Shown here: positions 1 to 64,000 of the stretch, one piece after another | How positions within the stretch are numbered: the stretch's first letter is position 1 | Layout of the letters: every line of letters begins with the position of its first letter | Assembly: GCA_017618275.1 (NCBI GenBank) | Contig: JAFZUS010000111.1 | Span: forward strand, 39,573 to 103,572 | Direction of reading: 5' to 3' | Origin: Prevotella sp. | GTDB lineage: Bacteria > Bacteroidota > Bacteroidia > Bacteroidales > Bacteroidaceae | DNA length: 64,000 nucleotides | The notes under the pieces: model-generated | Databases searched by the model: none | Seen by the model: only the letters and a program-made list of their open reading frames with translations | What the model was told of the DNA's origin: nothing | Translations under genes and position numbers: made by a program

Positions 1-1248
1 GCAGAAACAGGACGGCTTTTGCGGACTATGAGTGGACACAATTCAATTGTCAACTATGCGGCCTTCAGTAAAAACGGGAAACAAATATTATCCAGTTCAT
101 CGGACAATAACGTAAAAGTATGGGATGCCGAATCTGGACAATTAATCCGAACCTTGGAGGGCCACCATAAACCTGTGATTGAAACAACATATAGTCCCGA
201 TGGGAAATACATTCTGTCAGTATCTACAGATGAAACCCTAAGATTATGGGCTGCAGAACCAAGACAAGAGAAACAAACATTGGAAGGGCACTCTGATGCT
301 GTTAACTATGCGACATACAGCCCTGATGGTGAATATATTGTTTCTTGTTCAGAAGACAATACCATCAAAATTTGGGAAAGCACATCAGGTCGAGTAATCC
401 GTACGATAACAGGACACACAGACGTCATAAACATGATTGCTTTCAGCCCTGATGGAAAGTATTTCGCTTCTGCTTCCGATGATGGAACCGTGATAATATG
501 GGATGCAAAATCATATCAGTTAATCCGCACATTGAATAGTGATTGCGGTGATGCCAATTGTGTAGTCTTTAGCCCTGATGGAAAATTGATTGCCTCGTCT
601 TATCAGGATAATACTGTTATAATATGGGATGCAAAAACTGGAAATAAACTCAAAACAATTGATGATTGTTTCTATGGTAATGTCAGTTTTGTTTCATTCA
701 GCCCTGACGGAAGTCTTATCGCGACAGTTTCCAATAATGGAAAGTTAAGACTCTTTAATGCAAATACTGGAAAAGAAAAACTTGAAGTTGACCTTCATCT
801 TTCCTATGACCCAGACTTTCTGACTGTTAATTCTTTGTCCTTCAGTCCAGATGGTAAATATATTCTAACTGCAGTTTATGATGGATCTGTACAAATCAGA
901 GACTCAAATACGGGGCCGTTGTACCACAATCTGGCACATAACAATACTGTTAATTCTGCTTTCTTTAGTCCGGACGGAAAACTCGTTGTTACTGCTTCTG
1001 ATGATGGTGCCGTGAGGATTTGGGATGTCTATTATGAACAAGAAATTATGTCCTTTGAAGGACATTCGGCACCAGTCCGATTGGCTTTATTCAGCCCCGA
1101 CGGAAGAAATGTCGTTTCTGCTTCCGATGACTACACCATACGCATTTGGGAATTTCCGTCACTCCAAGAACTTATCGACAAAACCCGCGAACGTGTTAAT
1201 GGCAGGCCATTAACACACGAAGAGAAAGTGCTATATAATATGGAATAA
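1..1248 (+). CDS. WD40-repeat beta-propeller protein, C-terminal part (5' end lies upstream of the window)
   Basis: Frame 1 is open from base 1 (AETGRLLRTMSGH...), so the TTG at 19 is probably not the real start. At least nine WD40 units show the recurring pattern GH..V....FSPDGK...S.S.D.T(V/I/L).(I/L)W(D/E). Stop codon at 1246-1248. Confidence 0.9.
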   Translation, partial: AETGRLLRTMSGHNSIVNYAAFSKNGKQILSSSSDNNVKVWDAESGQLIRTLEGHHKPVIETTYSPDGKYILSVSTDETLRLWAAEPRQEKQTLEGHSDAVNYATYSPDGEYIVSCSEDNTIKIWESTSGRVIRTITGHTDVINMIAFSPDGKYFASASDDGTVIIWDAKSYQLIRTLNSDCGDANCVVFSPDGKLIASSYQDNTVIIWDAKTGNKLKTIDDCFYGNVSFVSFSPDGSLIATVSNNGKLRLFNANTGKEKLEVDLHLSYDPDFLTVNSLSFSPDGKYILTAVYDGSVQIRDSNTGPLYHNLAHNNTVNSAFFSPDGKLVVTASDDGAVRIWDVYYEQEIMSFEGHSAPVRLALFSPDGRNVVSASDDYTIRIWEFPSLQELIDKTRERVNGRPLTHEEKVLYNME

Positions 1249-1303
1249 TAGCACGACCATTCTATCGAGTAAATTTCTTTTTTTGCATTATAAGTCCCGA
1301 TTG

Positions 1304-1336
1304 TAACTACTCATGTCATGGGGGGCTGAGTAGTTA
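1304..1336 (+). terminator. Possible hairpin downstream of the WD40 gene
   Basis: Perfect 10-bp inverted repeat taactactca (1304-1313) / tgagtagtta (1327-1336) with a 13-nt loop. There is no following T-run, so terminator function is uncertain. Confidence 0.3.
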
Positions 1337-1600
1337 TAATAGTTGTCTAATGTATTAATTAATGCAAATTATTGGGGCACGGTGATATTAATCGAAGTAA
1401 GATTTCCTCATTAAGATCAAAGACACCTGAAATGGTTCAGGTATAAACAATAAAATAGAAGATATATGAAACAGTTAAATGAATTAAAACATGAATAGTC
1501 TCTGAAAAAAGAACATTAGGTAGTAATTGAAGATGGCAAGAATCGCCAGTCTGCTTAAAGAATTCCTTTAAAATTTTATCAACAGTTAATTATTAAAATT

Positions 1601-1816
1601 ATGGTAACATTAAAAAACTGTCCAGCTCACGACTATAACCTGAGCATCATTTGCGAGTCTTATACTCCGATTTCAGCAGGCGAGGACATCGAGCCTGGAA
1701 CCCTTCACGCTGGTGAGGATATCGAACCTGGTACGCTCCATGCGGGTGAGGACATAGAGCCGGGTACACTTCATGCAGGTGAAGACATCGAGCCTGGAAC
1801 GCTCCATGCCGAGTAA
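1601..1816 (+). CDS. Small peptide with a 25-aa leader and four tandem AGEDIEPGTLH repeats
   Basis: ATG-to-TAA ORF. The four 33-nt units differ only at synonymous third-codon positions, which argues for real translation under purifying selection. A strong hairpin terminator follows directly. Confidence 0.75.
   Translation: MVTLKNCPAHDYNLSIICESYTPISAGEDIEPGTLHAGEDIEPGTLHAGEDIEPGTLHAGEDIEPGTLHAE
1676..1807 (+). repeat. 4 x 33-nt in-frame tandem repeat (each unit encodes AGEDIEPGTLH)
   Basis: Units: gcaggcgaggacatcgagcctggaacccttcac / gctggtgaggatatcgaacctggtacgctccat / gcgggtgaggacatagagccgggtacacttcat / gcaggtgaagacatcgagcctggaacgctccat. Confidence 0.95.
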
Positions 1817-1824
1817 GAACTAAG

Positions 1825-1866
1825 AGAGGTTGTGTGCATTAAAATAAGAGCACACAGCCTCTTTAT
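1825..1866 (+). terminator. Rho-independent-type terminator after the repeat-peptide ORF
   Basis: 13-bp stem agaggttgtgtgc (1825-1837) / gcacacagcctct (1850-1862) with one G-U pair and a 12-nt loop, followed by a T-rich tail (tttatt). Confidence 0.75.
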
Positions 1867-1913
1867 TACAAAAAGTACTTAATTATGTCACACGTACTAT
1901 ATAGGAGTCGATT

Positions 1914-2132
1914 ATGAGCAACATTCAACCAGGATCATTTTACCAATTGTCTTCAAGTCAGTCATCTGGTGATGATAAGTCTTCAATTTGGGGCGGCTTA
2001 ATATCATTTGGCATATCGGCATGTGTTTTCTTCTTCTATGCCTATGAGCAATTTGGTGTGTTTTGGGGGATTCTTTATTCTTTGTTTTGGTATTTTACAA
2101 TACCTGTTCATTATTTGTTAAGTTGTATTTAG
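1914..2132 (+). CDS. Small (72 aa) two-helix membrane protein
   Basis: Ser-rich polar N-terminus followed by two hydrophobic stretches (GGLISFGISACVFFFYAY and VFWGILYSLFWYFTIPVHYLL). I recognise no family. Confidence 0.5.
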   Translation: MSNIQPGSFYQLSSSQSSGDDKSSIWGGLISFGISACVFFFYAYEQFGVFWGILYSLFWYFTIPVHYLLSCI

Positions 2133-2178
2133 TATTACGTTGTCTCACCACAGATATTCTTCAACGTAGCCATTGAAG

Positions 2179-2203
2179 TTGGGGCTTTTCGGTCAAGCCC
2201 CAA
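2179..2203 (+). terminator. Hairpin downstream of the small membrane-protein ORF
   Basis: Perfect 9-bp stem ttggggctt / aagccccaa with a 7-nt loop. No T-run follows. Confidence 0.4.
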
Positions 2204-2269
2204 ATGAAGGAAAAACAATCGTTTTAATTTTTTTAAGACTAAAAGGATTGCATAATGAAATTATTTGCT

Positions 2270-2277
2270 TAAATTTG
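2270..2277 (+). promoter_or_regulatory. Bacteroidota -7 promoter box (TAAATTTG)
   Basis: Matches the TAnnTTTG consensus of Bacteroides primary-sigma promoters, 87 nt upstream of the ATG at 2364. Confidence 0.5.
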
Positions 2278-2363
2278 CAATCGATTCACAGAGTTTTGTG
2301 CTCAAAGTGAAATAACCCAAAACATACCGATTCTCGATATTCTAATAACTCAAACATAGACGA

Positions 2364-5303
2364 ATGAAAAAGAATACTACCAAATGCAAAGTCATTAGAA
2401 TGACCATTCTTGCCATTGTGTCATTATTAGTCGTTATTGGCCCTACATATTATATAAGAAATGTAAAAGGGTCTGTTCCAACAACGCGTTTGGAATCCTT
2501 CCTGAATCAAAGCCTCCCCAAACCCATAAAAACACATATAGCCAACAAGGAACTGAAGACAGGCGAAGTAGATGAAAATCTAAAACGCATCGATGATGTG
2601 CTAATCGGACTTGACAAAATAAACTTACAGACTTCTCCTGGTGCAAATCAGTTGCGGCTTTTTCTTGAAAAGCCTTGGGCGATGGATTACTTGTTTATCG
2701 CATCCGTTGTTTGCCTATTCTTTATTTTTATCATTTCTATTTGGAGGACATTCCGACGGAAACTATATAACAAATGGTATTGGATAATGATACCGCTCAT
2801 AGTCCTACTGGCTTTTTTGGACATCTCGCACCACCTTGATGATGCGTCTAAGAATCAGGTTGACGACTTCTTTGTCTTTATTTGTTTCCTAAGTATTGGC
2901 GTAGCAGTCATCGCTATTGTTCAGATGCTCATTAAATTCTTAGATAAAAAATTCAGTAGTCAGATTCGTCTAGTGCGGAGGGAACATCGTCAGAATACAT
3001 TGTTGTGGGCTGCCATTGCCGGTTGGTCATTAGCCTACCTGTGCTTTTTCATAGGTATGTATGCGGCAGGAACGCAGAAGTCGGCACTTGCAGCCATTTT
3101 CCGTCCTGCCCTGTCTGCTTGCAAGATGTTTTTCCTTGCCGACAGCCCAGCCGATTTCTCTGCAGCATTGCGTCTGAGTGGAGGCTTTATGGGTTTCTAT
3201 ACCATTGTCAAGATTATTGTTTTAACCATTACCACCTCGACTCTGATTTCACTCATTTTTTATAGATGGAAGGCCTCTTTGGATATAAATTTTGAGCATG
3301 CAGAAGGGAAAAAACTCTATGTATTCTTTGGTATTACAAGGGTCGCACGAATCTTGGCAAAGGATATCCGAGCAAAAGAAGAAGAATCTGTTATTGTATT
3401 TGTAGAAAACCGCGAAGAAAAATCTAACCTATTCAATTCCGTTTCTTTTAGTAGCGTCTTGGGATTACTGCGCCATAGAGGTGGGGCTTATGAGATTGCT
3501 GATGAAGTTGATGCTCATCTCATTATTAGTAATGTCATGATGAGCAGTCCGGAATGCAGTGAGTTGCTTTCCAAAGACGCTCCCACATCAATACAGTTGA
3601 TGATGAATAATCTGGGATTGAAGCATTTTTATTGTTTGGCAAAAGATGCCAAAGAGACACATTGCTTCTTTATGTATGATGACCAAAATATCAATATCAG
3701 TGGCTCTTACAACCTTCGCAAGTTTTTGAACAAGTCATTTTATGATTCTGATAAGAAATTCAAGATTCATTGTTGGGCAAGGCCGAGTGCCAAGACTCAG
3801 ATGCTAGAGATTCCTGAAGAAGAAACGTCTGTGTGGCTGTACCAAAAGACTATTAAAGAAAAAGTCATTCAATGTTATCATCGTCTTTCAGAATATTTAC
3901 AAACTTTGTATAAAAAATTATGTTGTCCAAAACAAAAAGACCACAAACAGGAACAGAAAGTGGTGAGTTCACCCAAATATGATACAGAAATAGAAATCCT
4001 TGATAGTTCACATTTGTCCGTACAGTTGCTTATGCAGAATCCAGAATGTCATCCAATACGCTTTGTGGATGTAGACACTGATACTGCAACTGTTAAAAAC
4101 CGGTTTGAGGCATTAATCATCGGCTTTGGTGAGACAGGCCAGGATACCCTTAAGTTCCTTTATGAATTTGGAGCATTTATGCACCACGAGTGTTCTGAAA
4201 ATGATTCAGAAGAAACGGCAAGAACTGCAATCACTGTTCGTTCTCCTTTTCATTGTGATGTGATAGATAGTAATATGAGTATGTTAAAGGCAGAGTTCAT
4301 GCATAATGCCCCAGCTGTAGCCAATGCGTTTAATATGCAGAAAAAAAGTGGCAAGTGGAAACCCAATTTAGAAGATCCGCTTGTGTCGTTTCATCAGGCA
4401 AAATACAACAGCCAAGAGTTTATTGACCTTATAGAAGAACGTATCACGAAAGTCAATTATATTGTTTTGGCATTAGGTAGTGACGAATTAAACCTCACGG
4501 TACTCAATGACTTGATGGAAATCGCTGTCAGAAAACGTGAAAAGGGCTATTTGGGAGAACTTACGATTTTTGTCCGCAGTTATCTGTATAGCAATAATGA
4601 AGCTATGAAACAAATGGCATCTTATTACAACAATTTGGGATACGGTGATGAAAATATTAAACGTATAAAGCGTGAACATGTAATCATCTTTGGCGAGGAA
4701 CACCAACTGTTTTCCTTTAAGAACATCATTAGGGATGAAATTGTATCTCATGCAAAAGAATACTTTAGAAGATATGAAGAACTGCGGACAAATAAGGAGA
4801 AAAATAAAGACATATGGGATAAACGCCATAATAACTATAAAATTTTGTCATGGGAAATAAGAAAGAAAGTAAAGCGTCAGGAACAGCAGGACATAAATAA
4901 TTCCCTACATGCAAAGACAAAGTATCGACTCATATCCAATCACGATATTCCTGTCTTGTTTAAGGAAATTGCTGATGCTATTATTTTTGAAGAAGGTGGT
5001 AAACCCATACAATTTAGTACAAGCGATATAGCCATAAAAAGAATATGTACGAACCTAGCACGTACGGAACATTTGCGTTGGAATGCCTCACATGAAATGT
5101 CAGGTTATATTATGAACGAGAGTACTGGTTGCAATGAAATGAACAAGACCCATAATTGTTTGGTTCCGTGGGAAATTCTACCTAAGGTTACAAGTACTCA
5201 CAACAAAGCAGAAGACCAAAAGAAACCTGAAGAAGAAAAATACTATGTAGACTATCAGGCCTACGACTATCTGGTGGTAAAAACTACGTTTGATTATGTT
5301 TGA
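2364..5303 (+). CDS. Polytopic membrane protein with two Rossmann-like (TrkA-N/RCK-like) modules and a C-terminal RyR-like domain
   Basis: About six hydrophobic helices in aa 10-300 (LFIASVVCLFFIFIISIW, WIMIPLIVLLAFL, FFVFICFLSIGVAVIAIVQMLI, LLWAAIAGWSLAYLCFFIGMYAA, YTIVKIIVLTITTSTLISLIFY). Glycine-loop segments LYVFFGITRVARILAKD and ALIIGFGETGQDTLKFL. The C-terminus (nt ~5040-5300), ARTEHLRWNASHEMSGY..KTHNCLVPWEILP..EEEKYY, aligns by eye with the two stand-alone RyR-domain genes downstream. Confidence 0.7.
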   Translation: MKKNTTKCKVIRMTILAIVSLLVVIGPTYYIRNVKGSVPTTRLESFLNQSLPKPIKTHIANKELKTGEVDENLKRIDDVLIGLDKINLQTSPGANQLRLFLEKPWAMDYLFIASVVCLFFIFIISIWRTFRRKLYNKWYWIMIPLIVLLAFLDISHHLDDASKNQVDDFFVFICFLSIGVAVIAIVQMLIKFLDKKFSSQIRLVRREHRQNTLLWAAIAGWSLAYLCFFIGMYAAGTQKSALAAIFRPALSACKMFFLADSPADFSAALRLSGGFMGFYTIVKIIVLTITTSTLISLIFYRWKASLDINFEHAEGKKLYVFFGITRVARILAKDIRAKEEESVIVFVENREEKSNLFNSVSFSSVLGLLRHRGGAYEIADEVDAHLIISNVMMSSPECSELLSKDAPTSIQLMMNNLGLKHFYCLAKDAKETHCFFMYDDQNINISGSYNLRKFLNKSFYDSDKKFKIHCWARPSAKTQMLEIPEEETSVWLYQKTIKEKVIQCYHRLSEYLQTLYKKLCCPKQKDHKQEQKVVSSPKYDTEIEILDSSHLSVQLLMQNPECHPIRFVDVDTDTATVKNRFEALIIGFGETGQDTLKFLYEFGAFMHHECSENDSEETARTAITVRSPFHCDVIDSNMSMLKAEFMHNAPAVANAFNMQKKSGKWKPNLEDPLVSFHQAKYNSQEFIDLIEERITKVNYIVLALGSDELNLTVLNDLMEIAVRKREKGYLGELTIFVRSYLYSNNEAMKQMASYYNNLGYGDENIKRIKREHVIIFGEEHQLFSFKNIIRDEIVSHAKEYFRRYEELRTNKEKNKDIWDKRHNNYKILSWEIRKKVKRQEQQDINNSLHAKTKYRLISNHDIPVLFKEIADAIIFEEGGKPIQFSTSDIAIKRICTNLARTEHLRWNASHEMSGYIMNESTGCNEMNKTHNCLVPWEILPKVTSTHNKAEDQKKPEEEKYYVDYQAYDYLVVKTTFDYV

Positions 5304-5393
5304 ATGCTCATAATATAATTATAATGTCTGAGCCTGTATGCAATAGTAGGTAGTAGCCATGTTTGTGGTATAGCAATATTCATTTGACACATT

Positions 5394-8300
5394 ATGACAA
5401 GTCGTAAAAATGATCGCTTTGAAAGAAATCTCATTGAAAATCGTGAGGTGCGTATATTCTTGTCCTCAACTTTTTCAGACATGGACCCAGAGCGTTCAGC
5501 GCTAGTAAAGGTATTCAACCAACTAAAGTTAAAGGCCAATCGTCGCAATGTTGGTCTTTCGTTACTTGATCTACGTTGGGGGGTAACTGATGAAGAGGCG
5601 CGAACAGGAAAAGTGCTTTCCGTTTGCTTGAATGAGATTGAGAACTCTCATCCGTTTTTCATTGGTCTACTAGGTAGTCGTTATGGTTATTCTCCTGATG
5701 CTATGGAAATTGAGAGGAATCCGGAACTGAAGGAACGGTATCCATGGCTCTCTCAAGATATTGAGCAAGGGTTGAGTATTACGGAGATGGAGATGCAGTA
5801 TGGAGCACTGCGAAATGAAAAGGGTGTTGAAGCTGCCTTTTTTATCAAGCATATCCCTAATATGCAACCTGATGATAATGAAAAACTAACTAAGCTGAAA
5901 AAAAAGATACGCGAACAGCATCGTTTCCCTGTGGCCGATTATTGCTCAATTGACGATCTTTGCCTGCAAGTTGAAAAAGTTGTAGATGGTTTGTTGGACA
6001 AGTATTTCAAAGAAGCCGATGAAACTCGTCATGGATGTATGCGGAATATCCAGCGCGCTTTTATGAATAGTCGACACAAACTCTATATACCTAGAAAAGA
6101 GGACTTTGAGCGCTTAAATCAATTCCTTAACAGTAAGGAACAATATCTTTTAGTGACAGGTCAAAGTGGTATAGGGAAAAGTGCATTAATCGCTAACTGG
6201 CTGAAAGAGCTAGAATGTAAAAAACACAAGCAACCTTGTAACATTATATACCACTTTTTAGGAAACACGTTCGGCAGTAACTCCTACGAGGAAGTGCTAC
6301 TTCATATCTGTGATGAGTTAGTCTCTCAACACTATTGTCGTGAAACCATTTTGGAAGATTATGAAAGTCTGGAAGATAGAGTTCAAAGATATATGTCGAT
6401 AGCTGTTAAGAAGGGTAAGCCTATCTTAGTTGTAATCGATGGCGTTAATCAGATATCAAATTATAATCAAAGTTTTCCTTTCGACTGGTTACCACAGCCA
6501 CATCCAAAGATAAAATATCTTTTTTCTTCAGTTGAGGATGACGAAATAACAAAGGCCTTCCATTACCATAAATACCCAATATATGTCTTAAAACCGTTTA
6601 ACATCGATCAGAAATATGAATTTATCTCAGAGTATCTTTCTCTTGTAGGTAAAAAACTCAATGAGGGCCAATATAATCGTATTATACATAGTCCAATAAC
6701 AAATAACGCATTGGTATTAAGGTCACTACTTGACGAACTCATTTGTTTTGGATCTTATGAATACCTTGATGACCGAATTAATTATTATATCTCATCCAAT
6801 TCTGTAGCAGATTTTTTTGACCGCATTCTACAACGAATGGAAAAGGATTATGAGGGTGCACAACTTCTGTTAGCCGTACTCTCTGTTTCAGAACATGGAC
6901 TGTCAGAGAATGAACTTGTAGGGATTACAGGCATTAGTAATATTAATTTTCATATGTTCTATTGTGCATATACTACTCATATAACCAATTGTCGTGGATT
7001 ATATAATTTCTCTCACCAATATTTTAAATATGCGGTAATGTCTCGATATCTGAAAGACCAGTTAAGTACTGAATTATATCGTAAAAAGATAATTCGATTT
7101 TTCTCTGAGAACAAAGATATCAGTTATAGTCGTAGAATGCCAGAACTTGCTTTTCAATATTATTCACTGAAGGATTTGAAGAGTCTATACGGCATCGTCT
7201 TGAATGATTATGCTTTCATGACTTTCTGTTCTACGACAGAAGGTAAAAGCCAATTGGCTCTATATTGGAAAGAATTGAAAGAGTCAGATCCAACCAAATA
7301 TCATTTCTCTGACTATTTAAATCTTTCTCATAAGATGAGTTTTTTTAGGAGAAGACCCTATTTGGAGATGGCCTCCTTCTTTTGTGAGTTTTTTACAGAT
7401 TACAAGACATCATTGAAATACGCTAAAGAATATCTTGCAATTGAAAAATCGGAAAAAGGGCAAGACTGGGATCGCATTGCGAAAGGACTTGTCCGGATTG
7501 GAATATATTACAAAGAACTACATAACTATGAGAAAGCTTTAGAAAATTTCTTTAAATTATTAAAAGACTATGAAAAAATTGTATTATACGATATTCATAC
7601 AATATACGAAGAAATGGATGATAATGATTTCTTTATGGAAGAAGAACTTCAGGATTATATTCTTGATTCGTATATCAATATTGGAGAAATATATTATTTA
7701 CAAGACAATATTAATAAAGCACAAGAATTTTTCCTTAAAGCATTAAAAGTTAGCAAGAGGATTTTTTTTGATAAGAATCATCCGTGGATTGCGTCTTGTT
7801 GTTGTTATGTCGGTAGGACACATGAAATAATGGGGAACTGTGATAAGGCAATCAGGAACTATCATAAAGCTCTTAGTATTTTTAAGAAACTATATGGTGA
7901 TTTTCATATAGAAACTGCTAATTGCTATTTTAGAACAGGCAAAACTTATGCACTTCAGAAAAACTATGATAAAGCTTTACTATACTACTTTAAAGTTGTT
8001 GATATATACAAACTTATCTATGGAAATAGCAATGCCCAAATTGCTAATTGTTATTTTTCTATTGGTAGCGTTTATGAATGTCGAAAAAACTACGATGAGG
8101 CTTTAGATTACTATTTAAGAGCTTTGGAACTCCGTAAAAAGACGGTAGGTAATAAGCATATAGCTACCGCTGTCACCTACACTCATATTGGTTATATATA
8201 TGAAAAAACTAATGAATATACAAAAGCTCTTGAGAGCCATATTAACGCCTTAAATTTTTATAAAATAAAATATGGAATCAATCACATAAAAACAGCTTAT

Positions 8301-9344
8301 TGCTATAATGACATTGGCAGAGTTTACAAATGCCTCGAAGAATATGAAAAAGCATTGAAATACTATTTTATGGATTTGAAGATTCGTATAGAAGAGTATG
8401 GAAATAACCATCTAGAGATAGCCGTATGCTATAATGACATTGGAGCAGTTTATCAAAAAATGAAAGAATTTGATACGGCGTTAGAGTACTATTTTAAAGA
8501 TTTATCAATCTCTGAAAACGTTGTTGGCTCGAATCTTATCGAAACTGCTATCTCCTATAGCGATATCGGAGAAACCTATAAATCTAAAGGGATGCCTCAA
8601 AAAGCGTTAGAATATTTTATCAAGGCTAAGGTGACTTACGAGTCTGTTCTTGGGACATGTCATCTTACTACAGCCGACACCTATAATGAAATTGCTGAGA
8701 TATTTACCAGCCTAGATGATTATTCACATGCGCTAGAATACCACTTAAAGTCTTTGGACGTATTTCAAAAAGTATATGGCATGGATCATTCTATAACAGC
8801 AGATGCATACAATGATGTTGGTTGGGACTATTTGCAACTAGAAGAATATGGCCAAGCTTTAGATTTCTATTTTAAGGCTTTGGCTTTTCATGAAAAGATG
8901 CAAGGTAAGGAACACGTTGAAACTGCAAATACCTATTACTATATCGCTTATATCTATGATGAATTGGATAATTATTCTATGGCGCTAGAATATAATATAA
9001 AGGTCTTGGATATATACAAGATAGTCTATGGCGATTATAGTACTAATACAGCTGATGCATATAGGGAAGTCGGGTGGGATTACTTGCAACTAGAAGTATT
9101 AGACAAATCTCTTGAGTATTTTTCTCAAGCGTTAGCTATACGTTTGAGAGAAATGGGCCAAAAGCATTCTGATACGGCTGAATCATATAAGGACATCGCT
9201 TTAGTTTATTTACGCCAAGGTGAATTACAACAAGCAATTGATTCATATTCTAATGCTTTAGTTATTGCTGAAAAGGTATTGGGAGAAAACCATCCGAATA
9301 CAATAGAAATAAGAAAGATGATAAAAGAATTATGTTCACATTAG
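5394..9344 (+). CDS. STAND NTPase: DUF4062-like (TIR-like fold) N-domain + NACHT-type P-loop + long TPR array
   Basis: The N-terminus VRIFLSSTFSDMDPERSALV...FFIGLLGSRYGYSP looks DUF4062-like. Walker A is LLVTGQSGIGKSALIANWL (nt ~6157-6186) and Walker B-like is PILVVIDGVNQ (nt ~6421-6450). The C-terminal ~600 aa are regular 42-aa kinesin-light-chain-type TPR units (...A.CY..IG.VY....(E/N)Y(D/E)KAL.YY.KAL.I..). Confidence 0.85.
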   Translation: MTSRKNDRFERNLIENREVRIFLSSTFSDMDPERSALVKVFNQLKLKANRRNVGLSLLDLRWGVTDEEARTGKVLSVCLNEIENSHPFFIGLLGSRYGYSPDAMEIERNPELKERYPWLSQDIEQGLSITEMEMQYGALRNEKGVEAAFFIKHIPNMQPDDNEKLTKLKKKIREQHRFPVADYCSIDDLCLQVEKVVDGLLDKYFKEADETRHGCMRNIQRAFMNSRHKLYIPRKEDFERLNQFLNSKEQYLLVTGQSGIGKSALIANWLKELECKKHKQPCNIIYHFLGNTFGSNSYEEVLLHICDELVSQHYCRETILEDYESLEDRVQRYMSIAVKKGKPILVVIDGVNQISNYNQSFPFDWLPQPHPKIKYLFSSVEDDEITKAFHYHKYPIYVLKPFNIDQKYEFISEYLSLVGKKLNEGQYNRIIHSPITNNALVLRSLLDELICFGSYEYLDDRINYYISSNSVADFFDRILQRMEKDYEGAQLLLAVLSVSEHGLSENELVGITGISNINFHMFYCAYTTHITNCRGLYNFSHQYFKYAVMSRYLKDQLSTELYRKKIIRFFSENKDISYSRRMPELAFQYYSLKDLKSLYGIVLNDYAFMTFCSTTEGKSQLALYWKELKESDPTKYHFSDYLNLSHKMSFFRRRPYLEMASFFCEFFTDYKTSLKYAKEYLAIEKSEKGQDWDRIAKGLVRIGIYYKELHNYEKALENFFKLLKDYEKIVLYDIHTIYEEMDDNDFFMEEELQDYILDSYINIGEIYYLQDNINKAQEFFLKALKVSKRIFFDKNHPWIASCCCYVGRTHEIMGNCDKAIRNYHKALSIFKKLYGDFHIETANCYFRTGKTYALQKNYDKALLYYFKVVDIYKLIYGNSNAQIANCYFSIGSVYECRKNYDEALDYYLRALELRKKTVGNKHIATAVTYTHIGYIYEKTNEYTKALESHINALNFYKIKYGINHIKTAYCYNDIGRVYKCLEEYEKALKYYFMDLKIRIEEYGNNHLEIAVCYNDIGAVYQKMKEFDTALEYYFKDLSISENVVGSNLIETAISYSDIGETYKSKGMPQKALEYFIKAKVTYESVLGTCHLTTADTYNEIAEIFTSLDDYSHALEYHLKSLDVFQKVYGMDHSITADAYNDVGWDYLQLEEYGQALDFYFKALAFHEKMQGKEHVETANTYYYIAYIYDELDNYSMALEYNIKVLDIYKIVYGDYSTNTADAYREVGWDYLQLEVLDKSLEYFSQALAIRLREMGQKHSDTAESYKDIALVYLRQGELQQAIDSYSNALVIAEKVLGENHPNTIEIRKMIKELCSH

Positions 9345-9378
9345 ACATATATATTAAAATAATTATGTAAGGATAATT

Positions 9379-9693
9379 ATGAATCAGGAGATATACACCC
9401 CGCAGCCCATTGACACCAGCGATGTTGAGCTGCCAAAGGAACTGGAGGCACTGGTGGAACAGATGTCGAAGAACGTACATGATGTTTGGGCGGAGACTCG
9501 CATCAAACAAGGATGGAAGTATGGATCAGAACGAAACGACGAGCTGAAGACGTATCCTTGTCTGATTCCATACGAGGAACTGCCTGAGGAAGAGAAGGAG
9601 TACGATCGCAATACCTGCATCGGCACGCTTAAGCTCATCATGAAATTGGGATTTGATATTTCAAAAGCGCAAAATAAAACTCAACAAGTATGA
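9379..9693 (+). CDS. Stand-alone RyR (ryanodine-receptor repeat, PF02026-type) domain protein, copy A
   Basis: HDVWAETRIKQGWKYG..RNDELKTYPCLIPYEELPEEEKEYDRNT matches my recollection of the RyR-domain signature. The stop overlaps the next gene's start (ATGA at 9690-9693). Confidence 0.85.
   Translation: MNQEIYTPQPIDTSDVELPKELEALVEQMSKNVHDVWAETRIKQGWKYGSERNDELKTYPCLIPYEELPEEEKEYDRNTCIGTLKLIMKLGFDISKAQNKTQQV
9394..9665 (+). repeat. Direct repeat copy A (RyR gene body), ungapped and highly similar to 11982-12253
   Basis: The copies lie 2588 nt apart and read colinearly without indels (tacaccccgcagcccat(t/c)gacaccagcgatgt...gtttgggcggagactcgcatcaaacaaggatgga...). Confidence 0.85.
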
Positions 9694-11942
9694 AAATTGA
9701 TAAAAAAGGATTCAAAGCGGAGATTGAGAAACAGAATGCCAGAGGAAATCTGGATGTTTTTATCAGCTACAGGAGCAAAGAAGTTGACTTTGTTACAAGA
9801 CTTTATGAGGAATTCAAAAACAACTTCGTAAATGCATGGTTTGACAAGGCAATACTTCATGAAAATGCAGGAAAGTATTATCCAGAAATCATACATGAAG
9901 GAATTCGAAATTCGAAGTTTTTTCTCCTGATATACACAGAGAGTATTGCCGAATCAGAATTTATTATAAAGCAGGAACTTGAATACGCAATAAGCCAAGG
10001 GAAAACTATTTTATGCTATCCTAAGGAAACCCCAGACTTTAACAAGATGGAGAAAAACCTTAAGAAGCAACTTGAATCTATCCAATGGCTTGCTAACAAG
10101 GAAAGTAGTAAAGATATTGACGCATATAGAAAGGAGATTGAAGAGGAACGGAAGCGTGTCATTATGGCAAAAACCGTAAATGACTCGCCCGAGAAGTATT
10201 CTGTCTATGAAGATGAGAATCTCTTTCTGATTCGCATTGAGATCCAGCGCCTTTTAAAGAAACTGACACCTTACGGCAACTACCAAACAATAAGCAAGGC
10301 AGATCCTGTTTACGATTGGGACAATATTCAACTAAGAATATGGCCTAAGACTTTTTACATAAAAATACCAGAAACTAAATACAAAGACCTAGAAAAGGGA
10401 GGATTCTTTAAAACAGCCAAAGAGGATTCAAAGAAAAAGGAAAAAGCTATTGACGATTACTTTGACAAGATAAAAAACATCCATAAAATAGAGGAAAACG
10501 AAATACTGGAATATCTAAAAAATTTCATTAATTCCTATGACCACAAGAAGCTTTATAATTGGATGCTTCAAAATAGGTCTGAATACATGAAACCATACAC
10601 AGAAGAAGCGTTCTCAGCTGACGACTTCATCAAAGTTATGGCAATGATAACTAGTGACGCTTTTATCAAGCAATTGGGAGCTAAGCAGGTGATGTTTAAT
10701 GGTGCAATGACAGGTCTGTATGGGGTGACAGATAACCGTACGAAGAATAGTGAAAGTCACTATTTGACTATGGATATGTATTTTACTAACTATTTTACCT
10801 TTAAGTGTATGGTGGAGACGTACCATACCCTAAGGTCAATAGAAGACAAATTTGAAAAAATCAAGACAACAAACATACGAAAATATTCACCATTTTTAAG
10901 TTCTTTGGGATTGGGAGGTTTTGTCGTTATTAACCAAGATTACAATTTGCATTTAATGTGGACATATAGGAGCGGAAAGATTTCGTCTGGCGATATGTGG
11001 CATTTCTCGTTTGATGAGACATCCAATATTTTGAAGGATTGTTTCCACGATAAGCATGGGAATTTTGTTCTTGATGAAGATTTCTGTCTGCTTATTGATA
11101 TGAAATCATATTTTATGCGAGCATTGAGAGAGGAAATTGGATTATCACCTGATGACATTTCTTTCCGTCAAGGTGTAACAGAGCTTGGAATTATCAAGAG
11201 TGAAAGATTAGAGGCAGAACTATTATCCTACTGTGTAGTAGATCTGCCGGCACAACCTTCTATCGTAGAGCAAATGGCTAAATTTCGAAACATTGCCCCC
11301 GACAGCTATCTTGAAACGGAGGAAATAGAAATTATACCATTGCAAGAAACCGCAAAAAAAATGACAGGTAGATTGTTGACTCCAGAATCCGTAAGTCTGT
11401 CATCGTTCGTTGAAAAAATAATGGATCAAATGGACAAGGAAAATCGTGGAATCAATATTGCTCCGACAGCAAAAATAGGTATTGAGACTAAGATTGGAAA
11501 GAATTGTATCATAGAAGATTATAGCTATATAGGCTCAAAATGTAGCATAGGTGATGAGTGTAAGATTCATCGAAATGTCTTTATCGACAATAATGTAGTA
11601 ATTGGTAATCGTGTCAAAATTCAGAACAATAATAGTATCTACGAAGGAGTTACATTGGAAGACGGTACTTTTATTGGAACTAACGTGACCTTTATCAATG
11701 ACCGACATCCCAGAGCTATATTAAAAGATGGGAAACAGGTTGGACCTGGTGATTGGGAAAGGGGATATACTCGAGTTCGTTATGGTGCGTCATTAGGGGC
11801 AGGTTCTGTTATTATGTGTGGAGTTACCATTGGCAAGTGGGCAATGGTGGCCGCAGGCTCTGTTGTCCTTGAAGATGTTCCTGATGGCGCGTTGGTTGCT
11901 GGTAATCCAGCAAGGATAATAAAAACGGACATTCCTTATTAG
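9690..11942 (+). CDS. TIR-domain protein fused to an uncharacterised middle region and a C-terminal left-handed beta-helix (hexapeptide) acyltransferase domain
   Basis: N-terminus LDVFISYRSKEVDFVTRLYEEF...FFLLIYTESIAESEFIIKQELEYA looks like a TIR domain. The C-terminal ~170 aa carry hexapeptide repeats (IGKNCIIEDYSYIGSKCSIGDECKIHRNVFIDNNVVIGNRVKIQNNNSIYEGVTLEDGTFIGTNVTFINDRHPRA...VIMCGVTIGKWAMVAAGSVVLEDVPDGALVAGNPARII), resembling nucleotide-sugar N-acetyltransferases. I could not assign the middle ~400 aa. Confidence 0.8.
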   Translation: MKIDKKGFKAEIEKQNARGNLDVFISYRSKEVDFVTRLYEEFKNNFVNAWFDKAILHENAGKYYPEIIHEGIRNSKFFLLIYTESIAESEFIIKQELEYAISQGKTILCYPKETPDFNKMEKNLKKQLESIQWLANKESSKDIDAYRKEIEEERKRVIMAKTVNDSPEKYSVYEDENLFLIRIEIQRLLKKLTPYGNYQTISKADPVYDWDNIQLRIWPKTFYIKIPETKYKDLEKGGFFKTAKEDSKKKEKAIDDYFDKIKNIHKIEENEILEYLKNFINSYDHKKLYNWMLQNRSEYMKPYTEEAFSADDFIKVMAMITSDAFIKQLGAKQVMFNGAMTGLYGVTDNRTKNSESHYLTMDMYFTNYFTFKCMVETYHTLRSIEDKFEKIKTTNIRKYSPFLSSLGLGGFVVINQDYNLHLMWTYRSGKISSGDMWHFSFDETSNILKDCFHDKHGNFVLDEDFCLLIDMKSYFMRALREEIGLSPDDISFRQGVTELGIIKSERLEAELLSYCVVDLPAQPSIVEQMAKFRNIAPDSYLETEEIEIIPLQETAKKMTGRLLTPESVSLSSFVEKIMDQMDKENRGINIAPTAKIGIETKIGKNCIIEDYSYIGSKCSIGDECKIHRNVFIDNNVVIGNRVKIQNNNSIYEGVTLEDGTFIGTNVTFINDRHPRAILKDGKQVGPGDWERGYTRVRYGASLGAGSVIMCGVTIGKWAMVAAGSVVLEDVPDGALVAGNPARIIKTDIPY

Positions 11943-11966
11943 GCTGTTTTTAAAATATTACAAAAT

Positions 11967-12260
11967 ATGAATAAGTATAACTACACCCCGCAGCCCATCG
12001 ACACCAGCGATGTGGAACTGCCAAAGGAATTAGAAACACTGGTGGAACAAATGTCGAAGAATGTGCATGAGGTTTGGGCGGAGACTCGCATCAAACAAGG
12101 ATGGACGTATGGTCAGGAACGGAACGACGAGTTAAAGACGCATCCCTGCTTGATTCCATACGAGGGACTATCTGAGGAAGAGAAAGAGTACGATCGCAAT
12201 ACTAGCATTGGCACTCTTAAATTCATCATGAAACTGGGATTTAACATCTCCAAAACCTAG
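11967..12260 (+). CDS. Stand-alone RyR domain protein, copy B (paralog of 9379-9693)
   Basis: HEVWAETRIKQGWTYGQERNDELKTHPCLIPYEGLSEEEKEYDRNT. Most residues are identical to copy A by eye. Confidence 0.85.
   Translation: MNKYNYTPQPIDTSDVELPKELETLVEQMSKNVHEVWAETRIKQGWTYGQERNDELKTHPCLIPYEGLSEEEKEYDRNTSIGTLKFIMKLGFNISKT
11982..12253 (+). repeat. Direct repeat copy B (RyR gene body)
   Basis: See copy A at 9394-9665. Together the two copies bracket the TIR-acyltransferase gene. Confidence 0.85.
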
Positions 12261-12351
12261 GTAACAATGGAAGAACAAGAATTTAAGAAATTCATAGAAT
12301 ATGACTATCATGTGACTCCTCGTATTGGGGACTTGGCTTTGGACACCCTAC

Positions 12352-12810
12352 CTACCAAAGGTACTCTTCGACATAGCCACTGAAATTGGGCTCTTCGGTC
12401 CAGCCGCATCTTTTGATGGTATTGCGGACGTATTGCTCCACGTCGGGAGTCATGGGGCGGGTGCCGTTGTGGTATTCATAGTAGCGCTTACGGGAGTAGA
12501 CATTGATGAGATGATGCTTGATGGCGCGCTCGATGCGGCCTGGCATGTTATAATAGATGGTGGAGAGTCCGACGGGCATGCGGACAGGCTCGTCGTTACG
12601 GAACAGGGGACAGTCGGAACGCTGCATCGTGGGGTTGTTGAGGTTGACGCTAAGGACGTAAACCCTGTCGTCCGGCGTATATTTGCTGAGAATGCTATGC
12701 AGACAATGTTCACGGATGGGGCAGGTTGTGCTGTAACAAACCTGATAGTTGTCTGCTTTCTCTCTGAAAATCTCTTCTCTGGTCTTTGGGGTCATACTTT
12801 TCTTTTCCAT
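12352..12810 (-). CDS. Hypothetical protein (152 aa), divergent partner of the VirE-like gene
   Basis: Clean ORF with a TATCTTTG box upstream (complement of 12833-12840). Coding-like composition. I recognise no family with confidence. Confidence 0.6.
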   Translation of the reverse strand: MEKKSMTPKTREEIFREKADNYQVCYSTTCPIREHCLHSILSKYTPDDRVYVLSVNLNNPTMQRSDCPLFRNDEPVRMPVGLSTIYYNMPGRIERAIKHHLINVYSRKRYYEYHNGTRPMTPDVEQYVRNTIKRCGWTEEPNFSGYVEEYLW

Positions 12811-12832
12811 ATCTGATATTGTTATTTGGATG

Positions 12833-12840
12833 CAAAGATA
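12833..12840 (-). promoter_or_regulatory. -7 promoter box (TATCTTTG on the minus strand)
   Basis: caaagata on the plus strand, 23 nt upstream of the start at 12810. Confidence 0.5.
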
Positions 12841-13363
12841 ATAATAATGTGCGACAAAAACAAATTTCTTTCAATAAATATTTCATTTTGTCTATACATT
12901 TATACATTATATGATTATTTTATTATTAATCAGGTAATTACTTAATGAATAGTTCTTAATACTAATTATATACTATACATAATTGTTCAAAAATGAGTCA
13001 CAATAATATACGAAACTGCATTTTATTATCTGGAAATCAATTTGTTCTGTAATTATTACTATATCCGAAACAACTTGTTTCATAGGTAGAAACAATATAT
13101 TTTGTAGATAGAAACAAACTGTTTCCGTCGTTGCAATATAATGTAAACTGACATCTCAATCACCCTAAAGTGATATGAGAAAAGGCCATAAAGACTATCT
13201 CTTGCCACTGCTTATGTATAGATAATAGGATAAATATATAATTATACATCCATTAAATGCTTAATACTCAATAATATATCTTTCAAATGTATAGATGTAT
13301 AGTTATTTTTATATTTTTCCAATGAATTCCTATTATATATTTTGGTAATTCAAGAATAATTTG

Positions 13364-13371
13364 TAATTTTG
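13364..13371 (+). promoter_or_regulatory. -7 promoter box (TAATTTTG)
   Basis: 32 nt upstream of the ATG at 13403. Confidence 0.5.
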
Positions 13372-13402
13372 CAGTCGAATTTCATAAAGGCAACATAGAA
13401 GT

Positions 13403-15553
13403 ATGAATAAAGTTACCATCGTAAAACAATATCGGAATACCCAAACGCTCAGGCAGATGGATCTCTCTGAGGTCGTGCAGGCTATTCAGAATCAGGCATA
13501 CGCCGAATTATGTAAGGAACTGCGGTCTGTCTATCCCTTGGTTGAGGTGCGCCAGAAGTATGATACCATGGACGGCCTGTTGTATCTCTATACCAAGGAC
13601 TTGCCCAAGGTCTGCTTCGCATCGCTGATGGAGAACAGGAACAAGCAGCGGCTGACAAGGGCCTACAACGGGCTGGTGCTGCTGGAGGTGAACAACCTCG
13701 CCGCTTTCGATGAGGCTGAGGCTGTCAGAAAAGGTGCCAGTCAGATTCCTCATACCCTTCTGGCCTTCGTCGGAGCCAGCGGTAGGAGCGTGAAGATTGT
13801 ATGTCGGGGGGAACTGTTCAATGGCGGACTGCCTGAAAGTGCCGAGGAAATCGGCGTCTTTCACACCAACCTCTATGAGAAAGCCCGTGTGGCCTATAAC
13901 ATGCAACTCGGTGTGACTATCGAGAAACTGGAACCAACGCTCGACAGAGATTGTTATATCAGTAGTGATCCGAACCTATTTTATAACCCTGGTGCGCAAA
14001 CCTTCTATACCGACTGTTCAGACGTGGACAAGGCCGTGAGACCGGTGACGCTCTACGCAGAGAAACAGGAGAAACTGATGCCTGGCATGGACAACAGCCG
14101 TGCCATGCACCTTATCTATGAGTATTGTCTCTCGAAAGCCTACGATGACACAGCGGGTATCAGTGATGGGGAGGAAAGGACACACCTGATCCTAACGCGA
14201 CTGGCAGGCTACTGTCAGGAGTCGGGGCTCGCGATGGCGGTGGCACAGCGGTTGGCACTGTTCAGTCTGACGCTCGGAAAGGATCCGGACTTAGTGAAAA
14301 AGACGTTTGAGAATGCCTATCGTGAGGAGCATGAGAGGAAATACCGCCAGCGCAAGAACATCACCAAACCGATGAAGCATGTCCCTGCTGAGACATTGCT
14401 GATGATGAAGGTGGATATCTTCCTCAATACCAACTACGAGTTGCGTAAGAATGTGATGAGGGGCGTGGCGGAATATAGGATGCGTACAGGCTACGGTTTC
14501 AGTTATCAGGACTTGACGGAAGAAGCACGCAACTCTATCACGATGCGGGCATTGTCGCAGGGTGTGAAGTGCTGGGACAAGGACATCAACCGTTATGTGA
14601 ACTCCAATGACATTGAACTCTATGAACCGATGACGGACTTCCTGGATCACCTGCCGAAGTGGGACGGCAAGGACCGAGTGGAGCCCCTCGCCCGCCGTGT
14701 CAAGACGGATTTCGAGGAATGGCCATATCTCTTCCATATCTGGATGCGTTCGATGGTGGCCATGTGGCGTGGCAAGGGACAGTTGACAGGCAATGCCCTC
14801 GTACCTATATTAATTGGTCGTCAGGGGTGCGGAAAGACATCCTTCTGTCGGATCCTGTTGCCCAGAGACCAGCGGGATTACTATAATGACCGCATCAACT
14901 TCAAGAACGAGCATGACCTGAACCTCGGACTGACCTCCTTTGCGCTGATCAATCTCGACGAGTTTGATAAGATTACTCAGCGCCAGCAGATCGTATTGAA
15001 GTACCTTGTGTCGACCTCCGATTTAAAATATCGTCCGCCATACGGCAAGGCTTATTCGAACCATCGTAGATATGCCTCATTTATCGGCACCACGAACGAG
15101 AGTACGCCGCTGACGGATCCCAGTGGCAGCCGACGGTTTATCTGTGTCAACGTGGAGGGCGACATCGACTTTGAGACACCGATAGACTACCCGCAACTCT
15201 ATGCCCAACTGGAATACGAGGTGTCGAGACAAAGACTGCGCTACCATCTGACCCGTGACGAGGAGCATATGTTGATGCAGCACAATCTGCGCTACCAGCG
15301 TCTTACCCAACTTGGCGAGCAGTTGCTCTCGCTTTTTGAAAAGCCGGAGGGGACGTCGAAGACCAATCCAGAGGGTGGCCAATGGATGACACTGAAGGAA
15401 ATCTCCGCCCGTTTGAAGAAGGTCTTCAAGGGTGCCTATGCAGAGGATGAGGGTTCCTATATTAAAATAGGTAACTTCCTCAACCGTCCCGAATGTAAGT
15501 TCGAGAGCGACCGCAAGTCCTTCGGCATGGTGTATTGGGTGAAGGAAAGGTAA
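13403..15553 (+). CDS. VirE-like / BT4734-type primase-helicase (P-loop NTPase of mobile elements)
   Basis: The N-terminal region resembles the BT4734/VirE_N primase-like domain. P-loop PILIGRQGCGKTSFCRILLP and Walker B ALINLDEFDK, then the typical C-terminal region (IGTTNE...GSRRF). Confidence 0.75.
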   Translation: MNKVTIVKQYRNTQTLRQMDLSEVVQAIQNQAYAELCKELRSVYPLVEVRQKYDTMDGLLYLYTKDLPKVCFASLMENRNKQRLTRAYNGLVLLEVNNLAAFDEAEAVRKGASQIPHTLLAFVGASGRSVKIVCRGELFNGGLPESAEEIGVFHTNLYEKARVAYNMQLGVTIEKLEPTLDRDCYISSDPNLFYNPGAQTFYTDCSDVDKAVRPVTLYAEKQEKLMPGMDNSRAMHLIYEYCLSKAYDDTAGISDGEERTHLILTRLAGYCQESGLAMAVAQRLALFSLTLGKDPDLVKKTFENAYREEHERKYRQRKNITKPMKHVPAETLLMMKVDIFLNTNYELRKNVMRGVAEYRMRTGYGFSYQDLTEEARNSITMRALSQGVKCWDKDINRYVNSNDIELYEPMTDFLDHLPKWDGKDRVEPLARRVKTDFEEWPYLFHIWMRSMVAMWRGKGQLTGNALVPILIGRQGCGKTSFCRILLPRDQRDYYNDRINFKNEHDLNLGLTSFALINLDEFDKITQRQQIVLKYLVSTSDLKYRPPYGKAYSNHRRYASFIGTTNESTPLTDPSGSRRFICVNVEGDIDFETPIDYPQLYAQLEYEVSRQRLRYHLTRDEEHMLMQHNLRYQRLTQLGEQLLSLFEKPEGTSKTNPEGGQWMTLKEISARLKKVFKGAYAEDEGSYIKIGNFLNRPECKFESDRKSFGMVYWVKER

Positions 15554-15605
15554 AAAACTAGATTAGATATCGTAGTCAAAGCCTCTGTAACGGATCATTT
15601 GGATA

Positions 15606-18158
15606 TCAATGAGCATGTCGGGATTCATCAGTTTGGCTATTAGGATGGGCCAACCAATCCGCCACCTGATCTTCATCGACAAACTCCTCCATCCACAGAC
15701 CACTTTCAATTGGATCAAAGAGAGTTACAACATTGTTTATGGTATTGATAATCCTGTCAATATATGCGCGTGCACTCTTTTCGTACAATTTTATGTACAG
15801 CATAATAGAATCCTTATAACACTCTTCTGCTTGTTTGCTTTTCCCTGCTTTTGCGTATAGGTTGGCAATTGCAAAATAATTCCTTGCAAGATCCGTATTG
15901 AATGCGCCTGCTTCTCCTTTGGTAATGCAATTATAAATATCAATTGCCTGCAAAGAATATATTTCGGCCTTTTCATACTGATTCCAAAAGACATAATGCT
16001 GCGAAAGATTGCTGTATGAAGCAGCAAGGGCAGGCTTCATAGCCGGTTCACGATCAACCAGGCGTTTTCTTATGGCGATTGCTTCTGCATAGTTTACTTC
16101 TGCCTTTTGTTTTTCACCAATTTGAGTGTAAAAAGTACCTGTCACATTATAGGCTTGTGCAAGAGATGGGTCATGCGCTTCTGGATTTTCATCTGCCAAA
16201 ATTTTATGATGACGTAACGATTCCTGAAGCAGCGACTCTATAAAGGATTTGTCGATAGGCCGTTCATAGAAATCGTAGTCTAATGCTCGGTATTCTTCTT
16301 TGTCGTTTGCATACGTTTTATTTTGAATAATAGATTTGATTCGTTCTGCCTCTTGCAAAAACTGGTTGCCGTATGTGGCATCACCATTCTCTTTCCAATA
16401 GAGTCCTAACTTCCTTAATATGCGTTCTAAGAATATATAATAAACTACCGGATTCTTTTGCGTCAGTAATTGTTTTATTTTCATTGCTTGAACATAATAG
16501 CGTTCTGCTTTACAATGGCTGTATACTGCGATATCCAAAAATGCGATTTTATTACATGATTCGGCCAATTCTGCCGTATACCGCTTTTCCCCGTTATTGA
16601 CCAGTTCTGAATATTTAGTATGGGCATCTATAAACAACTTTCTTGCATCTTCGTGGCGGTTAATCATATAATACAATTTACCCAGTTCCAGACTTGTGCG
16701 TGCAATATCTACATCAACGGCTTCAATCGCTTCTGTGTCATATTTTTTGTATAAGGCAAGTGCTTGTATATACAATGCCTCGGCCTCAATGAAACGAGTT
16801 ACCATATAATATACTTTTGCCAATTTTACACTACTTTCAGCGATTAGAATATCCTTTTCTTTTCCCTGCGCAGTACTGGCTTTTCGCAATTCAATCGCTT
16901 TATGCAAAAACGATTCGGCATCTCTGAAGTTGTTTGTGCAATAATATAGTTCACCCTGCAAATCATACAGTTCTGTTTTTTCATGTTCAGATATAGTCTG
17001 GGGATTTTGTGTCAGTGCAGATTGCAACTTAATGCAGACATCCAGGCTTTTCTGATAATTCTGCTGGCGGTAGAGGAATCTGGCAAACTCAAGCATAATC
17101 GCTTTGGGCGCAGTCAGAGTTTCTTCCACCATCGTTGTTGCACGTTCATAGTTCTCCTGAACTTCCTTCCACTTTCCCTGCGCTTCTAAAGATGAAATAC
17201 GCCAGCGAAATTCGTCTATACAGTTTAGTCTTTCCATATACAACATTTCCTCCTTTGCGTTTGTCTGTAAGAAACGTTCTTCAATCTCATCTGGACGCAA
17301 AAGATCTTGTACGCCCTCATAATCACCGCGATCAAATAGTTGTATTGCCTTACGAATACGCTCATTAAGAACAGAACTTGATATTTTTTTAGCAATTGTT
17401 GTTCCCACATTCAGTATTTCATCAGATATCTCTCTAAGATTATCTTGCACCCACAACTTTTCTTTAACAGCCTTTTGATATGCCTTGTATGCTCTTGTGT
17501 TATTTCTGTCTTGTTCGTAGATTTTGAAAAGTTTTGCACAGTTTTCTTCAGCAATTTGGCTTTTTTTTACTAAAACAAGGTATTCGTCATTTTGTGAATA
17601 AGCCGGAATATGTTCAGTTGAAACAACTTTGCGTCCAGATACAGTTACATGTTCATCTTCTACCTTTATTTCCGCACGTAGAAAGCCATGTACCTGAAGT
17701 TGGGTTATGATTCCAAGTTTTAACGAGTCAATATGAGAATATTCTCTATGATAGTGCAATAGTTTCTGATCAATATCTTCCATTACACGACGGACATCAT
17801 CAGAAAGAGATTCTCCCTCTGCTAGGCTCTTAAAATAAACAACAATTTTTGGATTGCTTTTTATTTTGAATTCTTCCAATGCTATGCGCAATTCTTGCTC
17901 TGTGACATCACCGGCTTTATGCCAAAAGACGACAAAGCAAAGATCTGATTCGCGAATTTCGTCATTCAATGATTTTTGTGTCCCGCCATTAATTATTGTA
18001 TGATCCTCTGATTCATCCTCACATTTGTGTAAATGAATAAACAAATTCTGACCATTATAAATATTATTCAATGTATTTATAAAATTACCAATAGACTCGC
18101 GATCATCTTTCAAATCTGTGATGGATGATGCTAGGAATATGTGAATTGTTTTTTTCAT
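15606..18158 (-). CDS. DUF4062-like (TIR-like) N-domain + TPR-repeat protein with no NTPase motif seen
   Basis: The N-terminus IHIFLASSITDLKDDRESIGNFI...IRESDLCFVVFWHKAG parallels the N-domain of the 5394 gene. The C-terminal two thirds are TPR-like (Y..A...Y.KA(I/L)E(L/I)...). I saw no GxxxxGK(S/T). Confidence 0.7.
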   Translation of the reverse strand: MKKTIHIFLASSITDLKDDRESIGNFINTLNNIYNGQNLFIHLHKCEDESEDHTIINGGTQKSLNDEIRESDLCFVVFWHKAGDVTEQELRIALEEFKIKSNPKIVVYFKSLAEGESLSDDVRRVMEDIDQKLLHYHREYSHIDSLKLGIITQLQVHGFLRAEIKVEDEHVTVSGRKVVSTEHIPAYSQNDEYLVLVKKSQIAEENCAKLFKIYEQDRNNTRAYKAYQKAVKEKLWVQDNLREISDEILNVGTTIAKKISSSVLNERIRKAIQLFDRGDYEGVQDLLRPDEIEERFLQTNAKEEMLYMERLNCIDEFRWRISSLEAQGKWKEVQENYERATTMVEETLTAPKAIMLEFARFLYRQQNYQKSLDVCIKLQSALTQNPQTISEHEKTELYDLQGELYYCTNNFRDAESFLHKAIELRKASTAQGKEKDILIAESSVKLAKVYYMVTRFIEAEALYIQALALYKKYDTEAIEAVDVDIARTSLELGKLYYMINRHEDARKLFIDAHTKYSELVNNGEKRYTAELAESCNKIAFLDIAVYSHCKAERYYVQAMKIKQLLTQKNPVVYYIFLERILRKLGLYWKENGDATYGNQFLQEAERIKSIIQNKTYANDKEEYRALDYDFYERPIDKSFIESLLQESLRHHKILADENPEAHDPSLAQAYNVTGTFYTQIGEKQKAEVNYAEAIAIRKRLVDREPAMKPALAASYSNLSQHYVFWNQYEKAEIYSLQAIDIYNCITKGEAGAFNTDLARNYFAIANLYAKAGKSKQAEECYKDSIMLYIKLYEKSARAYIDRIINTINNVVTLFDPIESGLWMEEFVDEDQVADWLAHPNSQTDESRHAH

Positions 18159-18224
18159 TGTTATTTCTTCTTTAAAAACATACAGTAACTTAGTTCACAA
18201 AAAATAAACTCTTGTTTCATTTCG

Positions 18225-18232
18225 CAAAGATA
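18225..18232 (-). promoter_or_regulatory. -7 promoter box (TATCTTTG on the minus strand)
   Basis: caaagata on the plus strand, 67 nt upstream of the start at 18158. Confidence 0.5.
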
Positions 18233-18398
18233 CTAAAAATATAGCATATTAACAATGTTTTTAGGAAAAAGTTTGCGAGAGAACATAAAATAATTGTTAC
18301 CTTCGCACCCGAATATGCATCAAGAGTGCTTCAGTGCACACCAACCGAGCAGACGTTATGCCACGGTGGTAAGAAGATGCGAGTTAAGTGAGTATTAA

Positions 18399-18743
18399 CT
18401 AAAATGATAACGATATGCAATACAACCAATTGTACTTAATGAGCCACATGCCTCCATAGACACTTAACAGACAATGTTTCTCAACATTAAAGAACCGATC
18501 TTTTGTTAAGCGTCCATTTCGATAATAATAGGTCAAAATGAATGTAAGTACTATCATCGGCCCCCATCGGAACATGATTTCTTCGGCCAAGGCCGTAAGG
18601 GGGATCAACAGAAACGAATTTGTAAACTCACTGCTCGAAGCGACATTCTGACTAAACTTGGCACCGCATAGAGCCAATGTGCCGCCAACAACTACCGTCC
18701 ATGAGAAATGAAAAATCCATGTCAACAAGAAAAACTTGATCAC
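18399..18743 (-). CDS. CPBP (CAAX/Abi)-family intramembrane protease-like fragment
   Basis: Hydrophobic 114-aa ORF with a motif-1-like LAEEIMFRWGP (EExxxR). The later FxxxH and HxxxN motifs are not evident, so it may be truncated or degenerate. Confidence 0.4.
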   Translation of the reverse strand: MIKFFLLTWIFHFSWTVVVGGTLALCGAKFSQNVASSSEFTNSFLLIPLTALAEEIMFRWGPMIVLTFILTYYYRNGRLTKDRFFNVEKHCLLSVYGGMWLIKYNWLYCISLSF

Positions 18744-18837
18744 ATTTATCTTTTTTTATTCTCTCAAAGAATCTTTCAATTTTCTCAAAAAACAAATGTG
18801 TCATAATGATGCGACATGAACATCACAAAGTAATAGT

Positions 18838-19062
18838 TTAAATATAAATTACTTTTCTTCCCTGAATGCGTCCTTCGTAAACCTTAGTTCCACCTACATA
18901 AATGGTGCCTTCACCATTATCTTCCGAAAAATGCGCTTCGCCATCATCATTAGTGTACTGGTCGCGGGCAGCCCCACGAAACCATCCATCGAAAATCACA
19001 CTCACTTTCTTGTTTCTTACAGGCTTGCCTGATGAAGCCTCAATGACTTGTACTGTAAACAT
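18838..19062 (-). CDS. Small soluble protein directly downstream of the RHS toxin gene (candidate immunity protein)
   Basis: 74-aa ORF starting 11 nt after the RHS stop on the same strand. The call rests on position only. Confidence 0.5.
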   Translation of the reverse strand: MFTVQVIEASSGKPVRNKKVSVIFDGWFRGAARDQYTNDDGEAHFSEDNGEGTIYVGGTKVYEGRIQGRKVIYI

Positions 19063-19073
19063 ACTTTTGATTA

Positions 19074-22000
19074 TTAAATTATTGCTAGAGCCGGTAGTAA
19101 TTCATATGCAGGGGCGGCCGCTCCTCCTGTCTGTACAACTAAATAAGTTATTCCGCCAACGACAACAACGGCTACTACTGTCTTTGCCACATCTGCAACA
19201 GTTATTTGTTGAACTTTTGACAATGTGTAATAATATGCTGACACTCCCGCTACAGTTACTTTTTGTGCAACACTAGTTGCGTACTCCTTGATAGTAGCTC
19301 CTATTGCTGAAGCAGCCATGCCCATTTCCAACAGTTTTGCTTTTAGGCTTTCTACAGTCTCTCCTGGTGGAACATCATATTTGGGATCATATCTATAATT
19401 AGGTTTCCCTGGTTTTGGTGTTGACTTGCAGAATTTTTCTTGTTTTAGAAGATCACATAAATATTTTCTAACGTTATCCTTTATACCACTTGTAGGGTCA
19501 CTTTTTCCACCACCTGTATTACCGCTTGGAGTATTTGGTCCCGGTCGTCCTGTTTCCAAAGGAGTAGCAGCCGCTCCATTTATATCAACCATCATAATCG
19601 GATTATTATCCGCATAAGGATAGAGGTTTGTGCTCCAGATGGGGTCTTCGGAAAGGAAGCGGCCGATGGTGGGGTCATAGTGACGGGCTCGCATATAGTA
19701 GAGGTGATCGTCTAAAGCCATCACGCCATACTTGCCAACATACTGGAATGGGTTATAATCAGCCTCTTTCTTCTGAATGACCTTACCAAACTCATCATAC
19801 TGATACTTATGGGTAATCTTGCCATTTTCATTAACAATTGCCACAACAGAGCCACGGACATCTGTAACATAATAACTTGTCTTGCCATTCTTTACACGAG
19901 CCTCAAGGCCATTGCCATAGATATAATGTGCTCCGCTTTTCGAATCGCTGAGCACATTGCCTATACCCAGCGGGTCAGTCGTAAACTCGATGTCACCGTA
20001 AGAACTAATCAGCCCTAACGGGTCATACGTAATAGAGGTAGAGCCTGCTGCTGTCAGGCGATCCTGTTTGTCCCAACTGTAAGTCTCACTGCCACGTTTG
20101 GTTGTATTACCGTTAGCATCGAATTTGAATTTGATGTTACCAGCCTTTGTGATACGGTTACCGTTGTTATAACTGTAACTGACATCTTCATCTGACAGAA
20201 CCACCAGATCGTATGGTTCCTGCGTGGTCTGTTCAGTGATATTGCCAACCTTGTCTAATGTATAATTATAACTGGCTATTATTGTGCCGTTGCTCAGTGT
20301 CGTAGTCTTGCTAGTTAGACGGCCTATTGCGTCGTAGCCATACTTAGTGGTCATACCATTGGGATATTCCACCTTGTCGAGTTGGCTATCCTTGCGATAG
20401 GTATAGGTGATGGTCTTGTCGTTGAATTCCACAGAGGTCAGACGGTTCAGACCGTCGTAACTATAATGTGTGTCATTGATACTGGTGCAGTTGCCGTTCT
20501 TGTCGTATGTATAACTGTTGCTATTGTTATTATAACGTGTGCCTTTGATGCGGTTGAAACCATCGTAGGAGAATGAGAGTGTCTTGCCACTCCCTGATAT
20601 CGACGACAGACGGAGTTTGCTGTCATATTTGTAATCGTTAACTCCGTCGCTGGTCATACGCCCCAGGTCATCGTAAGTATAGGAGAGCGCCGTGCCGTCC
20701 GGCTTGGTGAAGGTGCTGAGCGTTCCGTCTTTGTTGTAACTATAACCCTTAGTAACGCCATTGAATGTCACAGACGTCAGCCAGTCCGTTGCATTGTCAT
20801 ATGACAGGGATGTCACACCGCCCTTGGCATTGGTGATACTAGTCAGATTTCCGTTTTTGTCGTAAGCATAACTAGTAGTGTGGCTCAATGGGTCTGTCTC
20901 ACTCGTTAAGAGGTCATTTTTATCATAGACAAATGAACTGGTACGTCCTAAAGCGTCAGTTGTACTAACAAGGCGACTGGCCTTGTCATATTTTGCTGTG
21001 CTTGAAAGGTTCAAGGCAGGCAGTGACATCTTAATCAGGTTGCCATAACTGTTGTATTCAAAATTAGTCTTCACCCCCATTGCATTAGTCACCGTTTTGG
21101 TCAAGCCCTTGCCGTCGACGGTGATGCTGGTGGATACACTTTCTGGATCCGTCACCTTTATCAGGTTGCCCTTTGTGTCGTATTTGTATTTCTTTTTATT
21201 GCCTTTGGGGTCTGTTACGCTTGTTAGGTTGTTCATATCGTCGTAAGTCATCGAGGTGGTAAGTGTACCGTCGCTTCCTTTCAATGTGATACTCGTTACA
21301 TTACCTTTTGCGTCATAACTAACATTGCTGATTTCAGTGCTGTTGCTCTGCATGGTTGTAGGCAGTTCTGGATAATCTGTATTGCCATAGGTGCCATTAT
21401 AAAACATACCATCAGCGCCAGTTACGCCTGTCACCACATTATTTTTATTGTAGGTATAATTATATGATGAAGTCTTCGAACCTCGTTCAACATCGATTTG
21501 CGACTTTGTGCTGATTGTACTGCTACCATATTGGGCTGTTACGTTGATGCTTGTCTTAGTGGTCGGTATACCACTCACGCCGCTAACCGTATTCTTCAAG
21601 CGGCTGTTAGCATCATATTCATTTTCGATATAGTTGCCATTTGGCAGTTGGATGCGGCTTAGCAACTTCGAGGTACCAGCCTTCGTGAGGTTGGCATACT
21701 CGTAGGTCGTTTTATTACCCTCAGCATCGGTGAAACTTTTCAGTTGTTTCTTGCCGGTCTGAAGATTGTCGAAATATGTGAACTTGATAGTACGGTTCAA
21801 TGGGTCCTTTACCTTTGAAAGCAGATCGGTGCCACTTAAATAGGAGAAAACCAGAGAACGCTGTCCGTCGCTGACGTTGCTGATACGCTTTGAACCGTTT
21901 TGGCCATCCTCATAGTTGATGGTCAGTGTATTGCCGTTGCGATCCTTGATACTGGAGAGATAGAAGACTGCAGCCCCAGAACCGCCCTGTTTGCTAAAGA

Positions 22001-23471
22001 GATATTCCACTTGTGACTTAGACTTGATAGTCAGTTTGTCACCACCAGCGTACTCCATTTCATCATAGACACCCATTGACTCGGGTACAAGTTTACTGCC
22101 ATTCGACTTATAAACGTCAATATTGCCACCACCCCAATGGACAATCACACGCAGGCCATTGTCTGTAGCATTATTCTGATAATCGCCAACCACGGTGATG
22201 AAAGAGTGATAGTTGTGGCTCCAGCCATCGCCAAGCGGCAGGTAACTGTCATCCTCATCAGTTTTCGACTTATCGCCAAAGAATACACTGGGCAGAGTAG
22301 TATTATAAGAATTGTACGTGTGCGCGAAGACCAGAGGCACCACACCGTTTAATGCGAAACTCGTCTTCGTATAGTGCTGGAAGTTACCCATCTGTAGGCC
22401 TGCGCCCAAAGCGATGGTCTTCAGCGTGGTGTTCAGCGGCTCGAAGTAGTCTTTCTTCTTTGGGTTAGGATCATTGATCTCTCCTGATTCAATCTTCTGC
22501 ATGATACGGGCCAGCATCACGAATGCCTCGCCACGCAGACAGTCTTCATAAGGACGGAATTCGGCATTCTTTGTCGTAATGATGCCTAAGGCTGCGGCTT
22601 TGCGGATATATCCCATTTTCACAGGATCATTGGTGGCCAGAGCAACAACTTTCTCATCATTTGGAAAAGGATTGTCAGAACCATTTAAGTCTGGCCGAAT
22701 GTTAAAGGTCTCCATCAGGACTTTCAGGGTATGAAGTCTGGATATGGCATCATCTGAGGCGAAATACAGCCGATTTCGATCAAAGGGTGCTACACCGTCT
22801 CCATATTCCAGGTAGAGAAGCGCGCGGGCTGCCTGATAATAATACTCATTGTCAGTGGTCTTCGTGGCGATATCCTCATAGACGGTCGGATAATAATCAG
22901 ACGCCACGGTTGTGGGTATTTCCCTTCCATTTAGCAGATAGACGCCCCTGAAAGCAATCTTTGCCAGATGGGAGCGTTTCAGTACACCCCCAACATTTGT
23001 CTTACCGTCTTCCTTCGAGCCATTCAGGACAGAACGTTCGCACAGGAAATAAGTGGCGGCATAATAGTCGCTGGATGTCGGCACGTCTGAAAGGTCGCAG
23101 TCGCCTGCCGGAGGAGTCCCTTTGGTAGTAAAATGCCATACGGGACTTTGAGGCACGAAATTCCATTCAGAAGTGGAATAGACATACACCCGCCAATAAT
23201 AGGTTGTTCCTTCTTTAAGGTCGGTAAAGTCTGGGTATGGTCTGTTAGACACTCTCCAGGAACGATAGCCACTCATATCAGCATGCTCGCTAAGGCGTAT
23301 TTCGAACAGATCGCCATAGGTCCATCCCTCACAACTTGCACTGACATATAGCCCCACTCCCTCTGCTCCGTCGGCAGGAACGGGCGAGTGAAGGGGATAA
23401 TCTTGAGCAAAGGTGTACTGTGACAAAACGAGCCACAGCAATGAAGTGATAAAGCGTGCGGTGTGATTCAT
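19074..23471 (-). CDS. RHS/YD-repeat toxin with Sec signal peptide, N-terminal accessory domains and a variable C-terminal domain
   Basis: Signal peptide MNHTARFITSLLWLVLSQYTFAQ. Dozens of YD repeats (YDKNGNLTSITNAKG, YDDLGRMTS, YDGLNRLTS...). Core-terminating motif YYMRARHYDPTIGRFLSEDPI...NLYPYADNNPIMMVDINGA, then ~170 aa of unrelated sequence ending in a hydrophobic segment. Confidence 0.9.
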   Translation of the reverse strand: MNHTARFITSLLWLVLSQYTFAQDYPLHSPVPADGAEGVGLYVSASCEGWTYGDLFEIRLSEHADMSGYRSWRVSNRPYPDFTDLKEGTTYYWRVYVYSTSEWNFVPQSPVWHFTTKGTPPAGDCDLSDVPTSSDYYAATYFLCERSVLNGSKEDGKTNVGGVLKRSHLAKIAFRGVYLLNGREIPTTVASDYYPTVYEDIATKTTDNEYYYQAARALLYLEYGDGVAPFDRNRLYFASDDAISRLHTLKVLMETFNIRPDLNGSDNPFPNDEKVVALATNDPVKMGYIRKAAALGIITTKNAEFRPYEDCLRGEAFVMLARIMQKIESGEINDPNPKKKDYFEPLNTTLKTIALGAGLQMGNFQHYTKTSFALNGVVPLVFAHTYNSYNTTLPSVFFGDKSKTDEDDSYLPLGDGWSHNYHSFITVVGDYQNNATDNGLRVIVHWGGGNIDVYKSNGSKLVPESMGVYDEMEYAGGDKLTIKSKSQVEYLFSKQGGSGAAVFYLSSIKDRNGNTLTINYEDGQNGSKRISNVSDGQRSLVFSYLSGTDLLSKVKDPLNRTIKFTYFDNLQTGKKQLKSFTDAEGNKTTYEYANLTKAGTSKLLSRIQLPNGNYIENEYDANSRLKNTVSGVSGIPTTKTSINVTAQYGSSTISTKSQIDVERGSKTSSYNYTYNKNNVVTGVTGADGMFYNGTYGNTDYPELPTTMQSNSTEISNVSYDAKGNVTSITLKGSDGTLTTSMTYDDMNNLTSVTDPKGNKKKYKYDTKGNLIKVTDPESVSTSITVDGKGLTKTVTNAMGVKTNFEYNSYGNLIKMSLPALNLSSTAKYDKASRLVSTTDALGRTSSFVYDKNDLLTSETDPLSHTTSYAYDKNGNLTSITNAKGGVTSLSYDNATDWLTSVTFNGVTKGYSYNKDGTLSTFTKPDGTALSYTYDDLGRMTSDGVNDYKYDSKLRLSSISGSGKTLSFSYDGFNRIKGTRYNNNSNSYTYDKNGNCTSINDTHYSYDGLNRLTSVEFNDKTITYTYRKDSQLDKVEYPNGMTTKYGYDAIGRLTSKTTTLSNGTIIASYNYTLDKVGNITEQTTQEPYDLVVLSDEDVSYSYNNGNRITKAGNIKFKFDANGNTTKRGSETYSWDKQDRLTAAGSTSITYDPLGLISSYGDIEFTTDPLGIGNVLSDSKSGAHYIYGNGLEARVKNGKTSYYVTDVRGSVVAIVNENGKITHKYQYDEFGKVIQKKEADYNPFQYVGKYGVMALDDHLYYMRARHYDPTIGRFLSEDPIWSTNLYPYADNNPIMMVDINGAAATPLETGRPGPNTPSGNTGGGKSDPTSGIKDNVRKYLCDLLKQEKFCKSTPKPGKPNYRYDPKYDVPPGETVESLKAKLLEMGMAASAIGATIKEYATSVAQKVTVAGVSAYYYTLSKVQQITVADVAKTVVAVVVVGGITYLVVQTGGAAAPAYELLPALAII

Positions 23472-23483
23472 ATTGTTGTCCTC

Positions 23484-23882
23484 CTATTTTTTCAAAATAA
23501 TGTTCGTAATCTGAATGATATCGGCGATGTTAATGACGTTGTCCTTATTGACATCGGCGGATTGTTTATAGAAATAAGTGGAGGGCTTGCCCATGATATA
23601 GTTGGCCACTTCTACGATATCTGCTGCATCCACCTTGCCATCGCCATTGGCATCTCCATCCTTTTTGTCTGTAAAAGACTTAAATATCTTGGAAAGGCGG
23701 TTGCCAAGATCGTCGTAGGTATAAAAAGTCTCTCCTAATGGTGACACCACATGGATGAGGCGATTTTGTTTGTCATACTCGTATGTGGTCTTTTGTTTTT
23801 GCTGTGCTGATGACAGTTGACAGAAACTAATCAAGAACAAGATAGCAGTCAGCGACCTTTTATTCCACTTCACAATTTTCAT
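23484..23882 (-). CDS. Secreted mini-protein: two YD repeats + dockerin-like module
   Basis: Signal peptide (LTAILFLISFCQLSSAQ). YEYDKQNRLIHV and YTYDDLGNRLSKI. Two F-hand Ca-binding loops DANGDGKVDAADIVEVANYIMGK and DVNKDNVINIADIIQITNIILKK. It ends 12 nt before the RHS start. Confidence 0.8.
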   Translation of the reverse strand: MKIVKWNKRSLTAILFLISFCQLSSAQQKQKTTYEYDKQNRLIHVVSPLGETFYTYDDLGNRLSKIFKSFTDKKDGDANGDGKVDAADIVEVANYIMGKPSTYFYKQSADVNKDNVINIADIIQITNIILKK

Positions 23883-23922
23883 ATATCATTGAATTGGGGT
23901 TAATAATCCATTATTTGTGCTG

Positions 23923-23930
23923 CAAAGATA
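23923..23930 (-). promoter_or_regulatory. -7 promoter box (TATCTTTG on the minus strand) for the YD-dockerin/RHS operon
   Basis: caaagata on the plus strand, 41 nt upstream of the start at 23882. Confidence 0.5.
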
Positions 23931-24109
23931 AAAAATAAAAATGAATCAGCCAAAATTTCATAAATAAAATGCTTAAAAAGATTTCGCCCCCAAGCCCATT
24001 TTGATGCTTTGGGGCAGAAAACAAAATCTTAATAATTGTAAAATCAACCTTTGTGTCGATAAAAGGAACCTATCTGACGAATTTGTTTGGAAGGAATTGT
24101 TTTTTTTCT

Positions 24110-24117
24110 TATCTTTG
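24110..24117 (+). promoter_or_regulatory. -7 promoter box (TATCTTTG)
   Basis: 34 nt upstream of the ATG at 24151. Confidence 0.5.
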
Positions 24118-24150
24118 CAACGCATTACAATAAATTTAATACATAATTGA

Positions 24151-24933
24151 ATGTTAAGATTGATTGATCAACGCACGCTGAACCTCACACTGAGTGAGAT
24201 TTCTGGACTTCGGAAATCAAAAAAGGGAAGAGATCTTGAGGATATTTTCCTTGACAATGTGAGTCATGAGATAAGGACTCCACTGAATGCCATCATCGGG
24301 TTGAATGACCTGCTCAACGGTGTTGCCGGACAGCACATGGAGGAGGACGAGAAACTGATGTTGAAGGAACATATTCACAAGAATGCGGATCGTCTGTTGA
24401 CGGTGATGGACGACATCCTCGACCTCTCGCGGATGGAAAAGGGGACACTGCCGTTGCATAAGACGATAGTCAGTCTGATGGAGATCTGTTTCAAGGCCCG
24501 TGAGAGTGTGAAACACCTTGTGCGTAGTAATGTCAAACTGCTGCACGAATATCCGGTAGCCTTGAAGGACACCTTAATATATACAGATGCCAGGCGCTTG
24601 GAACAGGTATTGCATAATTTCCTGGAGAACGCCTGTCTACATACTTACAGTGGCACCATTACCCTTCGCGTGAAAGAATACCAGAACAATGAGACGAATC
24701 AGCCGATGCTGCAGATTCGTGTTGACGATACGGGTGTGGGTGTGCCTCATGAACAGCGTGACTTGCTGTTTTTGCCCTTCCGGAAGGTGGATGGCAAGTC
24801 AGAGGGCCTGGGCATGGGGCTTGCCATCTGTAAGCAGATTGCCAAGATGCTAGGAGGTAATACATACTATGATCAATACAATCGGAAGAACGGCTCGAGT
24901 TTCGTGCTCGAGATTCCGTTCGATAAGGTGTGA
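24151..24933 (+). CDS. Short cytoplasmic histidine kinase (HisKA + HATPase_c only)
   Basis: H-box NVSHEIRTPLNAIIGL, N-box FLENACLHT, G-boxes DDTGVGVP and GLGMGLAICK. No transmembrane or sensor domain, and no adjacent response regulator. Confidence 0.8.
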   Translation: MLRLIDQRTLNLTLSEISGLRKSKKGRDLEDIFLDNVSHEIRTPLNAIIGLNDLLNGVAGQHMEEDEKLMLKEHIHKNADRLLTVMDDILDLSRMEKGTLPLHKTIVSLMEICFKARESVKHLVRSNVKLLHEYPVALKDTLIYTDARRLEQVLHNFLENACLHTYSGTITLRVKEYQNNETNQPMLQIRVDDTGVGVPHEQRDLLFLPFRKVDGKSEGLGMGLAICKQIAKMLGGNTYYDQYNRKNGSSFVLEIPFDKV

Positions 24934-25011
24934 CGTGAGTCACACCTTATTTATTAATAGACATCGGGAAAGTTTTTCCTCCAGAAATTTCCGTAATATA
25001 GAAATTCTTCT

Positions 25012-25019
25012 TATCTTTG
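25012..25019 (+). promoter_or_regulatory. -7 promoter box (TATCTTTG)
   Basis: 40 nt upstream of the ATG at 25059. Confidence 0.5.
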
Positions 25020-25058
25020 CACCGCAAGTTATAAAAACGCTTTTAAAAACGACGCGGA

Positions 25059-25940
25059 ATGAAACGGATACTGCTATTTACCTTTGGATTGTTCTGCTGT
25101 TTGGGGATGATTCAGGCAGCAAAGACAAAGACGATCAAAGCATCTTACACTTATTATGCCCCGGAGAATGTGACCCTGGAGCAAGCCAAGCAGACAGCCT
25201 TACAACGGGCAAGGCTTCAGGGTATTGCCGAAGAGTTTGGAACAAACATGAACCAGATAGGTACGACGATTCGTGAGAATGTAAACGGTGAGTCGAATGC
25301 CAGTGTGTTCCAACTGACCAACAGCACTGTGAAAGGTCAGTGGATCAAGGATGTCGACGAACCTGAATATGATATCAAATACGAAGGTAGCATCCTTGTG
25401 GTGTCTGTCAAGGTGAAGTTTGAGGCTCGAGAGATGAAGTCCGCCACTGTGGATTTTGAGGCAAAGGTGCTTCGTAATGGAACTGAGGACAAATATGAGT
25501 CGGGTGAATTCAAGAGCGGCGATGACTTGTTCCTCTCATTCCAGACCCCCAAGGAGGGGTATCTGGCCGTCTATCTTGTGGAAGGTGATATGGCCTATTG
25601 TCTTCTTCCCTATCGCCACCAGACAAACGGCATCTGTCAGGTGGAGGCCAACAGGCGCTATGTGTTTTTCTCGACAGTTGAGGACAAGAGTGCCCATGTG
25701 GATGAATATGTGATGACTACTGACAAACAGGTGGAGAACAACGTCATCTACGTCATTTTCTCTCCAAACGAATTCTCAAAGGCTGCTGATAAACAGTCAA
25801 ACCGTCAGGTGGGATTAGAGGGTACAGACGGCCTGCCGCGCGAACTCTCGTTCGATAAGTACCAGGCATGGCTTTCCAAATTGATGGGGCAAGACGAGAA
25901 GTTGGATACGAAGTCCATTCCCATCGTTATAAGGAAATAA
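25059..25940 (+). CDS. Secreted hypothetical protein (possibly DUF4384-like)
   Basis: Signal peptide MKRILLFTFGLFCCLGMIQA. Beta-rich sequence; the segment GDDLFLSFQTPKEGYLAVYLV is reminiscent of DUF4384. The family call is weak. Confidence 0.6.
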   Translation: MKRILLFTFGLFCCLGMIQAAKTKTIKASYTYYAPENVTLEQAKQTALQRARLQGIAEEFGTNMNQIGTTIRENVNGESNASVFQLTNSTVKGQWIKDVDEPEYDIKYEGSILVVSVKVKFEAREMKSATVDFEAKVLRNGTEDKYESGEFKSGDDLFLSFQTPKEGYLAVYLVEGDMAYCLLPYRHQTNGICQVEANRRYVFFSTVEDKSAHVDEYVMTTDKQVENNVIYVIFSPNEFSKAADKQSNRQVGLEGTDGLPRELSFDKYQAWLSKLMGQDEKLDTKSIPIVIRK

Positions 25941-25965
25941 TTGTTTCCCCTAAGTTTGCGGTCCA

Positions 25966-26652
25966 ATGGCGATTCGTTATACGAAAAAAGAGGAGATTTG
26001 GAATGCTGCGTCCCATGGCGGAGGCATTTTGTTGGGGGTGGTGATGGGCATCATCTTCCTCGTGTGGTGCTTCCAGAGCGACAACAACTGGGCGAGGGTG
26101 GGGGTGATCCTCTATCTCTTCGGTATGTTGGGTTCGTATGTGGCCTCAACACTCTATCATGCCCTGCCAGCCTATGAGCGTTACAATCCTGGCGGTCTCC
26201 TTGGTCACCGTTCAAAGTGGAAGGATCGGTTGCGTAAATGGGACCATGCTGCCATCTACTGGCACATTGCAGGTTCGTATTCCCCGTTGACACTGACGGC
26301 CCTTCGTGAACAGGGTTACTGGGGCTGGAGCCTCTTCTCCTTTGTATGGCTCTGTGCCATTGCTGGAACAATTGTCAGTTTCGTCCACCTGAAGGAACAT
26401 TCGAATCTGGAGACCTTTTGTTTTGTCGGAATGGGACTGAGTGTGTTGGTAGCCTTCAAGCCACTGATGGATTCCGTATCGGCGGCTGCCGTCACCTGGC
26501 TGATTGCCGAAGGGGTCAGTTACATCACGGGAGCCGTGTTCTATTCGCTGAATAAGAAAAAGTACACGCATTCCGTGTTCCATTTCTTCGTCCTCGCAGG
26601 TAGTGTCTGTCATATCGTCGCCGTCTGGGATGTGTTGATGGAATACCTGTAA
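25966..26652 (+). CDS. Hemolysin III / PAQR-family membrane protein
   Basis: Seven hydrophobic segments with the conserved pattern EE..N..SH, STLYH and HSVFHFFVLAGSVCH. Confidence 0.85.
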   Translation: MAIRYTKKEEIWNAASHGGGILLGVVMGIIFLVWCFQSDNNWARVGVILYLFGMLGSYVASTLYHALPAYERYNPGGLLGHRSKWKDRLRKWDHAAIYWHIAGSYSPLTLTALREQGYWGWSLFSFVWLCAIAGTIVSFVHLKEHSNLETFCFVGMGLSVLVAFKPLMDSVSAAAVTWLIAEGVSYITGAVFYSLNKKKYTHSVFHFFVLAGSVCHIVAVWDVLMEYL

Positions 26653-26678
26653 AAGGTAAAAAAGTAAAAAGGTAAAGG
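26649..26678 (+). repeat. Purine-rich ~8-nt periodic repeat (GTAAAAR)n overlapping the stop codon
   Basis: gtaaaaggtaaaaaagtaaaaaggtaaagg. The 25-mer aaaggtaaaaaagtaaaaaggtaaa (26652-26676) recurs exactly at 54651-54675. Confidence 0.85.
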
Positions 26679-26707
26679 TTTTATTTGGCGGTTTGGCGGA
26701 AAAACAC

Positions 26708-26715
26708 TAATTTTG
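26708..26715 (+). promoter_or_regulatory. -7 promoter box (TAATTTTG)
   Basis: 30 nt upstream of the ATG at 26745. Confidence 0.5.
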
Positions 26716-26744
26716 CACGCAAAATTTGCAAATTTAATAAAATT

Positions 26745-28250
26745 ATGGCTTATACACGTATGACTGCTGCAGAGGCTGCAGCACTGATTAAGAATGGCGA
26801 TCACATCGCCATGAGTGGTTTCACACCAGCAGGTGTGGCCAAGGCAACAACCAAAGAGTTAGCAAAGATTGCTGTGGCTGAGCACGAGGCCGGCCGCGAG
26901 TTTAAGGTGGCAATCTTCACAGGTGCCTCCACGGGACAGAGTACTGATGGTGACCTGGCTAATGCCCAGGCTATCCTCTATCGTGCCCCTTATACCACGA
27001 ACCCCGATTTCCGCAAGCATGTGAACATGGGTGAGATTCCCTACAACGACCTGCATCTGAGCCACATGGCACAGGAGTTGCGCTATGGTTTCTATGGTCC
27101 GCTGGACTGGGCTATCCTCGAGGTGTGCGACATCGAAGAGGTAGGCAACGACTATCATGTTTATCTGACTGCCGCCGGTGGTATTTCTCCGACAGCTGCC
27201 AAGTTGGCTAAGCACGTGATTCTGGAGCTGAACAGCTTCCACAATCCCAATGCGAAGTATATCCACGACGTGTATGAGCCGCTGGATCCTCCTTACCGCA
27301 AGGCTATTCCCATCGAGCACGTAGGCGACCGCATCGGACAGCCCTTTGTATCGATTCCCAAGGAGAAGGTCGTAGGTGTCGTAGAGTGTAACATTCCCGA
27401 CGAGGCCCGTGCCTTCAAGGACAGCGACCCTGTAACGGATAAGATCGGTTTCCTGACTGCTGAGTTCCTCGTAGAGGAGATGCACAAGGGCCGTATCCCC
27501 AAGGAGTTCCTGCCGCTGCAGAGTGGTGTGGGTTCAACTGCTAACGCCATTCTCGGTGCCCTGGGTCAGGACAAGCACGTGCCCGATTTCAACATCTATA
27601 CCGAAGTGCTGCAGGACGCAGTGGTGGGCATGATGCTCAACGGTCGTGTGAAAGACGCTTCGGCATGCTCGCTCACCGTTTCTAACGAGTGTCTGATGCA
27701 GGTGTACGATAACATGGACTACTTCAAGAATCACCTGACGCTGCGCCAGAGCGAGATTTCGAACTCGCCCGAGATCATCCGTCGCTTAGGCGTCATCGCC
27801 ATCAATACCGCTATCGAGGCCGACCTCTATGGTAACGTGAACTCAACGCACATCAGCGGTACGAAGATGATGAACGGTATCGGTGGTTCGGGTGACTTCA
27901 TCCGCAACGCTTATCTCTCTATCTTCACTTGTCCTTCTGTGGCCAAGGGTGGCGTGATTTCTTCTATCGTTCCTTTCGTCAGCCATCAGGACAGCTCGGA
28001 GCACGATGTCAACATCATCGTGACGGAGCAGGGTATCGCCGACCTGCGCGGAAAGGGTCCCATCCAGCGTGCTGAGACGATCATCGAGAACTGTGCACAT
28101 CCCGACTACAAGCAGTTGCTGTGGGATTACCTGAAGATTGCCAAGATGGGCCAGACCCGTCACAACCTGCCCGCTGCCTTCGCCATGCACGACACACTGG
28201 CTCGTAAGGGCGACATGAAGTTGACGGACTTCTCGGAGTACGTGAAATAA
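26745..28250 (+). CDS. Acetyl-CoA hydrolase/transferase family enzyme (succinate/propionate CoA-transferase type)
   Basis: MAYTRMTAAEAAALIKNGDHIAMSGFTPAG... and the GGSGDF region are typical of the Ach1/Cat1/ScpC family. The start is moved to 26745 because the promoter box lies inside the longer ORF-track version. Confidence 0.85.
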   Translation: MAYTRMTAAEAAALIKNGDHIAMSGFTPAGVAKATTKELAKIAVAEHEAGREFKVAIFTGASTGQSTDGDLANAQAILYRAPYTTNPDFRKHVNMGEIPYNDLHLSHMAQELRYGFYGPLDWAILEVCDIEEVGNDYHVYLTAAGGISPTAAKLAKHVILELNSFHNPNAKYIHDVYEPLDPPYRKAIPIEHVGDRIGQPFVSIPKEKVVGVVECNIPDEARAFKDSDPVTDKIGFLTAEFLVEEMHKGRIPKEFLPLQSGVGSTANAILGALGQDKHVPDFNIYTEVLQDAVVGMMLNGRVKDASACSLTVSNECLMQVYDNMDYFKNHLTLRQSEISNSPEIIRRLGVIAINTAIEADLYGNVNSTHISGTKMMNGIGGSGDFIRNAYLSIFTCPSVAKGGVISSIVPFVSHQDSSEHDVNIIVTEQGIADLRGKGPIQRAETIIENCAHPDYKQLLWDYLKIAKMGQTRHNLPAAFAMHDTLARKGDMKLTDFSEYVK

Positions 28251-28277
28251 TTTAAAGACTTAGGTCTATATTCTATG

Positions 28278-28319
28278 TGGCTGCGCCATCCTCAAAAGGA
28301 TAAGACGCAGCCATTTTTT
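28278..28319 (+). terminator. Rho-independent terminator after the CoA-transferase gene
   Basis: Outer stem tggctgcg / cgcagcca, inner stem atcct / aggat, followed by a T6 run. Confidence 0.75.
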
Positions 28320-28382
28320 ATAAAAATAATACTATGATGGCATTTTTTTGCTGTTTTGTGATGGAGTTTAAGAAAAAATGCC

Positions 28383-28390
28383 TATATTTG
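28383..28390 (+). promoter_or_regulatory. -7 promoter box (TATATTTG)
   Basis: 25 nt upstream of the ATG at 28415, which opens a signal peptide. Confidence 0.55.
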
Positions 28391-28414
28391 CAAACAAAAC
28401 CAAACTATAGAAAG

Positions 28415-31400
28415 ATGGAAAAGATATTAACTACAATCAAACGAAGTGTACTCTTGCTTTTGAGTATGGCTATGCCGCTTGCGGTGATGGCTGACGAAGT
28501 GACGGTGACTGACGAGAACGGCAATGATCTGGTCTATTCCTTTGAAGGCGATGATGGACCGGCAACTTTTACCCGTGTCAAGTCCTACAGCAAAGACGGG
28601 GCGAAAGCAGGACATATTGTGATTGCCGATGCCGTGACAGTCGACGGCAAAAGCCATATCGTGAAGTACGTCAGTGGCTCTGTCGGCAATCGCTACAATA
28701 TCGTGAGTATCGTATTCGGCAAGAATATCGTGGCAACGGGCGGTCCTGACGGCAGCAGTCGTGATGCTTTCTCTGGTTGTCAGAAACTGACGAGTGTCAC
28801 GCTGAACAAGAAACTTGAGATTCTGGGAACCTACACCTTCCTGAACTGCTATAATTTGGAGAGCATCAACCTAGGTGACTGCACCAACCTGACCACCATT
28901 ATGGCCAGCGCTATCGAGGACTGTGACTATGTTCGTCAGATAACGGTGCCAGCCTCGGTTACCACCATTGAGCAGAATGCCTTCTATAGCATCGATTCAC
29001 TGCGTACCGTCAATATCGGCTCGGGTGTGAAGAGCATCGGTGAGGGTGCTTTCCGCAATTGTTTCTATTTGAAGAAGATCAATATCGACGAAGGCGTGAG
29101 TAACCTGGCCATCGACAAGTATGCCTTTGCAGAGAGTGACCGTCTGCCAGAGGTCAACCTGCCCGCTGGCGTGGTGTCGTTGGGCAATGGAGCGTTCCGT
29201 TCCTGTGACTCGCTACGCACGGTGACCTTTGCCAAGGGATGTGGCATCACCGAGATACCATACGAATGCTTTGCCCATTGTCTGGCCAACTTAGAAACCA
29301 TCACGCTGCCCGATGCCGTGCAGACCATAGGCACACAGGCTTTCTACAATTGCAAGGCCTTGAAAGAGGTGAACTTCGGTAAGGGGGTGACCACCATCAA
29401 TGACTGGCATACCTTCTCCTATTGTGAGAAACTTGAGAAATTCGTACTGCCTGGTACCAATAACCCGTTTACCAGTAGTGTGTGGATGCCTGCCGATATG
29501 GTGCTTTATGTGCATCCTGAGATGGTTGACCTTTATCGTGAGAACGAATATACGAAAAACTACCACATCATGCCTATCGGAAAGACCACCAGTTACAAAG
29601 TGACAACCACTGAAGGTGGACAACTCCAGAGCAAGGTTCGCGAGGATCAGGCACAGATTACATTGGAGTTGACCGTGAGCGGCCCGATCAACGGCACCGA
29701 TATCAATTACCTGCACTCGGCATTCCCCAACCTGCAGGTGCTGGACCTGACCAATGCCCGTATCGTGGCCGGTGGCGACAAGTACAACCAGTGGAACGTC
29801 GCCCAGAACGGCAATGCCACCATCGAGACCTATTATGGTCCGTGGGAGACCGAGGACGACGTAGTCGGTTACGCCATGTTCTACAATATGCCGTCGCTCA
29901 GGAGTCTCTCGCTGCCTAAGGATGTGACGAAAATCGGCGACTATGCCATAGCCCAGGATCGTCGTCAGAACCTACGTCTGGAAAGCGTCACTATCCCCTC
30001 GGGGGTTACTGAGATCGGTCACCATGCTTTCCATTTTACTGGCATCAAGGAGGTGACCGTTCCCGCCGGGGTAACCCGCATCGAGGAATACACCTTCTGG
30101 AACTGTCAGAAACTGCAGAAGGCAGTGCTGCCTGACAATATCACCTTCATTGGCAATAGTGCCTTCAGTGAGAACTATGAGTTGTTGGATGTGAATATCC
30201 CAGCAAAGGTGGACACCATCGACCAGCATGCTTTCTACAACAACTACAAACGTAGCACGCCTATCGTCATCCCTAACACCTGTAAGATGATTGGCTACCG
30301 TGCCTTCCATAACAACTATGTGACGCCCAGCGTCACCTTCGGTAACAGCATCGAGACGATAGGTAGTTATGCCTTCGCCGAGTGTCACTTGATTGAGAAG
30401 GCTGTTTTGCCGGAGACCGTCACTCGTATCGGTGACCGTGCCTTCCTGAACTGCGACTCGTTACGCACATTCACCTTCCCCCAGAACATCAAAGAGGTGG
30501 AAGGCTGGGTTCTTGAGGGCTGTGACGCGCTGACCAAGGTCACCTTGGCAAAGGGCACCACCAGTATCGGCGAGAGTGCCTTTAACGGTTGTCGCAAACT
30601 TTCCGATATCAACCTGACGGACCAGACATCACTCACTACGCTCCACAACTATGCTTTTTATGGTACTGCCCTGAAGAATGTAACCCTGCCCAACAGCATT
30701 ACGGAAATTGGCTGGGCTGTTTTCCAGGACTGCAACGAACTGGAGAGCATCAATGTGCCAACGGGTATCGACTATGTGCCGTATGACTACTGTGAGGACA
30801 GTGAGAAACTGAGAAGCGTACAGATGCACGACGGAATACGTACCATCCTTCACGACGCTTTTTACGGTTGTGATTCCTTGGAGAATATCAAACTGAATGA
30901 TAAGATTACCACGATTGAGTACAATGCTTTCTATGGCTGTGAGAAATTGGCACTGAAGAAACTGCCCGATGCCCTGACCTTTATTGGTAGTAACGCCTTC
31001 CGTGATATGAAGGCCATGACGGGTACGATGACCATCCCTACTGGCGTGACAACGATTGAAGACGGTGCCTTCCGCAACAGTGGCATTACCGCCGTTGTGA
31101 TGCCTGAAGGCATTACTAAACTGGGTGATGACATCTTTAACAGTTGTGCCTCATTGAGCGGCGTGAAGTTGCCAAAGGATATCAGGAGGATTCCCAACTA
31201 TACGTTCCAGCGTTGTAAATCTCTTGAGGGTATCGACCTGCCCAATGAACTGCGTGAGATCGGCTATGCAGCCTTTGACCTGAGCGGCCTGACTGCCATC
31301 GAATTGCCCGACTCTCTTAAGAAAGTGGAGAGTTACGCTTTCAGCAGTACCCAGTTGACTACGTTCCGTGTGCCTGACGGCTTTACCGATGACTTGGGCT

Positions 31401-33190
31401 CATGGACTCTCAGTAGTTGTAAGAAACTGAAGAGCGTCTATTTCGGTCGTAACCAAGACTACACGCAGTGGGTGGACTTTACCTGTTGTAGTGGATGTGA
31501 TTCACTTGAGGTGATGCGTATCTATGCAGGTACGCCTCCTAAGTGCAATACGGGTTATATGCCCTACCGCAAACGGTGTGTGCTTGAGGTTCCCGAGGAA
31601 CAGATCGCTCTCTATAAGGAGGCTAACGGTTGGAAAGAGTTTAAGGAGATCCGTGGTTTCGGTCTCGGTGACGAACTGGCTGAACAGGACTTCGCTGTGC
31701 TGCAGGAACTCTATAATAAACTGGACGGTGCCAAGTGGACCAAACCATGGGATTTGTCAAACAACCACCATGCAACAGGCAAGTGGGTAGGCGTGACAAC
31801 AGCCAAACTCGGAGGTACCTCCTCTACTACGTATGCCATCACCGGCATCGACTTGACGGATCAGGGCCTGACGGGTGAACTGCCTGCCTCTGTGTTCAAG
31901 TTGTCCCAGTTAGTGACACTGAACCTGAGCCACAATCATGTGAGTGGCGACCTTGGTTCCTACACCGTAAATAAAGGCTCGCTCATCTCTACCCTTAATC
32001 TCGAGGGAAACAAGTTCACTGGTGATCTCTATGCATTGGCATCACAGTTGCCAGAACTCACCAAACTGAACGTGGCCTACAACCAGTTGGCAGAAATCTC
32101 AAAGCCCCTGCCGAAGGAGAAACTCAAGTACGACGATATCCGTTTGGAGTGTCAGTTCATAGATTGGCATACCAAGACGGTTGCCGAGAACATCGACAAC
32201 AAGTTTGTGCAGGAGATTACCGTAGGACAGCCATTTGAACTGAAGCCTACAACGCTCTTTACCTACCGCCACAACGATCAGGACTATGCACACAAAGCAG
32301 GCTCGTTAGCACGTGTCTGGTGCGATGGCGTCTACTGGCATTATGACTGGGAGTTCAATACCTACGACGGTCTGTTGAATGTGGGTTTGAATGGCGACAA
32401 CCTCATTTACGCCCCGAAGGACATGCCTGTGGCCTACTCAGACCTCGACTGGCATTGGCGTACCGTGCTGTTGCGACTCACATGGCCGGATGGCGACGTG
32501 AACGCCGATCAGACTGTCGATGTGCAGGATCTGCAGAACGTTATCTACTACGCACTTCACACAGCCAAGCCCTCGAAGCAGATGTATAATTTCACTGCTG
32601 CCGACGACAACCAGGATGGTAAGATTAATGTGATAGACATTACCCGTAGTGTTGACTATGTGCTGGCCACCAGTCAGCCAGCCGCCTCGCGTGTACATAA
32701 AATAAAAGAGGTGTATGGCAGTGGTCAGAATATGCTTTTCTGTAACGGCAGCGACCTGTCTCTGATGAATACCGATGAGGTGGCAGCCATGCAGTTTGAT
32801 GTCATAGGAGCCTCGCAGCGAGACATTCATGTCAGTGCCGACATGAGTAGTCGTTTTAGCGTTGCTATGAAGAATGTGCCAGGGGGCGTACGTGTCGTCT
32901 TTTACTCCTCTCAGGGTAACACCTTGTCTGCCGGTACCCATCAACTACTCGTGCAACTGCCTGTCGGAGCGACTGTCGTGGAGGCCGTACTGACTGACCA
33001 GGAGACTCATCGACTGGGTGTTGGCATTGACGGAAACGAATCCGCCGGCATCGACCAGTTGGTTGTTGACTCGAAAGCCGATCTGCCAATATATGATCTC
33101 AGCGGCCGTCGTGTCGGTCCTTGGGACACGTTGCCTGCCGGCATCTATATCGTGCGTCTGAACGGACAGCAATACAAGTTGAGAAAGTAA
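28415..33190 (+). CDS. BspA-type leucine-rich-repeat surface protein with dockerin-like module and T9SS C-terminal sorting domain
   Basis: Signal peptide MEKILTTIKRSVLLLLSMAMPLAVMA. Many ~23-aa BspA-type LRR units (IP.SVT.IG..AF..C..L..V.L). A classical LRR block (LNLSHNHVSGDL, LNLEGNKFTGDL, LNVAYNQL). Dockerin-like loops DGDVNADQTVDVQDL and DDNQDGKINVIDI. C-terminal domain IYDLSGRRV...GIYIVRLNGQQYKLRK. Confidence 0.85.
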   Translation: MEKILTTIKRSVLLLLSMAMPLAVMADEVTVTDENGNDLVYSFEGDDGPATFTRVKSYSKDGAKAGHIVIADAVTVDGKSHIVKYVSGSVGNRYNIVSIVFGKNIVATGGPDGSSRDAFSGCQKLTSVTLNKKLEILGTYTFLNCYNLESINLGDCTNLTTIMASAIEDCDYVRQITVPASVTTIEQNAFYSIDSLRTVNIGSGVKSIGEGAFRNCFYLKKINIDEGVSNLAIDKYAFAESDRLPEVNLPAGVVSLGNGAFRSCDSLRTVTFAKGCGITEIPYECFAHCLANLETITLPDAVQTIGTQAFYNCKALKEVNFGKGVTTINDWHTFSYCEKLEKFVLPGTNNPFTSSVWMPADMVLYVHPEMVDLYRENEYTKNYHIMPIGKTTSYKVTTTEGGQLQSKVREDQAQITLELTVSGPINGTDINYLHSAFPNLQVLDLTNARIVAGGDKYNQWNVAQNGNATIETYYGPWETEDDVVGYAMFYNMPSLRSLSLPKDVTKIGDYAIAQDRRQNLRLESVTIPSGVTEIGHHAFHFTGIKEVTVPAGVTRIEEYTFWNCQKLQKAVLPDNITFIGNSAFSENYELLDVNIPAKVDTIDQHAFYNNYKRSTPIVIPNTCKMIGYRAFHNNYVTPSVTFGNSIETIGSYAFAECHLIEKAVLPETVTRIGDRAFLNCDSLRTFTFPQNIKEVEGWVLEGCDALTKVTLAKGTTSIGESAFNGCRKLSDINLTDQTSLTTLHNYAFYGTALKNVTLPNSITEIGWAVFQDCNELESINVPTGIDYVPYDYCEDSEKLRSVQMHDGIRTILHDAFYGCDSLENIKLNDKITTIEYNAFYGCEKLALKKLPDALTFIGSNAFRDMKAMTGTMTIPTGVTTIEDGAFRNSGITAVVMPEGITKLGDDIFNSCASLSGVKLPKDIRRIPNYTFQRCKSLEGIDLPNELREIGYAAFDLSGLTAIELPDSLKKVESYAFSSTQLTTFRVPDGFTDDLGSWTLSSCKKLKSVYFGRNQDYTQWVDFTCCSGCDSLEVMRIYAGTPPKCNTGYMPYRKRCVLEVPEEQIALYKEANGWKEFKEIRGFGLGDELAEQDFAVLQELYNKLDGAKWTKPWDLSNNHHATGKWVGVTTAKLGGTSSTTYAITGIDLTDQGLTGELPASVFKLSQLVTLNLSHNHVSGDLGSYTVNKGSLISTLNLEGNKFTGDLYALASQLPELTKLNVAYNQLAEISKPLPKEKLKYDDIRLECQFIDWHTKTVAENIDNKFVQEITVGQPFELKPTTLFTYRHNDQDYAHKAGSLARVWCDGVYWHYDWEFNTYDGLLNVGLNGDNLIYAPKDMPVAYSDLDWHWRTVLLRLTWPDGDVNADQTVDVQDLQNVIYYALHTAKPSKQMYNFTAADDNQDGKINVIDITRSVDYVLATSQPAASRVHKIKEVYGSGQNMLFCNGSDLSLMNTDEVAAMQFDVIGASQRDIHVSADMSSRFSVAMKNVPGGVRVVFYSSQGNTLSAGTHQLLVQLPVGATVVEAVLTDQETHRLGVGIDGNESAGIDQLVVDSKADLPIYDLSGRRVGPWDTLPAGIYIVRLNGQQYKLRK

Positions 33191-33222
33191 CAAATACGCA
33201 AACATAAAAAACCAACATAGAT

Positions 33223-36200
33223 ATGAAGTACCTAAGATTTTCATTGTTGGCAGCGATGACCCTGTTTTGGAGCACGCTGTTGTCGGCACAGACTAATGTG
33301 CTGAGCATTGACACGGTGACTACGCCATCGGGCAAGGTCGTAAACGTGCCTATCGCGATGAATAATACAAGTGATATCACTGGCGTACAATTCGAGATCA
33401 GTGTGCCTTACGAGTTGGCTAAGGACGACTTGGGCAATGTGGCCGTCAACCTGTCGCCTTCACGTCTTTCGGGCTACACTGTCGAAAGCATTCACTTAGG
33501 CAAAGAAAGCAAGAAATACTATCCCAACGGTGTTGAGGCCGATGCTGCGTGGATGGAATACCAGAAGTACCGTATCATCCTCTACAGTAATCGCAATGAA
33601 CTTGTGGTCGATGACCGAGGTACACTTTTGTCTTTGCAACTTACCACTCCTGTGGGTATGAACAATGGTGCTGTGTTGCCCGTCTATCTCTCAGAGGTAG
33701 TGCTGAGTGACGACAAGAAGAACAGCGTGGCTGTCACTTCTACGGATGGTGCCATCGTCATAGAGGAGATCCCGCGTCCCGATTTGACACCTGTTGACGT
33801 GAGTTTCAAACCCAGCCCTGTTGGCCCTGGCCAGAAATTCACCGTGCGTTGGAAGGTTAAGAACGTGGGATTAGCGGCTACCGAAGACGGATGGAGTGAA
33901 CAGGTCATGCTGAAGACGGTCAGTGGTAATCAGTCCAGACTCATCAGCACCCTCCACTACGACCAGAAGTTGGGCGTGGGCAGTGAAGTGAGTCGTGAGA
34001 CCGACATCACACTGCCTGCTCTGCTTGGCGTGGATGGCATCTGTAAGGTGGAGGTAGAGGTGGTGCCTAATGAAAAGACGGGTGAGCACCCCACATGCCT
34101 TGATAACAATACAGCGCAGAGTACGGACAATGTGGAAGTGTCGAGGCAACTCTACTTGGAACTGTCGAAGACACGTCTTACCGAAGGAGGCAATCAGCGC
34201 ATCACCGCTAAGTTGAGTCGTTCTGGACGGTGGAACAACCTGCGCGTGTTCGACATCACCAGCACAAAGGACTCACGCGTCAGCATCCCTAAGACCGTCA
34301 CTATGCCTGCCGGACAGTCGGGTGTCGTGTTCTATATTGATGTGACCAATAATGATAAGGTGGATGCTGATTCCATCATCAGCATCAGTGTCAAGAGTGA
34401 GGAATACGAGGCGGTTACTGCCCGTCTGGTTATCGAGGATGACGAGTATCCTGCCTTAGGTGTTACCGCCTCACAGTCGGTGCTTACGGAAGGTGACACG
34501 TTTACACTCACCATTACGACACCGCGTGTATCCAAGGAACCTATTACGGTGAAGATCACGAGTGAGGACAACAAACGGTTCCAGTTCAATTCAACAGCCG
34601 AGATTCCTGCAGGAGAGACATCAGTGACAGTCCCAGTGACCTGTGTCGATGACGATGTGCCCAATCTGCAGCAGTCGAATAGGTTCACCGTGTCTTCCCA
34701 GCGTTTCAATCCCGGTGAGGTGATTGTCATCCTGAATGATAATGACATGCCTGTTCTGATGCTGACACTGACACCCGACAAGGTGAGTGAGTCGGCAGGA
34801 CCTACTGCTGTTGCTGCCGTGCTGACACGGACAGGGAAAATTGATAATAAGATTACCATCAGGTTGAGCGACGACTCCAACGGTGGTCTTTACTATAGCA
34901 ATCGTACAGTGGAGATGGCCAAGGGTGTGGAGAACATCTATTTTAACTTGGGGCCTGTGGATAATGTAAAGCAGGACGGCGACCGTACCTATACCTTGAC
35001 AGCCGGTATCTGGGTGGCCTCCTGTAGTTGTGCGTCAAGTGGCGAGCAAGCCGGCAATGTGAGTGCTAAGTTGACTGTGCTTGATAATGACGGAGCCGCC
35101 CTCAGTGTTGTTTCCCAGAACAGTACCGTGAAAGAAGGCGGAAAGACCACGTTGACCATCAGCCGTAACAATTCATCAAAAAAGGATCTTACTGTCACGT
35201 TGAGCAGTAACTATGATGAGGGATTGACCTATCCGAAGACTGTCACCATTCCTGCTGGTAAGGAATCCGTGGAGGTAGAGGTTCAGTCGAAGGCCAATGA
35301 TGTGAGCGGTGACTCACGTACCGTCATCTTCACTGTGGCGTGCGAAGGCTATGGTTCTGGTACGTGTTATGTACTTGTCACTGATCAGACGCTTCCGGAT
35401 GCCCGTATCACCAGTATCACAGCGAAGGAGGCTGAGGCTGTGGTGGGCAGTAGTGTCACCGTCAGCATCGTCGTAGCCAACGAGGGCGCTGTCGTATTAC
35501 CGGCAGGAACCAAGGTGACACTCTACCAGAATGGCGTGAACATGGCAATAGGAACGTTGACGACAAAGACCGATATTGCCGTTGGTGCCAGTGAAACCTT
35601 GCAGCGCCGTGTGGCCCTGCCTCTACAGGTTGGGGAGTTGGTCTATTATGCTGTAGTCAACGAGGAACAACTTGTTTCCGAATTAGTCTATACCAACAAT
35701 ACCTCCGCCGAACTGACCATCAAGGCTGTTTCACCTTTCACGGCCACCGTGCAGACCAACAAACAGAGATACAGTCAAGGTGAGAAGGTGGTCGTCAGCG
35801 GACAATTGAAAGGCGACCAGACGGCTAATGCCAAGGCTCAGGTGTATTTCCTTACCGATGGTGTGCGCCTGACAGAGGATGTGACGACCGATGATGAGGG
35901 TCGCTTCTCCTTAGAATGGATACCAACGGGTATGATGACGGGCCACTTTGCCGTTGGAGCCTGTTATCCTGATGACCCCATCAGCGATGGTATGGCTGAG
36001 TTTGATGTCTATGGTTTGAGACGGGCTAACAATAAGTATATTACTTGCGACGTGACGATCGGTTCGCCATTGACGGGTGTCATCCAACTGGTGAACCCAG
36101 GTTCGCTTGGTCTTTCTGGTGTCAAGGCCCAGATTGTATCGGCTCCTGAAGGATGTACTGCAGAGTTGAAAGTTCCGGCGACTATTGAAGGAGGTGCCAC

Positions 36201-39200
36201 TGCCAACCTGACGTACTCTATCAATAGTACAGTACCCACGAAAGGCAATGACTGGGAGCATTTAGTGCTGCGTGTCACCTCTTCTGAGGGTGCCAACCTG
36301 GACATCTTGCTATACTATTATGCCCGTATGGGTGTAGGCAATCTGGTGGTTGAGTCACAGACTCTAACGACAACGATGCTGAAGGAGAAAGGCCGTGACT
36401 ATAGTTTCACGTTGACCAATACAGGTAAGGGTAACACGGGTGCCATCACGCTGGACCTGCCGGGTTGGATGAGTAGTCTGACCGGCAAGACGATGGCAGG
36501 CCTGAATCAGAACGATACAGCCACTGTGGTACTGCGCTTCATGCCTACGAGTGACATGCAGTTGAATGTTCCTGTCACCGGACGGATAGGCATCAACTGT
36601 GAGAACGGTAACGGTACCTTCATCAACTTCACCGTCACCCCAGTGTCGGAGGCTACTGGAACGCTTGTGGTCGATGTGACCGATGAATATACCTATTATA
36701 CAGATGAGGCACCCCATGTGGCCGGGGCGCAGGTGGTTGTCCGCAATCCTGTTACTGGTGCATTGGTGACCCAGGGCCTGAGCGATGCCAAGGGACTGTT
36801 CACCATTGAGAATTTGCCTGAGGGCTATTATCAGATCAATGTGTCTGCTGATAAGCATGATTCCTACACCAACACCGTCCTGGTTGACCCAGGCGTCACC
36901 ACCACCAAGGTGGTCACATTGAGTTATCAGGCCATCAGCGTCAGTTGGGATGTTGTGGAAACAGAAGTGGAGGATGAATATGAGATCGTGACGACGGTGA
37001 AGTATGAGACCAATGTGCCTGCACCGGTGATAGAGATCATTGCGCCCGACAAGATCGATGCAGAGAGTTTGGGTGTCGGTGAGAGTCTCGTATATTATGT
37101 CGTATTGACGAACAAGGGATTGATTACTGGACAGGAAACCCAATTCTATGTGCCGGAGATGGTAGATGATTTCAAGTTTGAGCCGATGTTAGACGTGACA
37201 GGTATGGACTTGGCACCACAACAGAGCATAACCATCCCGGTGAAGGTGACGCGTGTGTCTCCTTCTGAGGCCAGGGCGCGTAAGGCTGGCAGTTCCGCTG
37301 GAGATGGCTGTACGTATAAAAATCGTGTTGAATGTACCTATGTCTGCGGTAATGACGGCAAACCGAAGAAGGTTTCCGAGAAGACTGTGCAGTTCAAGTC
37401 GTGCAGAGGGAAAATCTATCAGATTTACGATGACTATACTTTTGATGGCTTAGGTGCACCTAATGGTGGCGGCTGGTACACGGTGTATGGTCAGGAGTCG
37501 AACAACAACCGCGTCGCTCCCAATTCTGACTGTAGAGAGTGTGGCAACAAGATCATGAAGTGGGCAACGGATTGTGCCATGTCGTTTGTTCCTTTCGGTG
37601 GTGGCTGTTCATATGGATTAGCCACAGGCACAGGAAAGATTATGGCGGAACAGGCAGATGCATTTGACTACCTCTCATTAATAGCAACAGGAGCGCGCTG
37701 TGGTGTGGAAGGCTTTGCTGTCATCACCTCTACCATCGGAATTGGTGTGGCTGCGCTCCCCATATATGCACTCGTTGGTGCGGGCTTGAGTGGGTTGAGT
37801 TGTTTGCTTACGTTCGAAGGAAGATGCGCAATGAACCTGGCAGCCAAAGGTTTAGGTTTTGGTGCTGCCAAGGATGCTGCGAAGAACGGGTCAGGAGTCA
37901 GAAGACAAAACTCTGGAATCAGAAAGGCTTCGGATGATTCTGAGGAACCGTCGTATGTGACGCGCTTTGCCGAGGCTGCGAGGATTCAACTGAAAGGCCA
38001 GGTAGGTTTTTATGGTTACATGGTTGAGGTGCTCGGCGACTCATTGTGGCTCTATGATTCCTCTTTTAAGGAGATGTACGAACTGTTGCAGGCTGCAGAG
38101 GCTCAGAAGAGCAATTGGACACTGGAGGCATTGAAGCCTTATCAGCCTGAGGGTATTAGCGACGAGTTGATGACACGTTTCGTAGAGCGTCTGAACAATA
38201 CCAATGACTATCTGAAGAACGGTACTCCGCATGAGAACATCATCCAGCGCTCGGAGTTGGTGGATATGTTGGATCTGATAGCCGAGGCTGAGATGGAGGC
38301 TCGCGAATTAGGCTATGCCTCGATAGAGGATATGTGGGCTACGGAGACAGAGGTGTTCCAGCGGGAGAATGAGAAGGGCAGCAATTCTGTCTGCTCCACT
38401 ATCTCGCTACAGATTTCGCAGACCATGACAATGACGCGTCAGGCTTTCCGTGGTACGCTGACTGTGTATAATGGAAACCAGAACATGGCTATGAAGGATG
38501 TGAAACTGAGGTTGAACGTCACGAATATGGAAACAGGTCTCATTGCCACGTCCAAGGAGTTTGAGATGCATACGGAGAGTCTGAATGTCTTTGAGGGTGA
38601 CCTTGACATGGAGAGCGGATGGACACTTGCTGCCGATGCTACGGGTACAGCAACCATCTTGTTTATTCCATCGAAGTTCGCTGCGCCGACAACACCAGTG
38701 GAGTACTCGTTTGGCGGTACACTCTCATATACCGATCCTTATTCGGGTTTGGAGGTGACCCGAGAGTTGTATCCCGTGACACTGACGGTGAAGCCATCGC
38801 CAGAACTTGACTTGACCTACTTTATGCAGCGTGACATTTATGGTGATGATGCTCTGACAGAGACTGTAGAGCCGATGGTACCAGCGGAGTTTGCCGTCGT
38901 CATGAACAACAAGGGCTATGGCGATGCTACCAATGTCAAGATGGTGACTAAGCAGCCGGAAATCATTGAGAACGAGAAGGGACTCTATATCGACTTTGAG
39001 TTCATCTCGTCGCAACTGAACGGACAAGAGAAGACACTGGCTATGGGCGAGACCATCCCAACTGAGTTTGGAACCATTCCAGCCCATTCGCAGGCTTATG
39101 CTCAGTGGTGGCTGCAGAGTTCATTACTGGGTCATTTCGTTGATTATGATATCAAGGCCACTCATGTTTCCAGTTATGGTAATGAGAATCTCTCGCTACT

Positions 39201-41301
39201 CGACCAGGTGACCATCCATGAGTTGATTCATGGCTTTACACCTCCCGTCACCCAATCGTCATCCATCACTCCGCGTGCTTTCTTGGTGAACGATGTGACG
39301 GATGCTCAGGATTTGCCTGATCAGGTGTATTTTACAGATGCGACCCAAGAGGAGGTATTCATTGCTGTTGATGCTGTGGCCACCAAGCAGAGCGATACCG
39401 AGTATCTGTTGACTGTCACGCCGTCATCAACAGGCTGGAACTACGGGTATCTGCTTGACCCGACGGCGGGTAGGCAGAAACTTATCAAGGTGGTACGGCA
39501 AAGTGACCAGAAGGAGATTCCTCTGGATAACATCTGGCAGACGGATCGTATATTGAATGATGGAAAAGACTGGGATTATGTGAAACGCCTGCACTTCGTG
39601 GGTAATATGCCTATCGAAGGAGAGTCCTTCCTGTTGACCTTTGAACCGAGACCCGAAGTGGAACTTGTTGTGGAGAGTATCACCGGCGTTCCTGCGGAAG
39701 GTGTGCTTCAACAGACACCGTTGACCGAAGTGACGGTGAGGTTCAATAAGGCTGTCAAGGCCAAGACATTCACAACGGATGATGTGACGCTGGCATGTCA
39801 GGGAGTGAAACTCGACGTTTCTAAGATTGCCATTACGAAAAAGAGCGATAAGGTGTTCAAACTTGGCCTGACAGAGTTGACTTCAGGGAACGGCTATTAT
39901 GTGTTGACCATACAGACAGCCGGTATCACCGATACGGAAGGCTTTAACGGGGCTGTTGGCAAACAAGCCTCGTGGGTACAGTATTCTGACGGGAAGGTGA
40001 ACCTTGAGATCAAGGCCGATCCTGCTGATGGCGGTAAGGTCACCCCGGCCTCTGGACGGTATGACTATAACCAACCTATCAAGTTGACTGCCAAGCCAGC
40101 CAAGGGATATGATTTCTCTCAGTGGACGGTAGGGGCAGATGCGTCTGTCTTATCCGACAAGGCTCAGTTTGACTATCGTCCGACGGGCGATGCTACCCTG
40201 ACTGCTGTCTTTACTCCTCAGTTCTATGAGGTAACACTCAACTATAATTCTAATGGCGGTACGGTTACTGGTGGCGGCTCGGGTCGCTATACCTATGGCA
40301 CGACTCTCACGTTGACAGCAACGGCCAATGACGGCTATCAGTTCGATGGTTGGAAGGTCGGTGGTGCCAAGAAGGGCTCTGATCCTGTGCTGACATGGAA
40401 GGTGAGTGGCGAGACCGTTATTGAGGCTGTTTTCACGGCGTTGGGTACGGCGACGCTGACTGGTCGCGTGACAAGTGCCGTCGATGATACGCCTGTTGCA
40501 GGTGCTGTTGTCACATTGACGCACGAAGACATCGTCTATTCTGCCACTACCGACACCTATGGCCGCTACTCGCTGAACGTGACCGACCGGTCACTCTCCT
40601 ATGCTTCGAAGTGTGAGGCAGAAGGCTATATGTGGAGTGCATCCAGTGATATCTGGTTCTCTACAGCGGGCAAGCAAACCAAGGATTTTGCGCTGTTGCG
40701 TGGAGCCACAGTCATCCTGCCGGCAGATAGTATCTGTGCCTTCTCGACACCTGTTGCGCTTGACTTCTCCAAAGTACCTACTGCGAAAGCGTTTATTGCT
40801 GCCCGCTATGAAGCCGGCAGTTTCGTTCTGGAGTGTGTGAAGAAGGTTCCTGCCGGAGAGGGTCTGGTGCTGAAGGGTTCTGCCAATACCCGTATAGATA
40901 TCCCAGAGGCAAGTAATGTCCCTGCGGGTTCTGTTGCTGACAATATGCTTTCTGGCACAGCCTCAGAGCCTTTCACCGTGGGTGATGATGATGTCTATGT
41001 GTTGAAGGAAGTCGAGAGTCAGGGGACAAACGCGAGAAGCCGTGCACCGGAAACTGGAAGTCCTGTATTCGTACGGGTTGCCAAGGGTGTCGTAGTGCCG
41101 AAGAACAAGGCATATATCCTTTATACGATAGCCAATCAGCCTGACATCGTACCTATCATCTGGGATGAGGCCACGTTGATCAGGACGTTGACTATAGACG
41201 AGAATGGTGAGGAGAAACATTATGACCTCAATGGCCGTCGTATTTATCGGGTTGCCAAGGGAGTGCATATAGTCAATGGTAAGAAAATGGTGGTGAAATA
41301 G
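33223..41301 (+). CDS. Giant (2692 aa) multidomain surface protein: cohesin-like, CARDB-like, Calx-beta-like, carboxypeptidase-regulatory-like and Listeria-Bacteroides-repeat-like modules, with a T9SS C-terminal domain
   Basis: Signal peptide. Cohesin-like GKVVNVPIAMNNTSDITGVQFEISVPYEL. CARDB-like PDLTPVDVSFKPSPVGPGQKFTVRWKVKNVG. Calx-beta-like ends LVIEDDEYPAL, VILNDNDMPVL, LTVLDNDGAAL. VVVRNPVTGALV..GLFTIENLPEGYYQINV. GYDFSQWTV / GYQFDGWKV. C-terminal domain HYDLNGRRIYRVAKGVHIVNGKKMVVK. Confidence 0.85.
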   Translation: MKYLRFSLLAAMTLFWSTLLSAQTNVLSIDTVTTPSGKVVNVPIAMNNTSDITGVQFEISVPYELAKDDLGNVAVNLSPSRLSGYTVESIHLGKESKKYYPNGVEADAAWMEYQKYRIILYSNRNELVVDDRGTLLSLQLTTPVGMNNGAVLPVYLSEVVLSDDKKNSVAVTSTDGAIVIEEIPRPDLTPVDVSFKPSPVGPGQKFTVRWKVKNVGLAATEDGWSEQVMLKTVSGNQSRLISTLHYDQKLGVGSEVSRETDITLPALLGVDGICKVEVEVVPNEKTGEHPTCLDNNTAQSTDNVEVSRQLYLELSKTRLTEGGNQRITAKLSRSGRWNNLRVFDITSTKDSRVSIPKTVTMPAGQSGVVFYIDVTNNDKVDADSIISISVKSEEYEAVTARLVIEDDEYPALGVTASQSVLTEGDTFTLTITTPRVSKEPITVKITSEDNKRFQFNSTAEIPAGETSVTVPVTCVDDDVPNLQQSNRFTVSSQRFNPGEVIVILNDNDMPVLMLTLTPDKVSESAGPTAVAAVLTRTGKIDNKITIRLSDDSNGGLYYSNRTVEMAKGVENIYFNLGPVDNVKQDGDRTYTLTAGIWVASCSCASSGEQAGNVSAKLTVLDNDGAALSVVSQNSTVKEGGKTTLTISRNNSSKKDLTVTLSSNYDEGLTYPKTVTIPAGKESVEVEVQSKANDVSGDSRTVIFTVACEGYGSGTCYVLVTDQTLPDARITSITAKEAEAVVGSSVTVSIVVANEGAVVLPAGTKVTLYQNGVNMAIGTLTTKTDIAVGASETLQRRVALPLQVGELVYYAVVNEEQLVSELVYTNNTSAELTIKAVSPFTATVQTNKQRYSQGEKVVVSGQLKGDQTANAKAQVYFLTDGVRLTEDVTTDDEGRFSLEWIPTGMMTGHFAVGACYPDDPISDGMAEFDVYGLRRANNKYITCDVTIGSPLTGVIQLVNPGSLGLSGVKAQIVSAPEGCTAELKVPATIEGGATANLTYSINSTVPTKGNDWEHLVLRVTSSEGANLDILLYYYARMGVGNLVVESQTLTTTMLKEKGRDYSFTLTNTGKGNTGAITLDLPGWMSSLTGKTMAGLNQNDTATVVLRFMPTSDMQLNVPVTGRIGINCENGNGTFINFTVTPVSEATGTLVVDVTDEYTYYTDEAPHVAGAQVVVRNPVTGALVTQGLSDAKGLFTIENLPEGYYQINVSADKHDSYTNTVLVDPGVTTTKVVTLSYQAISVSWDVVETEVEDEYEIVTTVKYETNVPAPVIEIIAPDKIDAESLGVGESLVYYVVLTNKGLITGQETQFYVPEMVDDFKFEPMLDVTGMDLAPQQSITIPVKVTRVSPSEARARKAGSSAGDGCTYKNRVECTYVCGNDGKPKKVSEKTVQFKSCRGKIYQIYDDYTFDGLGAPNGGGWYTVYGQESNNNRVAPNSDCRECGNKIMKWATDCAMSFVPFGGGCSYGLATGTGKIMAEQADAFDYLSLIATGARCGVEGFAVITSTIGIGVAALPIYALVGAGLSGLSCLLTFEGRCAMNLAAKGLGFGAAKDAAKNGSGVRRQNSGIRKASDDSEEPSYVTRFAEAARIQLKGQVGFYGYMVEVLGDSLWLYDSSFKEMYELLQAAEAQKSNWTLEALKPYQPEGISDELMTRFVERLNNTNDYLKNGTPHENIIQRSELVDMLDLIAEAEMEARELGYASIEDMWATETEVFQRENEKGSNSVCSTISLQISQTMTMTRQAFRGTLTVYNGNQNMAMKDVKLRLNVTNMETGLIATSKEFEMHTESLNVFEGDLDMESGWTLAADATGTATILFIPSKFAAPTTPVEYSFGGTLSYTDPYSGLEVTRELYPVTLTVKPSPELDLTYFMQRDIYGDDALTETVEPMVPAEFAVVMNNKGYGDATNVKMVTKQPEIIENEKGLYIDFEFISSQLNGQEKTLAMGETIPTEFGTIPAHSQAYAQWWLQSSLLGHFVDYDIKATHVSSYGNENLSLLDQVTIHELIHGFTPPVTQSSSITPRAFLVNDVTDAQDLPDQVYFTDATQEEVFIAVDAVATKQSDTEYLLTVTPSSTGWNYGYLLDPTAGRQKLIKVVRQSDQKEIPLDNIWQTDRILNDGKDWDYVKRLHFVGNMPIEGESFLLTFEPRPEVELVVESITGVPAEGVLQQTPLTEVTVRFNKAVKAKTFTTDDVTLACQGVKLDVSKIAITKKSDKVFKLGLTELTSGNGYYVLTIQTAGITDTEGFNGAVGKQASWVQYSDGKVNLEIKADPADGGKVTPASGRYDYNQPIKLTAKPAKGYDFSQWTVGADASVLSDKAQFDYRPTGDATLTAVFTPQFYEVTLNYNSNGGTVTGGGSGRYTYGTTLTLTATANDGYQFDGWKVGGAKKGSDPVLTWKVSGETVIEAVFTALGTATLTGRVTSAVDDTPVAGAVVTLTHEDIVYSATTDTYGRYSLNVTDRSLSYASKCEAEGYMWSASSDIWFSTAGKQTKDFALLRGATVILPADSICAFSTPVALDFSKVPTAKAFIAARYEAGSFVLECVKKVPAGEGLVLKGSANTRIDIPEASNVPAGSVADNMLSGTASEPFTVGDDDVYVLKEVESQGTNARSRAPETGSPVFVRVAKGVVVPKNKAYILYTIANQPDIVPIIWDEATLIRTLTIDENGEEKHYDLNGRRIYRVAKGVHIVNGKKMVVK

Positions 41302-41353
41302 AGTCATGATGTAAAAAAAGAACGATTTCTTTTGCATTTCGCCCGTTTATTTG

Positions 41354-41361
41354 TAACTTTG
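41354..41361 (+). promoter_or_regulatory. -7 promoter box (TAACTTTG)
   Basis: 20 nt upstream of the cysS ATG at 41381. Confidence 0.5.
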
Positions 41362-41380
41362 TCGCCCAAATGTTGAGATT

Positions 41381-42893
41381 ATGGAATCAAAGTTAGTAAT
41401 TTACAATACGTTGACGCGGCAGAAAGAGCGTTTCGAGCCGTTACACGCACCCAATGTGGGTATGTATGTCTGCGGACCCACGGTCTATGGCGATCCCCAT
41501 CTGGGACACGCCCGTCCTGCCATCACCTTCGACCTGGTGTTCCGCTATCTGAAGCACCTGGGTTATAAGGTTCGTTATGTGCGTAACATCACCGATGTGG
41601 GGCATCTGGAGCATGATGCCGACGAGGGTGAGGATAAGATTGCCAAGAAGGCCCGACTGGAGCAGTTGGAGCCGATGGAGATTGCGCAGTACTACACCAA
41701 CCGCTACCATCAGGCGATGGATGCACTGAATGTGCTGCGTCCTTCTATCGAGCCGCATGCCACTGGTCATATCATCGAACAGCAGCAGTTGGTGCAACAG
41801 ATTCTCGACAATGGCTTTGCCTACGAAAGTAATGGCTCAATCTACTTCGACATCGAAGCCTACAACAAAAAGTATAAGTATGGTATTCTTTCTGGTCGTT
41901 CGCTGGAGAATATCAAGGACGAGAGCCGTGAGTTGGCGGGTGTAGGCGAGAAACGCAATCAGGCCGACTTCGCCTTGTGGAAGAAGGCACAGCCTGAGCA
42001 CATCATGCGCTGGCCATCGCCTTGGAGCGACGGTTTCCCCGGCTGGCACTGTGAGTGCACCGCTATGGGACGCAAATACTTAGGCGAGGAGTTCGATATC
42101 CATGGTGGCGGCATGGACCTCATCTTCCCCCACCACGAGTGTGAGATAGCACAGGCTCAGGCATCGATGGGTCATCCTGCCGTGAAATACTGGATGCACA
42201 ACAATATGTTAACCATCAACGGCCAGAAAATGGGCAAGTCGTATAACAACTTCATCACGCTGGAGCAGTTCTTTACGGGCAATCATCCGTTGCTCGAGAA
42301 GGCCTACTCACCCATGACCATCCGTTTCTTCGTGCTCTCAGCCCACTATCGTGGCACTGTCGATTTTTCGAACGAGGCTTTGGAGGCTGCTGAGAAAGGT
42401 CTGGAGAAACTGATGAATGCCATTAGTGACCTCGAGCGCCTGTCGAGTGCGTCGTCGGGTCATGACGACAAACAGCAGTGTGACGCCGAGACCGAGAAGG
42501 TCGTAAAGACCCTTCGCCAGCGTTGCTACGATGCCATGAACGACGACTTCGCTACACCACAGGTGATCAGTTATCTCTTCGAGGCTTGTACCACCATTAA
42601 CAAACTTGTTGACCACAAGGCCACAATCTGTGCGGATTGCCTGAAAGAACTGAAGGAGGTGATGCATCTCTTCGCTTTCGACATCCTCGGTTTGTCAATG
42701 CACAATGCACAATGGGGGCAATGCCCGTGAGGAGGCTTTTGGAAAGGTGGTGGATATGGTGCTTGAGTTGCGTGCCAAGGCCAAGGCTGACAAGGATTGG
42801 GCTACCAGCGATAAGATCCGTGACGAACTGGCTGCTGCCGGTTTCGAGGTCAAGGACACCAAAGACGGCGTCACCTGGAAACTCTTGAAGTGA
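41381..42893 (+). pseudogene. cysS: Cysteine--tRNA ligase with its frame interrupted by a 7-bp tandem duplication near the 3' end (or a sequencing/assembly error)
   Basis: HIGH-type motif (PHLGHARP) and KMSKS-type motif (KMGKS). The first frame stops at 42730. The expected C-terminal part ([49 protein letters not shown]) continues in the +1 frame to 42893. Confidence 0.85.
42697..42714 (+). repeat. 7-bp tandem duplication aatgcac-aatgcac-aatg at the cysS frame break
   Basis: Removing one 7-bp unit joins ...DILGLSMHN to [13 protein letters not shown]... in one frame, giving a ~501-aa CysS. Confidence 0.9.
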
Positions 42894-42958
42894 GAAGGTG
42901 AGAAGGTGAGAAAGTGAGAAGGTGAGAAAGTGAGAAGGTGAGAAGGTGAGATAGTGAG
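42890..42958 (+). repeat. 8-nt tandem repeat (GTGAGAAR) x ~8.6, beginning at the cysS stop codon
   Basis: gtgagaag gtgagaag gtgagaaa gtgagaag gtgagaaa gtgagaag gtgagaag gtgagata gtgag. The cysS TGA (42891-42893) lies inside unit 1. Confidence 0.95.
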
Positions 42959-42983
42959 CCTACGGGAGACCGTAGGCTTTTTT
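42958..42983 (+). terminator. Rho-independent terminator for cysS, overlapping the 3' end of the convergent peptidase gene
   Basis: gcctacgg-gaga-ccgtaggc followed by a T6 run. Confidence 0.8.
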
Positions 42984-43727
42984 GGTCATCTCAACGGCGA
43001 CGGTGTGCTTCTTGAAATCGTCGAACGAGATGTATTCCAGTCCCTTGTATGGACGGTCGGTACCCCACGAGTTTTTCATGATGAAATACTTTTCCCCTTC
43101 ATCATCGTGGGCGATGCCAACGATGGCCATGCTGTGGCTCTTGTCCTCCCAGCATACCCCGTGGTGCTGGCGTACGGCGTGTTCTGTCTTTGCAAACAAC
43201 GAGTCGATGGGGATGTTCAGGTAACGGTCGTGCAACCAGTTGTCGGGCGTATCCAGTTCTGATACCTCATCATAGGGTTTGTCATCGTCACACATCAGTT
43301 GCAGATATTCCCCAGGTGCACAGACGCTGCGGGCAAACTCCTGTGGTGTGTATTCTGCTCCCAGCATAAACACGAATCTGGGGGCAGGGGTGTCTACCGA
43401 GCGCATGGCATCATAGCCTACAATACCGTATTTTTCCATCAGTCGGAGCAGGGTGGCAGCCTCGCCCCGTTTGCTCTTGGGTGCCTCAGGCTCCTGCTCC
43501 ATCATCTTCTCTATATAATAAGGTGAGAGGTTCACGGAGTCGCCCCAAGCCAAATGCTCTGTCTCAATGGTGGCAAGCATGGCGTAGATCCAGCATGTCT
43601 CACTGTCGCCCTGGTCCTTGATGGGTGTCATGCGGTTTAATATCTCGTTGGTATAGTGCTTGGGCTCCTGTTTGGTACAGCCAGTCAGCAGCGCAAGAAT
43701 AATCATCAGATAGGCAATTCTTTTCAT
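42960..43727 (-). CDS. Papain-like (C1 family) cysteine peptidase lipoprotein
   Basis: Lipoprotein signal MKRIAYLMIILALLTGC. Catalytic Cys context QGDSETCWIYA, His context HSMAIVG, and NSWG. Only the last 255 codons of the 668-aa ORF-track entry are credible. Confidence 0.8.
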   Translation of the reverse strand: MKRIAYLMIILALLTGCTKQEPKHYTNEILNRMTPIKDQGDSETCWIYAMLATIETEHLAWGDSVNLSPYYIEKMMEQEPEAPKSKRGEAATLLRLMEKYGIVGYDAMRSVDTPAPRFVFMLGAEYTPQEFARSVCAPGEYLQLMCDDDKPYDEVSELDTPDNWLHDRYLNIPIDSLFAKTEHAVRQHHGVCWEDKSHSMAIVGIAHDDEGEKYFIMKNSWGTDRPYKGLEYISFDDFKKHTVAVEMTKKAYGLP

Positions 43728-43736
43728 TTTCAGATG

Positions 43737-43744
43737 CAAAAGTA
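43737..43744 (-). promoter_or_regulatory. -7 promoter box (TACTTTTG on the minus strand)
   Basis: caaaagta on the plus strand, 10 nt upstream of the start at 43727. Confidence 0.45.
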
Positions 43745-43750
43745 ATAAAT

Positions 43751-43778
43751 AATCTCCGATAATCTGTGTAATCTGTGG
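43751..43778 (+). promoter_or_regulatory. Triple AATCTGTG-like motif (spacing 10 and 9 nt) just upstream of the U32 promoter box
   Basis: aatctccg at 43751, aatctgtg at 43761, aatctgtg at 43770. The same arrangement recurs at 53945-53971. Confidence 0.5.
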
Positions 43779-43787
43779 CTTTTTTTG

Positions 43788-43795
43788 TAATTTTG
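43788..43795 (+). promoter_or_regulatory. -7 promoter box (TAATTTTG); implies a very short leader
   Basis: Ends 8 nt before the ATG at 43803. Confidence 0.45.
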
Positions 43796-43802
43796 CGGCC
43801 AG

Positions 43803-45044
43803 ATGAAGATAAAAGACTTTGAAATCATGGCGCCTGTGGGCTCGCGCGAGTCGTTGGCCGCAGCCATTCAGGCAGGGGCAGACAGTATCTACTTCGGCAT
43901 TGAGAAGTTGAACATGCGGGCGCATTCCGCCTCTACGTTCACTATCGACGACCTGCGCGACATCGCCCGTCAGTGCGACGAGCACGGTATCAAGAGTTAC
44001 CTCACCGTCAACACCATTATCTACGGTGAGGATATCCCCCTGATGCACGAGATCATCGATGCCGCCAAGGAGGCGGGCATCTCTGCTGTCATCGCCTCCG
44101 ACGTGGCGGTGATGACCTATTGTAATCGGGTGGGGCAGGAGGTGCACCTCTCCACGCAGTTGAACATCTCGAACATTGAGGCCCTGCGCTTCTATGCCCA
44201 GTTTGCCGATGTGGTAGTGCTGGCCCGTGAACTGAATATGGATCAGGTGGCAGAGATTTACCGTCAGGTGGAGGCCGAGCATATCTGTGGTCCGAGCGGA
44301 GAACAGATCCGCATCGAGATGTTCTGTCACGGAGCCCTCTGCATGGCCATCAGCGGCAAGTGCTATATGAGTCTCCATGCCGCCAACCGTTCTGCTAATC
44401 GTGGCGAGTGCATCCAGGTGTGTCGTCGCAGTTATACCGCTACTGACAATGAGACGGGTTACCAACTCGCCATCGACAACAAGTATATCATGTCGCCCAA
44501 GGATCTGAAGACCGTCCGTTTCATCGATAAGATGATGCATGCTGGTGTGCGCGTCTTTAAGATAGAGGGTCGCGCCCGTGGACCTGAGTATGTATATACC
44601 GTCGTGAAGTGCTACAAGGAGGCGATTCAGGCTGTGCTCGACGACACCTTTACGGACGCAAAGAAGGACGAGTGGGACGAACGCCTTGCTACCGTTTTCA
44701 ACCGTGGCTTTTGGGACGGTTACTATCAGGGGCAACTCATGGGCGAGTGGAACAAGAACTACGGTTCGAACGCCACCGAGCGCAAGGTCTATATCGGCAA
44801 GGGTGTGAAATACTTCTCCAAACTTGGTGTGGCAGAATTTACCGTTGAGGCCAGCACTTTCAAGGTGGGTGACAAGATGCTCATCACCGGCCCCACCACA
44901 GGTGTCATCTATGTTACCGCTGATGAGATCCACGATGACAACGGTCCTGTAGAAGTGGCACAGCAAGGCACCAAGGTCTCTATTGCAGTTCCCGCCAAGG
45001 TCCGTCCCAGCGATAAACTCTTCAAACTAGTCTCTGATATGTGA
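43803..45044 (+). CDS. Peptidase U32 family protein
   Basis: N-terminus FEIMAPVGSRESLAAAIQAGADSIYFG and the conserved E..CHGALC..ISGKC region are typical of the U32 family. Confidence 0.85.
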   Translation: MKIKDFEIMAPVGSRESLAAAIQAGADSIYFGIEKLNMRAHSASTFTIDDLRDIARQCDEHGIKSYLTVNTIIYGEDIPLMHEIIDAAKEAGISAVIASDVAVMTYCNRVGQEVHLSTQLNISNIEALRFYAQFADVVVLARELNMDQVAEIYRQVEAEHICGPSGEQIRIEMFCHGALCMAISGKCYMSLHAANRSANRGECIQVCRRSYTATDNETGYQLAIDNKYIMSPKDLKTVRFIDKMMHAGVRVFKIEGRARGPEYVYTVVKCYKEAIQAVLDDTFTDAKKDEWDERLATVFNRGFWDGYYQGQLMGEWNKNYGSNATERKVYIGKGVKYFSKLGVAEFTVEASTFKVGDKMLITGPTTGVIYVTADEIHDDNGPVEVAQQGTKVSIAVPAKVRPSDKLFKLVSDM

Positions 45045-45139
45045 TGTTTTTTAAAGACAAATCAAATTCTCCAGATAATGTGATCATAAAAATACGGGCA
45101 AAAAATACGCAATCTCTTTGCTAAATCGAAATTTTACAT

Positions 45140-45147
45140 TATCTTTG
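45140..45147 (+). promoter_or_regulatory. -7 promoter box (TATCTTTG)
   Basis: 20 nt upstream of the ATG at 45167. Confidence 0.5.
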
Positions 45148-45166
45148 CAACATAATTTGGACAGCA

Positions 45167-45595
45167 ATGACAATTAACGAGATACAGGACGAGATTATAG
45201 AGGAATTTGCCGGGTTTGACGACTGGATGGACAAGTACCAGTTGCTCATTGACTTGGGCAACGAACAGGAGCCGTTGGAGGATCAATACAAGACGGAGCA
45301 GAACTTGATTGACGGATGCCAGAGCCGCGTATGGCTGCAGGCGGATATGGAGGACGGCAAGATTCACTTCAAAGCGGAAAGCGATGCGCTGATTGTAAAG
45401 GGTATCGTGAGCCTGCTGATCCGTGTGCTAAGCGACCATACCCCCCAGGAGATACTGGATGCCGACCTCTATTTCATCGACGAGATCGGACTGAAGGAGC
45501 ATCTGTCGCCGACCCGCAGCAACGGACTCCTGGCGATGGTGAAGCAAATGCGGATGTATGCGCTGGCCTTCAGCGCCAAGACTGAGACAAACTGA
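45167..45595 (+). CDS. sufE: SufE-like cysteine desulfuration (Fe-S metabolism associated) protein
   Basis: DGCQSRVWL active-site Cys motif, ~140 aa, and the rest of the sequence are typical of SufE/CsdE. Confidence 0.8.
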   Translation: MTINEIQDEIIEEFAGFDDWMDKYQLLIDLGNEQEPLEDQYKTEQNLIDGCQSRVWLQADMEDGKIHFKAESDALIVKGIVSLLIRVLSDHTPQEILDADLYFIDEIGLKEHLSPTRSNGLLAMVKQMRMYALAFSAKTETN

Positions 45596-45622
45596 GATAA
45601 AATTCAACAAAACAATAGGATT

Positions 45623-46423
45623 ATGAAAAAGGTTTTATTATTCATGGCAATGATGGTCTCAATGACAAGTTTCGCCCAAAAGAAACTGGTGCTTTATTTT
45701 TCTGAGTCAGGAACTACCAAGACTGTGGCAGAGGAGTTGCAGAAACAACTCGGAGCCGACATAGAGAGTATCCTCCCCGAAGAGCCTTATTCAGGTAATT
45801 TTCAGGCGACGATGCAGCGTGTACAAAAGGAGAATCAGAGTGGGACGTTACCCAAGATCAAACCCCTCAAGGCGAAGATTGCCGACTACGATATTATCTT
45901 CTTAGGCTATCCCATCTGGGGTGGTACATATGCCTCGCCCGTTGCCTCGCTCCTCAAAGAGCAGGACTTTGCCGGTAAGAAAATTGTGCCTTTCTGTACT
46001 TTCGGTAGTGGTGGTTTGAATACCTCGGCCGATGCCCTTGTGAAGGCATTGCCCAAGGCCCAGATACAGGCTGGCTATGGTGTCCGTGCTGCCAGAGTGG
46101 CAGCAGCAGAGAAAGAACTGAACAGGTTCCTGATAGAGAATGGCTATAAGAAAGGCCATGTAGCCAAACTGCCCGCCTATTCCGAGCAGAAGCCTGTGAC
46201 GGATGCAGAGAGGGCTATCTTCGACGCTGCCTGCTCCAGTTATCAGTTCCACCTGGGTACGCCCCTGACCTGTGGAAAACGTACCACTGACGACAGCATC
46301 GACTACGAGTTCAAGGTGAAGAGTCAGGGCTTTGGCGGCGGCGGTGAGCAGACCTCTACCATCTACGTGACGATGGGCAAGGAGGCTGGTGCCAAGCCGG
46401 AGTTTACGCAAGTGGTGCGCTAA
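45623..46423 (+). CDS. Flavodoxin-like protein with N-terminal signal peptide
   Basis: Signal MKKVLLFMAMMVSMTSFA, then KLVLYFSESGTTKTVAEEL and FLGYPIWGG (flavodoxin-like fold motifs). Confidence 0.6.
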   Translation: MKKVLLFMAMMVSMTSFAQKKLVLYFSESGTTKTVAEELQKQLGADIESILPEEPYSGNFQATMQRVQKENQSGTLPKIKPLKAKIADYDIIFLGYPIWGGTYASPVASLLKEQDFAGKKIVPFCTFGSGGLNTSADALVKALPKAQIQAGYGVRAARVAAAEKELNRFLIENGYKKGHVAKLPAYSEQKPVTDAERAIFDAACSSYQFHLGTPLTCGKRTTDDSIDYEFKVKSQGFGGGGEQTSTIYVTMGKEAGAKPEFTQVVR

Positions 46424-46444
46424 GGATTGCTAAACAATCATAGA

Positions 46445-47092
46445 ATGGCTAAGAACGCAAAATGGTCGGATGATTATTGGCTCCTGCTGATGCAGATCTA
46501 CCTGCAGAAACCAGTGGGTATCAAACCGATGTACAGTAAGAAGATGGTGAAACTGAGTCTGGAACTGCACATCGCGCCCAACATCCTTTTTGCACGGATG
46601 TGTCAGATTGCCAACTTGGAGACGCCACGTATCGAGCGTATCTGGGAGGCCTATGGCAACAATCCCCAAAAACTCTCTCGGGCCGTGAAACTCTGGCGAG
46701 AGATGCGGGGTTATGGCCATGCGGATGCCTTCTTTGAGGGTGTGGAGGTGAACGAGACCTTTGAGCGTGACTTCCGTCCTGTGGCCGGCAAGAGTAGTAT
46801 GACCCCCATGATGCTTATCCTCATCCTCGATCTTTATTTCCGTCTGACCCCCATCACGATGGTCGTCGAGACCCCGGAGATACAGGAACTGGCACGGCTG
46901 ATGAAGGTGCGCCCCTTTGAGGTGGTCGATGCGATGGAGGTGTTCCAGCACTGCGACCCCTATCTGAACAGGAAGGATGTAACCTTCAGTCCGTTGCTCC
47001 TGCCGTGTACGGAGGTATGGCGGCGTTTCGGCAATGCCAATACGGAGGAACTGGCCTCGTATGCGGCACAATTGAAAGAATACTTTAAATAA
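46445..47092 (+). CDS. Conserved hypothetical protein upstream of rpoN
   Basis: Coding-like ORF. Its stop overlaps the rpoN start (TAATG at 47090-47094). I prefer the ATG at 46445 over the TTG at 46427. Confidence 0.6.
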   Translation: MAKNAKWSDDYWLLLMQIYLQKPVGIKPMYSKKMVKLSLELHIAPNILFARMCQIANLETPRIERIWEAYGNNPQKLSRAVKLWREMRGYGHADAFFEGVEVNETFERDFRPVAGKSSMTPMMLILILDLYFRLTPITMVVETPEIQELARLMKVRPFEVVDAMEVFQHCDPYLNRKDVTFSPLLLPCTEVWRRFGNANTEELASYAAQLKEYFK

Positions 47093-48597
47093 TGGCGCAG
47101 AGTCAGATACAGGAACAGAGACAGACGCAGGGGCAGAAACTGGCACAGTCGATCTCCCACCAGCAGTTGTTGCAGGCCACGCTCGTGGAACTGCCCATCA
47201 CCCAACTGGTGGACCGTATCAATACGGAGATGAACGATAATCCCGCCTTGGAGGTGGATGCAGGCTATGATACTCCTGATTATCTGGAGTATGCGGAATC
47301 TCCAGATGATCCGGACCCCTCTGACGACTTTACAGCCAGTACCGAGCGCGAGGAACGGCAGTCGGCCTTGGATGAGGCTCTTGCCGGCATCGGGCGCGAC
47401 GATGAGGAACTGCCAGTCTATCATGGGGGCAACAACGTGGCTGAGGATCGTGAGGAGATGGTCTACGGACAGAGCGAGTCGTTCTATGACCAGTTGATGG
47501 AACAGGTGGGGGAGACGGAACTGACCGACCGTCAGCGGGATATCATGGAGTATCTGATTGGTTCGTTGGATGACGACGGATTACTGCGAAAACCGTCGGA
47601 TGTCATCAGCGACGAACTTGCCATCTATCATAATATCGACGCTAGCCATCAGGAGATAGAACACGTACTGAAAGTTCTGCAGGACTTCGATCCTGCGGGT
47701 ATCGGTGCCCGTTCGTTGCAGGAGTGCCTACTGATACAGATCAGCCGTCGTGACGACTCGAAGGTAAAGACGCTGATGCAACAGGTCATCGCCAACTATT
47801 TCGAAGCCTTCACCAAGAAGCACTGGGACAAGATACAGGCAGCCCTCTCCCTCACCGACATCCAGGCAGAAGCACTGTTTAAGGAACTGCGTAAGTTGAA
47901 TCCCCGTCCAGGTGCCTCAATGGGTGAGACGGTGGGGCGCAGCATCCAGCAGATCACGCCCGATTTCATCATCGACACGCAGGATGACGGGACGGTCACC
48001 TTCACCCTCAACAATGGCGAGGTGCCTGAACTGAAGGTCTCGCAGTCGTTTGTTGATTCGATGAAGGAGTATCAGGACAACAAAGAGCAACTGAGTCGAC
48101 AGACCAAGGAGGCGCTGCTCTATATCAAGAAGAAGGTGGATGCGGCCCAGGGTTTCATCGAGGCCATCAAGGTGCGTCGCCACACGCTGACTGTCACCAT
48201 GCAGGCCATCATCTCGCTACAGCACCAGTTCTTCGTCGATGGTGACGAGGCTTCGCTGCGTCCGATGATCCTGAAGGATGTGGCTGAGAAGACGGGACTC
48301 GACCTGAGCACCATCTCGCGTGTCAGCAATTCGAAATATGCCCAGACGCGTTGGGGCACTTTCCCTTTGCGCCATTTCTTCAGCGACAGTTACGTGACGG
48401 AGAACGGTGAGGAATTGTCGACAAGGCAGATCAAGGCCGCTTTGCGAGATATTGTGGAGGCCGAGGACAGACAAAAGCCTTTGAGCGATGATGCCATCAA
48501 GGCCGAACTGGCTAAGAGGGGATATCCGATAGCCCGTCGTACGGTGGCCAAGTACCGTGAACAGTTGGGAATCCCCATTGCGAGGTTGAGAAGGTGA
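47092..48597 (+). CDS. rpoN: RNA polymerase sigma-54 factor
   Basis: Gln-rich N-terminus, core-binding region, and a C-terminal RpoN box ARRTVAKYREQLGIP. Confidence 0.95.
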   Translation: MAQSQIQEQRQTQGQKLAQSISHQQLLQATLVELPITQLVDRINTEMNDNPALEVDAGYDTPDYLEYAESPDDPDPSDDFTASTEREERQSALDEALAGIGRDDEELPVYHGGNNVAEDREEMVYGQSESFYDQLMEQVGETELTDRQRDIMEYLIGSLDDDGLLRKPSDVISDELAIYHNIDASHQEIEHVLKVLQDFDPAGIGARSLQECLLIQISRRDDSKVKTLMQQVIANYFEAFTKKHWDKIQAALSLTDIQAEALFKELRKLNPRPGASMGETVGRSIQQITPDFIIDTQDDGTVTFTLNNGEVPELKVSQSFVDSMKEYQDNKEQLSRQTKEALLYIKKKVDAAQGFIEAIKVRRHTLTVTMQAIISLQHQFFVDGDEASLRPMILKDVAEKTGLDLSTISRVSNSKYAQTRWGTFPLRHFFSDSYVTENGEELSTRQIKAALRDIVEAEDRQKPLSDDAIKAELAKRGYPIARRTVAKYREQLGIPIARLRR

Positions 48598-48633
48598 GAA
48601 AGTGAGAAGGTGAGAAAGTGAGAAGGTGAGATG
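48586..48633 (+). repeat. 8-nt tandem repeat (GTGAGAAR) x ~6 spanning the rpoN stop and the next gene's start
   Basis: ttgagaag gtgagaaa gtgagaag gtgagaaa gtgagaag gtgagatg. The rpoN TGA is at 48595-48597 and the next ATG at 48631-48633, both inside repeat units. Confidence 0.95.
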
Positions 48634-49251
48634 AGACGGGAGAAGACGATCATATTGACTGCAAGGGTGGTGAGTCTGGTGTTCACGCCATTCTATCTTC
48701 CCATCTTGGGACTGATAGCCCTGTTTACGCTGAGTTATCTCCGACAGATGCCGTGGCCTTATAAGTTGCAGGTGCTCATCATGGTCTATATGTTCACCGT
48801 CCTGTTGCCCACCGTGCTGATCCACCTCTATCGCCGTTATCAGGGCTGGACGCTGATTCAGTTGGGCAACAAGGAGCGCCGTATGGTGCCGTATGTCATC
48901 AGTATCCTCTGTTATTTTGCCTGCGCCTACTGGATGGACTATCTGCATATCCCCCATTTCATGAGTAATATAGTGACGGCGGCGCTGTTCATCCAGATTG
49001 TCTGTGCCTTGATCAACGTGTGGTGGAAGATCTCTGCCCATATGGCGGCTATCGGAGGTGTGGCAGGTGCCTTGTTTGTCTTTGCCGAGGTGTTCGTCTT
49101 TAATCCCGTCTGGTGGCTCTGTCTTGTGTTTGTCGTGGCAGGTATTCTTGGAACCAGTCGTATGATCCTCCGTCAGCACTCGTTGCTGCAGGTAGTTGTC
49201 GGTTTTCTGGTGGGAATCATCTGTGCTATTGTTGGTATAATCTTTTTATAG
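48631..49251 (+). CDS. PAP2-superfamily-like integral membrane phosphatase
   Basis: Six hydrophobic segments. Motif-like KERRMVP, ISAH and SRMILRQHSLLQV (compare KxxxxxxRP, PSGH, SRxxxxxHxxxD). Confidence 0.6.
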   Translation: MRREKTIILTARVVSLVFTPFYLPILGLIALFTLSYLRQMPWPYKLQVLIMVYMFTVLLPTVLIHLYRRYQGWTLIQLGNKERRMVPYVISILCYFACAYWMDYLHIPHFMSNIVTAALFIQIVCALINVWWKISAHMAAIGGVAGALFVFAEVFVFNPVWWLCLVFVVAGILGTSRMILRQHSLLQVVVGFLVGIICAIVGIIFL

Positions 49252-49254
49252 AAT

Positions 49255-49741
49255 ATGAATCCGTTAGTAAGTATCATCATGGGCAGCACGAGCGACCTGC
49301 CCGTTATGGAAAAAGCCTGTAAGTTGCTCGATGAGATGCAGGTGCCTTTTGAAGTGAATGCCCTATCTGCCCATCGTACGCCGGATGCAGTGGAGGAGTT
49401 TGCCCGTACTGCCCAGGAACGTGGTGTCAAGGTGATTATTGCGGGTGCTGGTATGGCTGCAGCCTTGCCGGGTGTCATCGCTGCCTCCACTACGTTGCCA
49501 GTCATCGGTGTACCTATCAAGGGCATGCTCGATGGTCTTGATGCCTTGTTATCCATCGTCCAGATGCCTCCTGGAATCCCTGTGGCGACTGTCGGTGTGA
49601 ACGGAGCGCAGAATGCGGCCATCCTCGCCGTGGAGATGATGGCTCTCAATGACCCGTCGCTGGCGCAACGGCTGGCTGTCTATAAGGGCAACCTGAAGAT
49701 CAAGATTGAGAAAGCCAACGAGGAATTAGCACAACTGAAGT

Positions 49742-49761
<20 letters not shown>
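49255..49761 (+). CDS. purE: 5-(carboxyamino)imidazole ribonucleotide mutase
   Basis: VSIIMGSTSDLPVM...SAHRTP...GAGMAAALPGVIAA...PVIGVP is a textbook PurE pattern. Confidence 0.95.
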
Positions 49762-51122
<1,361 letters not shown>

Positions 51123-51130
<8 letters not shown>

Positions 51131-51151
51131 TAACTGGCAGTCTTTTTTTTT
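51123..51151. terminator. Weak bidirectional hairpin plus T-run between convergent ispG and the phosphatase gene
   Basis: gccagt-gata-actggc, then agtc and a T9 run. Confidence 0.4.
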
Positions 51152-53162
51152 ATTCTACCCGTAAGCACATCATTGTCAGGTCGTCGTTCGGCTCTGCACC
51201 ATTGCGATGGCGTTCTACCTCTGTAGCCAGAGTCTTGATGACTTGTTTGGCATTGTCGAAGTGGGTGTTTTGCAGAATATGGAGCAAACGCTCGTCGCCA
51301 AACTGCTCCTGTTGTGGGTCCTCGGCTTCGTTGAGTCCGTCGGTATAGACAAACAAGGCACGTCCCTTGATGTTTTCTATCTCTTCGCCAACGTATTCCA
51401 GGTCGGACCATAGGCCGATGGGTGCGTTAACCTCCATCTGGAGGAATTCCCCCTGACTGTCTCCACCGCCTATCACGGGTGGGTTGTGGCCTGCGTTGCA
51501 GAACCAGAGATGACCTGTCTTCAGGTCAATCAGTCCTACAAACATGGTGATAAACATATTCTGCATATTGTCTTCCGACAAGGCTTGATTCATGCGTGTA
51601 CATATATCGGCAGGATTCTTACCCTGGGTGGCAAAGGTGCGGAACAGTCGTGTGGCCTGTGCCATAAAGAGTGAGGCTGGTACGCCTTTGCCTGACACGT
51701 CGCCCACACAGAAATGGAGTCGGTCGCCCTGTAATACGTAGCAATAAAGATCACCACCTACTTCCCTTGCTGGTGTCATCAAGGCATAAAGGTCCAATCC
51801 CTTGCGATCAGGGAACACATTGGGCACCATAGACATCTGGATATCACGGGCAATACGCAGTTCACTCTCGATACGCTCCTTGACGGCACTCACTTCAGCC
51901 AGTCTGCGAGCGGCTCTTCGACGGTGAAGCGTGTAGATTGTGAAGAACACCACCAGTAGTACCATCGCTATCGCCGTACCAATAAGTCGCTGACGGGTCA
52001 GGTCGGCCTGTTGTTCTGCAATCTTCCGCTCTTTCTCCTGCGTCTCATACACCACAGCCAGTTCGGCCGCATCCTCCTGTCGGCTCTTCTCTTCTACGGT
52101 GTCGAGTAGGTTGATCAGTTTGTCGGCTATCCTGAGTGCTCCTTCGTTATGTCCCAGATGTCTCTGTGCCTTGAACTGTCCTCCAAGCACGCTGGTGAGG
52201 TACTTCATGGTGTATTGCGACTCATTGCTGACGTAGAACGAGTCTGATGCCTCTAGGGCTGCCATCATCTCGCTCCATTTTCCAGATGCCTCCAGGTAGG
52301 CTGATGACGTTTTCCGTCCCACAGGTGTGTGGGCATAATCGGTAGCCAGATAGGCCCGATAGTGTGCCTCAGCCTCCTTGGGTTGACCTGCGCAGACATA
52401 CATCCTGGCTTCGGCTATCTCCTTGTCGGCTGTTGCCTGGTCTTTCACATAGTCTATGATGTTTTTTGTGGTCACCATCTGATCGTAGGCCTTCTCCAGT
52501 CGTGGTAACCATATTATTGCAGTTTCTATCTTGTCGTTGTCAATATTGTAGTTGATGGCATCGACAGCCATCATAAACAACTGATAGAACGACGAGAAAC
52601 TATCGGCATTCACGAGCACTTCCTCATAGAGTTTGTAGGCCTGTTCGTAACTCTTGTTTCCCTCGTCGACATGTTTCAGGGCAAACTGACAACAGCCGAT
52701 AGCCTCCAGATAGTCGGGCTTGTATTTGCGGGCTACAAACGAGGTGTCGTTATTGGACTCAGCCAGCGCCTCCGTCGCATACGTCATCGCACGTTCCGTA
52801 TTCCCCATGTTCTGTTCTGAATTGATCAACAAGACATAGGCAAAATAGTGGTAACGGAGATTTTCATTCTTCAGGTTCTCATCTTTCACGGCACGGAGGG
52901 CAAACACCTCCGACACACGAGGCTGGAACTGTTCGCTGTACACTTGGGCACGTCGGCAGTTCGCCATACCCTCCGAATAATATCCTTCATCCTTCAGACT
53001 ATCGATAAAGGCCAATGCCTGTTCTGGTTGGTCGGACATCATGTCGTAGAGTATTGAGGTCAGGCTGTCGATAGCCACATCTTTTTCCCATCTGCCATGC
53101 TGGCCCTTACAGCCAGTCATCAGCAGAACTACCGCTACAAAGATAAAAAGAGCCTGTTTCAT
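51150..53162 (-). CDS. SpoIIE/PP2C-family serine phosphatase with lipoprotein signal, TPR-like sensor region and one transmembrane helix
   Basis: MKQALFIFVAVVLLMTGC; transmembrane helix LIGTAIAMVLLVVFFTIYTL; PP2C/SpoIIE motifs ARDIQMSM, EVGGDLY, GDVSGKGVPASLFMA, YTDGLNEA. Confidence 0.85.
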   Translation of the reverse strand: MKQALFIFVAVVLLMTGCKGQHGRWEKDVAIDSLTSILYDMMSDQPEQALAFIDSLKDEGYYSEGMANCRRAQVYSEQFQPRVSEVFALRAVKDENLKNENLRYHYFAYVLLINSEQNMGNTERAMTYATEALAESNNDTSFVARKYKPDYLEAIGCCQFALKHVDEGNKSYEQAYKLYEEVLVNADSFSSFYQLFMMAVDAINYNIDNDKIETAIIWLPRLEKAYDQMVTTKNIIDYVKDQATADKEIAEARMYVCAGQPKEAEAHYRAYLATDYAHTPVGRKTSSAYLEASGKWSEMMAALEASDSFYVSNESQYTMKYLTSVLGGQFKAQRHLGHNEGALRIADKLINLLDTVEEKSRQEDAAELAVVYETQEKERKIAEQQADLTRQRLIGTAIAMVLLVVFFTIYTLHRRRAARRLAEVSAVKERIESELRIARDIQMSMVPNVFPDRKGLDLYALMTPAREVGGDLYCYVLQGDRLHFCVGDVSGKGVPASLFMAQATRLFRTFATQGKNPADICTRMNQALSEDNMQNMFITMFVGLIDLKTGHLWFCNAGHNPPVIGGGDSQGEFLQMEVNAPIGLWSDLEYVGEEIENIKGRALFVYTDGLNEAEDPQQEQFGDERLLHILQNTHFDNAKQVIKTLATEVERHRNGAEPNDDLTMMCLRVE

Positions 53163-53173
53163 GCTGTGTTTTT

Positions 53174-53866
53174 TTATTTCATTAGGATCTCGGAGAGTTC
53201 CTTCATGCCCTCAGAGGCACCTTTCTGGATCTGCTGGACACGTCCTCCTGCACGGACGGGGTTGGGATCAATGAGGTAGACGGGGATGCCAGGCTTGGCG
53301 TAGTGGAGTAGGCCAGCGGCTGGATAGACCACGAGCGAGGTGCCGATGATGATGAGAATATCGGCCTCCTGCACTTCCTCGGCAGCCAGCGAGATGTTTG
53401 GCACAGCCTCGCCAAAGAATACGATGAAGGGGCGTAACAATGAACCGTCGCCTGCCTTCGTGCCTGGTTCAATCTCGCAGTTATCAGGGGTCAGCGTCAC
53501 CTGATAGCGTGGGTCGTCAACATCGCGGCTGGAGCAGACCTTCATCAGTTCGCCGTGCAGGTGGATGACCTTCGACGAACCAGCCATCTCGTGGAGGTTG
53601 TCGACATTCTGGGTGACGACGGTGACATCGTACTGTTCCTCGAGTTTGGCAACGAGACGATGGCCCTCGTTGGGCTGCACGCCCCAGCACTTTTTGCGGA
53701 GCATGTTGTAAAAGTTGGTTACGAGTGTGGGGTCAGCCTCCCAGCCTTCGTGGGTGGCCACCTTTGCAACGGGATAGTTCTCCCAAAGGCCGTCGGCATC
53801 ACGGAAAGTCTTGAGTCCGCTCTCCACCGACATGCCTGCACCTGTCAATACAACAATCTTCTTCAT
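53174..53866 (-). CDS. cobB: NAD-dependent protein deacylase (Sir2 family)
   Basis: VVLTGAGMSVESGLKTFRD, VTQNVDNLHE, HG, IIGTS. The start is set at MKKIVVL because the TAAATTTG box lies at 53891-53898. Confidence 0.9.
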   Translation of the reverse strand: MKKIVVLTGAGMSVESGLKTFRDADGLWENYPVAKVATHEGWEADPTLVTNFYNMLRKKCWGVQPNEGHRLVAKLEEQYDVTVVTQNVDNLHEMAGSSKVIHLHGELMKVCSSRDVDDPRYQVTLTPDNCEIEPGTKAGDGSLLRPFIVFFGEAVPNISLAAEEVQEADILIIIGTSLVVYPAAGLLHYAKPGIPVYLIDPNPVRAGGRVQQIQKGASEGMKELSEILMK

Positions 53867-53890
53867 AAGCAAAATGATTATATTCGCCTG

Positions 53891-53898
53891 CAAATTTA
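53891..53898 (-). promoter_or_regulatory. -7 promoter box (TAAATTTG on the minus strand)
   Basis: caaattta on the plus strand, 25 nt upstream of 53866. Confidence 0.5.
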
Positions 53899-53944
53899 CA
53901 AAAAGTGCTACAGATTTTACATTATTTTACTACTTTTTTGTATT

Positions 53945-53971
53945 AATCTGTGTTAATCTGTGCAATCTGTA
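53945..53971 (+). promoter_or_regulatory. Triple AATCTGTG-like motif (spacing 10 and 9 nt) upstream of the FKBP promoter box
   Basis: aatctgtg at 53945, aatctgtg at 53955, aatctgta at 53964. Same arrangement as 43751-43778. Confidence 0.5.
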
Positions 53972-53983
53972 ACTAAAAAGTAT

Positions 53984-53991
53984 TACCTTTG
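53984..53991 (+). promoter_or_regulatory. -7 promoter box (TACCTTTG)
   Basis: 54 nt upstream of the ATG at 54045. Confidence 0.5.
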
Positions 53992-54044
53992 CAGCCGATT
54001 TTAGAAGTTACACATTATTAATAATAGAGAAAAGTAAAGAAAGA

Positions 54045-54650
54045 ATGGACAAAGTAAGTTACGCTTTGGGTCTGGGTATCGGACAGCAATTGGCACAGAT
54101 GGGTGCCGAGGGTATCAGTGCCGAAGACTTTGCAGCCGCCATCAAGGATGTGTTGGAGGGCAAGGAACTGAAGGTGTCGCATCGTGAGGCCCAGACCATC
54201 GTACAGGACTATTTTCAGAAACAGGAGCAGAAACTTCAGGCCCAGCGTGCTGAGGCCGGTAAGGTTCATAAGGAGGCTGGTGAAAAGTATCTGGCCGAGA
54301 ATGCAAAGAAAGATGGTGTCATCACATTGCCCAGTGGCCTGCAATATCAGGTGCTGAAGGAAGGCAACGGCAAGAAGCCGACAGCCAAAGACACTGTGAT
54401 GTGTCATTATGAGGGTTTCCTGATCGACGGCACGGTCTTCGACAGCAGTGTTCAGCGTGGAGAGCCCGCAACCTTCCCCCTACAGCAGGTCATCGCCGGA
54501 TGGACGGAAGGCTTGCAGTTGATGCAGGAGGGCGCCAAGTACCGTTTCTTCATCCCCTACCGTCTGGGTTATGGCGAGGGTGGTGCCGGCAATTCCATAC
54601 CACCGTTTGCAGCCCTGATTTTCGATGTAGAGTTAATACAAGTAGTATAG
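54045..54650 (+). CDS. FKBP-type peptidyl-prolyl cis-trans isomerase (FkpA/Mip-like, no signal peptide)
   Basis: FKBP_N-like helix region, then LPSGLQYQVLKEGNGKKP..V..HYEG.L.DGTVFDSS..RG.P.TF....VI.GW.E.L..M..G.K...FIP..L.YG. Confidence 0.9.
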   Translation: MDKVSYALGLGIGQQLAQMGAEGISAEDFAAAIKDVLEGKELKVSHREAQTIVQDYFQKQEQKLQAQRAEAGKVHKEAGEKYLAENAKKDGVITLPSGLQYQVLKEGNGKKPTAKDTVMCHYEGFLIDGTVFDSSVQRGEPATFPLQQVIAGWTEGLQLMQEGAKYRFFIPYRLGYGEGGAGNSIPPFAALIFDVELIQVV

Positions 54651-54675
54651 AAAGGTAAAAAAGTAAAAAGGTAAA
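54651..54675 (+). repeat. Exact second copy of the 25-mer aaaggtaaaaaagtaaaaaggtaaa, immediately after a stop codon
   Basis: Identical to 26652-26676. It starts one nt after the TAG at 54648-54650 and ends 20 nt before the next ATG. Confidence 0.9.
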
Positions 54676-54694
54676 TATTTTAAAAATTTAAGCA

Positions 54695-55573
54695 ATGAAA
54701 AAATTAATGTTTGTAGCCGTTATGGCTATTGCAGCCGCTGCATTTACCGGTTGCGGAAATTCTACTCCGAAGGCCAGCCTGAAGAGCGATGTTGATACAA
54801 TGAGTTATGCCATCGGTCTGGCACAGACTCAGGGTTTGAAGGAATACCTCGTGGGTAGCCTGGGCGTTGACACAGCCTATATGGCTGAGTTCATCAAGGG
54901 TCTCAACGAGGGTGCCAACGCTGGCGACAATAAGAAGAAGGCTGCCTACTATGCAGGTATCCAGATCGGTCAGCAGATCTCTACCCGTATGATCAAGGGT
55001 ATCAACCACGAGGTGTTCGGTGAGGATTCTACCAAGACCATCTCTATGAAGAACTTCATGGCTGGTTTCATCAGCGGTACAATCGGTAAGGGTGCCCTGA
55101 TGACAGTCGACTCTGCCCAGCAGGTTGCTCAGACTCTGATGCAGACCATCAAGGCTAAGGAGATGGAGAAGACCTATGGTCCGAACAAGGAGGCTGGTGA
55201 GAAGTTCCTCGCTGCCAATGCCAAGAAGGACGGTGTGAAGACCCTGCCCAGCGGTGTGCAGTACAAGGTCATCAAGGAAGGCACTGGTGCCATCCCCGCC
55301 GACACCTCACTCGTGAAGGTTCACTATGAGGGCCGTCTGCTGAACGACTCCATCTTCGACAGTTCATACAAGCGTGGTGAGCCTATCAACCTGCGCTGCA
55401 ACCAGACCATCAAGGGTTGGACCGATGCAATGGTTCACATGCCTGCCGGTTCTATCTGGGAGGTTTACATTCCTCAGGATCTCGCTTACGGTGAGCGTGA
55501 GCAGGGTATCATCAAGCCCTTCTCTATGTTGATTTTCAAGATTGAACTCCTTGAGGTTAATCCTAAGAAGTAA
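54695..55573 (+). CDS. FKBP-type peptidyl-prolyl isomerase lipoprotein
   Basis: Signal MKKLMFVAVMAIAAAAFTGC and an FKBP C-domain (LPSGVQYKVIKEGTG..VHYEGRLLNDSIFDSS). Confidence 0.9.
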   Translation: MKKLMFVAVMAIAAAAFTGCGNSTPKASLKSDVDTMSYAIGLAQTQGLKEYLVGSLGVDTAYMAEFIKGLNEGANAGDNKKKAAYYAGIQIGQQISTRMIKGINHEVFGEDSTKTISMKNFMAGFISGTIGKGALMTVDSAQQVAQTLMQTIKAKEMEKTYGPNKEAGEKFLAANAKKDGVKTLPSGVQYKVIKEGTGAIPADTSLVKVHYEGRLLNDSIFDSSYKRGEPINLRCNQTIKGWTDAMVHMPAGSIWEVYIPQDLAYGEREQGIIKPFSMLIFKIELLEVNPKK

Positions 55574-56487
55574 TGAAGAAAGTGATTATACTGGCACTCG
55601 CCCTTGTGGCGGGTGCTTCTTTGTATCCTGTCAGTGCAGGAAAGAAGAAAGACAAGAAACAACCCGAAACACCTGTTGTGGAGCCTGTGCAGTTGACCAC
55701 CAGCAGCGACTCTGTCAGTTATACAGCAGGTATGGATGCAACTAAGGGACTGGTTTCATTTTTGGTACAACAGGAGAAAGTAGACACTGCCTATATGGCT
55801 GACTTCCTGAAGGGATTTAAGGAAGTGGCGACTGCAGGCAATGACCTACAGAAGAGGGCTTATGCTGCTGGTATAGAGATTGCTGTTCAGGTGCGCGACC
55901 GCATTTTACCAGCTATGATGAAGGATTTCACTGATACGCCCGATTCTCTCATTGAGAGTCTTGTCTTTCGTGGCTTTACGGATGCCTTAGAGAATGATTC
56001 AACAATCTTCACTCATACTGATGCAGAGAGGTTCTTTAGAGAGCGTAGGGAAGTGAATATGGCAGCCAAAGAGGAGAAACTTTACGGTCCGAACCGTGAT
56101 GCCGGCGAGACGTTCCTGGCAGAGAATGCCAAGAAGGAAGGCGTGGTCACCACGCGTAGTGGCCTGCAATACAAGGTGCTTGTGAAGGGTGAGGGCGAGA
56201 TTCCCAAGGAAAAAGATAAGGTACAGGTACATTACGAGGGCCGTCTGGTGGACGGTACGGTATTCGACGCTTCCAAGAAGCATGGCGACAAACCTATTTC
56301 ATTCCGTGCCGACCAGGTCATCAAGGGTTGGACGGAGGCTCTGACCATGATGCCTGTGGGTTCGAAGTGGCAACTTTATATCCCCTACAAATTGGCCTAT
56401 GGCAATCGTAACCAAGGTGAGATTAAGCCTTACAGTGCCTTGATTTTCGACGTAGAACTCGTAGGAATCGTAAAGAGTGAAAAATAA
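55573..56487 (+). CDS. FKBP-type peptidyl-prolyl isomerase, secreted
   Basis: Signal peptide and an FKBP C-domain (RSGLQYKVLVKGEG..VHYEGRLVDGTVFDAS). The start overlaps the previous stop (TAATG). Confidence 0.9.
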   Translation: MKKVIILALALVAGASLYPVSAGKKKDKKQPETPVVEPVQLTTSSDSVSYTAGMDATKGLVSFLVQQEKVDTAYMADFLKGFKEVATAGNDLQKRAYAAGIEIAVQVRDRILPAMMKDFTDTPDSLIESLVFRGFTDALENDSTIFTHTDAERFFRERREVNMAAKEEKLYGPNRDAGETFLAENAKKEGVVTTRSGLQYKVLVKGEGEIPKEKDKVQVHYEGRLVDGTVFDASKKHGDKPISFRADQVIKGWTEALTMMPVGSKWQLYIPYKLAYGNRNQGEIKPYSALIFDVELVGIVKSEK

Positions 56488-56954
56488 TGGAGAAAATAGA
56501 TCATCTTGACAGGAAGATTCTGAGCATTCTCTCGAAGAATGCGCGAATCCCGTTTAAGGATGTGGCAGCCGAGTGTAATGTCTCGCGTGCCGCCATCCAC
56601 CAGCGTGTGCAGCACCTCATTGAGGCCGATGTCATTACGGGTAGCGGCTTTGACGTGAATCCGAAGAGTCTGGGTTATAGTACCTGTACTTATGTGGGTA
56701 TCAATCTGGAGAAAGGCTCGATGTATAAGGATGTGGTGGAGCGCCTGCAGCATATCCCCGAGGTGGTGGAGTGTCACTTTACCACAGGGCCTTACACGAT
56801 GATGGTGAAACTCTATGCTCGCGACAACGAACAGTTGATGGACTTGTTGAATGGCAAGTTGCAGGGCATTCCCGGTGTCGTGGCCACAGAGACCCTTATC
56901 TCGCTTGAACAGAGTATCAAACGCGAGATTCCTGTCAATCAGGATGAAGAATAA
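56487..56954 (+). CDS. Lrp/AsnC-family transcriptional regulator
   Basis: LDRKILSILSKNARIPFKDVAAECNVSRAAIHQRVQHL helix-turn-helix plus a C-terminal RAM/AsnC_trans_reg-like half. Confidence 0.9.
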   Translation: MEKIDHLDRKILSILSKNARIPFKDVAAECNVSRAAIHQRVQHLIEADVITGSGFDVNPKSLGYSTCTYVGINLEKGSMYKDVVERLQHIPEVVECHFTTGPYTMMVKLYARDNEQLMDLLNGKLQGIPGVVATETLISLEQSIKREIPVNQDEE

Positions 56955-56959
56955 CGGGT

Positions 56960-58708
56960 ATGGGTAAGTTTGAACTGCAGTCGTATCTCGACGGGGTCTA
57001 TTCGCGTTTCCCAGAGGCAGAGTATCAGCCTGTCATCGGTATCACTGGGAATTTCGAGGATATCACCTGTAAACTGAGTCAGGGATACTACCAGTCGGTG
57101 GTGGCTGCTGGTGGTGTACCGATGATTATCCCACCTGTCGAGGATGCCAATACGCTGGTCAATACACTTGACCGCATCGACGCACTTATCCTGAGCGGTG
57201 GTGGCGACATTAACCCCCTCTTTGGTGGCGATGAGCCTTCACCGAGGTTGCGTGGCATCAACCAGAAGCGCGACTTGCCCGAACTGATGATTACCCGTCT
57301 GGCCTATAACCGACAGATACCTATCCTGGGTATCTGTCGTGGCATTCAGACGCTCGCCATCGCCCTTGGTGGCAAGGTGGCACAGGATATCAGTATCCAG
57401 GCCAACATCAAGCACTCGCAGGAGGCCGATCGTGCTGAGCAGACACACAGCGTGAAGATTAACGAAGACTCCATCTTATACAAACTCTATGGCGAGGAGA
57501 AGATCTATGTCAACTCCTTCCACCATCAGGCCGTGAAAGATCCGGGTGACAAGTTCCGGGTGGTGGCGAAGTCGTCTGACGGCATCGTTGAGGCGATGGA
57601 GAGCAGCGAGTTCAAGTCCATTATCGGTGTGCAGTGGCATCCAGAGTGTTTCGAAGAGGGCATGCCCTTGTTCCGTTGGTTGGTGGAAGAGGCAAAGGCA
57701 TTCCGTCGTGCAAACGAACTGCATGACCGTGTGCTGACCCTCGACACCCATTGCGACACCCCGATGTTCTTCCCACAGGGTATTCATTTCGACCACCGAG
57801 ACTCGAAGATTCTCGTCGACCTCCACAAGATGAGTGAGGGTCGTGAGGATGCCACTATCATGGTGGCCTATCTGCCCCAGCCGAAGATTGGAGAGACCTT
57901 CTCTTCACTCGTCGATTTTGACGTGCCTGGGCCATTGGAATATGCTGACCTCATCTTCGACAAGATAGAGGAGATCGTGGAGGCCAATCGCAAATACATC
58001 AGCATTGCCCGTACACCAGGCGACCTTTATGAGGACAAGCGCAACGGACGTAAGTCGATCATGCTTGGCATTGAGAACGGACTGGCCCTCAACGGGCAGT
58101 TGCAGAATCTGCAGCATTTTGCCCAGCGTGGCGTGGTCTATATGACGCTCTGCCATAATGGCGACAACGAGATATGTGACTCGGCCAAGGGCTGTAATAC
58201 CCATGGCGGCGTGAGTCGTTTTGGCGAACAGGTGATTCGTGAGATGAACCGTCTTGGTATCATGGTCGACCTGAGCCATGCGGCTGAGAAGAGTTTTTAT
58301 GATGCCTTAGAGATCAGTAGCATGCCTATCGTATGTAGCCACAGCAGTTGTCGTGCGCTCTGCGATCATCCCCGTAACCTGACGGATGACCAGTTGCGCG
58401 CCTTGGCTGCCAAGGGTGGTGTGGCACAGACCACGCTCTATCCCGGTTTCCTGAAAAAAGATGGTGAGGCTACCATTATGGATGCGATTGCCCATCTGGA
58501 ACATGCCATCAAGATCATGGGTATCGACCATGTCGGACTGGGAACAGATTTCGACGGCGATGGTGGTGTGCGTGGCTTAGCCGATTCTTCCGAACTGATC
58601 AATTTTACCCGTCAGTTGCTGGTCCGCCGTTATAGTGAACGCGACATCCAGAAGATATGGGGTGGCAATTTCCTCCGTGTCATGGGAAAAGTACAAAATA
58701 AAAGGTAA
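56960..58708 (+). CDS. Fusion of a class-I glutamine amidotransferase-like (peptidase C26/PuuD-like) domain and a membrane-dipeptidase (peptidase M19) domain
   Basis: N-terminal half: ILGICRGIQTLAIALGG, FHHQAV, QWHPE. C-terminal half: LDTHCDTPM, VDLSHA, GLGTDFDGDGG. Confidence 0.8.
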   Translation: MGKFELQSYLDGVYSRFPEAEYQPVIGITGNFEDITCKLSQGYYQSVVAAGGVPMIIPPVEDANTLVNTLDRIDALILSGGGDINPLFGGDEPSPRLRGINQKRDLPELMITRLAYNRQIPILGICRGIQTLAIALGGKVAQDISIQANIKHSQEADRAEQTHSVKINEDSILYKLYGEEKIYVNSFHHQAVKDPGDKFRVVAKSSDGIVEAMESSEFKSIIGVQWHPECFEEGMPLFRWLVEEAKAFRRANELHDRVLTLDTHCDTPMFFPQGIHFDHRDSKILVDLHKMSEGREDATIMVAYLPQPKIGETFSSLVDFDVPGPLEYADLIFDKIEEIVEANRKYISIARTPGDLYEDKRNGRKSIMLGIENGLALNGQLQNLQHFAQRGVVYMTLCHNGDNEICDSAKGCNTHGGVSRFGEQVIREMNRLGIMVDLSHAAEKSFYDALEISSMPIVCSHSSCRALCDHPRNLTDDQLRALAAKGGVAQTTLYPGFLKKDGEATIMDAIAHLEHAIKIMGIDHVGLGTDFDGDGGVRGLADSSELINFTRQLLVRRYSERDIQKIWGGNFLRVMGKVQNKR

Positions 58709-58715
58709 AAAAGAG

Positions 58716-59738
58716 ATGAAGATAAGAAGTTCGAACATAGGTAGGAAGAGGATGGTAGACATTTTACCCTTTTACCTTTTTACCTTTTTATTTTTTATAA
58801 GTTGCGGTAATCTTCGTAAACAGACCAGCGACAACAGTGTGCTGATGCAGCCTGTTGGTCCCGCTTTCTGCGCTGATAGTGCCTATCAGTTCTGTCAGCA
58901 GCAATGCGACTTCGGGCCTCGTACGATGAATAGTCAGGCACACGACGCCTGTGAACAGTGGATCGTCCAGAAATTTCAGTCGTATGGCATGACCGTCATT
59001 CCTCAGAAGGCCATACTCCAAGGTTACGACGGGATGCCGCTCCGTAGTACGAACATCATTGCCAGTTACAAGCCCGAACTCACCTCGCGTGTCTTGCTCT
59101 GTGCCCACTGGGACTCCCGTCCTTGGGCCGACAACGACCCCGACGAGGCCAACTGGCACAAGCCCGTGATGGCAGCCAACGATGGTGCCTCAGGCGTGGC
59201 CGTGATGCTCGAGATCGCCCGTCTGCTTCCAGACTCTTTGGCATTAGGCGTCGACTTTATCTGCTTTGATGCTGAGGATTATGGCTTCCCCCAATGGGAG
59301 ACGAGTAAAGACCCAGGTAATACTTGGGCCTTGGGCTCACAGTACTGGTCGGCCAATCCCCATAAACAGGGCTATACTGCCCGTTACGGTATCTTACTCG
59401 ACATGGTGGGCGGACAGGGCGCACAGTTCTATCAGGAGATTATGTCAAAACATTATGCAGGCAACATTGTCGACAAGGTGTGGCGTGCTGCTTCTGTGGT
59501 GGGATATGGCTCTTTCTTCCCCATGAAAGAGGGTATAGGCATCACCGACGACCATATCCCAGTGAATACCGTTGCCAAGATTCCTTGCATCGATATTATT
59601 CCCTATTATCCTTTTTGCGAACAGAGTAGTTTTGGTCCCACATGGCATACCGTCAACGACGATATGGCCCATATCGACAAGAATACTCTTTTGGCCGTCG
59701 GTCAGACTGTCATCCAGGTGCTCTTCTCTGAACAGTGA
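58716..59738 (+). CDS. M28-family peptidase / glutaminyl-cyclase-like lipoprotein
   Basis: Lipobox FLFFISCG; LLCAHWDSRPWAD; NDGASGVAVMLEIAR; CFDAEDYG. The alternative start at 58752 is equally possible; the ORF-track start at 58635 overlaps the previous gene. Confidence 0.8.
   Translation: MKIRSSNIGRKRMVDILPFYLFTFLFFISCGNLRKQTSDNSVLMQPVGPAFCADSAYQFCQQQCDFGPRTMNSQAHDACEQWIVQKFQSYGMTVIPQKAILQGYDGMPLRSTNIIASYKPELTSRVLLCAHWDSRPWADNDPDEANWHKPVMAANDGASGVAVMLEIARLLPDSLALGVDFICFDAEDYGFPQWETSKDPGNTWALGSQYWSANPHKQGYTARYGILLDMVGGQGAQFYQEIMSKHYAGNIVDKVWRAASVVGYGSFFPMKEGIGITDDHIPVNTVAKIPCIDIIPYYPFCEQSSFGPTWHTVNDDMAHIDKNTLLAVGQTVIQVLFSEQ
58762..58796 (-). repeat. (GGTAAAAR)n-type repeat in reverse orientation, inside the signal-peptide coding region
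   Basis: ttttaccc ttttacc tttttacc ttttta tttttt, translated as ILPFYLFTFLFFI. Confidence 0.85.
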
Positions 59739-59744
59739 TATTTC

Positions 59745-60239
59745 CTATGCGTCGGCAAAAACCTTGCCGTCGTCGAGGGTGATCTGTAGTTTCGTATATT
59801 CGCTGTGGAAATCGTTTTTCAGACGGTCGAGATAGCGGGCGCTTTCCCATTTGCACATCGGTAGGTCGTGGAGCAGGTAATTGCCGCAGGCTTCAGGGCG
59901 TGTGGCGGGTACCTCTGTCTGCGTGAGAATCCACTGAAGGCATTCAATGGTCAGGTGTCGCATATCCTCCACAGTGTAAGAACCAGTCATGATGATATAC
60001 ATACCCGTGAGGCATCCCATAGGACCAACATACACCACATCATCCTTCACTTCGCTGTTGCGGAACCACGTGGCCATCAGATGCTCTAAACTGTGCATGG
60101 CTGCTGGAGCCACGGCGGGTTCCTGATTAGGTTCCGTGATACGTAGGTCGAAAGTGGTAAAGCCTTTGTCTTCGCGTGAGACATAGATACCCGGTTTCAA
60201 TTGGGTGTGGTCAATTGTAAAACTTTGTATGACTTCCAT
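59745..60239 (-). CDS. luxS: S-ribosylhomocysteine lyase
   Basis: HSLEHL metal-binding motif, GPMGCLTG active-site Cys, ~160 aa. Confidence 0.95.
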   Translation of the reverse strand: MEVIQSFTIDHTQLKPGIYVSREDKGFTTFDLRITEPNQEPAVAPAAMHSLEHLMATWFRNSEVKDDVVYVGPMGCLTGMYIIMTGSYTVEDMRHLTIECLQWILTQTEVPATRPEACGNYLLHDLPMCKWESARYLDRLKNDFHSEYTKLQITLDDGKVFADA

Positions 60240-60268
60240 TTATTATATTGAACATTGAGGGTTTAATA

Positions 60269-60916
60269 CTAAAGGCTTTCAACAAAAGACTTGGTGACGT
60301 GGAAGGACTTTTCTGCGATGGTGTTCCAAAAATCGTGATACTGCGAGGCATCGGTGTCGCGCAGGGGGATGTCGCTGATGACGCGGAACGAGATGAACGG
60401 CACCTTATAGATCAAGCACGTCTGTGCGATGGCGGCTGACTCCATATCCACGGCCTTTGCCTCGGGGAAGTGTCCGACGATTTCGCGCATCTTCTCCTTC
60501 GTATCCACAAACCAGTCGCCAGTGACGATAAGGCCAGGGTGTACCTTGATGTCCTTAAACAGGTCATTCAACTGCAGAGCCTTCTCCACTAACAGCGTAT
60601 CAGCCTCGAAGCGGGCGGGCATGCCCTGTACCTGTCCGTAGACGGTCTTGCCCACGGCCTCGCCGCAATACACGTCGTGGTAGGCCAGATGTGTGCTGAC
60701 CACCACATCTTGTATGTTGATGTCGTCGCCATTGCCACCGGCACAGCCTGTCGAGATAACCACGTCGGGATGAAATACGTTGATCATTTTGGCGGCCTGC
60801 AGGGCGGCGTTCACCTTGCCGATACCGCTCTTCTGCAGCAACACTTTACTTTCTGGAAACAAGGGACGGAGTTGCCTGAGTTCCTTCTCCATTGCTACGA
60901 TAATTCCTATTCTCAT
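60269..60916 (-). CDS. mtnN: 5'-methylthioadenosine/S-adenosylhomocysteine nucleosidase
   Basis: MRIGIIVAMEKE, SGIGKVNAA, STGCAGG, VDMESAAIAQ. Confidence 0.9.
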   Translation of the reverse strand: MRIGIIVAMEKELRQLRPLFPESKVLLQKSGIGKVNAALQAAKMINVFHPDVVISTGCAGGNGDDINIQDVVVSTHLAYHDVYCGEAVGKTVYGQVQGMPARFEADTLLVEKALQLNDLFKDIKVHPGLIVTGDWFVDTKEKMREIVGHFPEAKAVDMESAAIAQTCLIYKVPFISFRVISDIPLRDTDASQYHDFWNTIAEKSFHVTKSFVESL

Positions 60917-60924
60917 AATTTTAA

Positions 60925-61040
60925 GCCTCCTAAGTTAGGGGGGGATGGTTTGAACAAGCGAATCAGACCATATCTATATTTGTTTAACTTTTAGGAGTCT
61001 GCGCCTGTTCAGACCCCTGTGGCCCCCTAACTTAGGGGGC
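60925..61040. repeat. Pair of inverted near-palindromic G/C-clamped sites flanking a ~75-nt spacer
   Basis: gcctcctaagttaggggggg (60925-60944) and ggccccctaacttagggggc (61021-61040). cctaagttaggggg is the exact reverse complement of ccccctaacttagg. Confidence 0.8.
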
Positions 61041-61809
61041 GTATATGACGTTGACGCACGGCCTCGTACATCAGGATGGCTGCGCTGACGCTGACATTGA
61101 GTGAGTCGAGCCGTCCGAGCATGGGGATGCGGATATGCGCATTGGCGGCCTCGCGCCACTGTTGGGAGAGTCCCGTCGATTCCGTTCCCATGACGATGGC
61201 CGTCGCACGCCCCATGTCATAGTCGTAATAGTCGTAGGAGTCCTGTAACTGAGCCGTGAGGATGCGGATATGATGTTCCTTGAGGAAAGCGATACACTCT
61301 TTGGAGGTACAGACGGCTGTAGGCACACAGAAGACACCACCGATGCTGGCTCGGATGACGTTGGGATTATAGACATCTGTCAGCGGGTCGCACACGATGA
61401 CGGCATCCACGTTTGCTGCCTCCGCCGTGCGCAGGATGGCTCCGAGGTTGCCGGGTTTCTCCACGCTTTCCAGCACGACGATGAGCGGCTCCTTCTTTAG
61501 AGAGAGGTCTTTCAACCTGTGCTCCTTGCATTTGACGACAGCGATGCTGCCCTCAGTGCTCTCACGATAGGCCATTTTCTCATACACCTGCGACGTGACG
61601 AAGGTGGCGGGGATGTCACCCGTGTAGTTCAGACTGTCTAACACAAACAGTTCCTTCACCTCGTAGCCGCAGGCGATGCAGTGCTCTATCTCGCGCTGTC
61701 CCTCCACGATGAAGAGTCCCTCCTCACGTCGTAGCGATGACTTCTGCTGTAGGGCCACAACGTGCTTGATGCGGGCGTTCTGGACGCTGGTGATGATATT
61801 TTCTTCCAT
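61027..61809 (-). CDS. TrmH/SpoU-family RNA 2'-O-methyltransferase
   Basis: N-terminal substrate-binding domain, then SpoU motifs (LESVEKPGNLGAILRTAEA, IVMGTESTGLS, IPMLGRLDSLNVSVSAAILMYE). Confidence 0.85.
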   Translation of the reverse strand: MEENIITSVQNARIKHVVALQQKSSLRREEGLFIVEGQREIEHCIACGYEVKELFVLDSLNYTGDIPATFVTSQVYEKMAYRESTEGSIAVVKCKEHRLKDLSLKKEPLIVVLESVEKPGNLGAILRTAEAANVDAVIVCDPLTDVYNPNVIRASIGGVFCVPTAVCTSKECIAFLKEHHIRILTAQLQDSYDYYDYDMGRATAIVMGTESTGLSQQWREAANAHIRIPMLGRLDSLNVSVSAAILMYEAVRQRHIRPLS

Positions 61810-61817
61810 ATTCGCTG

Positions 61818-61825
61818 CAAAATTA
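61818..61825 (-). promoter_or_regulatory. -7 promoter box (TAATTTTG on the minus strand)
   Basis: caaaatta on the plus strand, 9 nt upstream of the start at 61809. Confidence 0.45.
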
Positions 61826-61838
61826 CAAAATTTCTTTG

Positions 61839-61846
61839 TAACTTTG
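61839..61846 (+). promoter_or_regulatory. -7 promoter box (TAACTTTG)
   Basis: 28 nt upstream of the ATG at 61874. Confidence 0.5.
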
Positions 61847-61873
61847 CACGCAGAATAAAAAAACTTGCAAGTT

Positions 61874-64000
61874 ATGAATGTATTGAAGAAGTGCCTGCCT
61901 GATGTGTTGGCAGTGCTGTTGTTTGTGGTTTTGGCCTTTGCCTATTTTTTCCCTGCCGATATCGAGGGACGTATCCTGTTCCGTCACGATGCCTCAGCAG
62001 GACGTGGTGCAGGGCAAGAAGGCATTGAGTATCTGCAGAAGACAGGCGAACGCTCGCGTTGGACGAACGCCCTTTTCGGCGGTATGCCGACGTATCAGAT
62101 GGCACCCTCGTATAAGTCGACAGACAAGTTGCAGCAGGTCATCAACGCTTGGCACCTGTGGCTGCCGGAGAATGTGTGGTATGTCTTTGCCTATCTGCTT
62201 GGTTTCTATATCTTGCTCCGTGCGTTTGACTTCCGTCAGCATCTGGCTGCCCTTGGCTCCATCCTTTGGGCTTTCTCTACCTATTTCCTGATTATCATCG
62301 CTGCCGGCCACATCTGGAAGGTGTGGGCATTGGCTTACCTGCCGCCGATGATTGCGGGTCTTGTGCTCGCCTATCGGGGGAAATACCTTTGGGGCTTTAT
62401 CGTGACGGCTATCTTCACGGCCTTCGAGATTAATGCCAACCATGTGCAGATGACGTATTACTATGGGTTTATCATGCTCTTCCTTATCATCGCCTGGCTT
62501 GTCGAGGCGGTACGTGAAGGGCAGATGGCGCGATTTGTCAAGGCCACAGCCGTCAGCCTCGCTGCCGTCGCCATTGGCGTGTGTCTGAACCTGTCGAATC
62601 TCTACCACACATGGCAGTATGGTCAGGAGTCGATGCGCGGCAAGAGCGAACTGGTGAAGCAGAACTCGGCCAACCAGACCAGTAGCGGTCTGGAGCGCGA
62701 CTATATCACGCAGTGGAGTTACGGCATCGGCGAGACGTGGACGTTGCTCGTGCCGAACACAAAGGGTGGTGCCTCGGTACCGCTGAGTCGCAACGAGACG
62801 GCGATGGCAAAGGCCGACAATAATTTCTTAGCCATCTACGACCAGATAGGACAGTATTGGGGTGAACAGCCAGGCACCAGCGGACCGGTCTATGTCGGCG
62901 CGTTTGTGGTGTTCCTTTTCATCCTTGGATTGTTCATCGTGAAGGGACCGATAAAATGGGCATTGCTGGCTGCTACCATCCTTTCGATTATGCTCTCATG
63001 GGGCAAGAACTTCATGGGATTGACGGACTTCTTTCTCGACTACGTGCCGATGTATGCCAAGTTCCGTACGGTGGCCTCGATACTGGTTATCGCTGAATTC
63101 ACCATCCCCTTGCTGGCTATGCTGGCTTTGAAAAAGTTCCTTGAAGAACCCGAACAGATGAAGCCTAGGATGAAATATGTGGGTATCAGTTTCCTCCTGA
63201 CGGGCGGTATCGCCATGCTCTTCTCGCTGATGCCATCAATGTTCTTCAGCAGTTTTATCTCTACGAGTGAGTTGCAGGCCTTGCAAGGTCTGCCTGGCGA
63301 GTACCTGCAGCCTGTGATGACCAACCTGACGGAGATGCGTCAGGCCATGTTCACCAGCGATGCCCTGCGTTCGTTCTATATCATCCTGGTGGGTACGGGC
63401 ATCCTGCTGGCAGTTGCATACGGTAAACTGAAGAAGGAGTATGCCGTCTCCATCATTCTGGTGCTCTGTCTAGTGGATCTGTGGACGGTCAACAAACGCT
63501 ATCTGAACGACGAGATGTTCGTGCCCAAGAGCGATCGTGAGGCCCCGCAACAGATGACGCAGACCGACGAGCAAATCCTGCACGACAAGAGCCTTGACTA
63601 TCGTGTGCTGAACCTTGCTTCGAACACGTTCAACGAGAATGAGACTTCCTACTACCATAAGAGCATTGGTGGTTATCATGCTGCCAAGTTGCGCCGTTAT
63701 CAGGAGATGATTGAGCAGTATATCTCGCCGGAGATGCAGCAGATGATGAATGCTGTGGCTGAGGCAGGCGGTGATATGACTCAGGTGGCGGGCGACAGCA
63801 TCTTCCCCGTGCTTAACATGCTCAATACGAAGTATATTATCTTCCCGTTGCAGGGCGGACAGACCGTGCCTCTGCAGAATCCCTATACCTACGGCAATGC
63901 GTGGTTCGTTGACAAGATCCAGTATGTGCAGAATGCCAATGAAGAGATACTTGGCGTAGGAAAAATCAATCTGCGCCATGAAGCCGTGGCCGATGCGAAA
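61874..64000 (+). CDS. YfhO-family polytopic membrane protein (3' end beyond the window)
   Basis: Absent from the ORF track because it has no stop in the window. I translated the frame by hand from the ATG at 61874 to base 64000 (709 codons, no stop): MNVLKKCLPDVLAVLLFVVLAFAYFFPADIEGRILFRHD...WTNALFGGMPTYQMAPSY... Many hydrophobic helices; resembles Bacteroidota YfhO-like glycosyltransferase-type proteins. Confidence 0.8.
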   Translation, partial: MNVLKKCLPDVLAVLLFVVLAFAYFFPADIEGRILFRHDASAGRGAGQEGIEYLQKTGERSRWTNALFGGMPTYQMAPSYKSTDKLQQVINAWHLWLPENVWYVFAYLLGFYILLRAFDFRQHLAALGSILWAFSTYFLIIIAAGHIWKVWALAYLPPMIAGLVLAYRGKYLWGFIVTAIFTAFEINANHVQMTYYYGFIMLFLIIAWLVEAVREGQMARFVKATAVSLAAVAIGVCLNLSNLYHTWQYGQESMRGKSELVKQNSANQTSSGLERDYITQWSYGIGETWTLLVPNTKGGASVPLSRNETAMAKADNNFLAIYDQIGQYWGEQPGTSGPVYVGAFVVFLFILGLFIVKGPIKWALLAATILSIMLSWGKNFMGLTDFFLDYVPMYAKFRTVASILVIAEFTIPLLAMLALKKFLEEPEQMKPRMKYVGISFLLTGGIAMLFSLMPSMFFSSFISTSELQALQGLPGEYLQPVMTNLTEMRQAMFTSDALRSFYIILVGTGILLAVAYGKLKKEYAVSIILVLCLVDLWTVNKRYLNDEMFVPKSDREAPQQMTQTDEQILHDKSLDYRVLNLASNTFNENETSYYHKSIGGYHAAKLRRYQEMIEQYISPEMQQMMNAVAEAGGDMTQVAGDSIFPVLNMLNTKYIIFPLQGGQTVPLQNPYTYGNAWFVDKIQYVQNANEEILGVGKINLRHEAVADAK

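Follow-up and report, generated by a model that had tools for sequence, protein, structure and literature searches.

The window analysed here, a stretch of 64,000 nt from Prevotella sp., carries on its forward strand a short ORF (1601–1816) which, judged by its pattern of substitution, is a selected coding gene for a conserved leader and repeated peptide units. Comparison with its homologues shows that the 71-aa product is a conserved N-terminal module, made of this leader and of 11-residue units, in its stand-alone form. Gene neighbourhoods across genomes delineate an undescribed three-part core, comprising the module (free or fused to a domain called d135), a JAB/JAMM metallopeptidase and a ThiF/MoeB-type E1-like enzyme. 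From this context the module may take, at the size of a peptide, the place of a polyubiquitin-like precursor that the JAB enzyme cuts and the E1-like enzyme activates, a proposal that we judge to be evenly balanced between right and wrong. The peptide gene has the following parts.

1601–1816, + strand: leader and tandem-repeat gene (stop codon counted), 71 aa, stand-alone member of the leader-(G/A)GE(E/D)IxPGTLH repeat family
1601–1675, + strand: leader, 25 aa, holding the family-wide CPAHDYNLS at 1619–1645
1676–1807, + strand: four 33-nt units, each encoding AGEDIEPGTLH, with starts at 1676, 1709, 1742 and 1775
1808–1813, + strand: tail of two residues, Ala-Glu, after the last unit

The product consists of MVTLKNCPAHDYNLSIICESYTPIS, four head-to-tail copies of AGEDIEPGTLH, and AE, and its leader contains two Cys, in agreement with the first-pass annotation of this DNA. 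Tandem Repeats Finder places the repeat at 1672–1809 (period 33, 4.2 copies, 78% matches, no indels). The units differ pairwise at 5–8 of 33 nt, and all 11 variable columns fall on third codon positions with only synonymous changes (p ~5e-9 for this placement by chance). By the Nei-Gojobori method, pN is 0 and pS 0.62–1.00 in six of six unit pairs; synonymous sites are therefore saturated. In simulations, seven random substitutions were all synonymous in 5e-6 of trials, and eight in none of 200,000. The earlier assertion that units differ only by synonymous third-position changes, the peptide rather than the DNA being conserved, is borne out by these values and also by an 88%-identical orthologue (L016), against which pN/pS is 0.14 over the whole ORF and 0.02 in units 1–3. 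The exact 71-aa protein is present on 13 contigs. The GC content is 0.58 in the repeats and 0.51 in the whole ORF, compared with 0.30 in the upstream spacer (1249–1600), as expected from the description of a GC-rich ORF in an AT-rich spacer. A sigma-70 promoter scan, whose model does not cover Bacteroidota promoters, found sites no commoner than in shuffled sequences.

That the ORF is a mere accident within a non-coding DNA or RNA repeat is extremely improbable. Reverse-strand ORFs do overlap the repeat at 1647–1769 and 1673–1807, but variation inside and among loci obeys the peptide reading frame throughout, and the peptide has been kept across Bacteroidales, Saprospiraceae and an Ignavibacteriales-labelled record although the DNA has diverged. 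There are also long ORFs in which the 11-residue units are joined to folded domains, and Rfam gave no match at E <= 1 between window positions 1200 and 2400, where a known non-coding element had been considered as an explanation. The non-coding reading is thus effectively refuted already.

The gene is not an orphan. About 110 proteins, found in Bacteroidales, Saprospiraceae and one Ignavibacteriales-labelled record, bear the unit [GA]-G-E-[ED]-[IL]-x-P-G-T-L-H in 1 to ~20 copies, usually headed by the conserved leader PAHDxNLS. Close homologues of the 71-aa peptide, 41 in number, share the leader and 1–4 units (the representative set of peptide homologues comprised 115 sequences), and copy number ranges from 1 to 8 among close orthologues. 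In a profile built from 450 units, 9 of the 11 positions are at least 65% conserved, and T, L, H and G8 at least 91%; leader residues A9, H10, D11, L14 and S15 are kept in at least 90% of 31 peptides. Of 340 spacings between units, 295 measure exactly 11 residues, and most stand-alone peptides end 0–3 variable residues after the last TLH. Leader and repeats form the N-terminal part of a larger protein in 50 of 110 members. About half of the motif proteins have them fused to d135, P0163 has them fused to a JAB domain, and the PAHDxNLS-type leader is common to d135-fused and membrane-domain-fused proteins. Long matches to the peptide profile (P0167, P0171, P0187, P0190, P0193 and others) proved to be unrelated repeat proteins and were discarded. 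Plasmid, phage and IMG/VR collections yielded low-complexity matches only and no relatives of the family, and Pfam, NCBIfam and PADLOC gave nothing usable for the peptide, for the neighbouring membrane proteins of 72 aa (TM72) and 979 aa, or for d135. The literature searched gave PGTLH in one unrelated paper and no description of the family; the previous statement that no described family has this repeat agrees with the Pfam, NCBIfam and literature searches.

Downstream of the peptide gene lie a stem-loop and a small membrane ORF.

1823–1864, + strand: hairpin of 15 bp, then a U-rich tract, between the peptide gene and the membrane ORF
1914–2132, + strand: TM72, a small membrane protein of 72 aa with two hydrophobic segments

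The hairpin had been reported with a stem of 13 bp; its presence stands, and its stem is corrected to 15 pairs. It has a dG of -24.6 kcal/mol (z = -6.3; 0 of 200 shuffles equally stable), is followed by UUUAUUAC, and its stem is conserved in L016. A simple scan overlooked it because of its 12-nt loop. The element appears terminator-like, or may serve in processing or attenuation. The two membrane helices proposed for the 72-aa ORF correspond to its two hydrophobic segments, and the pairing of this ORF with the peptide gene recurs: in L016 and L017 the peptide gene and a 92%-identical TM72 form a block of two genes (pN/pS 0.14 for TM72), and TM72 is homologous to the C-terminal half of 97-aa fusions of leader, two motifs and membrane segments in L008 (E 1.5e-11 to 2e-11). 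Fusions of leader, motif and membrane domain also occur in L018, L020, L022 and L023. These conserved arrangements mark TM72 as a genuine partner of the peptide gene. Its N-terminus, IQPGSFYQ, resembles a degenerate copy of the 11-residue motif.

The enzymes that accompany the module were revealed by the neighbourhoods of its homologues. In 13 of 13 adequately flanked loci, a motif ORF is accompanied by two enzymes, a JAB/JAMM peptidase and one of ThiF/E1-like type. The two enzymes adjoin the motif ORF in L008, L010, L013 (two cassettes), L015, L018/19, L020, L023, L024, L027, L028, L029 and L030, and L028–L030 are three-gene cores lacking WD40 and ClpB-like genes (the core of L029 lies at 8001–10386). 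All eight family JAB domains compared keep the JAMM residues (E, HSHP, S, D) without exception. The E1 part has a nucleotide loop and a CxxC...CxxC zinc site and matches ThiF/MoeB models as well as the PADLOC Cap2 'E1-E2' models (best E = 2e-15). For the JAB part, models of Cap3 type were matched; the PADLOC E1-E2 and JAB matches are weak. On the contig of the window (L034, in which window position 1 is position 18948), the corresponding genes lie 9–11 kb upstream of the window start.

L034 7665–8111, same strand as the peptide gene: d135 protein, upstream of the window
L034 8171–9658, same strand as the peptide gene: JAB-ThiF (JAB-E1) fusion, upstream of the window

After the JAB-ThiF gene follow, on one strand, genes for a bacterial-PH-like, a ClpB-like, a transglutaminase-like and a TIR-FGE-sulfatase protein, a 200-aa gene, two WD40 genes and the peptide gene, so that seven genes separate JAB-E1 from the peptide. 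Candidate maturation enzymes, for which an inspection of the sequence upstream of the window had been suggested, can accordingly be named on the same contig as the JAB-E1 fusion, the transglutaminase-fold protein and d135. Rumen Bacteroidales, the contig of the window among them, add to the core a small bacterial-PH-like protein, a ClpB-like double-AAA+ ATPase without Clp_N, a transglutaminase-fold protein and small membrane proteins of TM72 type. Motif loci are placed in defence/conflict islands or conjugative elements, and WD40, STAND-TPR and AAA+ proteins are frequent neighbours.

The domain d135 is unannotated, ~115 aa long, and contains invariant Cys, His and Asp; most of its 225 family members are fused to the leader-repeat module. 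It has no Pfam match, and its AlphaFold model is confident (pLDDT 91.6, pTM 0.85). Foldseek searches of the PDB with two d135 models gave no match below E = 0.47, and the notion that d135 is an E2 enzyme was for this reason dropped as a claim and kept as a possible functional analogy; UFC1, an E2 enzyme, appeared at E = 0.9–3 with probability <=0.05. Comparison of the d135 profile with PDB sequences gave chance interleukin-1 matches only (E ~0.3). In the AlphaFold models, the last G-T-L-[HC] copy is placed as a beta-strand on the d135 sheet (P0046 residues 10–12; P0060 L70-H71), and its G and L are invariant or nearly so in 74–75 d135-family sequences. Binding and cleavage would fit this modelled placement equally well.

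In the mechanism that we propose, the repeat module would fill the role which a ubiquitin-like protein (Ubl) has in JAB/E1 operons, for example in Type I Bub. The JAB enzyme would cut the array at the invariant T-L-H / [GA]-G-E junction and would also free the module from what follows it, be it d135, a membrane domain or a 0–3-residue tail. The E1-like domain would then adenylate the newly exposed C-terminus, and the activated peptide would be handed to a nucleophile, possibly via the invariant Cys of d135. The window gene would be a four-copy 'poly-tag' precursor, analogous to polyubiquitin, with the substrate supplied in trans, and the JAB-E1 processing system would have in TM72 a second client or effector. 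The most specific version of this scheme, in which the tag is an unfolded 11-residue peptide, JAB-excised from tandem precursors or carrier fusions, E1-activated and attached to targets via d135 in a Bacteroidota conflict system with a ClpB-like unfoldase, is put forward tentatively, as a possibility that we rather doubt.

Several traits are precursor-like, namely head-to-tail units, variable copy number, saturated synonymous divergence and short variable tails. Of ~340 internal junctions, 295 read T-L-H-[GA]-G-E; at the end of the last unit and at the d135 junction the sequence is T-L-[HC], without Gly. In our own reading, the junction L-H-G-G resembles the ubiquitin tail L-R-G-G. Against the poly-tag mechanism, the unit is not a beta-grasp fold and the repeat region has a pLDDT of 45–57 in AlphaFold models. 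Cleavage after His would leave His as the activated residue, which is unusual for E1 enzymes, and cleavage after [GA]-G would require a site that is missing in the last unit and at the d135 junction. Ubl systems have nothing that corresponds to the conserved leader, and the window peptide gene stands seven genes away from JAB-E1.

The Type I Bub operon (6E.1/DUF6527) is the closest analogue. There, BubCD (JAB-E1) cleaves BubAB (Ubl-E2) and exposes the Ubl C-terminus for adenylation, and Bub modifiers occur as 1–3 tandem copies (PMC11601596). As in Bub, the module is fused upstream of a small Cys/Ser-bearing domain adjoining a JAB-E1 fusion. It differs in consisting of a leader and 1 to ~20 disordered 11-residue units in place of beta-grasp domains, in that d135 is not detectably an E2, and in the additional ClpB-like ATPase, transglutaminase-fold, bacterial-PH-like and small membrane proteins; DUF6527 (BubE) was not found among the genes called in motif loci. 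Bil, Bub and 6A–6E operons in general likewise encode a JAB/JAMM and an E1-like enzyme with the modifier (here with a candidate modifier, adjacent in 12 loci and 9–11 kb upstream of the window start on its contig) and make it in a precursor form, which here is a fusion to d135, JAB or a membrane domain, or a 0–3-residue tail. Their modifier is a beta-grasp protein, whereas the 11-residue units have low pLDDT (45–57) and no Pfam match. NTP-dependent 'ternary' conflict systems combine AAA+, beta-propeller, STAND and TIR proteins with a JAB/E1 set, lodge the modifier in a larger polypeptide, and share N-terminal effector-associated domain (EAD) modules among components (Kaur et al. 2020, PMC7159879). 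The motif islands show the same mixture and a shared N-terminal module, but the beta-grasp Ubls, E2, RING E3 and folded EADs of those systems were not detected in them.

Polyubiquitin and ubiquitin-fusion genes have head-to-tail units with identical protein sequence, synonymous DNA divergence and variable copy number; polyubiquitin genes also have a short extra C-terminal tail, alternative genes fuse the unit upstream of another protein, and a dedicated peptidase is needed. The repeat genes share the identical units, synonymous divergence, variable copies, tail and fusion forms, and would likewise need a peptidase of their own. They differ in the size of the unit (11 residues vs a folded domain of 76), in the N-terminal leader, and in an end of His (or [GA]-Gly) instead of Gly-Gly. 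In microcin C7 (MccB/MccA) and pantocin A (PaaA/PaaP), a ThiF-superfamily enzyme has a short ribosomal peptide as its substrate, and a beta-grasp fold is therefore not required. The pairing of such an enzyme with a short peptide is common to these systems and the motif loci, but the former have single-core precursors, no JAB or d135, and their own export/immunity genes, and the latter have tandem cores, frequent fusions and no exporter. The substrate in Type II CBASS is a disordered C-terminal tail, not a Ubl. There is likeness to CBASS in the match of the E1 part to 'E1-E2' models (best E = 2e-15) and of the JAB part to Cap3-type models; unlike in CBASS, a CD-NTase and a cyclic-nucleotide effector occur in no locus, and no recognisable E2 is fused to the E1. 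Pup-proteasome tagging differs in that PafA and Dop are absent among the called genes and the C-termini are not GGQ/GGE.

Two other readings accept the module as a coding unit and assign it a different use. In one, rather unlikely in our estimation, the unit is a short linear motif that stays uncleaved and acts as a multivalent adaptor or decoy, docking by beta-strand addition on d135, on a WD40 propeller or on a ClpB-like hexamer. In its free form, the peptide of four units would serve to cluster, titrate or gate d135, WD40 or ClpB-like partners, and the module shared by d135, JAB and membrane-domain proteins would gather these components as effector-associated domains do. This is consistent with the strand modelled on the d135 sheet and its (nearly) invariant G and L, with the position of the module N-terminal to several different domains, a pattern of EAD adaptors (PMC7159879), and with the frequent WD40, STAND-TPR and AAA+ neighbours. 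It leaves the invariable JAB and E1-like partners unexplained, however, WD40 and ClpB-like genes not being invariable (absent in L028–L030), and conservation of 9 of 11 residues at a strict 11-residue spacing exceeds what strand docking usually needs.

The other reading, which we regard as improbable, takes up the earlier idea of a multi-core precursor. The leader would recruit the E1-like enzyme for a core modification of MccB/PaaA type, the JAB and/or transglutaminase-fold protease would free modified 11-mers acting as toxin, metal binder or signal, and TM72 would provide export or immunity. The conserved leader, the repeated near-invariant cores and their copy-number variation fit a ribosomally made, modified peptide (RiPP), as does a cluster holding an adenylating enzyme of the MccB/PaaA superfamily and one or two protease-fold proteins; Glu/Asp and His in each unit could plausibly be sites of modification or metal binding. 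On the other hand, an ABC/MFS exporter or C39 peptidase was found among the genes called in 0 of 13 loci, in about half of the members the 'precursor' continues, within one protein, into a folded 115-aa domain or a JAB domain, and the loci belong to defence/conflict islands or conjugative elements. A RiPP-recognition element was not detected, and the models matched by the E1 part are those of ThiF/MoeB and Cap2. Radical-SAM genes of L010, L018 and L031 are not conserved partners; radical-SAM/YcaO neighbours were rejected as a clue because of this and because those of L018 are found on the far side of housekeeping genes (tRNA-synthetase, peptidase M3). In the loci examined, no conserved radical-SAM, YcaO or ATP-grasp RiPP enzyme stands beside the module. 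Of the multi-core claim, the leader and the repeated units are thus real, whereas the module is not basically a free peptide and, in the loci examined, lacks an exporter and a conserved RiPP enzyme of these three kinds. Yeast alpha-factor and multi-core RiPPs are secretory and have signal sequences or exporters. The module resembles them in a leader followed by several identical short peptides in variable number, and differs in having no signal peptide or exporter (inspection of MVTLKNCPAHDYNLSIICESYTPIS by eye finds no hydrophobic signal core) and in its usual state as a fusion to an intracellular domain. RRNPP signalling is likewise a poor parallel, since the leader has no secretion signal and the TPR protein in the vicinity belongs to the NACHT/STAND NTPases and not to the RRNPP regulators.

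CBASS Cap2/Cap3, Bil and Bub are bacterial relatives of the ubiquitin machinery that were recently shown to be working conjugation systems, and to our knowledge the modifier in each is either a beta-grasp protein or a folded enzyme's tail. The motif family retains JAB and E1, with a periodic near-invariant 11-residue unit in the place of the modifier, and adds an orphan domain (d135) bearing an invariant Cys. Should cutting and activation of the units prove right, they would be the smallest known E1-activated tag and part of a natural system of peptide ligation to a protein C-terminus. Modified and released units would instead form a new class of RiPPs whose JAB/E1 toolkit is unusual, and units that serve for docking would represent a new adaptor logic of conflict islands. 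Names and partners are gained for several hundred 'hypothetical' proteins of Bacteroidales, Saprospiraceae and the Ignavibacteriales-labelled record.

Within the window, the peptide gene and TM72 are flanked by the following genes.

19–1248, + strand: WD40 protein, C-terminal 409 aa of 852 aa, start upstream of the window; cluster neighbour
2364–5303, + strand: 979-aa membrane protein; cluster neighbour, membership uncertain
5394–9344, + strand: DUF4062-NACHT/STAND-TPR protein, 1316 aa; conflict-island context
9379–9693, + strand: RyR-domain protein, 104 aa (RyR E = 7.9e-36); context
9690–11942, + strand: TIR and left-handed beta-helix (hexapeptide) protein, 750 aa; context

The peptide gene had been placed between a WD40 and a TPR-STAND gene. 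The WD40 gene is indeed upstream, but the gene directly downstream of the pair encodes the 979-aa protein, and the TPR-STAND gene comes after it. The associated suggestion, that the repeat is a ligand or decoy for the adjacent WD40/TPR sensors, finds no specific support because the consistent partners are JAB, E1 and d135; multivalent binding of the repeats to some partner is still conceivable. The 979-aa protein has no Pfam match at 0.01 and a weak RyR-domain match near its C-terminus (E = 0.019), and RyR-domain genes recur in L031, L033 and L034.

The small peptide gene of the window belongs to a family in which a motif-bearing ORF adjoins a JAB/JAMM metallopeptidase and a ThiF/MoeB-type, E1-like adenylating enzyme at all loci whose flanks are long enough for a survey of partners (L008, L010, L013, L015, L018/19, L020, L023, L024, L027, L028, L029, and L030). 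The window itself carries the following features:

1601-1816, + strand: peptide ORF, ATG start; product is MVTLKNCPAHDYNLSIICESYTPIS followed by four copies of AGEDIEPGTLH and by AE
1823-1864: hairpin 3' of the peptide ORF, 15 pairs, dG -24.6 kcal/mol, z = -6.3
1914-2132: TM72 ORF, 72 aa, two hydrophobic segments

Translation of the ORF and Tandem Repeats Finder (33-nt period, 4.2 copies, no indels) both return the four head-to-tail units described in the first-pass annotation. The units differ pairwise at 5-8 of 33 positions and, as had been claimed, only synonymously: all 11 variable columns lie at third codon positions (chance about 5e-9) and none alters the peptide, and seven random substitutions were all silent in 5e-6 of simulated trials. 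By the Nei-Gojobori method pN is 0 and pS 0.62-1.00, indicating synonymous saturation. The repeats are indeed GC-rich (0.58) in an AT-rich spacer (0.30), and an Rfam scan of 1200-2400 found no known non-coding element; that the ORF is not a gene is a reading of negligible probability. The reverse-strand ORFs inside the repeat, 1647-1769 (-) and 1673-1807 (-), of 40 and 44 aa, are by-products of periodic sequence; a comparable 40-aa reverse-strand ORF is present in L016 and L017. Downstream, what had been called a 13-bp-stem terminator is a stable hairpin with the larger pair count listed, and the two-helix membrane ORF is borne out by its hydrophobic segments.

A search of 5.8 billion proteins returned 41 small homologues (44-120 aa), all with the leader M-x5-[C]PAHDxNLS ahead of 1-4 units. 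The final unit frequently reads PWTLH, with 0-3 variable residues after it, and two of these proteins terminate exactly at TLH. Profile matches among 1.84 billion cluster representatives (E <= 0.001) numbered 115, some of them unrelated repeat proteins. The unit profile, from 450 units in 110 proteins, is [G.65/A.18]-G.87-E.87-[E.68/D.17]-[I.84/L.14]-x-P.82-G.94-T-L.91-H.91, with a unit-to-unit spacing of exactly 11 residues in 295 of 340 cases. Copy number ranges from 1 to 8 in close orthologues and reaches about 20 in the family member P0162, and unit DNA is nearly identical in some loci (0-4 differences in L018, 1-4 in L020), so that arrays evidently grow and shrink through DNA duplication, with selection keeping the peptide as it is; in the window the array is old and its synonymous sites are saturated. 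Compared with the 88%-identical orthologue in L016, the window gene has a pN/pS of 0.02 in units 1-3 and 0.14 over its whole length. In the same comparison pS is 0.63 in the units, 0.13 in the leader and 0.25 in TM72, as expected if gain and loss of units breaks positional orthology; the last L016 unit has drifted to GGEDIDEWTFH.

Family hosts are rumen and gut Bacteroidales, Saprospiraceae and one Ignavibacteriales-labelled record, and the EDIEPGTLH type of the window occurs in only two GTDB species representatives. The family was not found in the plasmid, phage and IMG/VR collections searched. A Saprospiraceae MAG (L013) has at least six separate repeat-peptide genes without the PAHD leader at 2738-3400 and 9006-10783, one array being broken by a masked stretch of N. 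In a few family members a Cys/His-rich tail of ~28 residues (..QCPKCKHWF..H..C..) comes after the last TLH, which would make a further type of domain attached behind the repeats. The 873-aa protein P0187, with tail-fibre-style repeats of ~48 residues, contains S-H-x-H-A-G-E-D-I-T-S-G-T, resembling H-A-G-E-D-I-E-P-G-T; it is an unrelated protein, and the resemblance is probably chance, amplified by repetition.

The minimal core of the system consists of three genes, for repeat-d135, JAB, and E1. JAB and E1 are fused in rumen Bacteroidales (479-813 aa) and are separate genes elsewhere; within the 813-aa form there is a further ThiF-like region, a weaker one. Eight family members show no variation in the JAMM residues (Glu, HSHP, Ser, Asp), and the E1 part retains the nucleotide loop and a CxxC...CxxC zinc site. 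A CAP-domain gene follows the core in L013, L028, and L030, and the L029 core adjoins relaxase and coupling-protein genes. In the rumen loci the core is joined by a ClpB-like double-AAA+ protein that lacks Clp_N, by a transglutaminase-core protein, by small proteins (125 and 108 aa), and by a weak bacterial-PH-domain protein. Two complete d135-JAB-ThiF-d135 cassettes lie within 20 kb in L013. Separate JAB genes end in a hydrophobic, probably membrane-spanning segment (L015 10507-11211, L029 8705-9397, L030 8996-9688, L028 8762-9709), and rumen loci, in place of such a segment, encode small membrane proteins separately; these features suggest that the system may work at the membrane.

The d135 family (225 members) takes its name from a ~135-aa protein encoded, in related loci, directly ahead of JAB and ThiF, with one motif copy (LQPGTLHF, LQPGMLCV, ILAGTLAS and similar) at its N-terminus. 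Many members examined are single polypeptides that run from the leader through 3-15 units and a degenerate last unit (..EQLKEGTLHA..) into d135, and the module of leader and units has further fusion partners:

P0052, P0053, P0071, P0077, and L015 9830-10459: leader, units, and d135
P0163: leader, six units, and JAB domain
P0165: divergent unit DTLHGGE[FY]I[DE][RK], 11 repeats, then d135-like domain
L008 10465-10758 and orthologues: leader, two motifs, and two-segment membrane domain

TM72 is homologous to the membrane domain of the last of these (tblastn E about 1e-11). The very small membrane protein, whose pairing with the peptide had been noticed in the window, is thus a real and linked component. 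The window TM72 is separated from the leader and retains only a degenerate motif, IQPGSFYQ; peptide gene and TM72 are kept as a two-gene block in L016 and L017, where the flanking DNA is unrelated.

AlphaFold predicts d135 confidently (trimmed P0046, pLDDT 91.6, pTM 0.85; d135 domain of P0060 above 90, its repeats 45-57) as a beta-meander, a loop with invariant His...Cys, and three helices. Foldseek against the PDB gave a best E of 0.47, and E2 enzymes (UFC1) were matched at a probability of 0.05 or less; d135 is therefore treated as an orphan fold, and its likeness to an E2 is limited to operon position and the invariant Cys. Both models show the last G-T-L-[HC] copy as a short strand on d135, and 74-75 sequences have no or almost no variation at its G and L, which suggests that the repeat unit may have arisen when the N-terminal strand and linker of d135 itself were duplicated.

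The best precedent is the Type I Bub operon, in which the JAB-E1 fusion BubCD cuts the Ubl-E2 fusion BubAB, baring the Ubl C-terminus for adenylation (PMC11601596); Ubl-conjugation sets have also been described within AAA+/beta-propeller/STAND conflict systems (PMC7159879). By analogy, the JAB would cut the invariant T-L-H/[GA]-G-E junction, releasing 11-mers and freeing whatever comes after the module; the E1 would adenylate the newly made C-terminus, and the peptide would be transferred, possibly via the d135 Cys. The polyubiquitin-like features of the family, namely head-to-tail units, synonymous divergence, variable copy number, short C-terminal tails, and alternative fusion genes, fit such a precursor. 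An even chance is given to the reading in which the JAB/E1 pair acts on the repeat peptide as its substrate, processing and activating it in the manner of a Ubl precursor; the weight rests mostly on the substrate relationship, less so on conjugation itself.

The Ubl-like proposal has real weak points: the unit lacks a beta-grasp fold, no E2 is recognisable, and the C-terminus would be either His, an unusual residue, or [GA]-Gly, which is not consistent from site to site. The last motif copy, moreover, looks structural in d135, and the conserved leader is not accounted for by this proposal. The array could instead be an uncleaved multivalent adaptor or decoy, a reading considered unlikely, or a RiPP precursor, considered somewhat less likely still. 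Pfam, NCBIfam, and PADLOC have no family for peptide, TM72, or d135, all source names are 'hypothetical protein', and a literature search found neither the motif nor the gene combination, although a brief earlier mention in E1-superfamily surveys is possible; the first-pass annotation had likewise named no described family. The system is classified as a JAB/E1 conjugation-like operon in which a tandem peptide module replaces the modifier and which has new accessory domains.

In the window and 10 kb upstream, tblastn found no JAB, E1, or d135. A ClpB-like gene at the edge of that upstream stretch has relatives 93-96% identical; JAB-E1 and a PH-like gene lie immediately upstream of it in L031 and L032, preceded by d135 in L031, and in L033 the contig breaks off just before the PH-like gene. 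Sequence from further upstream on the window's own contig (L034; window position 1 is L034 position 18948) completes the cluster, all on a single strand:

L034 5960-7427: sigma-factor-like gene (190 aa) overlapping a 307-aa gene (anti-sigma-like at the N-terminus, RyR domain at the C-terminus), directly upstream of d135
L034 7665-8111: d135, N-terminus containing VELQPGILC
L034 8171-9658: JAB-E1
Then, in order: PH-like, ClpB-like, transglutaminase-like, TIR-FGE-sulfatase, and 200-aa genes
Then two WD40 genes, 803 aa and 852 aa, the second ending at window 1248
Then, in order: peptide, TM72, 979-aa protein, STAND-TPR, RyR, TIR-hexapeptide

The processing and activating enzymes thus share a cluster with the peptide gene and lie 9-11 kb ahead of the window start, the side on which maturation enzymes or proteases had been thought worth seeking. 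The TPR-STAND gene, named earlier as a flanking gene, follows the intervening 979-aa membrane protein. The sigma/anti-sigma-RyR pair, which lies about 11.5-13 kb before the window begins, also occurs in L031 and L035, and RyR domains recur at window 9379-9693, weakly in 2364-5303, and in L033.

The ClpB-like and transglutaminase genes of L001, L031, and L033 are 93-96% identical and are followed by wholly different gene sets: TIR-FGE-sulfatase, WD40 genes, and peptide in L001 (2557 onward); a NusG-like gene, radical SAM, and YcaO in L031; SIR2-TIR, nSTAND1, and RyR in L033. The region past the transglutaminase gene, in which the peptide-TM72 pair sits, behaves as variable cargo and looks like a cargo-exchange hot spot. 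The cluster is followed by a VapE/BT4734-type primase-like protein (13403-15553), an 850-aa TPR protein (15606-18158, -), and a 1465-aa RHS-repeat protein (19074-23471, -), which mark the first ~24 kb of the window as a mobile or conflict island. Housekeeping genes come later, e.g., CysRS (41381-42730), and 28334-41301 encodes a pair of very large proteins of surface type: the first (1618 aa) bears BspA-type LRRs plus a dockerin, the second (2692 aa) Listeria-Bacteroides repeats together with CARDB and CarboxypepD_reg domains.

Follow-up and report, generated by a model that had tools for sequence, protein, structure and literature searches.

Five genes (g1–g5) at positions 2364–12260 of a 64,000-nucleotide stretch of DNA (the window) raise the question of whether a channel-like membrane protein, a STAND NTPase, a TIR protein and two small RyR proteins form one functional unit, as an earlier note on this DNA had proposed, and what such a unit would do. 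All five lie on the forward strand (g1, 2364–5303, 979 aa; g2, 5394–9344, 1316 aa; g3, 9379–9693, 104 aa; g4, 9690–11942, 750 aa; g5, 11967–12260, 97 aa). The intergenic gaps are 90, 34 and 24 nt, and the g3 stop and g4 start share a 4-nt ATGA at 9690–9693, so that the described co-directional, tightly spaced arrangement is borne out. A promoter-like box of the Bacteroidetes −7 type (TAAATTTG, 2270–2277, forward strand) is indeed present 87 nt 5′ of the g1 start; however, the TAnnTTTG pattern has 50 matches in the window against 37 ± 6 expected, and is therefore not significant on its own. The GC content is 0.31–0.40 across 1–13 kb versus about 0.50–0.54 across 26–64 kb, in agreement with the described contrast between an AT-rich cluster and the housekeeping half. 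This low-GC conflict island of a gut Bacteroidales genome also carries an RHS toxin, a VapE-type primase and DUF6078.

The first gene encodes a channel-like membrane protein that we propose to be both effector and receptor. No Pfam match was found for g1, and its family (1286 representatives at E ≤ 1e-3) is without a Pfam model. The AF2 model (pLDDT 87.6, pTM 0.79) displays about six hydrophobic helices in the membrane region (aa 1–310; 2364–3293), in line with the ~6-TM prediction of the earlier note. Conservation is highest between the last two helices (G236, Q238, S240, R247-P248, K254-M255-F256 and D260). The best Foldseek matches are Slo2.2, Slo1, GsuK and MthK (probability 1.0), with low whole-chain TM-scores to Slo and GsuK (0.2–0.35), and a reading of the membrane-region sequence revealed no K+ filter motif of the TVGYG type. 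Because a recognizable filter is absent and the TM-scores are low, we infer pore function from the architecture alone. The two Rossmann-like modules described previously are present at aa 317–480 and 541–780 (3312–4703), and invariant columns, AF2 and Foldseek refine their identity to a tandem RCK pair. In Slo/GsuK K+ channels, RCK domains have the regulatory role. In the second RCK domain, GFGETG (G587/G589/G592) and the invariant D635 constitute a dinucleotide-binding fingerprint.

The C-terminus of g1 (aa 885–979; 5016–5300) is a divergent RyR domain of the Repeat12 type, substantiating the proposed fusion. Comparison of this region from 72 g1-family members with the small RyR proteins by hhalign gave a probability of 96.6% and E = 5e-10; an HMM built from the small RyR proteins matched the region in 10 homologues, and the Pfam RyR model gave sub-threshold matches in 4 of 10 family representatives. 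Residues H903, W906, H930 and D968 are each at least 90% conserved among the 72 sequences.

The two expected stand-alone genes of ~100 aa, g3 and g5, both encode single-repeat RyR proteins (Pfam PF02026, E = 8e-36 and 1e-37, respectively). They are 86% identical, and g3 matches the B. thetaiotaomicron RyR-like protein 3NRT with E = 5.5e-34. The motif said to occur three times does so in its core, KT[HY]xCL[IV]P[YW]E, but not as originally written: g1 has a 17-aa insertion, g3 lacks a two-residue spacer and g5 has LS for LP. Phage RyR-domain proteins were recently found either to hydrolyze 2′cADPR, 3′cADPR and cADPR or to bind them at nanomolar to sub-micromolar affinities (PMC13232231; 10.64898/2026.06.04.730250), which supersedes the statement that PF02026 has no assigned function and provides experimental backing for the view of RyR modules as ligand-binding domains. 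The phage contact residues, H75/W78/H100/D117 (PMC13232231) and H129/W132/H154/D171 (10.64898/2026.06.04.730250), are spaced at +3, +25 and +42, exactly as are H34/W37/H59/D76 in g5; g3 has H34, W37 and D76, with Tyr rather than His at the phosphate-contacting position 59. Across 35 small RyR proteins, H34 and W37 are invariant (35/35 each), while H59 and D76 are found in 32/35 and 34/35. Six of the eight phage homologues tested bound signals, and only the founding RyDEP cleaved them (PMC13232231). Since these ligand residues are general to PF02026, they do not discriminate among a sensor, a sponge and a hydrolase.

g4 had been described as a TIR-acyltransferase. Both of these domains were confirmed, but the two-domain picture was not, as a large NUDT22-like Nudix domain had been missed; the protein thus has three catalytic domains (Pfam; AF2 pLDDT 84). 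The TIR domain (aa 20–140; 9747–10109; TIR_2 E = 5e-12) is nearest to AbTir. It is followed by the Nudix domain (about aa 170–585; 10197–11444; Foldseek to NUDT22 5lor, E = 8.5e-8) and a WlbB-like left-handed β-helix N-acetyltransferase (aa 586–750; 11445–11939; Hexapep E = 3e-21; Foldseek to 3mqg/3mqh, 42–45% identity). In an alignment of 22 family members, E96, which corresponds in position to ‘YEL’ of AbTir, shows no variation, nor do R477/E481/E482, G484 and H627. For the Nudix and acetyltransferase domains, the strongest resemblance is to UDP/dTDP-sugar enzymes; stand-alone homologues of the middle domain reside among conflict-type genes (AAA, kinase, pentapeptide), not in polysaccharide loci.

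For g2, Pfam matches together with the motifs GQSGIGKS and LVVIDG uphold the assignment as a DUF4062/P-loop/TPR STAND protein. DUF4062 (aa 20–140; 5451–5813; E = 1e-14) is followed by a NACHT STAND NTPase (aa 234–415; 6093–6638; NACHT/AAA_16/NPHP3_N) and a TPR array with 10 TPR_12 stretches (aa 640–1316; 7311–9341), an architecture like that of NPHP3/TEP1. The sensor role given to g2 is compatible with these domains, but a sensor-only role is not, since DUF4062 is itself an NADase of TIR-like type that acts in phage defence (10.64898/2026.05.01.722283) and g2 retains its acidic TExE motif (T130-E131-M-E133). As judged from sequence, g2 would therefore combine sensor and predicted enzyme. The reported DUF4062 product is linear ADPR and its mode of action is NAD+ depletion, so that g2 could also be a self-sufficient effector.

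Neighbourhood conservation was analyzed across 42 distinct, divergent loci of the g1 family, taken from metagenomes of gut and rumen and each with 8 kb or more of flanking sequence. A separate RyR gene is present in 31 of the 42, and a TIR or DUF4062 gene likewise in 31; 197 kb of control DNA contained no match to RyR, TIR or DUF4062 partners. STAND genes were detected in 10/42 with our own HMMs, a low count that partly reflects the few STAND types these cover. Full g4 occurs in just six loci, and seven have none of RyR, TIR, DUF4062 and STAND. The association persists at g1 identities of 25–35%. In the closest relatives (59–71% identity), SIR2-TIR plus nSTAND1-WD40/LRR/TPR occupies the g2 slot, followed by a RyR gene of 97–99 aa. 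Three kinds of fusion link the partners: a g4 homologue with a g5-type domain at its C-terminus (P0018), a g1 protein with an extra canonical RyR domain (P0128) and nSTAND1–g4 proteins (P0047, P0077 and L015). In three Bacteroidaceae chromosomes, a distant analogue consists of an RCK protein with a weakly RyR-like C-terminus directly upstream of one split LbH gene plus a TIR-Nudix gene; a distant g1 analogue in L026 matches Pfam Slo-like_RCK. The set, which is patchily distributed, is a mosaic with a stable core of g1, RyR and at least one NAD+-cleaving enzyme. The idea of one functional unit accordingly holds for a recurrent modular unit, as judged by the neighbourhoods, the fusions and the replacement in the g2 slot, but not for a fixed five-gene operon.

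Nor is the locus confined to 2364–12260, as had been assumed. At the window start (1–1248, forward strand) lies the C-terminal 415-aa part of an 852-aa WD40 β-propeller protein (Pfam WD40 E = 5e-91), whose gene is complete on the identical contig L131 and is the last of a co-directional upstream block encoding a TIR-FGE-sulfatase, a 200-aa protein and an 803-aa WD40 protein. WD40 proteins of ~900 aa recur beside g4 or g1 homologues (L018, L020, L051 and L114). Downstream, at 15606–18158 on the reverse strand, an 850-aa DUF4062-TPR protein without an NTPase (Pfam DUF4062 E = 9e-4, plus TPR) keeps a TEQE motif and has homologues at other g1-family loci (L004-6, L050/51, L094/96 and L101); its gene is probably a further member of the locus.

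Based on these findings, we propose, with roughly even confidence, that the locus is modular, draws on several sensors and serves antiviral signalling in the manner of Thoeris, with a Repeat12-type RyR domain on an RCK-gated channel-like membrane protein as the receptor. First, repeat-bearing sensors (the g2 TPR array, the upstream WD40 proteins and the downstream DUF4062-TPR protein) would recognize a phage component. STAND oligomerization would then bring NAD+-cleaving domains together, namely DUF4062 in g2 and, in sister loci, SIR2-TIR with nSTAND1, and the g4 TIR domain might process NAD+ in addition to these or in their place. An ADPR-type product could be trimmed or acetylated by the Nudix and acetyltransferase domains of g4, although the model does not require these two domains. 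ADPR or a cADPR isomer would bind the RyR-like domain of g1, possibly along with the dinucleotide site of the second RCK domain; pore opening would depolarize the membrane, and the infected cell would halt growth or die (abortive infection). By binding the same ligand, g3 and g5 may keep it below threshold, or they may hydrolyze it as an in-system off-switch; alternatively, either could join the lone RyR repeat in g1 or g4 and so complete a two-repeat, Repeat12-like module. The partnerless loci and the rarity of full g4 weigh against this proposal, as does the gene order in the window, where, unlike in many other loci, no small RyR gene comes directly after g1.

We consider it unlikely that the locus is instead a defence island of independent systems, co-located merely through defence-gene clustering, in which g2 would be a self-contained NLR-like NADase in the manner of Avs, bNACHT or Swarozyc, g4 a separate TIR effector, and g1 with the small RyR proteins an unrelated nucleotide-regulated transporter. 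Single genes for DUF4062 proteins, and likewise for STAND proteins with an N-terminal effector, do confer defence, gene content does differ between loci, and an RHS toxin and a VapE-type primase share the low-GC island. However, the neighbours of g1 homologues are RyR, NAD+-cleaving or STAND genes rather than the usual restriction/CRISPR mix, and the association persists down to 25–35% g1 identity. The three kinds of fusion, the tight spacing with its start/stop overlap and the analogous enzyme–STAND pairs that fill the g2 slot further argue for a joint function.

A doubtful alternative concerns the RyR domain itself, which might be a homotypic assembly adaptor, not a ligand sensor, with RyR–RyR dimers recruiting g1 and g4 to STAND-nucleated complexes. 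Effector-associated domains assemble complexes likewise in other STAND conflict systems. Consistent with such a role, the operon has three RyR modules, one type of small RyR domain is found as a g1 fusion in one lineage and as a g4 fusion in a second, and animal Repeat12 is a two-repeat tandem; moreover, single RyR repeats dimerize back-to-back through helices α1 and α4 in both phage structures (PMC13232231; 10.64898/2026.06.04.730250). On the other hand, conservation extends beyond the dimer helices to the ligand-contact residues, which hardly vary among the small RyR proteins or in the g1 domain, and none of the STAND proteins examined contains RyR. As dimerization is compatible with ligand binding, the adaptor role would be more a refinement of the signalling model than an alternative to it.

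That g3 and g5 are island-borne counter-defence sponges or glycosidases for cADPR-type signals, directed against Thoeris-like immunity of the host or a competitor, is very improbable. The only characterized single-repeat RyR proteins are anti-Thoeris factors (RyDEP and RyR-Tad), and mobile-element genes (VapE and DUF6078) are present in the island. In addition, phage-like contigs from rumen and gut encode stand-alone small RyR proteins 49–66% identical to g3, near which no TIR or g1 gene was found, as would be expected of a counter-defence sponge. By contrast, g3 overlaps the start of the g4 TIR gene and g5 follows g4 by 24 nt; many loci have a small RyR gene directly behind the g1 homologue, some have it fused to g1 or g4, and an anti-defence gene would be unexpected within an operon of defence-type genes. 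A non-immune NAD+/ADPR-responsive ion channel with nucleotide-sugar enzymes for envelope or redox homeostasis is barely plausible: NAD(H) and adenine nucleotides are common ligands sensed by RCK/KTN domains (the solved GsuK structure contains NAD) and the g4 Nudix and LbH domains are like UDP/dTDP-sugar enzymes, but the locus is patchy, low-GC and island-borne, it keeps company with conflict-type TIR, SIR2, DUF4062, STAND and repeat-array proteins, and even the stand-alone relatives of the g4 middle domain lie among conflict-type genes.

The gene set has no name among the PADLOC, NCBIfam or Pfam models, and no known-system model in PADLOC covers it over the window, as anticipated; none of the papers found names the combination either, consistent with the earlier judgement that it is no named defence system. 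Judged by sequence, the conserved set has the look of a bacterial system for antiviral signalling that has yet to be described. It may even correspond, in bacteria, to the coupling of cADPR to the ryanodine receptor in animals.

Its components nonetheless have known relatives. With its DUF4062 acidic motif, NACHT-type NTPase and C-terminal repeats, g2 is reminiscent of Swarozyc/Evangelion, Avs/bNACHT and human NPHP3/TEP1/NWD1, and Pfam NPHP3_N and TPR_NPHP3 match it; the PADLOC Avs and bNACHT models do not. Swarozyc and Evangelion combine DUF4062 with a short auxiliary domain and no NTPase, and, unlike these DUF4062/NLR-like proteins, g2 shares an operon with a putative downstream receptor. 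g1 follows the order of MthK, GsuK, Slo1/BK and Slo2.2, that is, membrane helices, a conserved inter-helix segment, a last helix and tandem RCK domains, but differs from RCK-gated K+ channels in its extra N-terminal helices, C-terminal RyR domain and lack of a TVGYG-type filter, leaving conduction putative. In a purely functional analogy, g3 and g5 resemble the ring nucleases of type III CRISPR (Crn1-3 and Csx3), small stand-alone proteins with an effector-sensor fold in the same locus, which remove the second messenger; their fold and ligand are unrelated, and hydrolase activity of g3/g5 is putative. With RyDEP/RyR-Tad they share PF02026, the single-repeat size and the H/W/H/D positions at identical spacing (Y59 in g3). 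Whereas those are phage counter-defence sponges or glycosidases, g3 and g5 are host- or island-encoded within a TIR/DUF4062/STAND operon, one RyR copy is built into g1, and the proposed role is that of receptor and regulator, not evasion.

The closest parallel is Thoeris, especially type X, a validated pairing of TIR with an ion-channel effector (Yirmiya et al. 2025 preprint, 10.64898/2025.12.03.692087). By description, both have a TIR enzyme with a catalytic Glu adjoining a membrane or channel effector with a predicted ADPR-signal-binding domain, and abortive infection would be the expected outcome here as well. The PADLOC ThsA/ThsB models found no match in the locus, and the portions of the type X preprint text and supplementary files available to us do not mention RyR (10.64898/2025.12.03.692087). 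In contrast to Thoeris, the receptor domain here is RyR/Repeat12 rather than SLOG, Macro, DUF2270 or DUF6650; its enzymes come coupled to STAND NTPases or carry Nudix and acetyltransferase domains as fusions; and several NAD+-cleaving enzymes and free RyR proteins are united in a single locus.

The five co-directional genes of the locus, g1 (2364-5303, 979 aa), g2 (5394-9344, 1316 aa), g3 (9379-9693, 104 aa), g4 (9690-11942, 750 aa) and g5 (11967-12260, 97 aa), all lie on the forward strand. Intergenic gaps measure 90, 34 and 24 nt, and an ATGA overlap joins g3 to g4 at 9690-9693, exactly as an earlier note on this DNA had described. The AT-rich setting that it reported is also evident, with a GC content of 0.31-0.40 at the locus versus ~0.50-0.54 in the right half of the window. 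The box TAAATTTG is present at 2270-2277, 87 nt 5' of g1, but the TAnnTTTG pattern alone is not enriched (50 versus 37 ± 6 expected). Promoter and terminator scans were uninformative, with terminator-like sites at background level; the sigma-70 consensus is unsuited to Bacteroidota, which limits the promoter scan.

An AF2 model of g1 built from 72 sequences (pLDDT 87.6, pTM 0.79) places about six membrane helices before two Rossmann/RCK domains and a RyR-like domain. The predicted membrane helices agree with the number first estimated from the sequence, and Foldseek identified the "two Rossmann-like modules" of that description as a tandem RCK pair. The best PDB matches in Foldseek were Slo2.2, Slo1/BK, GsuK (solved with NAD) and MthK, with a probability of 1.0 but whole-chain TM-scores of only 0.2-0.35; these are channels in which a pore is followed by tandem RCK domains, the same order as in the g1 model. 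No Pfam family matched g1, and a phmmer comparison with PDB sequences returned nothing useful. In the second RCK domain, GxGxxG is kept (G587/G589/G592) and D635 is invariant. The best-conserved membrane segment, which reads GMYAAGTQKSALAAIFRPALSACKMFF, lies between the last two helices at the expected position of a pore loop; the K+ selectivity filter T[VI]G[YF]G is absent from residues 1-310. As modeled, g1 looks like an RCK-gated channel, with a pore predicted purely from the architecture.

The C-terminus of g1 is a divergent RyR domain, as indicated by hhalign comparison of 72 family members with the small RyR proteins (probability 96.6%, E = 5e-10). An HMM built from the small RyR proteins matches this region in ten homologues, and the Pfam RyR model matches it below threshold in four of ten family representatives; in g1 itself, the domain was detected by profile-profile comparison only. 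Its residues H903, W906, H930 and D968, the last preceded by an insertion, are at least 90% conserved in the 72 sequences. Judged by sequence, the domain is homologous to the RyR domains that bind cADPR isomers in phage proteins and keeps their contact residues. We also considered whether proteins matching both the g1 and RyR models were tandem repeats; this was rejected, as the RyR model matches the same C-terminal domain and only one protein, P0128, is a true tandem. A separate feature of ~800-aa g1 homologues is a small protein (134-170 aa; single TM helix and coiled coil) encoded directly 5' of them and overlapping their start, with 40 members among the loci fetched (for example, L051 5958-6425, L086 7178-7582 and L114 7311-7772). 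Neither the window nor the N-terminus of g1 contains a counterpart, and the idea that the N-terminal 200 aa of g1 are a fused copy was rejected for lack of any match.

The two stand-alone RyR proteins were recognized by Pfam, PF02026 matching g3 (E = 8e-36, 122.6 bits) and g5 (E = 1e-37, 128.7 bits) against a gathering cut-off of 27.4. The core KT[HY]xCL[IV]P[YW]E does occur three times, but the longer motif originally written for these proteins does not. The view that bacterial RyR domains have no assigned function is out of date, because phage RyR proteins bind or hydrolyse cADPR isomers: according to two 2026 preprints, phage-encoded RyR/Repeat12 proteins with a single repeat either bind 2'cADPR, 3'cADPR and cADPR, in the nanomolar to sub-micromolar range, or hydrolyse the ribose-ribose bond (PMC13232231; 10.64898/2026.06.04.730250). 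Ligand contacts are H75/W78/H100/D117 in RyDEP (PMC13232231) and H129/W132/H154/D171 in RyR-Tad (10.64898/2026.06.04.730250). The residues H34/W37/H59/D76 of g5 show the same spacing (+3, +25, +42). In g3, residue 59 (9553-9555) is Tyr, whereas the phosphate-contacting His occupies this position in 32 of 35 relatives, including g5, and the two paralogues might for that reason prefer different ligands or differ in activity.

The assignment of g2 as a DUF4062-NACHT-TPR protein was confirmed by Pfam matches to DUF4062 (PF13271, E = 1e-14), NACHT/AAA_16/NPHP3_N and ten TPR_12 stretches. Walker A/B-type motifs (GQSGIGKS and LVVIDG) are present, and g2 thus combines the NTPase motifs and C-terminal repeats of NLR-like STAND proteins with an N-terminal DUF4062. 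This architecture resembles that of NPHP3/TEP1; in human NPHP3, TEP1 and NWD1, DUF4062 adjoins NACHT, and DUF4062 has been described as a phage-defensive, TIR-like NADase yielding ADPR and nicotinamide (2026 preprints including 10.64898/2026.05.01.722283). A second DUF4062 gene, encoding a DUF4062-TPR protein, lies downstream of g1-g5 on the reverse strand (15606-18158). Both proteins and most of 20 aligned homologues keep a TExE acidic motif, which maps onto KpSwz E97 and Eva01 E87 by motif description only.

Both domains first noted in g4, TIR and Hexapep, are matched in Pfam (TIR_2, E = 5e-12), but a third, middle domain had been overlooked. These ~280 residues match human NUDT22 (5lor/5lf9), a Nudix UDP-sugar hydrolase, with E = 8.5e-8 in Foldseek (AF2 model of g4, pLDDT 84); the Nudix box is atypical, and Pfam NUDIX gives no match. 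Full-length alignment of 22 family members (42-85% identity) revealed invariant residues in each domain: E96 in TIR, R477-x3-E481-E482-x-G484 in the middle domain, and H627 with others in the C-terminal domain. The TIR domain is nearest to AbTir by sequence, with E96 at the position of the AbTir 'YEL' motif, and carries the catalytic glutamate characteristic of Thoeris TIR proteins. The C-terminal domain has an LbH fold, and Foldseek matched it to the NDP-3-amino-sugar N-acetyltransferases WlbB, FdtD and QdtC (42-45% identity to WlbB over ~160-170 columns; phmmer versus 3mqg, E = 2.5e-31). The Nudix and acetyltransferase domains most resemble UDP/dTDP-sugar enzymes. However, WlbB, QdtC and FdtD belong to polysaccharide and nucleotide-sugar pathways, whereas the g4 acetyltransferase is fused to TIR and Nudix domains in a conflict island; where g4 is split, the LbH gene still adjoins the TIR-Nudix gene. 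An origin of the Nudix-LbH part in a capsule/LPS pathway was rejected because stand-alone homologues of the middle domain occur in conflict-type contexts. Such homologues, of ~410 aa, are found in L032-L038 (for example, L034 9569-10801) among AAA ATPases, a kinase-AAA fusion and pentapeptide-repeat proteins, and these loci may represent another uncharacterised conflict system.

The original idea that the genes form one functional unit was partly supported and can now be stated more sharply. With middling confidence, we propose that the locus encodes a RyR-gated channel fed by NAD+-cleaving sensors. Repeat arrays would sense a phage component, and STAND assembly would then switch on DUF4062, TIR or SIR2 domains, leading to NAD+ cleavage. 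An ADPR-type product may bind the RyR-like domain of g1, possibly with participation of the RCK dinucleotide site, and the putative g1 pore would open. Binding of the same ligand could make the small RyR proteins a buffer or off-switch; alternatively, they could partner the lone RyR repeat in g1 or in g4. The contribution of g4 may be to supply or tailor the signal. Convergence of several sensors on one receptor would explain why enzyme and sensor genes vary between loci while g1 and RyR stay, and why only NAD+-processing genes are found as neighbours.

Both DUF4062 and STAND proteins are able to act alone, and the genes might instead be unconnected systems brought together only by a common defence island. 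Conservation of the neighbourhood renders this unlikely in our judgment. A metagenome scan with the g1 family yielded 80 loci (72 distinct). In the 42 that have 8 kb or more of flanking sequence, a separate RyR gene lies near the g1 homologue in 31 and a TIR or DUF4062 gene also in 31; the same HMMs found no RyR, TIR, DUF4062, STAND or g1 match in 197 kb of control DNA (window 22-64 kb and L030-38). A STAND gene was detectable near 10 of the 42 g1 homologues and a full g4 near 6, while 7 have none of RyR, TIR, DUF4062 or STAND nearby. The association of g1, RyR and enzyme genes is thus a mosaic. Close relatives of g1 form 12 clusters, whereas the wider family counts 1286 representatives at 50% identity at E <= 1e-3 and 429 at E <= 1e-30. 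The members closest to g1 are always followed by SIR2-TIR and then by an nSTAND1 NTPase with WD40, LRR or TPR repeats, after which there is usually a RyR gene of 97-99 aa and, once, DUF4062-TPR as well; the slot of g2 is therefore filled elsewhere by a different combination of NAD+-cleaving domain, STAND module and repeats.

The g4 family, with more than 150 clusters at 90% identity, was found in 29 Bacteroidales loci when one genome per species was searched, including Prevotella, Xylanibacter muris, Alistipes, Phocaeicola and Bacteroides. About 15 of these loci encode a full-length, one-piece homologue, beside which lie small RyR genes (L010, L014, L015, L017, L020 and L025), g1 homologues (L014, L015, L018 and L020; a fragment in L013) and DUF4062 proteins (L013, L017 and L018). 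The best syntenic match, L050/L051, has a near-identical parts list in another order: WD40, g4, a 155-aa protein, g1, RyR, DUF4062-NACHT, a 213-aa protein and DUF4062-TPR. Moreover, the parts are found fused, g4 to a C-terminal RyR domain (P0018), g1 to an extra canonical RyR domain (P0128), and nSTAND1 to g4 (P0047, P0077, P0080, P0082, P0083 and L015). A distant analogue occurs on three Bacteroidaceae chromosomes (L026-L028), where a Slo-like_RCK (Pfam) protein of 768-806 aa with a weak RyR-like C-terminus is encoded directly 5' of split genes for LbH acetyltransferase (200 aa) and TIR-Nudix (540 aa) at 9839-12093. Another recurrent arrangement, absent from the window, is a gene pair 3' of g1 homologues (L044 4497-5988, L114 10184-12382 and many of L043-L117), encoding a ~184-190 aa protein and then a ~310-355 aa protein that ends in a RyR domain. 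In some cases a PrsW-type intramembrane protease comes next. The layout of the pair recalls phage RyR-Tad, with an N-terminal domain and RyR.

The RyR modules could also act as homotypic adaptors and not as ligand sensors. RyDEP and RyR-Tad dimerise via helices a1 and a4 (PMC13232231; 10.64898/2026.06.04.730250). The four ligand positions are kept in 35, 35, 32 and 34 of 35 small RyR proteins from related loci, a degree of conservation that suits a sensor, a sponge or a hydrolase alike, and we consider an adaptor role improbable. It is very improbable that g3 and g5 are island-borne anti-Thoeris genes: RyDEP and RyR-Tad are phage-encoded anti-Thoeris proteins, whereas the operon of g3 and g5, with its TIR, DUF4062 and STAND genes, belongs to the host or to the island and not to a phage genome. 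On the IMG/VR viral contigs L119-L126, RyR genes of 93-175 aa stand alone among many small co-directional genes; they are 49-66% identical to g3. These phage-like contigs come from the same habitats and have no TIR or g1 near the RyR genes. In keeping with the proposed RyR-gated channel, the genes are candidate phage sponges, as would suit counter-measures against a RyR-ligand signal of the host.

Seen beyond g1-g5, the locus forms a conflict island that lies on a mobile element or close to one. The region 12352-15553 downstream of g5 contains DUF6078 on the reverse strand and a BT4734-N/VapE primase-helicase on the forward strand, both typical mobile-element genes; no tRNA gene is present in the window to mark an integration site. 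Near relatives of the g4 middle domain there are further VapE homologues, in loci L030 and L031 of B. xylanisolvens XB1A and B. caecimuris, and L037 has a homologue of DUF6078. The DUF4062-TPR gene is adjoined by genes for an RHS-repeat polymorphic toxin (1465 aa) and an RHS/dockerin fragment (132 aa) at 19074-23882 on the reverse strand, and the low-GC island therefore mixes antiviral-type with inter-bacterial conflict genes. A non-immune physiological module is scarcely credible. The co-directional block extends 5' beyond the window start on an identical contig (L131 1978-8885; window coordinate = L131 coordinate - 7637), where genes with gaps of 8-16 nt encode a TIR-FGE-sulfatase protein (434 aa), a 200-aa protein and two WD40 proteins (803 and 852 aa), the larger being the ORF cut at window position 1. 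The block probably adds another sensor/enzyme module to the locus. Both WD40 proteins have an N-terminal region of ~170-200 aa without an assigned domain. An ORF of 71 aa at 1601-1816 (+), called as a gene on L131, consists of four 33-nt repeats (AGEDIEPGTLH x4), has no family match and is followed 3' by a GC-rich hairpin at ~1826-1860. Unrelated to the locus, a 1618-aa protein with BspA-type LRR repeats and dockerin is encoded at 28334-33190 (+) in the normal-GC part.

More tentatively, and with doubt prevailing, the locus might encode a bacterial channel gated by a (c)ADPR-type ligand through a RyR Repeat12 receptor, ancestral to the link between cADPR and the ryanodine receptor in animals, with g4 as a new messenger maker and free host RyR proteins as off-switch or buffer. 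If so, TIR/NAD+ immunity would gain both a receptor domain and an effector class that are new, the latter an RCK-type channel; STAND sensors would feed a diffusible-signal pathway, and for TIR signalling the free RyR proteins would be the first known case of an off-switch or buffer built into the system. Bacterial host-encoded RyR proteins would thereby acquire a function; there was none until 2026, and characterisation has since been confined to phage counter-defence copies. Whether Repeat12 is a cADPR-type receptor is a long-standing question in ryanodine-receptor biology, for which the locus would offer a simple bacterial test system. With its TIR, Nudix and acetyltransferase domains, g4 is a lead to new ADPR-derived chemistry; its messenger could be, for instance, an ADPR derivative that has been acetylated or whose pyrophosphate has been opened. 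Being common among Bacteroidales of gut and rumen, the family bears on phage-host dynamics in those microbiomes.

As expected in the earlier note, PADLOC, Pfam, NCBIfam and PHROGs name no known system over 2364-12260, and they leave g1, g3, g5 and the DUF4062-TPR protein unnamed. The gene combination is likewise undescribed in the literature searched, and Aravind-lab surveys do not mention RyR, DUF4062 or the g1-g5 architecture. The closest kinds are Thoeris (especially type X), RyDEP/RyR-Tad, DUF4062 with NLR-like STAND proteins, and RCK-gated channels, and the locus departs from each in its match to known models or in defining architecture. ThsA/ThsB-type Thoeris models of PADLOC-DB match no protein of the locus. 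A 2025 Thoeris survey, in its accessible text and supplementary files, describes 29 configurations, including a validated TIR and ion-channel type (type X), and no RyR, Nudix or hexapeptide effectors (10.64898/2025.12.03.692087). Curated Avs/bNACHT models of PADLOC gave no match to g2, which was matched only by a generic TPR model. Swarozyc and Evangelion combine DUF4062 with a short AUX domain in a single gene, whereas g2 continues into NACHT and TPR, and the DUF4062-TPR protein into TPR. Taken together, the locus is best filed as a variant within TIR/NAD+-derived signalling immunity.

Follow-up and report, generated by a model that had tools for sequence, protein, structure and literature searches.

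Results

A fusion gene within a five-gene operon

The window that we analyzed was a stretch of 64,000 nucleotides from Prevotella sp. (GCA_017618275.1 JAFZUS010000111.1:39573-103572), and our interest centered on an operon of five same-strand genes with gaps of 90, 34, −4, and 24 bp (Table 1). In order, these genes encode a membrane protein, a STAND-TPR protein, a small RyR-domain protein, a protein that joins a TIR domain to a Nudix-type module and a left-handed beta-helix (LbH), and a second small RyR-domain protein. The stop codon of the first RyR gene lies in a 4-bp overlap with the start of the TIR gene, and the second RyR gene begins 24 bp past its end. The surrounding island is low in GC and contains STAND, TIR, and RHS genes together with a BT4734/VapE primase. 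A PADLOC scan of the operon called no known system and returned nothing for the partner genes, with a weak SAVED_TIR match to the TIR domain only.

Table 1. Features of the operon and its surroundings (coordinates refer to the whole window).
Feature	Coordinates	Strand	Evidence
Membrane protein, 979 aa, candidate effector	2364..5303	+	TM scan, Foldseek, hhalign
RyR-like C-terminal domain of membrane protein, residues ~891-975	5034..5288	+	Pfam, hhalign
DUF4062-NACHT/STAND-TPR protein, 1316 aa, same operon, candidate sensor	5394..9344	+	Pfam
RyR-domain protein, 104 aa	9379..9693	+	Pfam RyR, E 1e-36 to 8e-36
TIR / NUDT22-like Nudix (predicted) / LbH acetyltransferase fusion gene	9690..11942	+	ORF, 750 aa, full-length homologues, AF2 model
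TIR domain, residues ~20-135	9747..10094	+	Pfam TIR_2
Putative catalytic Glu96 (codon)	9975..9977	+	Invariant in alignment
Helical linker, residues 136-195	10095..10274	+	DSSP of model
Middle module, residues 196-585, predicted divergent two-part Nudix fold, NUDT22 type	10275..11444	+	Foldseek, Pfam NUDIX in relatives
Split Nudix-box-like element, residues 437-485	10998..11144	+	Invariant residues; relatives' Pfam NUDIX matches
Left-handed beta-helix acetyltransferase domain, residues 586-750, WlbB/FdtD/QdtC-like	11445..11939	+	phmmer, Foldseek
Second RyR-domain protein, 97 aa	11967..12260	+	Pfam RyR, E 1e-37
DUF4062-TPR protein, 850 aa, possibly associated	15606..18158	-	Pfam; this window only

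An earlier reading of the sequence alone (hereafter, the sequence-only reading) had proposed that a single ORF fuses a TIR-like domain, ~400 amino acids that it could not assign, and a hexapeptide acyltransferase. The ORF is real, and its 750-amino-acid translation contains all four of the peptides that had been quoted (NVTFINDRHPRA, GAGSVIMCGVTIG, AGNPARII, and ALREEIGLS). The three-part anatomy also held, with a Pfam TIR_2 match at the N terminus, a middle region of ~400 residues, and a Pfam Hexapep/LbH match at the C terminus, and the AlphaFold (AF2) model of the protein had a mean pLDDT of 86.5. As that reading had supposed, the literature that we searched contained no description of a TIR-LbH fusion, and the fusion and RyR go unmentioned in Kaur et al. 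2020 and in the Aravind-lab NAD-ADPr survey.

The gene belongs to a sizable family of full-length homologues (more than 155 clusters at 42–87% identity), all from Bacteroidales and none viral. Conservation of the middle ~400 amino acids over their entire length in these clusters implies that this region is not fortuitous. We considered a phage origin and rejected it: neither the full protein nor the middle module had a viral copy in IMG/VR or the GenBank phages, where searches returned only LbH-only matches. Among the architectures counted, in which MID denotes the Nudix module, TIR-MID-LbH predominated (122), alongside TIR-MID (7) and TIR-TIR-MID-LbH (4); further orders included TIR-MID-TIR, MID-TIR/SEFIR, and a Nudix module with a separate beta-helix gene. 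The TIR domain joins the Nudix module in several orders that are independent of one another, and in evolution TIR is tied more tightly to that module than to the beta-helix. Five relatives (P0047, P0077, P0080, P0082, and P0083) carry an nSTAND1 domain fused N-terminally to TIR-Nudix-LbH, and one (P0018) is a TIR-MID-LbH-RyR fusion. In an alignment of 41 sequences spanning 42–87% identity, the invariant residues included E96 in the TIR domain; W437, H438, D442, E443, R477, E481, E482, and G484 in the middle module; and N670, P674, and R675 in the beta-helix.

The TIR domain and its linker

The TIR_2 match (residues 23–135; E = 5e-12; 46.7 bits against a cutoff of 28) lay above the curated threshold, vindicating the TIR-like assignment, and a PDB search with the family's TIR profile matched Cat1, Roq1, AbTIR, and SARM1. 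With respect to the catalytic Glu, whose conservation the sequence-only reading had proposed to check, the putative counterpart Glu96 was invariant in 41 of 41 sequences, whereas profile alignments placed it one residue away from the Glu that is catalytic in Roq1 and Cat1. The helical linker that follows contains conserved motifs (FLIRI.QR).

The middle module resembles human NUDT22

Judged from its predicted structure, the middle module has a divergent Nudix fold akin to that of human NUDT22, a UDP-glucose/galactose pyrophosphatase. NUDT22, which shares the two-part fold (5LOR, 5LF9), was the best non-LbH structural match of the model: Foldseek aligned 283 columns to 5lor_A (E = 1.3e-7, probability 1.00, TM-score normalized to the target of 0.56) and also matched the NUDT22 structures 5lf9 and 5r50. 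The link rests on predicted structure because the sequence-profile comparison to NUDT22 was not significant, with hhalign of the module against the NUDT22 sequence (100% identical to 5LOR) giving E values of 0.09–0.26; profiles A2 and A5 of the module likewise retrieved nothing relevant from the PDB. Weak Pfam NUDIX matches and a motif complete the basis for the assignment. Pfam NUDIX was the sole recurrent match among distant relatives (12 of 67), with P0178 scoring 21.9 bits against the curated cutoff of 21.1, and found no match in the 750-amino-acid protein or its middle region. The relatives' matches project onto residues 411–508, which span the motifs WHFSFDET and RALREEIGL.

These motifs give the element a split layout, in which WHFSFDE443T is followed by an insert of ~35 amino acids and then by R477-A-L-R-E481-E482-I-G484-L. 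The second half alone of the canonical Nudix box (GX5EX7REUXEEXGU) is recognizable; Ala478 occupies the position of the 'RE' Glu, with E443 as the first Glu 35 residues upstream. The sequence-only reading had seen half a Nudix box in ALREEIGLS, a correct call in light of the Foldseek matches to NUDT22, the Pfam NUDIX matches in relatives, and the motif RALREEIGL. The wider family of Nudix-module proteins retains R282, E286, E287, E248, E313, and E347 (module numbering). In NUDT22 (E158 ... E189/E193), an insert of ~30–35 residues similarly separates the first Glu from the metal-binding helix, but the two proteins are only 13% identical, the fusion has A478/E481/E482 where NUDT22 has E189/D192/E193, and, unlike NUDT22, the module is fused to TIR and LbH. 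NUDT22 also lacks a conventional Nudix box (PMC5688067).

The beta-helix resembles sugar-nucleotide N-acetyltransferases

The Pfam Hexapep/LbH match covered approximately residues 586–745 (E = 3e-21), and the best phmmer match in the PDB was WlbB (3mqg; E = 2.5e-31), to which the beta-helix is 44% identical. Next came FdtD (4mzu; E = 2.8e-25), a Helicobacter pullorum N-acetyltransferase (7s43), and QdtC (3fs8), in accurate agreement with the resemblance to sugar-nucleotide N-acetyltransferases noted from the sequence. Foldseek placed the identity to 3mqg, 3mqh, 4mzu, and 7s3u at 36–44%, and the likeness to WlbB, FdtD, QdtC, and the H. pullorum enzyme (7S3U) extends over ~155 residues, including the KIQNN...Y and F.N...PR motifs and the C-terminal CoA-binding coils. 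In contrast to enzymes of the WlbB class, this beta-helix lies within a TIR protein, outside a sugar pathway.

The invariant N670 aligned to the Asn of the WlbB FTN motif, which we take to be the active-site residue that positions the sugar amine. The position of WlbB Arg94, which presumably contacts the sugar carboxylate, is Asp680 in the fusion protein, and His627 is invariant and specific to the fusion family. The nearest relatives are class II N-acetyltransferases in the Holden-lab classification, enzymes that acetylate a sugar amino group and have no catalytic base. Because ADPR has no sugar amine and the class II relatives act on amines, 'acetyl-ADPR' is a guess at the product; the acceptor may be a hydroxyl or a non-sugar amine.

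At several loci (L029–L031 and L032/L033) the beta-helix is encoded by its own neighboring gene, a Rosetta-stone link that argues against a purely covalent scaffold role. A role as a mere trimerization scaffold is less likely on two counts, the split adjacent genes and the conserved WlbB-like substrate and CoA motifs. These split loci also bear on whether the family is immune at all, as the Nudix module and beta-helix might instead form a nucleotide-sugar (surface glycan) pathway module in which TIR has only an assembly or regulatory role. In B. xylanisolvens XB1A and B. caecimuris (L032/L033), the separate beta-helix gene accompanies a Nudix-module gene without TIR, and the neighbors include GT2 glycosyltransferases, an FAD oxidoreductase, a second hexapeptide transferase, and a MACPF gene; WlbB, FdtD, and QdtC are themselves LPS or S-layer sugar enzymes. 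We nonetheless consider this explanation very unlikely, given that the TIR Glu is invariant, that the fused form occurs in defense-type islands (STAND, TIR, RyR, RHS, and mobile-element genes) and not in glycan loci, and that no glycosyltransferases or sugar-pathway genes flank the fusion gene in the window.

RyR-domain proteins and a channel-like membrane protein

The membrane protein has ~6 TM helices, tandem RCK-like Rossmann domains, and a C-terminal RyR-like domain. Foldseek matched its model, a weak one (pLDDT 64.6), to Slo1, GsuK, CASTOR, and Slo2.2 (E = 2e-5 to 2e-3); hhalign against the Slo-like_RCK family gave 97.6% (E = 5e-12), and Pfam Slo-like_RCK was found in sister proteins. The arrangement of TM helices followed by tandem RCK-like domains recalls Slo1/BK, GsuK, MthK, and CASTOR/DMI1. 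Unlike RCK-gated K+ channels, the protein has an extra C-terminal RyR-like domain and no TVGYG filter; the membrane part of its model is of low confidence. We rejected K+ channel as an identity for this partner, since a TVGYG-like filter is absent in both families, and call it 'channel-like' only. Its RyR-like domain carries the motifs EHLRW ... KTHNCLVPW ... YDYLVVK. The Pfam RyR match there was below the cutoff (E = 0.037), and hhalign against the RyR family gave 87.8% (E = 3e-6); the RyR HMM matched the C terminus of the homologue P0126 (E = 9e-6), and another homologue, P0128, adds a canonical RyR domain after the RyR-like one.

The two small proteins that flank the fusion gene are, by contrast, strong PF02026 matches, and by sequence spacing both have the His/Trp/Asp residues of the ligand or catalytic site, as do RyDEP and other phage PF02026 proteins. 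The 104-amino-acid protein closely resembles both B. thetaiotaomicron 3NRT and repeat R12 of animal RyR; its H34, W37, and D76 correspond by spacing to RyDEP H75, W78, and D117, and it has a Tyr (Y59) at the position of RyDEP H100, where the 97-amino-acid protein has a His. Phage RyR-domain proteins bind 2'/3'cADPR at nanomolar affinity or hydrolyze it, and six of eight phage homologues bound signals with no detectable cleavage (Lopez Rivera et al., 2026 preprint, PMC13232231). The flanking proteins could be glycosidases or binders, two roles that look alike in sequence. Unlike RyDEP, which serves phages as counter-defense, they are encoded by the host in an operon with a TIR enzyme.

Linkage across 20 loci

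Among 20 distinct loci, an RCK membrane protein with a C-terminal RyR-like domain lay within 10 kb of the fusion gene at 15, and a canonical small RyR-domain protein lay beside it at 10; at five, the fusion gene was an orphan with no partner genes, alone among housekeeping genes. The operon at L004 is minimal, with three genes (SLO-RyR-TIR-MID-LbH). STAND proteins are found repeatedly, at L007, L016, L020, L021, L056, and L058. We also considered DUF4062 as a TIR relative that could nucleate TIR assembly and dropped the idea after hhalign against the family TIR profile gave a nonsignificant E value of 0.31.

From this linkage, the fusion gene appears to be part of a conflict (anti-phage) module found only in Bacteroidales. 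At its core are probably the fusion enzyme and the channel-like membrane protein, with small RyR proteins as frequent extras and a STAND-TPR sensor often present or fused.

The need of a minimal three-gene operon for a sensor somewhere raises the question of whether the Nudix–beta-helix part is itself the sensor, in the manner of the non-TIR part of Thoeris ThsB, such that binding or turnover of a phage-associated nucleotide-sugar or acyl-CoA metabolite would switch TIR signaling on. Sister genes at the same loci fuse TIR to sensor-like WD40, FGE-sulfatase, WG-repeat, and methyltransferase domains, and both the Nudix module and the beta-helix have nucleotide-sugar-binding relatives. However, E481, E482, R477, and N670 are invariant, and catalytic-type residues are kept even in remote stand-alone Nudix-module proteins, which would be unusual for ligand sensing; moreover, STAND-TPR sensors are often present or fused. 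A sensor role therefore strikes us as quite improbable.

The orphan copies, in turn, imply a capacity for stand-alone action, as would be expected of a self-contained NAD-destruction effector. In this scheme TIR would deplete NAD+, Nudix would split ADPR into AMP and ribose-5-phosphate, and the acetyltransferase would cap or divert the remainder, with the consequence that phage ADPR-based NAD reconstitution (NARP1) could not rescue the cell. The RyR and membrane proteins would answer the signals of other TIR genes or turn cADPR side-products into ADPR. ADPR is the classical Nudix substrate. Several other TIR proteins, possible signal makers, are found at many loci (L007, L010, and L058), and the STAND-TIR-Nudix-LbH fusions resemble Avs-type single-chain sensor-effectors. 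NARP1, moreover, starts from linear ADPR and is supplied by phage RyDEP (PMC13232231). Nevertheless, in the L004 operon the sole TIR adjoins the RyR-bearing membrane protein, NAD destruction offers no reason for an acetyltransferase nearest to amino-sugar enzymes, and NUDT22-type Nudix enzymes are known for UDP-hexoses (as in the molecule name of 5LOR), not ADPR. On balance we regard NAD destruction as unlikely.

Discussion

The results show which domains the proteins carry, that key residues are conserved, and how the genes are linked and fused. The reading that we prefer, to which we assign a probability of roughly 40%, is a Thoeris-like system: an ADPR-derived signal would be synthesized and then modified by the fusion protein, and the RyR-like domain of the channel-like effector would sense it. 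The sequence-only reading had suggested a modified ADPR-type signal, an idea to which the flanking RyR genes and the RCK membrane protein with its RyR-like domain lend indirect support. All three modules of the enzyme plausibly handle 'nucleoside-diphosphate-X' chemistry, as a TIR domain, a NUDT22-like pyrophosphatase, and a WlbB-like acetyl-CoA-dependent acetyltransferase.

In outlining how such a system might operate, we infer each of the reactions, what the messenger is, the part of the membrane protein as effector, and the role in immunity. Activation, by STAND- or beta-helix-driven oligomerization, would cause TIR to turn NAD+ into ADPR or a cyclic-ADPR isomer. The Nudix module and the acetyltransferase would then tailor this product, perhaps by pyrophosphate cleavage, which could yield, for example, a pRib-AMP-like molecule from 2'cADPR, and/or by acetylation. 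The RyR-like domain of the membrane protein would read the product, perturbing membrane or ion balance and aborting infection, and the small free-standing RyR proteins, of which one is translationally coupled to the enzyme, might buffer, degrade, or hand over the signal. The fullest version of this TIR-to-RyR axis is an assembly line that makes a new tailored messenger, such as a pyrophosphate-cleaved and/or acetylated cADPR isomer, which gates an RCK-type channel via an RyR-type domain while free RyR proteins set the threshold; we advance that version tentatively, as somewhat doubtful.

Several observations weigh against the Thoeris-like reading. The enzymes nearest to the beta-helix transfer acetyl groups to the amines of sugars, which ADPR lacks, the Nudix box departs from the canonical form and the window protein falls below the Pfam NUDIX cutoff, and E96 is out of register by one residue in the profile alignments. 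Partner genes are missing from 5 of the 20 loci, PADLOC called no system, and the effector candidate combines a weak model with the lack of a K+ selectivity filter. In P0018, RyR is fused to the synthase itself, which would be unexpected under a simple signal-to-receptor scheme.

The closest precedent is type X Thoeris, in which operons of TIR and ion-channel genes defend against phage with a signal that matches no known TIR product (Yirmiya et al., bioRxiv 10.64898/2025.12.03.692087). As in type X, the TIR gene adjoins a channel-like membrane protein, the loci are defense islands, and several TIR genes can go with a single candidate effector; by analogy with Thoeris more generally, the expected logic would run from NAD+ to a small-molecule signal to an effector. 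Whereas type X uses small ThsB-type TIRs, a TIR_2-type domain is fused here to Nudix and LbH, and the candidate receptor domain is RyR-like instead of SLOG, Macro, or another sensor known from Thoeris. Free RyR proteins as extra components, and the lack of a PADLOC call, also set the module apart. RyR, Nudix, and hexapeptide proteins are not mentioned in the searched text and supplements of bioRxiv 10.64898/2025.12.03.692087.

The signals of TIR immunity known to us (2'/3'cADPR, cADPR, His-ADPR, and N7-cADPR) have been described as direct products of the TIR protein. If our reading is correct, the TIR-Nudix-acetyltransferase would provide the first dedicated tailoring enzymes for a TIR signal, and such tailoring could explain Thoeris types whose signal still lacks an identity. 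In the fullest version, the system would be a new Thoeris type with signal-tailoring enzymes, as well as a prokaryotic counterpart of animal cADPR–ryanodine-receptor signaling. The linkage and fusions with RyR-domain and RyR-ended channel-like proteins extend the phage RyR-cADPR finding to the host side and make the module a testable bacterial model of how RyR-type domains read ADPR-derived ligands. Taken together, the RyR-linked TIR-Nudix-acetyltransferase locus points to an undescribed immune signaling module that uses a tailored NAD-derived messenger, in a family that is common among the Bacteroidales of human and ruminant guts, a group whose defense systems are poorly charted.

A conserved fusion of TIR, Nudix and acetyltransferase domains

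The 750-aa translation of the TIR gene contained all four peptides quoted in the sequence-only reading, which had described an N-terminal TIR domain, about 400 residues that it could not assign and a C-terminal left-handed beta-helix (LbH) resembling sugar-nucleotide N-acetyltransferases. Both terminal assignments held: Pfam TIR_2 matched residues 23-135 over its curated cutoff (E 5e-12), and a hexapeptide/LbH domain covered residues ~586-745 (Pfam E 3e-21), with WlbB as the top PDB match. Full-length homologues formed more than 155 clusters (90% identity clustering) at 42-87% identity, and conservation across them spanned all three parts. The TIR-Nudix-LbH fusion is genuine, conserved and uncharacterised; in agreement with the earlier statement that no characterised TIR-LbH fusion was known, the literature searched held no description of a TIR-LbH or TIR-Nudix-LbH protein. 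We tentatively read the protein as the maker of the signal in a Thoeris-like module, with a probability of about 0.4.

The family TIR profile found enzymatic TIRs (Cat1, Roq1, AbTIR and TIR-1/SARM1). E96, in the alpha-C helix motif S-x-F-I-I-x-x-E-L, was invariant and in HMM alignments lay at most one residue from the position of the Roq1 and Cat1 catalytic Glu. It is the candidate for the catalytic Glu for which a check had been proposed, with a register fixed to within one residue.

Among PDB sequences, the C-terminal 155 residues matched WlbB (E 2.5e-31), FdtD (2.8e-25), Helicobacter pullorum 7S43 (1e-21) and QdtC (1e-11). In common with WlbB they have two motifs, KIQNN-S-Y and F-x-N-x3-PR, as well as CoA-binding coils at the C-terminus. 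The invariant N670 aligns to the Asn of the WlbB FTN motif; Asp680 occupies the position of a WlbB Arg that contacts the uronic-acid carboxylate. His627 is invariant and specific to the family. The nearest LbH relatives, the class II N-acetyltransferases, need no protein base because their acceptor is an amine. ADPR has no sugar amine, and an 'acetyl-ADPR' product, of the acylated ADPR type that had been suggested, is speculative. Class I of these N-acetyltransferases has been described (PMC9271549).

The middle module resembles NUDT22

An AlphaFold2 model of the 750-aa protein, built from a 41-sequence alignment, was confident (mean pLDDT 86.5, pTM 0.73). When it was compared with the PDB using Foldseek, LbH acetyltransferases ranked first (36-44% identity), and the sole non-LbH fold among the best 50 matches listed was human NUDT22, of which four chains matched at E 1.3e-7 to 1.5e-6 over 274-283 aligned columns with a target-length-normalised TM-score (TMt) of ~0.56. 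NUDT22, named a UDP-glucose pyrophosphatase by its PDB depositors, is an outlier Nudix enzyme without a conventional NUDIX box (PMC5688067). The window protein has a similarly split box, invariant in the family and within residues 411-508: W437-HFSFDE443-T, an insert of ~35 residues and R477-A-L-R-E481-E482-I-G484-L, compared with GGHPE158, 31 residues and QE189ICDE193 in NUDT22. Invariant positions were R477, E481, E482 and G484 plus the acidic E508, E510, E542 and E566; the Glu of the canonical 'RE' is replaced by Ala478 in the window protein.

Searched with phmmer, 1.84 billion representatives yielded 117 clusters that matched the module (residues 196-585). In a Pfam scan of 67 distant members, mostly ~390 aa long, NUDIX was the only recurring family (12/67, with P0178 over the curated threshold), and its matches projected onto window residues 411-508. 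The half Nudix box noticed earlier in ALREEIGLS was thus correctly recognised, given the NUDT22 match, the Pfam matches in relatives and the invariant R477, E481, E482 and G484; Foldseek, proposed for the then unassigned region, had returned this fold at E 1.3e-7. Profile-to-sequence comparisons of the module with NUDT22 or the PDB gave no significant match, and we therefore describe it, on its predicted structure, as a divergent, NUDT22-type Nudix fold and not as a member of a canonical Nudix family.

TIR-Nudix is the robust unit

The family occupied 34 loci in GTDB (one genome per species); loci encoding the Nudix module were almost all from Bacteroidales (Bacteroidaceae, Prevotella/Xylanibacter, Alistipes, and gut or rumen MAGs), and the family was absent from the IMG/VR and GenBank phages searched. 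The survey of fusion and adjacency that had been suggested returned both arrangements. TIR-Nudix-LbH accounted for 122 of the fetched proteins, and a further 97 had no domain but the Nudix module, in most cases behind an N-terminal TM helix; rarer were TIR-Nudix (7), TIR-TIR-Nudix-LbH (4), TIR-Nudix-TIR (1) and Nudix-TIR/SEFIR (1, P0165). An nSTAND1-TIR-Nudix-LbH variant of ~1150 aa also exists, and P0018 is a TIR-Nudix-LbH-RyR protein with its ryanodine-receptor-like (RyR) domain at residues 740-835. On three complete Bacteroidaceae chromosomes (L029-L031), a 540-aa TIR-Nudix gene is immediately preceded by a separate 200-aa LbH gene. From these counts and split genes, the TIR-Nudix pairing is the evolutionarily robust unit and LbH a linked yet separable third part.

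A split, TIR-less version in two Bacteroides species may be a glycan-pathway ancestor of the Nudix-LbH pair. Its GT2 and MACPF neighbours in B. xylanisolvens favour reading the fusion as part of a glycan pathway, its TIR being non-enzymatic. We consider this very improbable, since the TIR Glu never varies and the setting is an island. A conserved gene row around stand-alone Nudix-module proteins may belong to a separate uncharacterised system.

Coordinates of features in the window and in loci that hold relatives (L numbers)
Location	Strand	Feature
Window, about 1-23500		Low-GC island, GC ~0.31-0.46 vs 0.50 beyond
Window, 19-1248		WD40 beta-propeller protein, C-terminal 409 aa, upstream of operon (852 aa in L001)
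Window, 2364-5303	+	Operon gene 1, 979-aa membrane protein
Window	+	Operon gene 2, 1316-aa DUF4062-NACHT-TPR STAND protein
Window, 9379-9693	+	Operon gene 3, 104-aa RyR-domain protein; stop codon overlaps TIR gene start
Window, 9690-11942	+	Operon gene 4, TIR-Nudix-LbH, one ORF from an ATG, 750 aa
Window, 11967-12260	+	Operon gene 5, 97-aa RyR-domain protein
Window, 12352-15553		After operon: DUF6078 gene (- strand) and BT4734-N/VapE-like primase-helicase gene
Window, 19074-23471	-	1465-aa RHS/YD-repeat toxin gene close to island edge
Window, 28334-41301		Two very large surface-type proteins, unrelated to the TIR-Nudix-LbH finding: 1618 aa (BspA-type LRRs, dockerin) and 2692 aa (Ig-like, CarboxypepD_reg, Listeria-Bacteroides repeats)
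L007:1-2419 and 15749-19826; L054:2735-5514 and 14582-15268; L058:218-3463 and 16685-17374		Trio recurring around TIR loci of different lineages: AAA ATPase (PF00004 + AAA_lid_6), unannotated 322-aa protein, faint TerB-like gene
L010:8611-17163		Bacteroidaceae MAG JAGCDQ010000007: nSTAND1-TIR-Nudix-LbH gene flanked by 459-aa TIR protein, TIR-methyltransferase fusion, HAD hydrolase, SH3 + PARP-like (weak) protein
L058:13533-16547		Just downstream of RCK membrane gene: 449-aa TIR protein, His_Phos_1 histidine-phosphatase gene, canonical 180-aa NUDIX gene (second, conventional Nudix of this neighbourhood)
L032:9854-14992; L033		B. xylanisolvens XB1A (NC_021017); B. caecimuris: 202-aa LbH gene, 376-aa unknown gene, 467-aa protein with Nudix module; adjoining three GT2 glycosyltransferases, MACPF protein, FAD oxidoreductase, second hexapeptide transferase
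L036:5449-12135; L037; L038; L040		Bacteroidales MAGs: ~410-aa stand-alone Nudix-module proteins with N-terminal TM helix; low-molecular-weight phosphatase-like gene, 566-583-aa protein, ~387-aa protein, other ~400-aa TM-anchored proteins

The operon and its neighbourhoods

The five operon genes lie on one strand with gaps of 90, 34, -4 and 24 bp, in an island of low GC (~0.37 vs 0.50) that also holds a WD40 gene, a BT4734/VapE primase, a DUF4062-TPR gene and an RHS toxin. A primase of the window type adjoins the system in L004 and L056 as well, which suggests that a Bacteroidales mobile element carries the module along. In L007, L010 and L054 too, the system is accompanied by WD40 or TIR-WD40 genes. 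Downstream of the RHS gene in L001 are two small ORFs (114 and 74 aa) that could be immunity genes.

Across 20 distinct loci, a member of either of two membrane-protein families occurred within 10 kb in 15 and a canonical RyR protein in 10; the minimal operon (L004) consists of a membrane protein, RyR and TIR-Nudix-LbH. In five of the 20, the gene stood alone among housekeeping genes. Such orphans, together with the STAND fusions, favour an autonomous effector that would destroy ADPR, thereby make NAD+ depletion irreversible and so counter phage NARP1, a reading that we think unlikely.

STAND NTPases recur near the loci, as do further TIR fusions (TIR-WD40, TIR-FGE-sulfatase, TIR-methyltransferase and TIR-WG repeats). 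The genes flanking the L010 homologue place several further NAD/ADPR-type enzymes in that locus. Sensor-like domains on sister TIR genes would fit a Nudix-LbH part that senses infection through a nucleotide-sugar or CoA metabolite; catalytic-type residues are invariant, however, and we regard this as decidedly doubtful.

RyR proteins and a putative RCK membrane partner

Both small RyR proteins of the window match PF02026 strongly (E 1e-36 and 1e-37) and are close to B. thetaiotaomicron 3NRT and to repeat R12 of the animal ryanodine receptor. According to a May 2026 preprint, phage RyR-domain proteins (RyDEP) hydrolyse the ribose-ribose bond of 2'cADPR/3'cADPR or bind both with nanomolar affinity, using His75, Trp78, His100 and Asp117 (PMC13232231). 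H34, W37 and D76 of the window proteins have the RyDEP spacing; at the His100 equivalent, the upstream copy has Tyr59 and the downstream copy His59. The two paralogues are ~86% identical as counted by eye, and their difference at this position could mean that one is a binder and the other a hydrolase.

The 979-aa membrane protein combines ~6 TM segments with two Rossmann-type (GxGxxG) domains. Its AlphaFold2 model was weak (pLDDT 64.6), with structural matches that included Slo1/BK, GsuK, CASTOR/DMI1 and Slo2.2 (E 2e-5 to 2e-3) and, via the Rossmann domains, UDP-glucose dehydrogenases. The second membrane family is related to it (hhalign 97.6%, E 5e-12) and matches Pfam Slo-like_RCK (E 4e-7); a K+ selectivity filter looked for in both families was not found. 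Both carry a C-terminal RyR-like domain (EHxRW ... GY ... HPxLxP[YFW]; hhalign to the RyR family 88-89%, E 2-3e-6). The RyR HMM matched one member, P0126, at E 9e-6, and in P0128 a canonical RyR domain is fused behind the RyR-like one. The fusion goes beyond the sequence-only reading, with three predicted enzyme domains and a putative partnership with RyR and RCK proteins.

A candidate signalling route

Which domains are present, which residues are conserved and how the genes are linked and fused is observed here; from this we infer the following route for a protein that would make the signal in a Thoeris-like module. Activation may come through STAND-TPR sensors, fused in some homologues, and through oligomerisation; LbH domains are, to our knowledge, obligate trimers in all solved relatives. 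The TIR domain would convert NAD+ into ADPR or a cyclic-ADPR isomer, on which the linked Nudix pyrophosphatase and acetyltransferase would act: the Nudix domain might open a ribose-ribose-linked cADPR at its pyrophosphate, giving a pRib-AMP-like molecule, and acetylation might occur with or instead of this step. The RyR-like domain of the RCK membrane protein would read the product, and the small RyR proteins would modulate the signal.

A survey of TIR signalling systems from December 2025 counts 29 putative Thoeris types and validates type X, a TIR plus ion-channel system whose signal matches none of the known molecules; unlike the window protein, the TIRs of type X are small and of the ThsB type, and neither the survey's text nor the supplements searched mention RyR, Nudix or hexapeptide proteins (bioRxiv 10.64898/2025.12.03.692087). 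The window system is best placed within TIR-based (Thoeris-like) signalling, as a new form of it that falls short of being categorically different.
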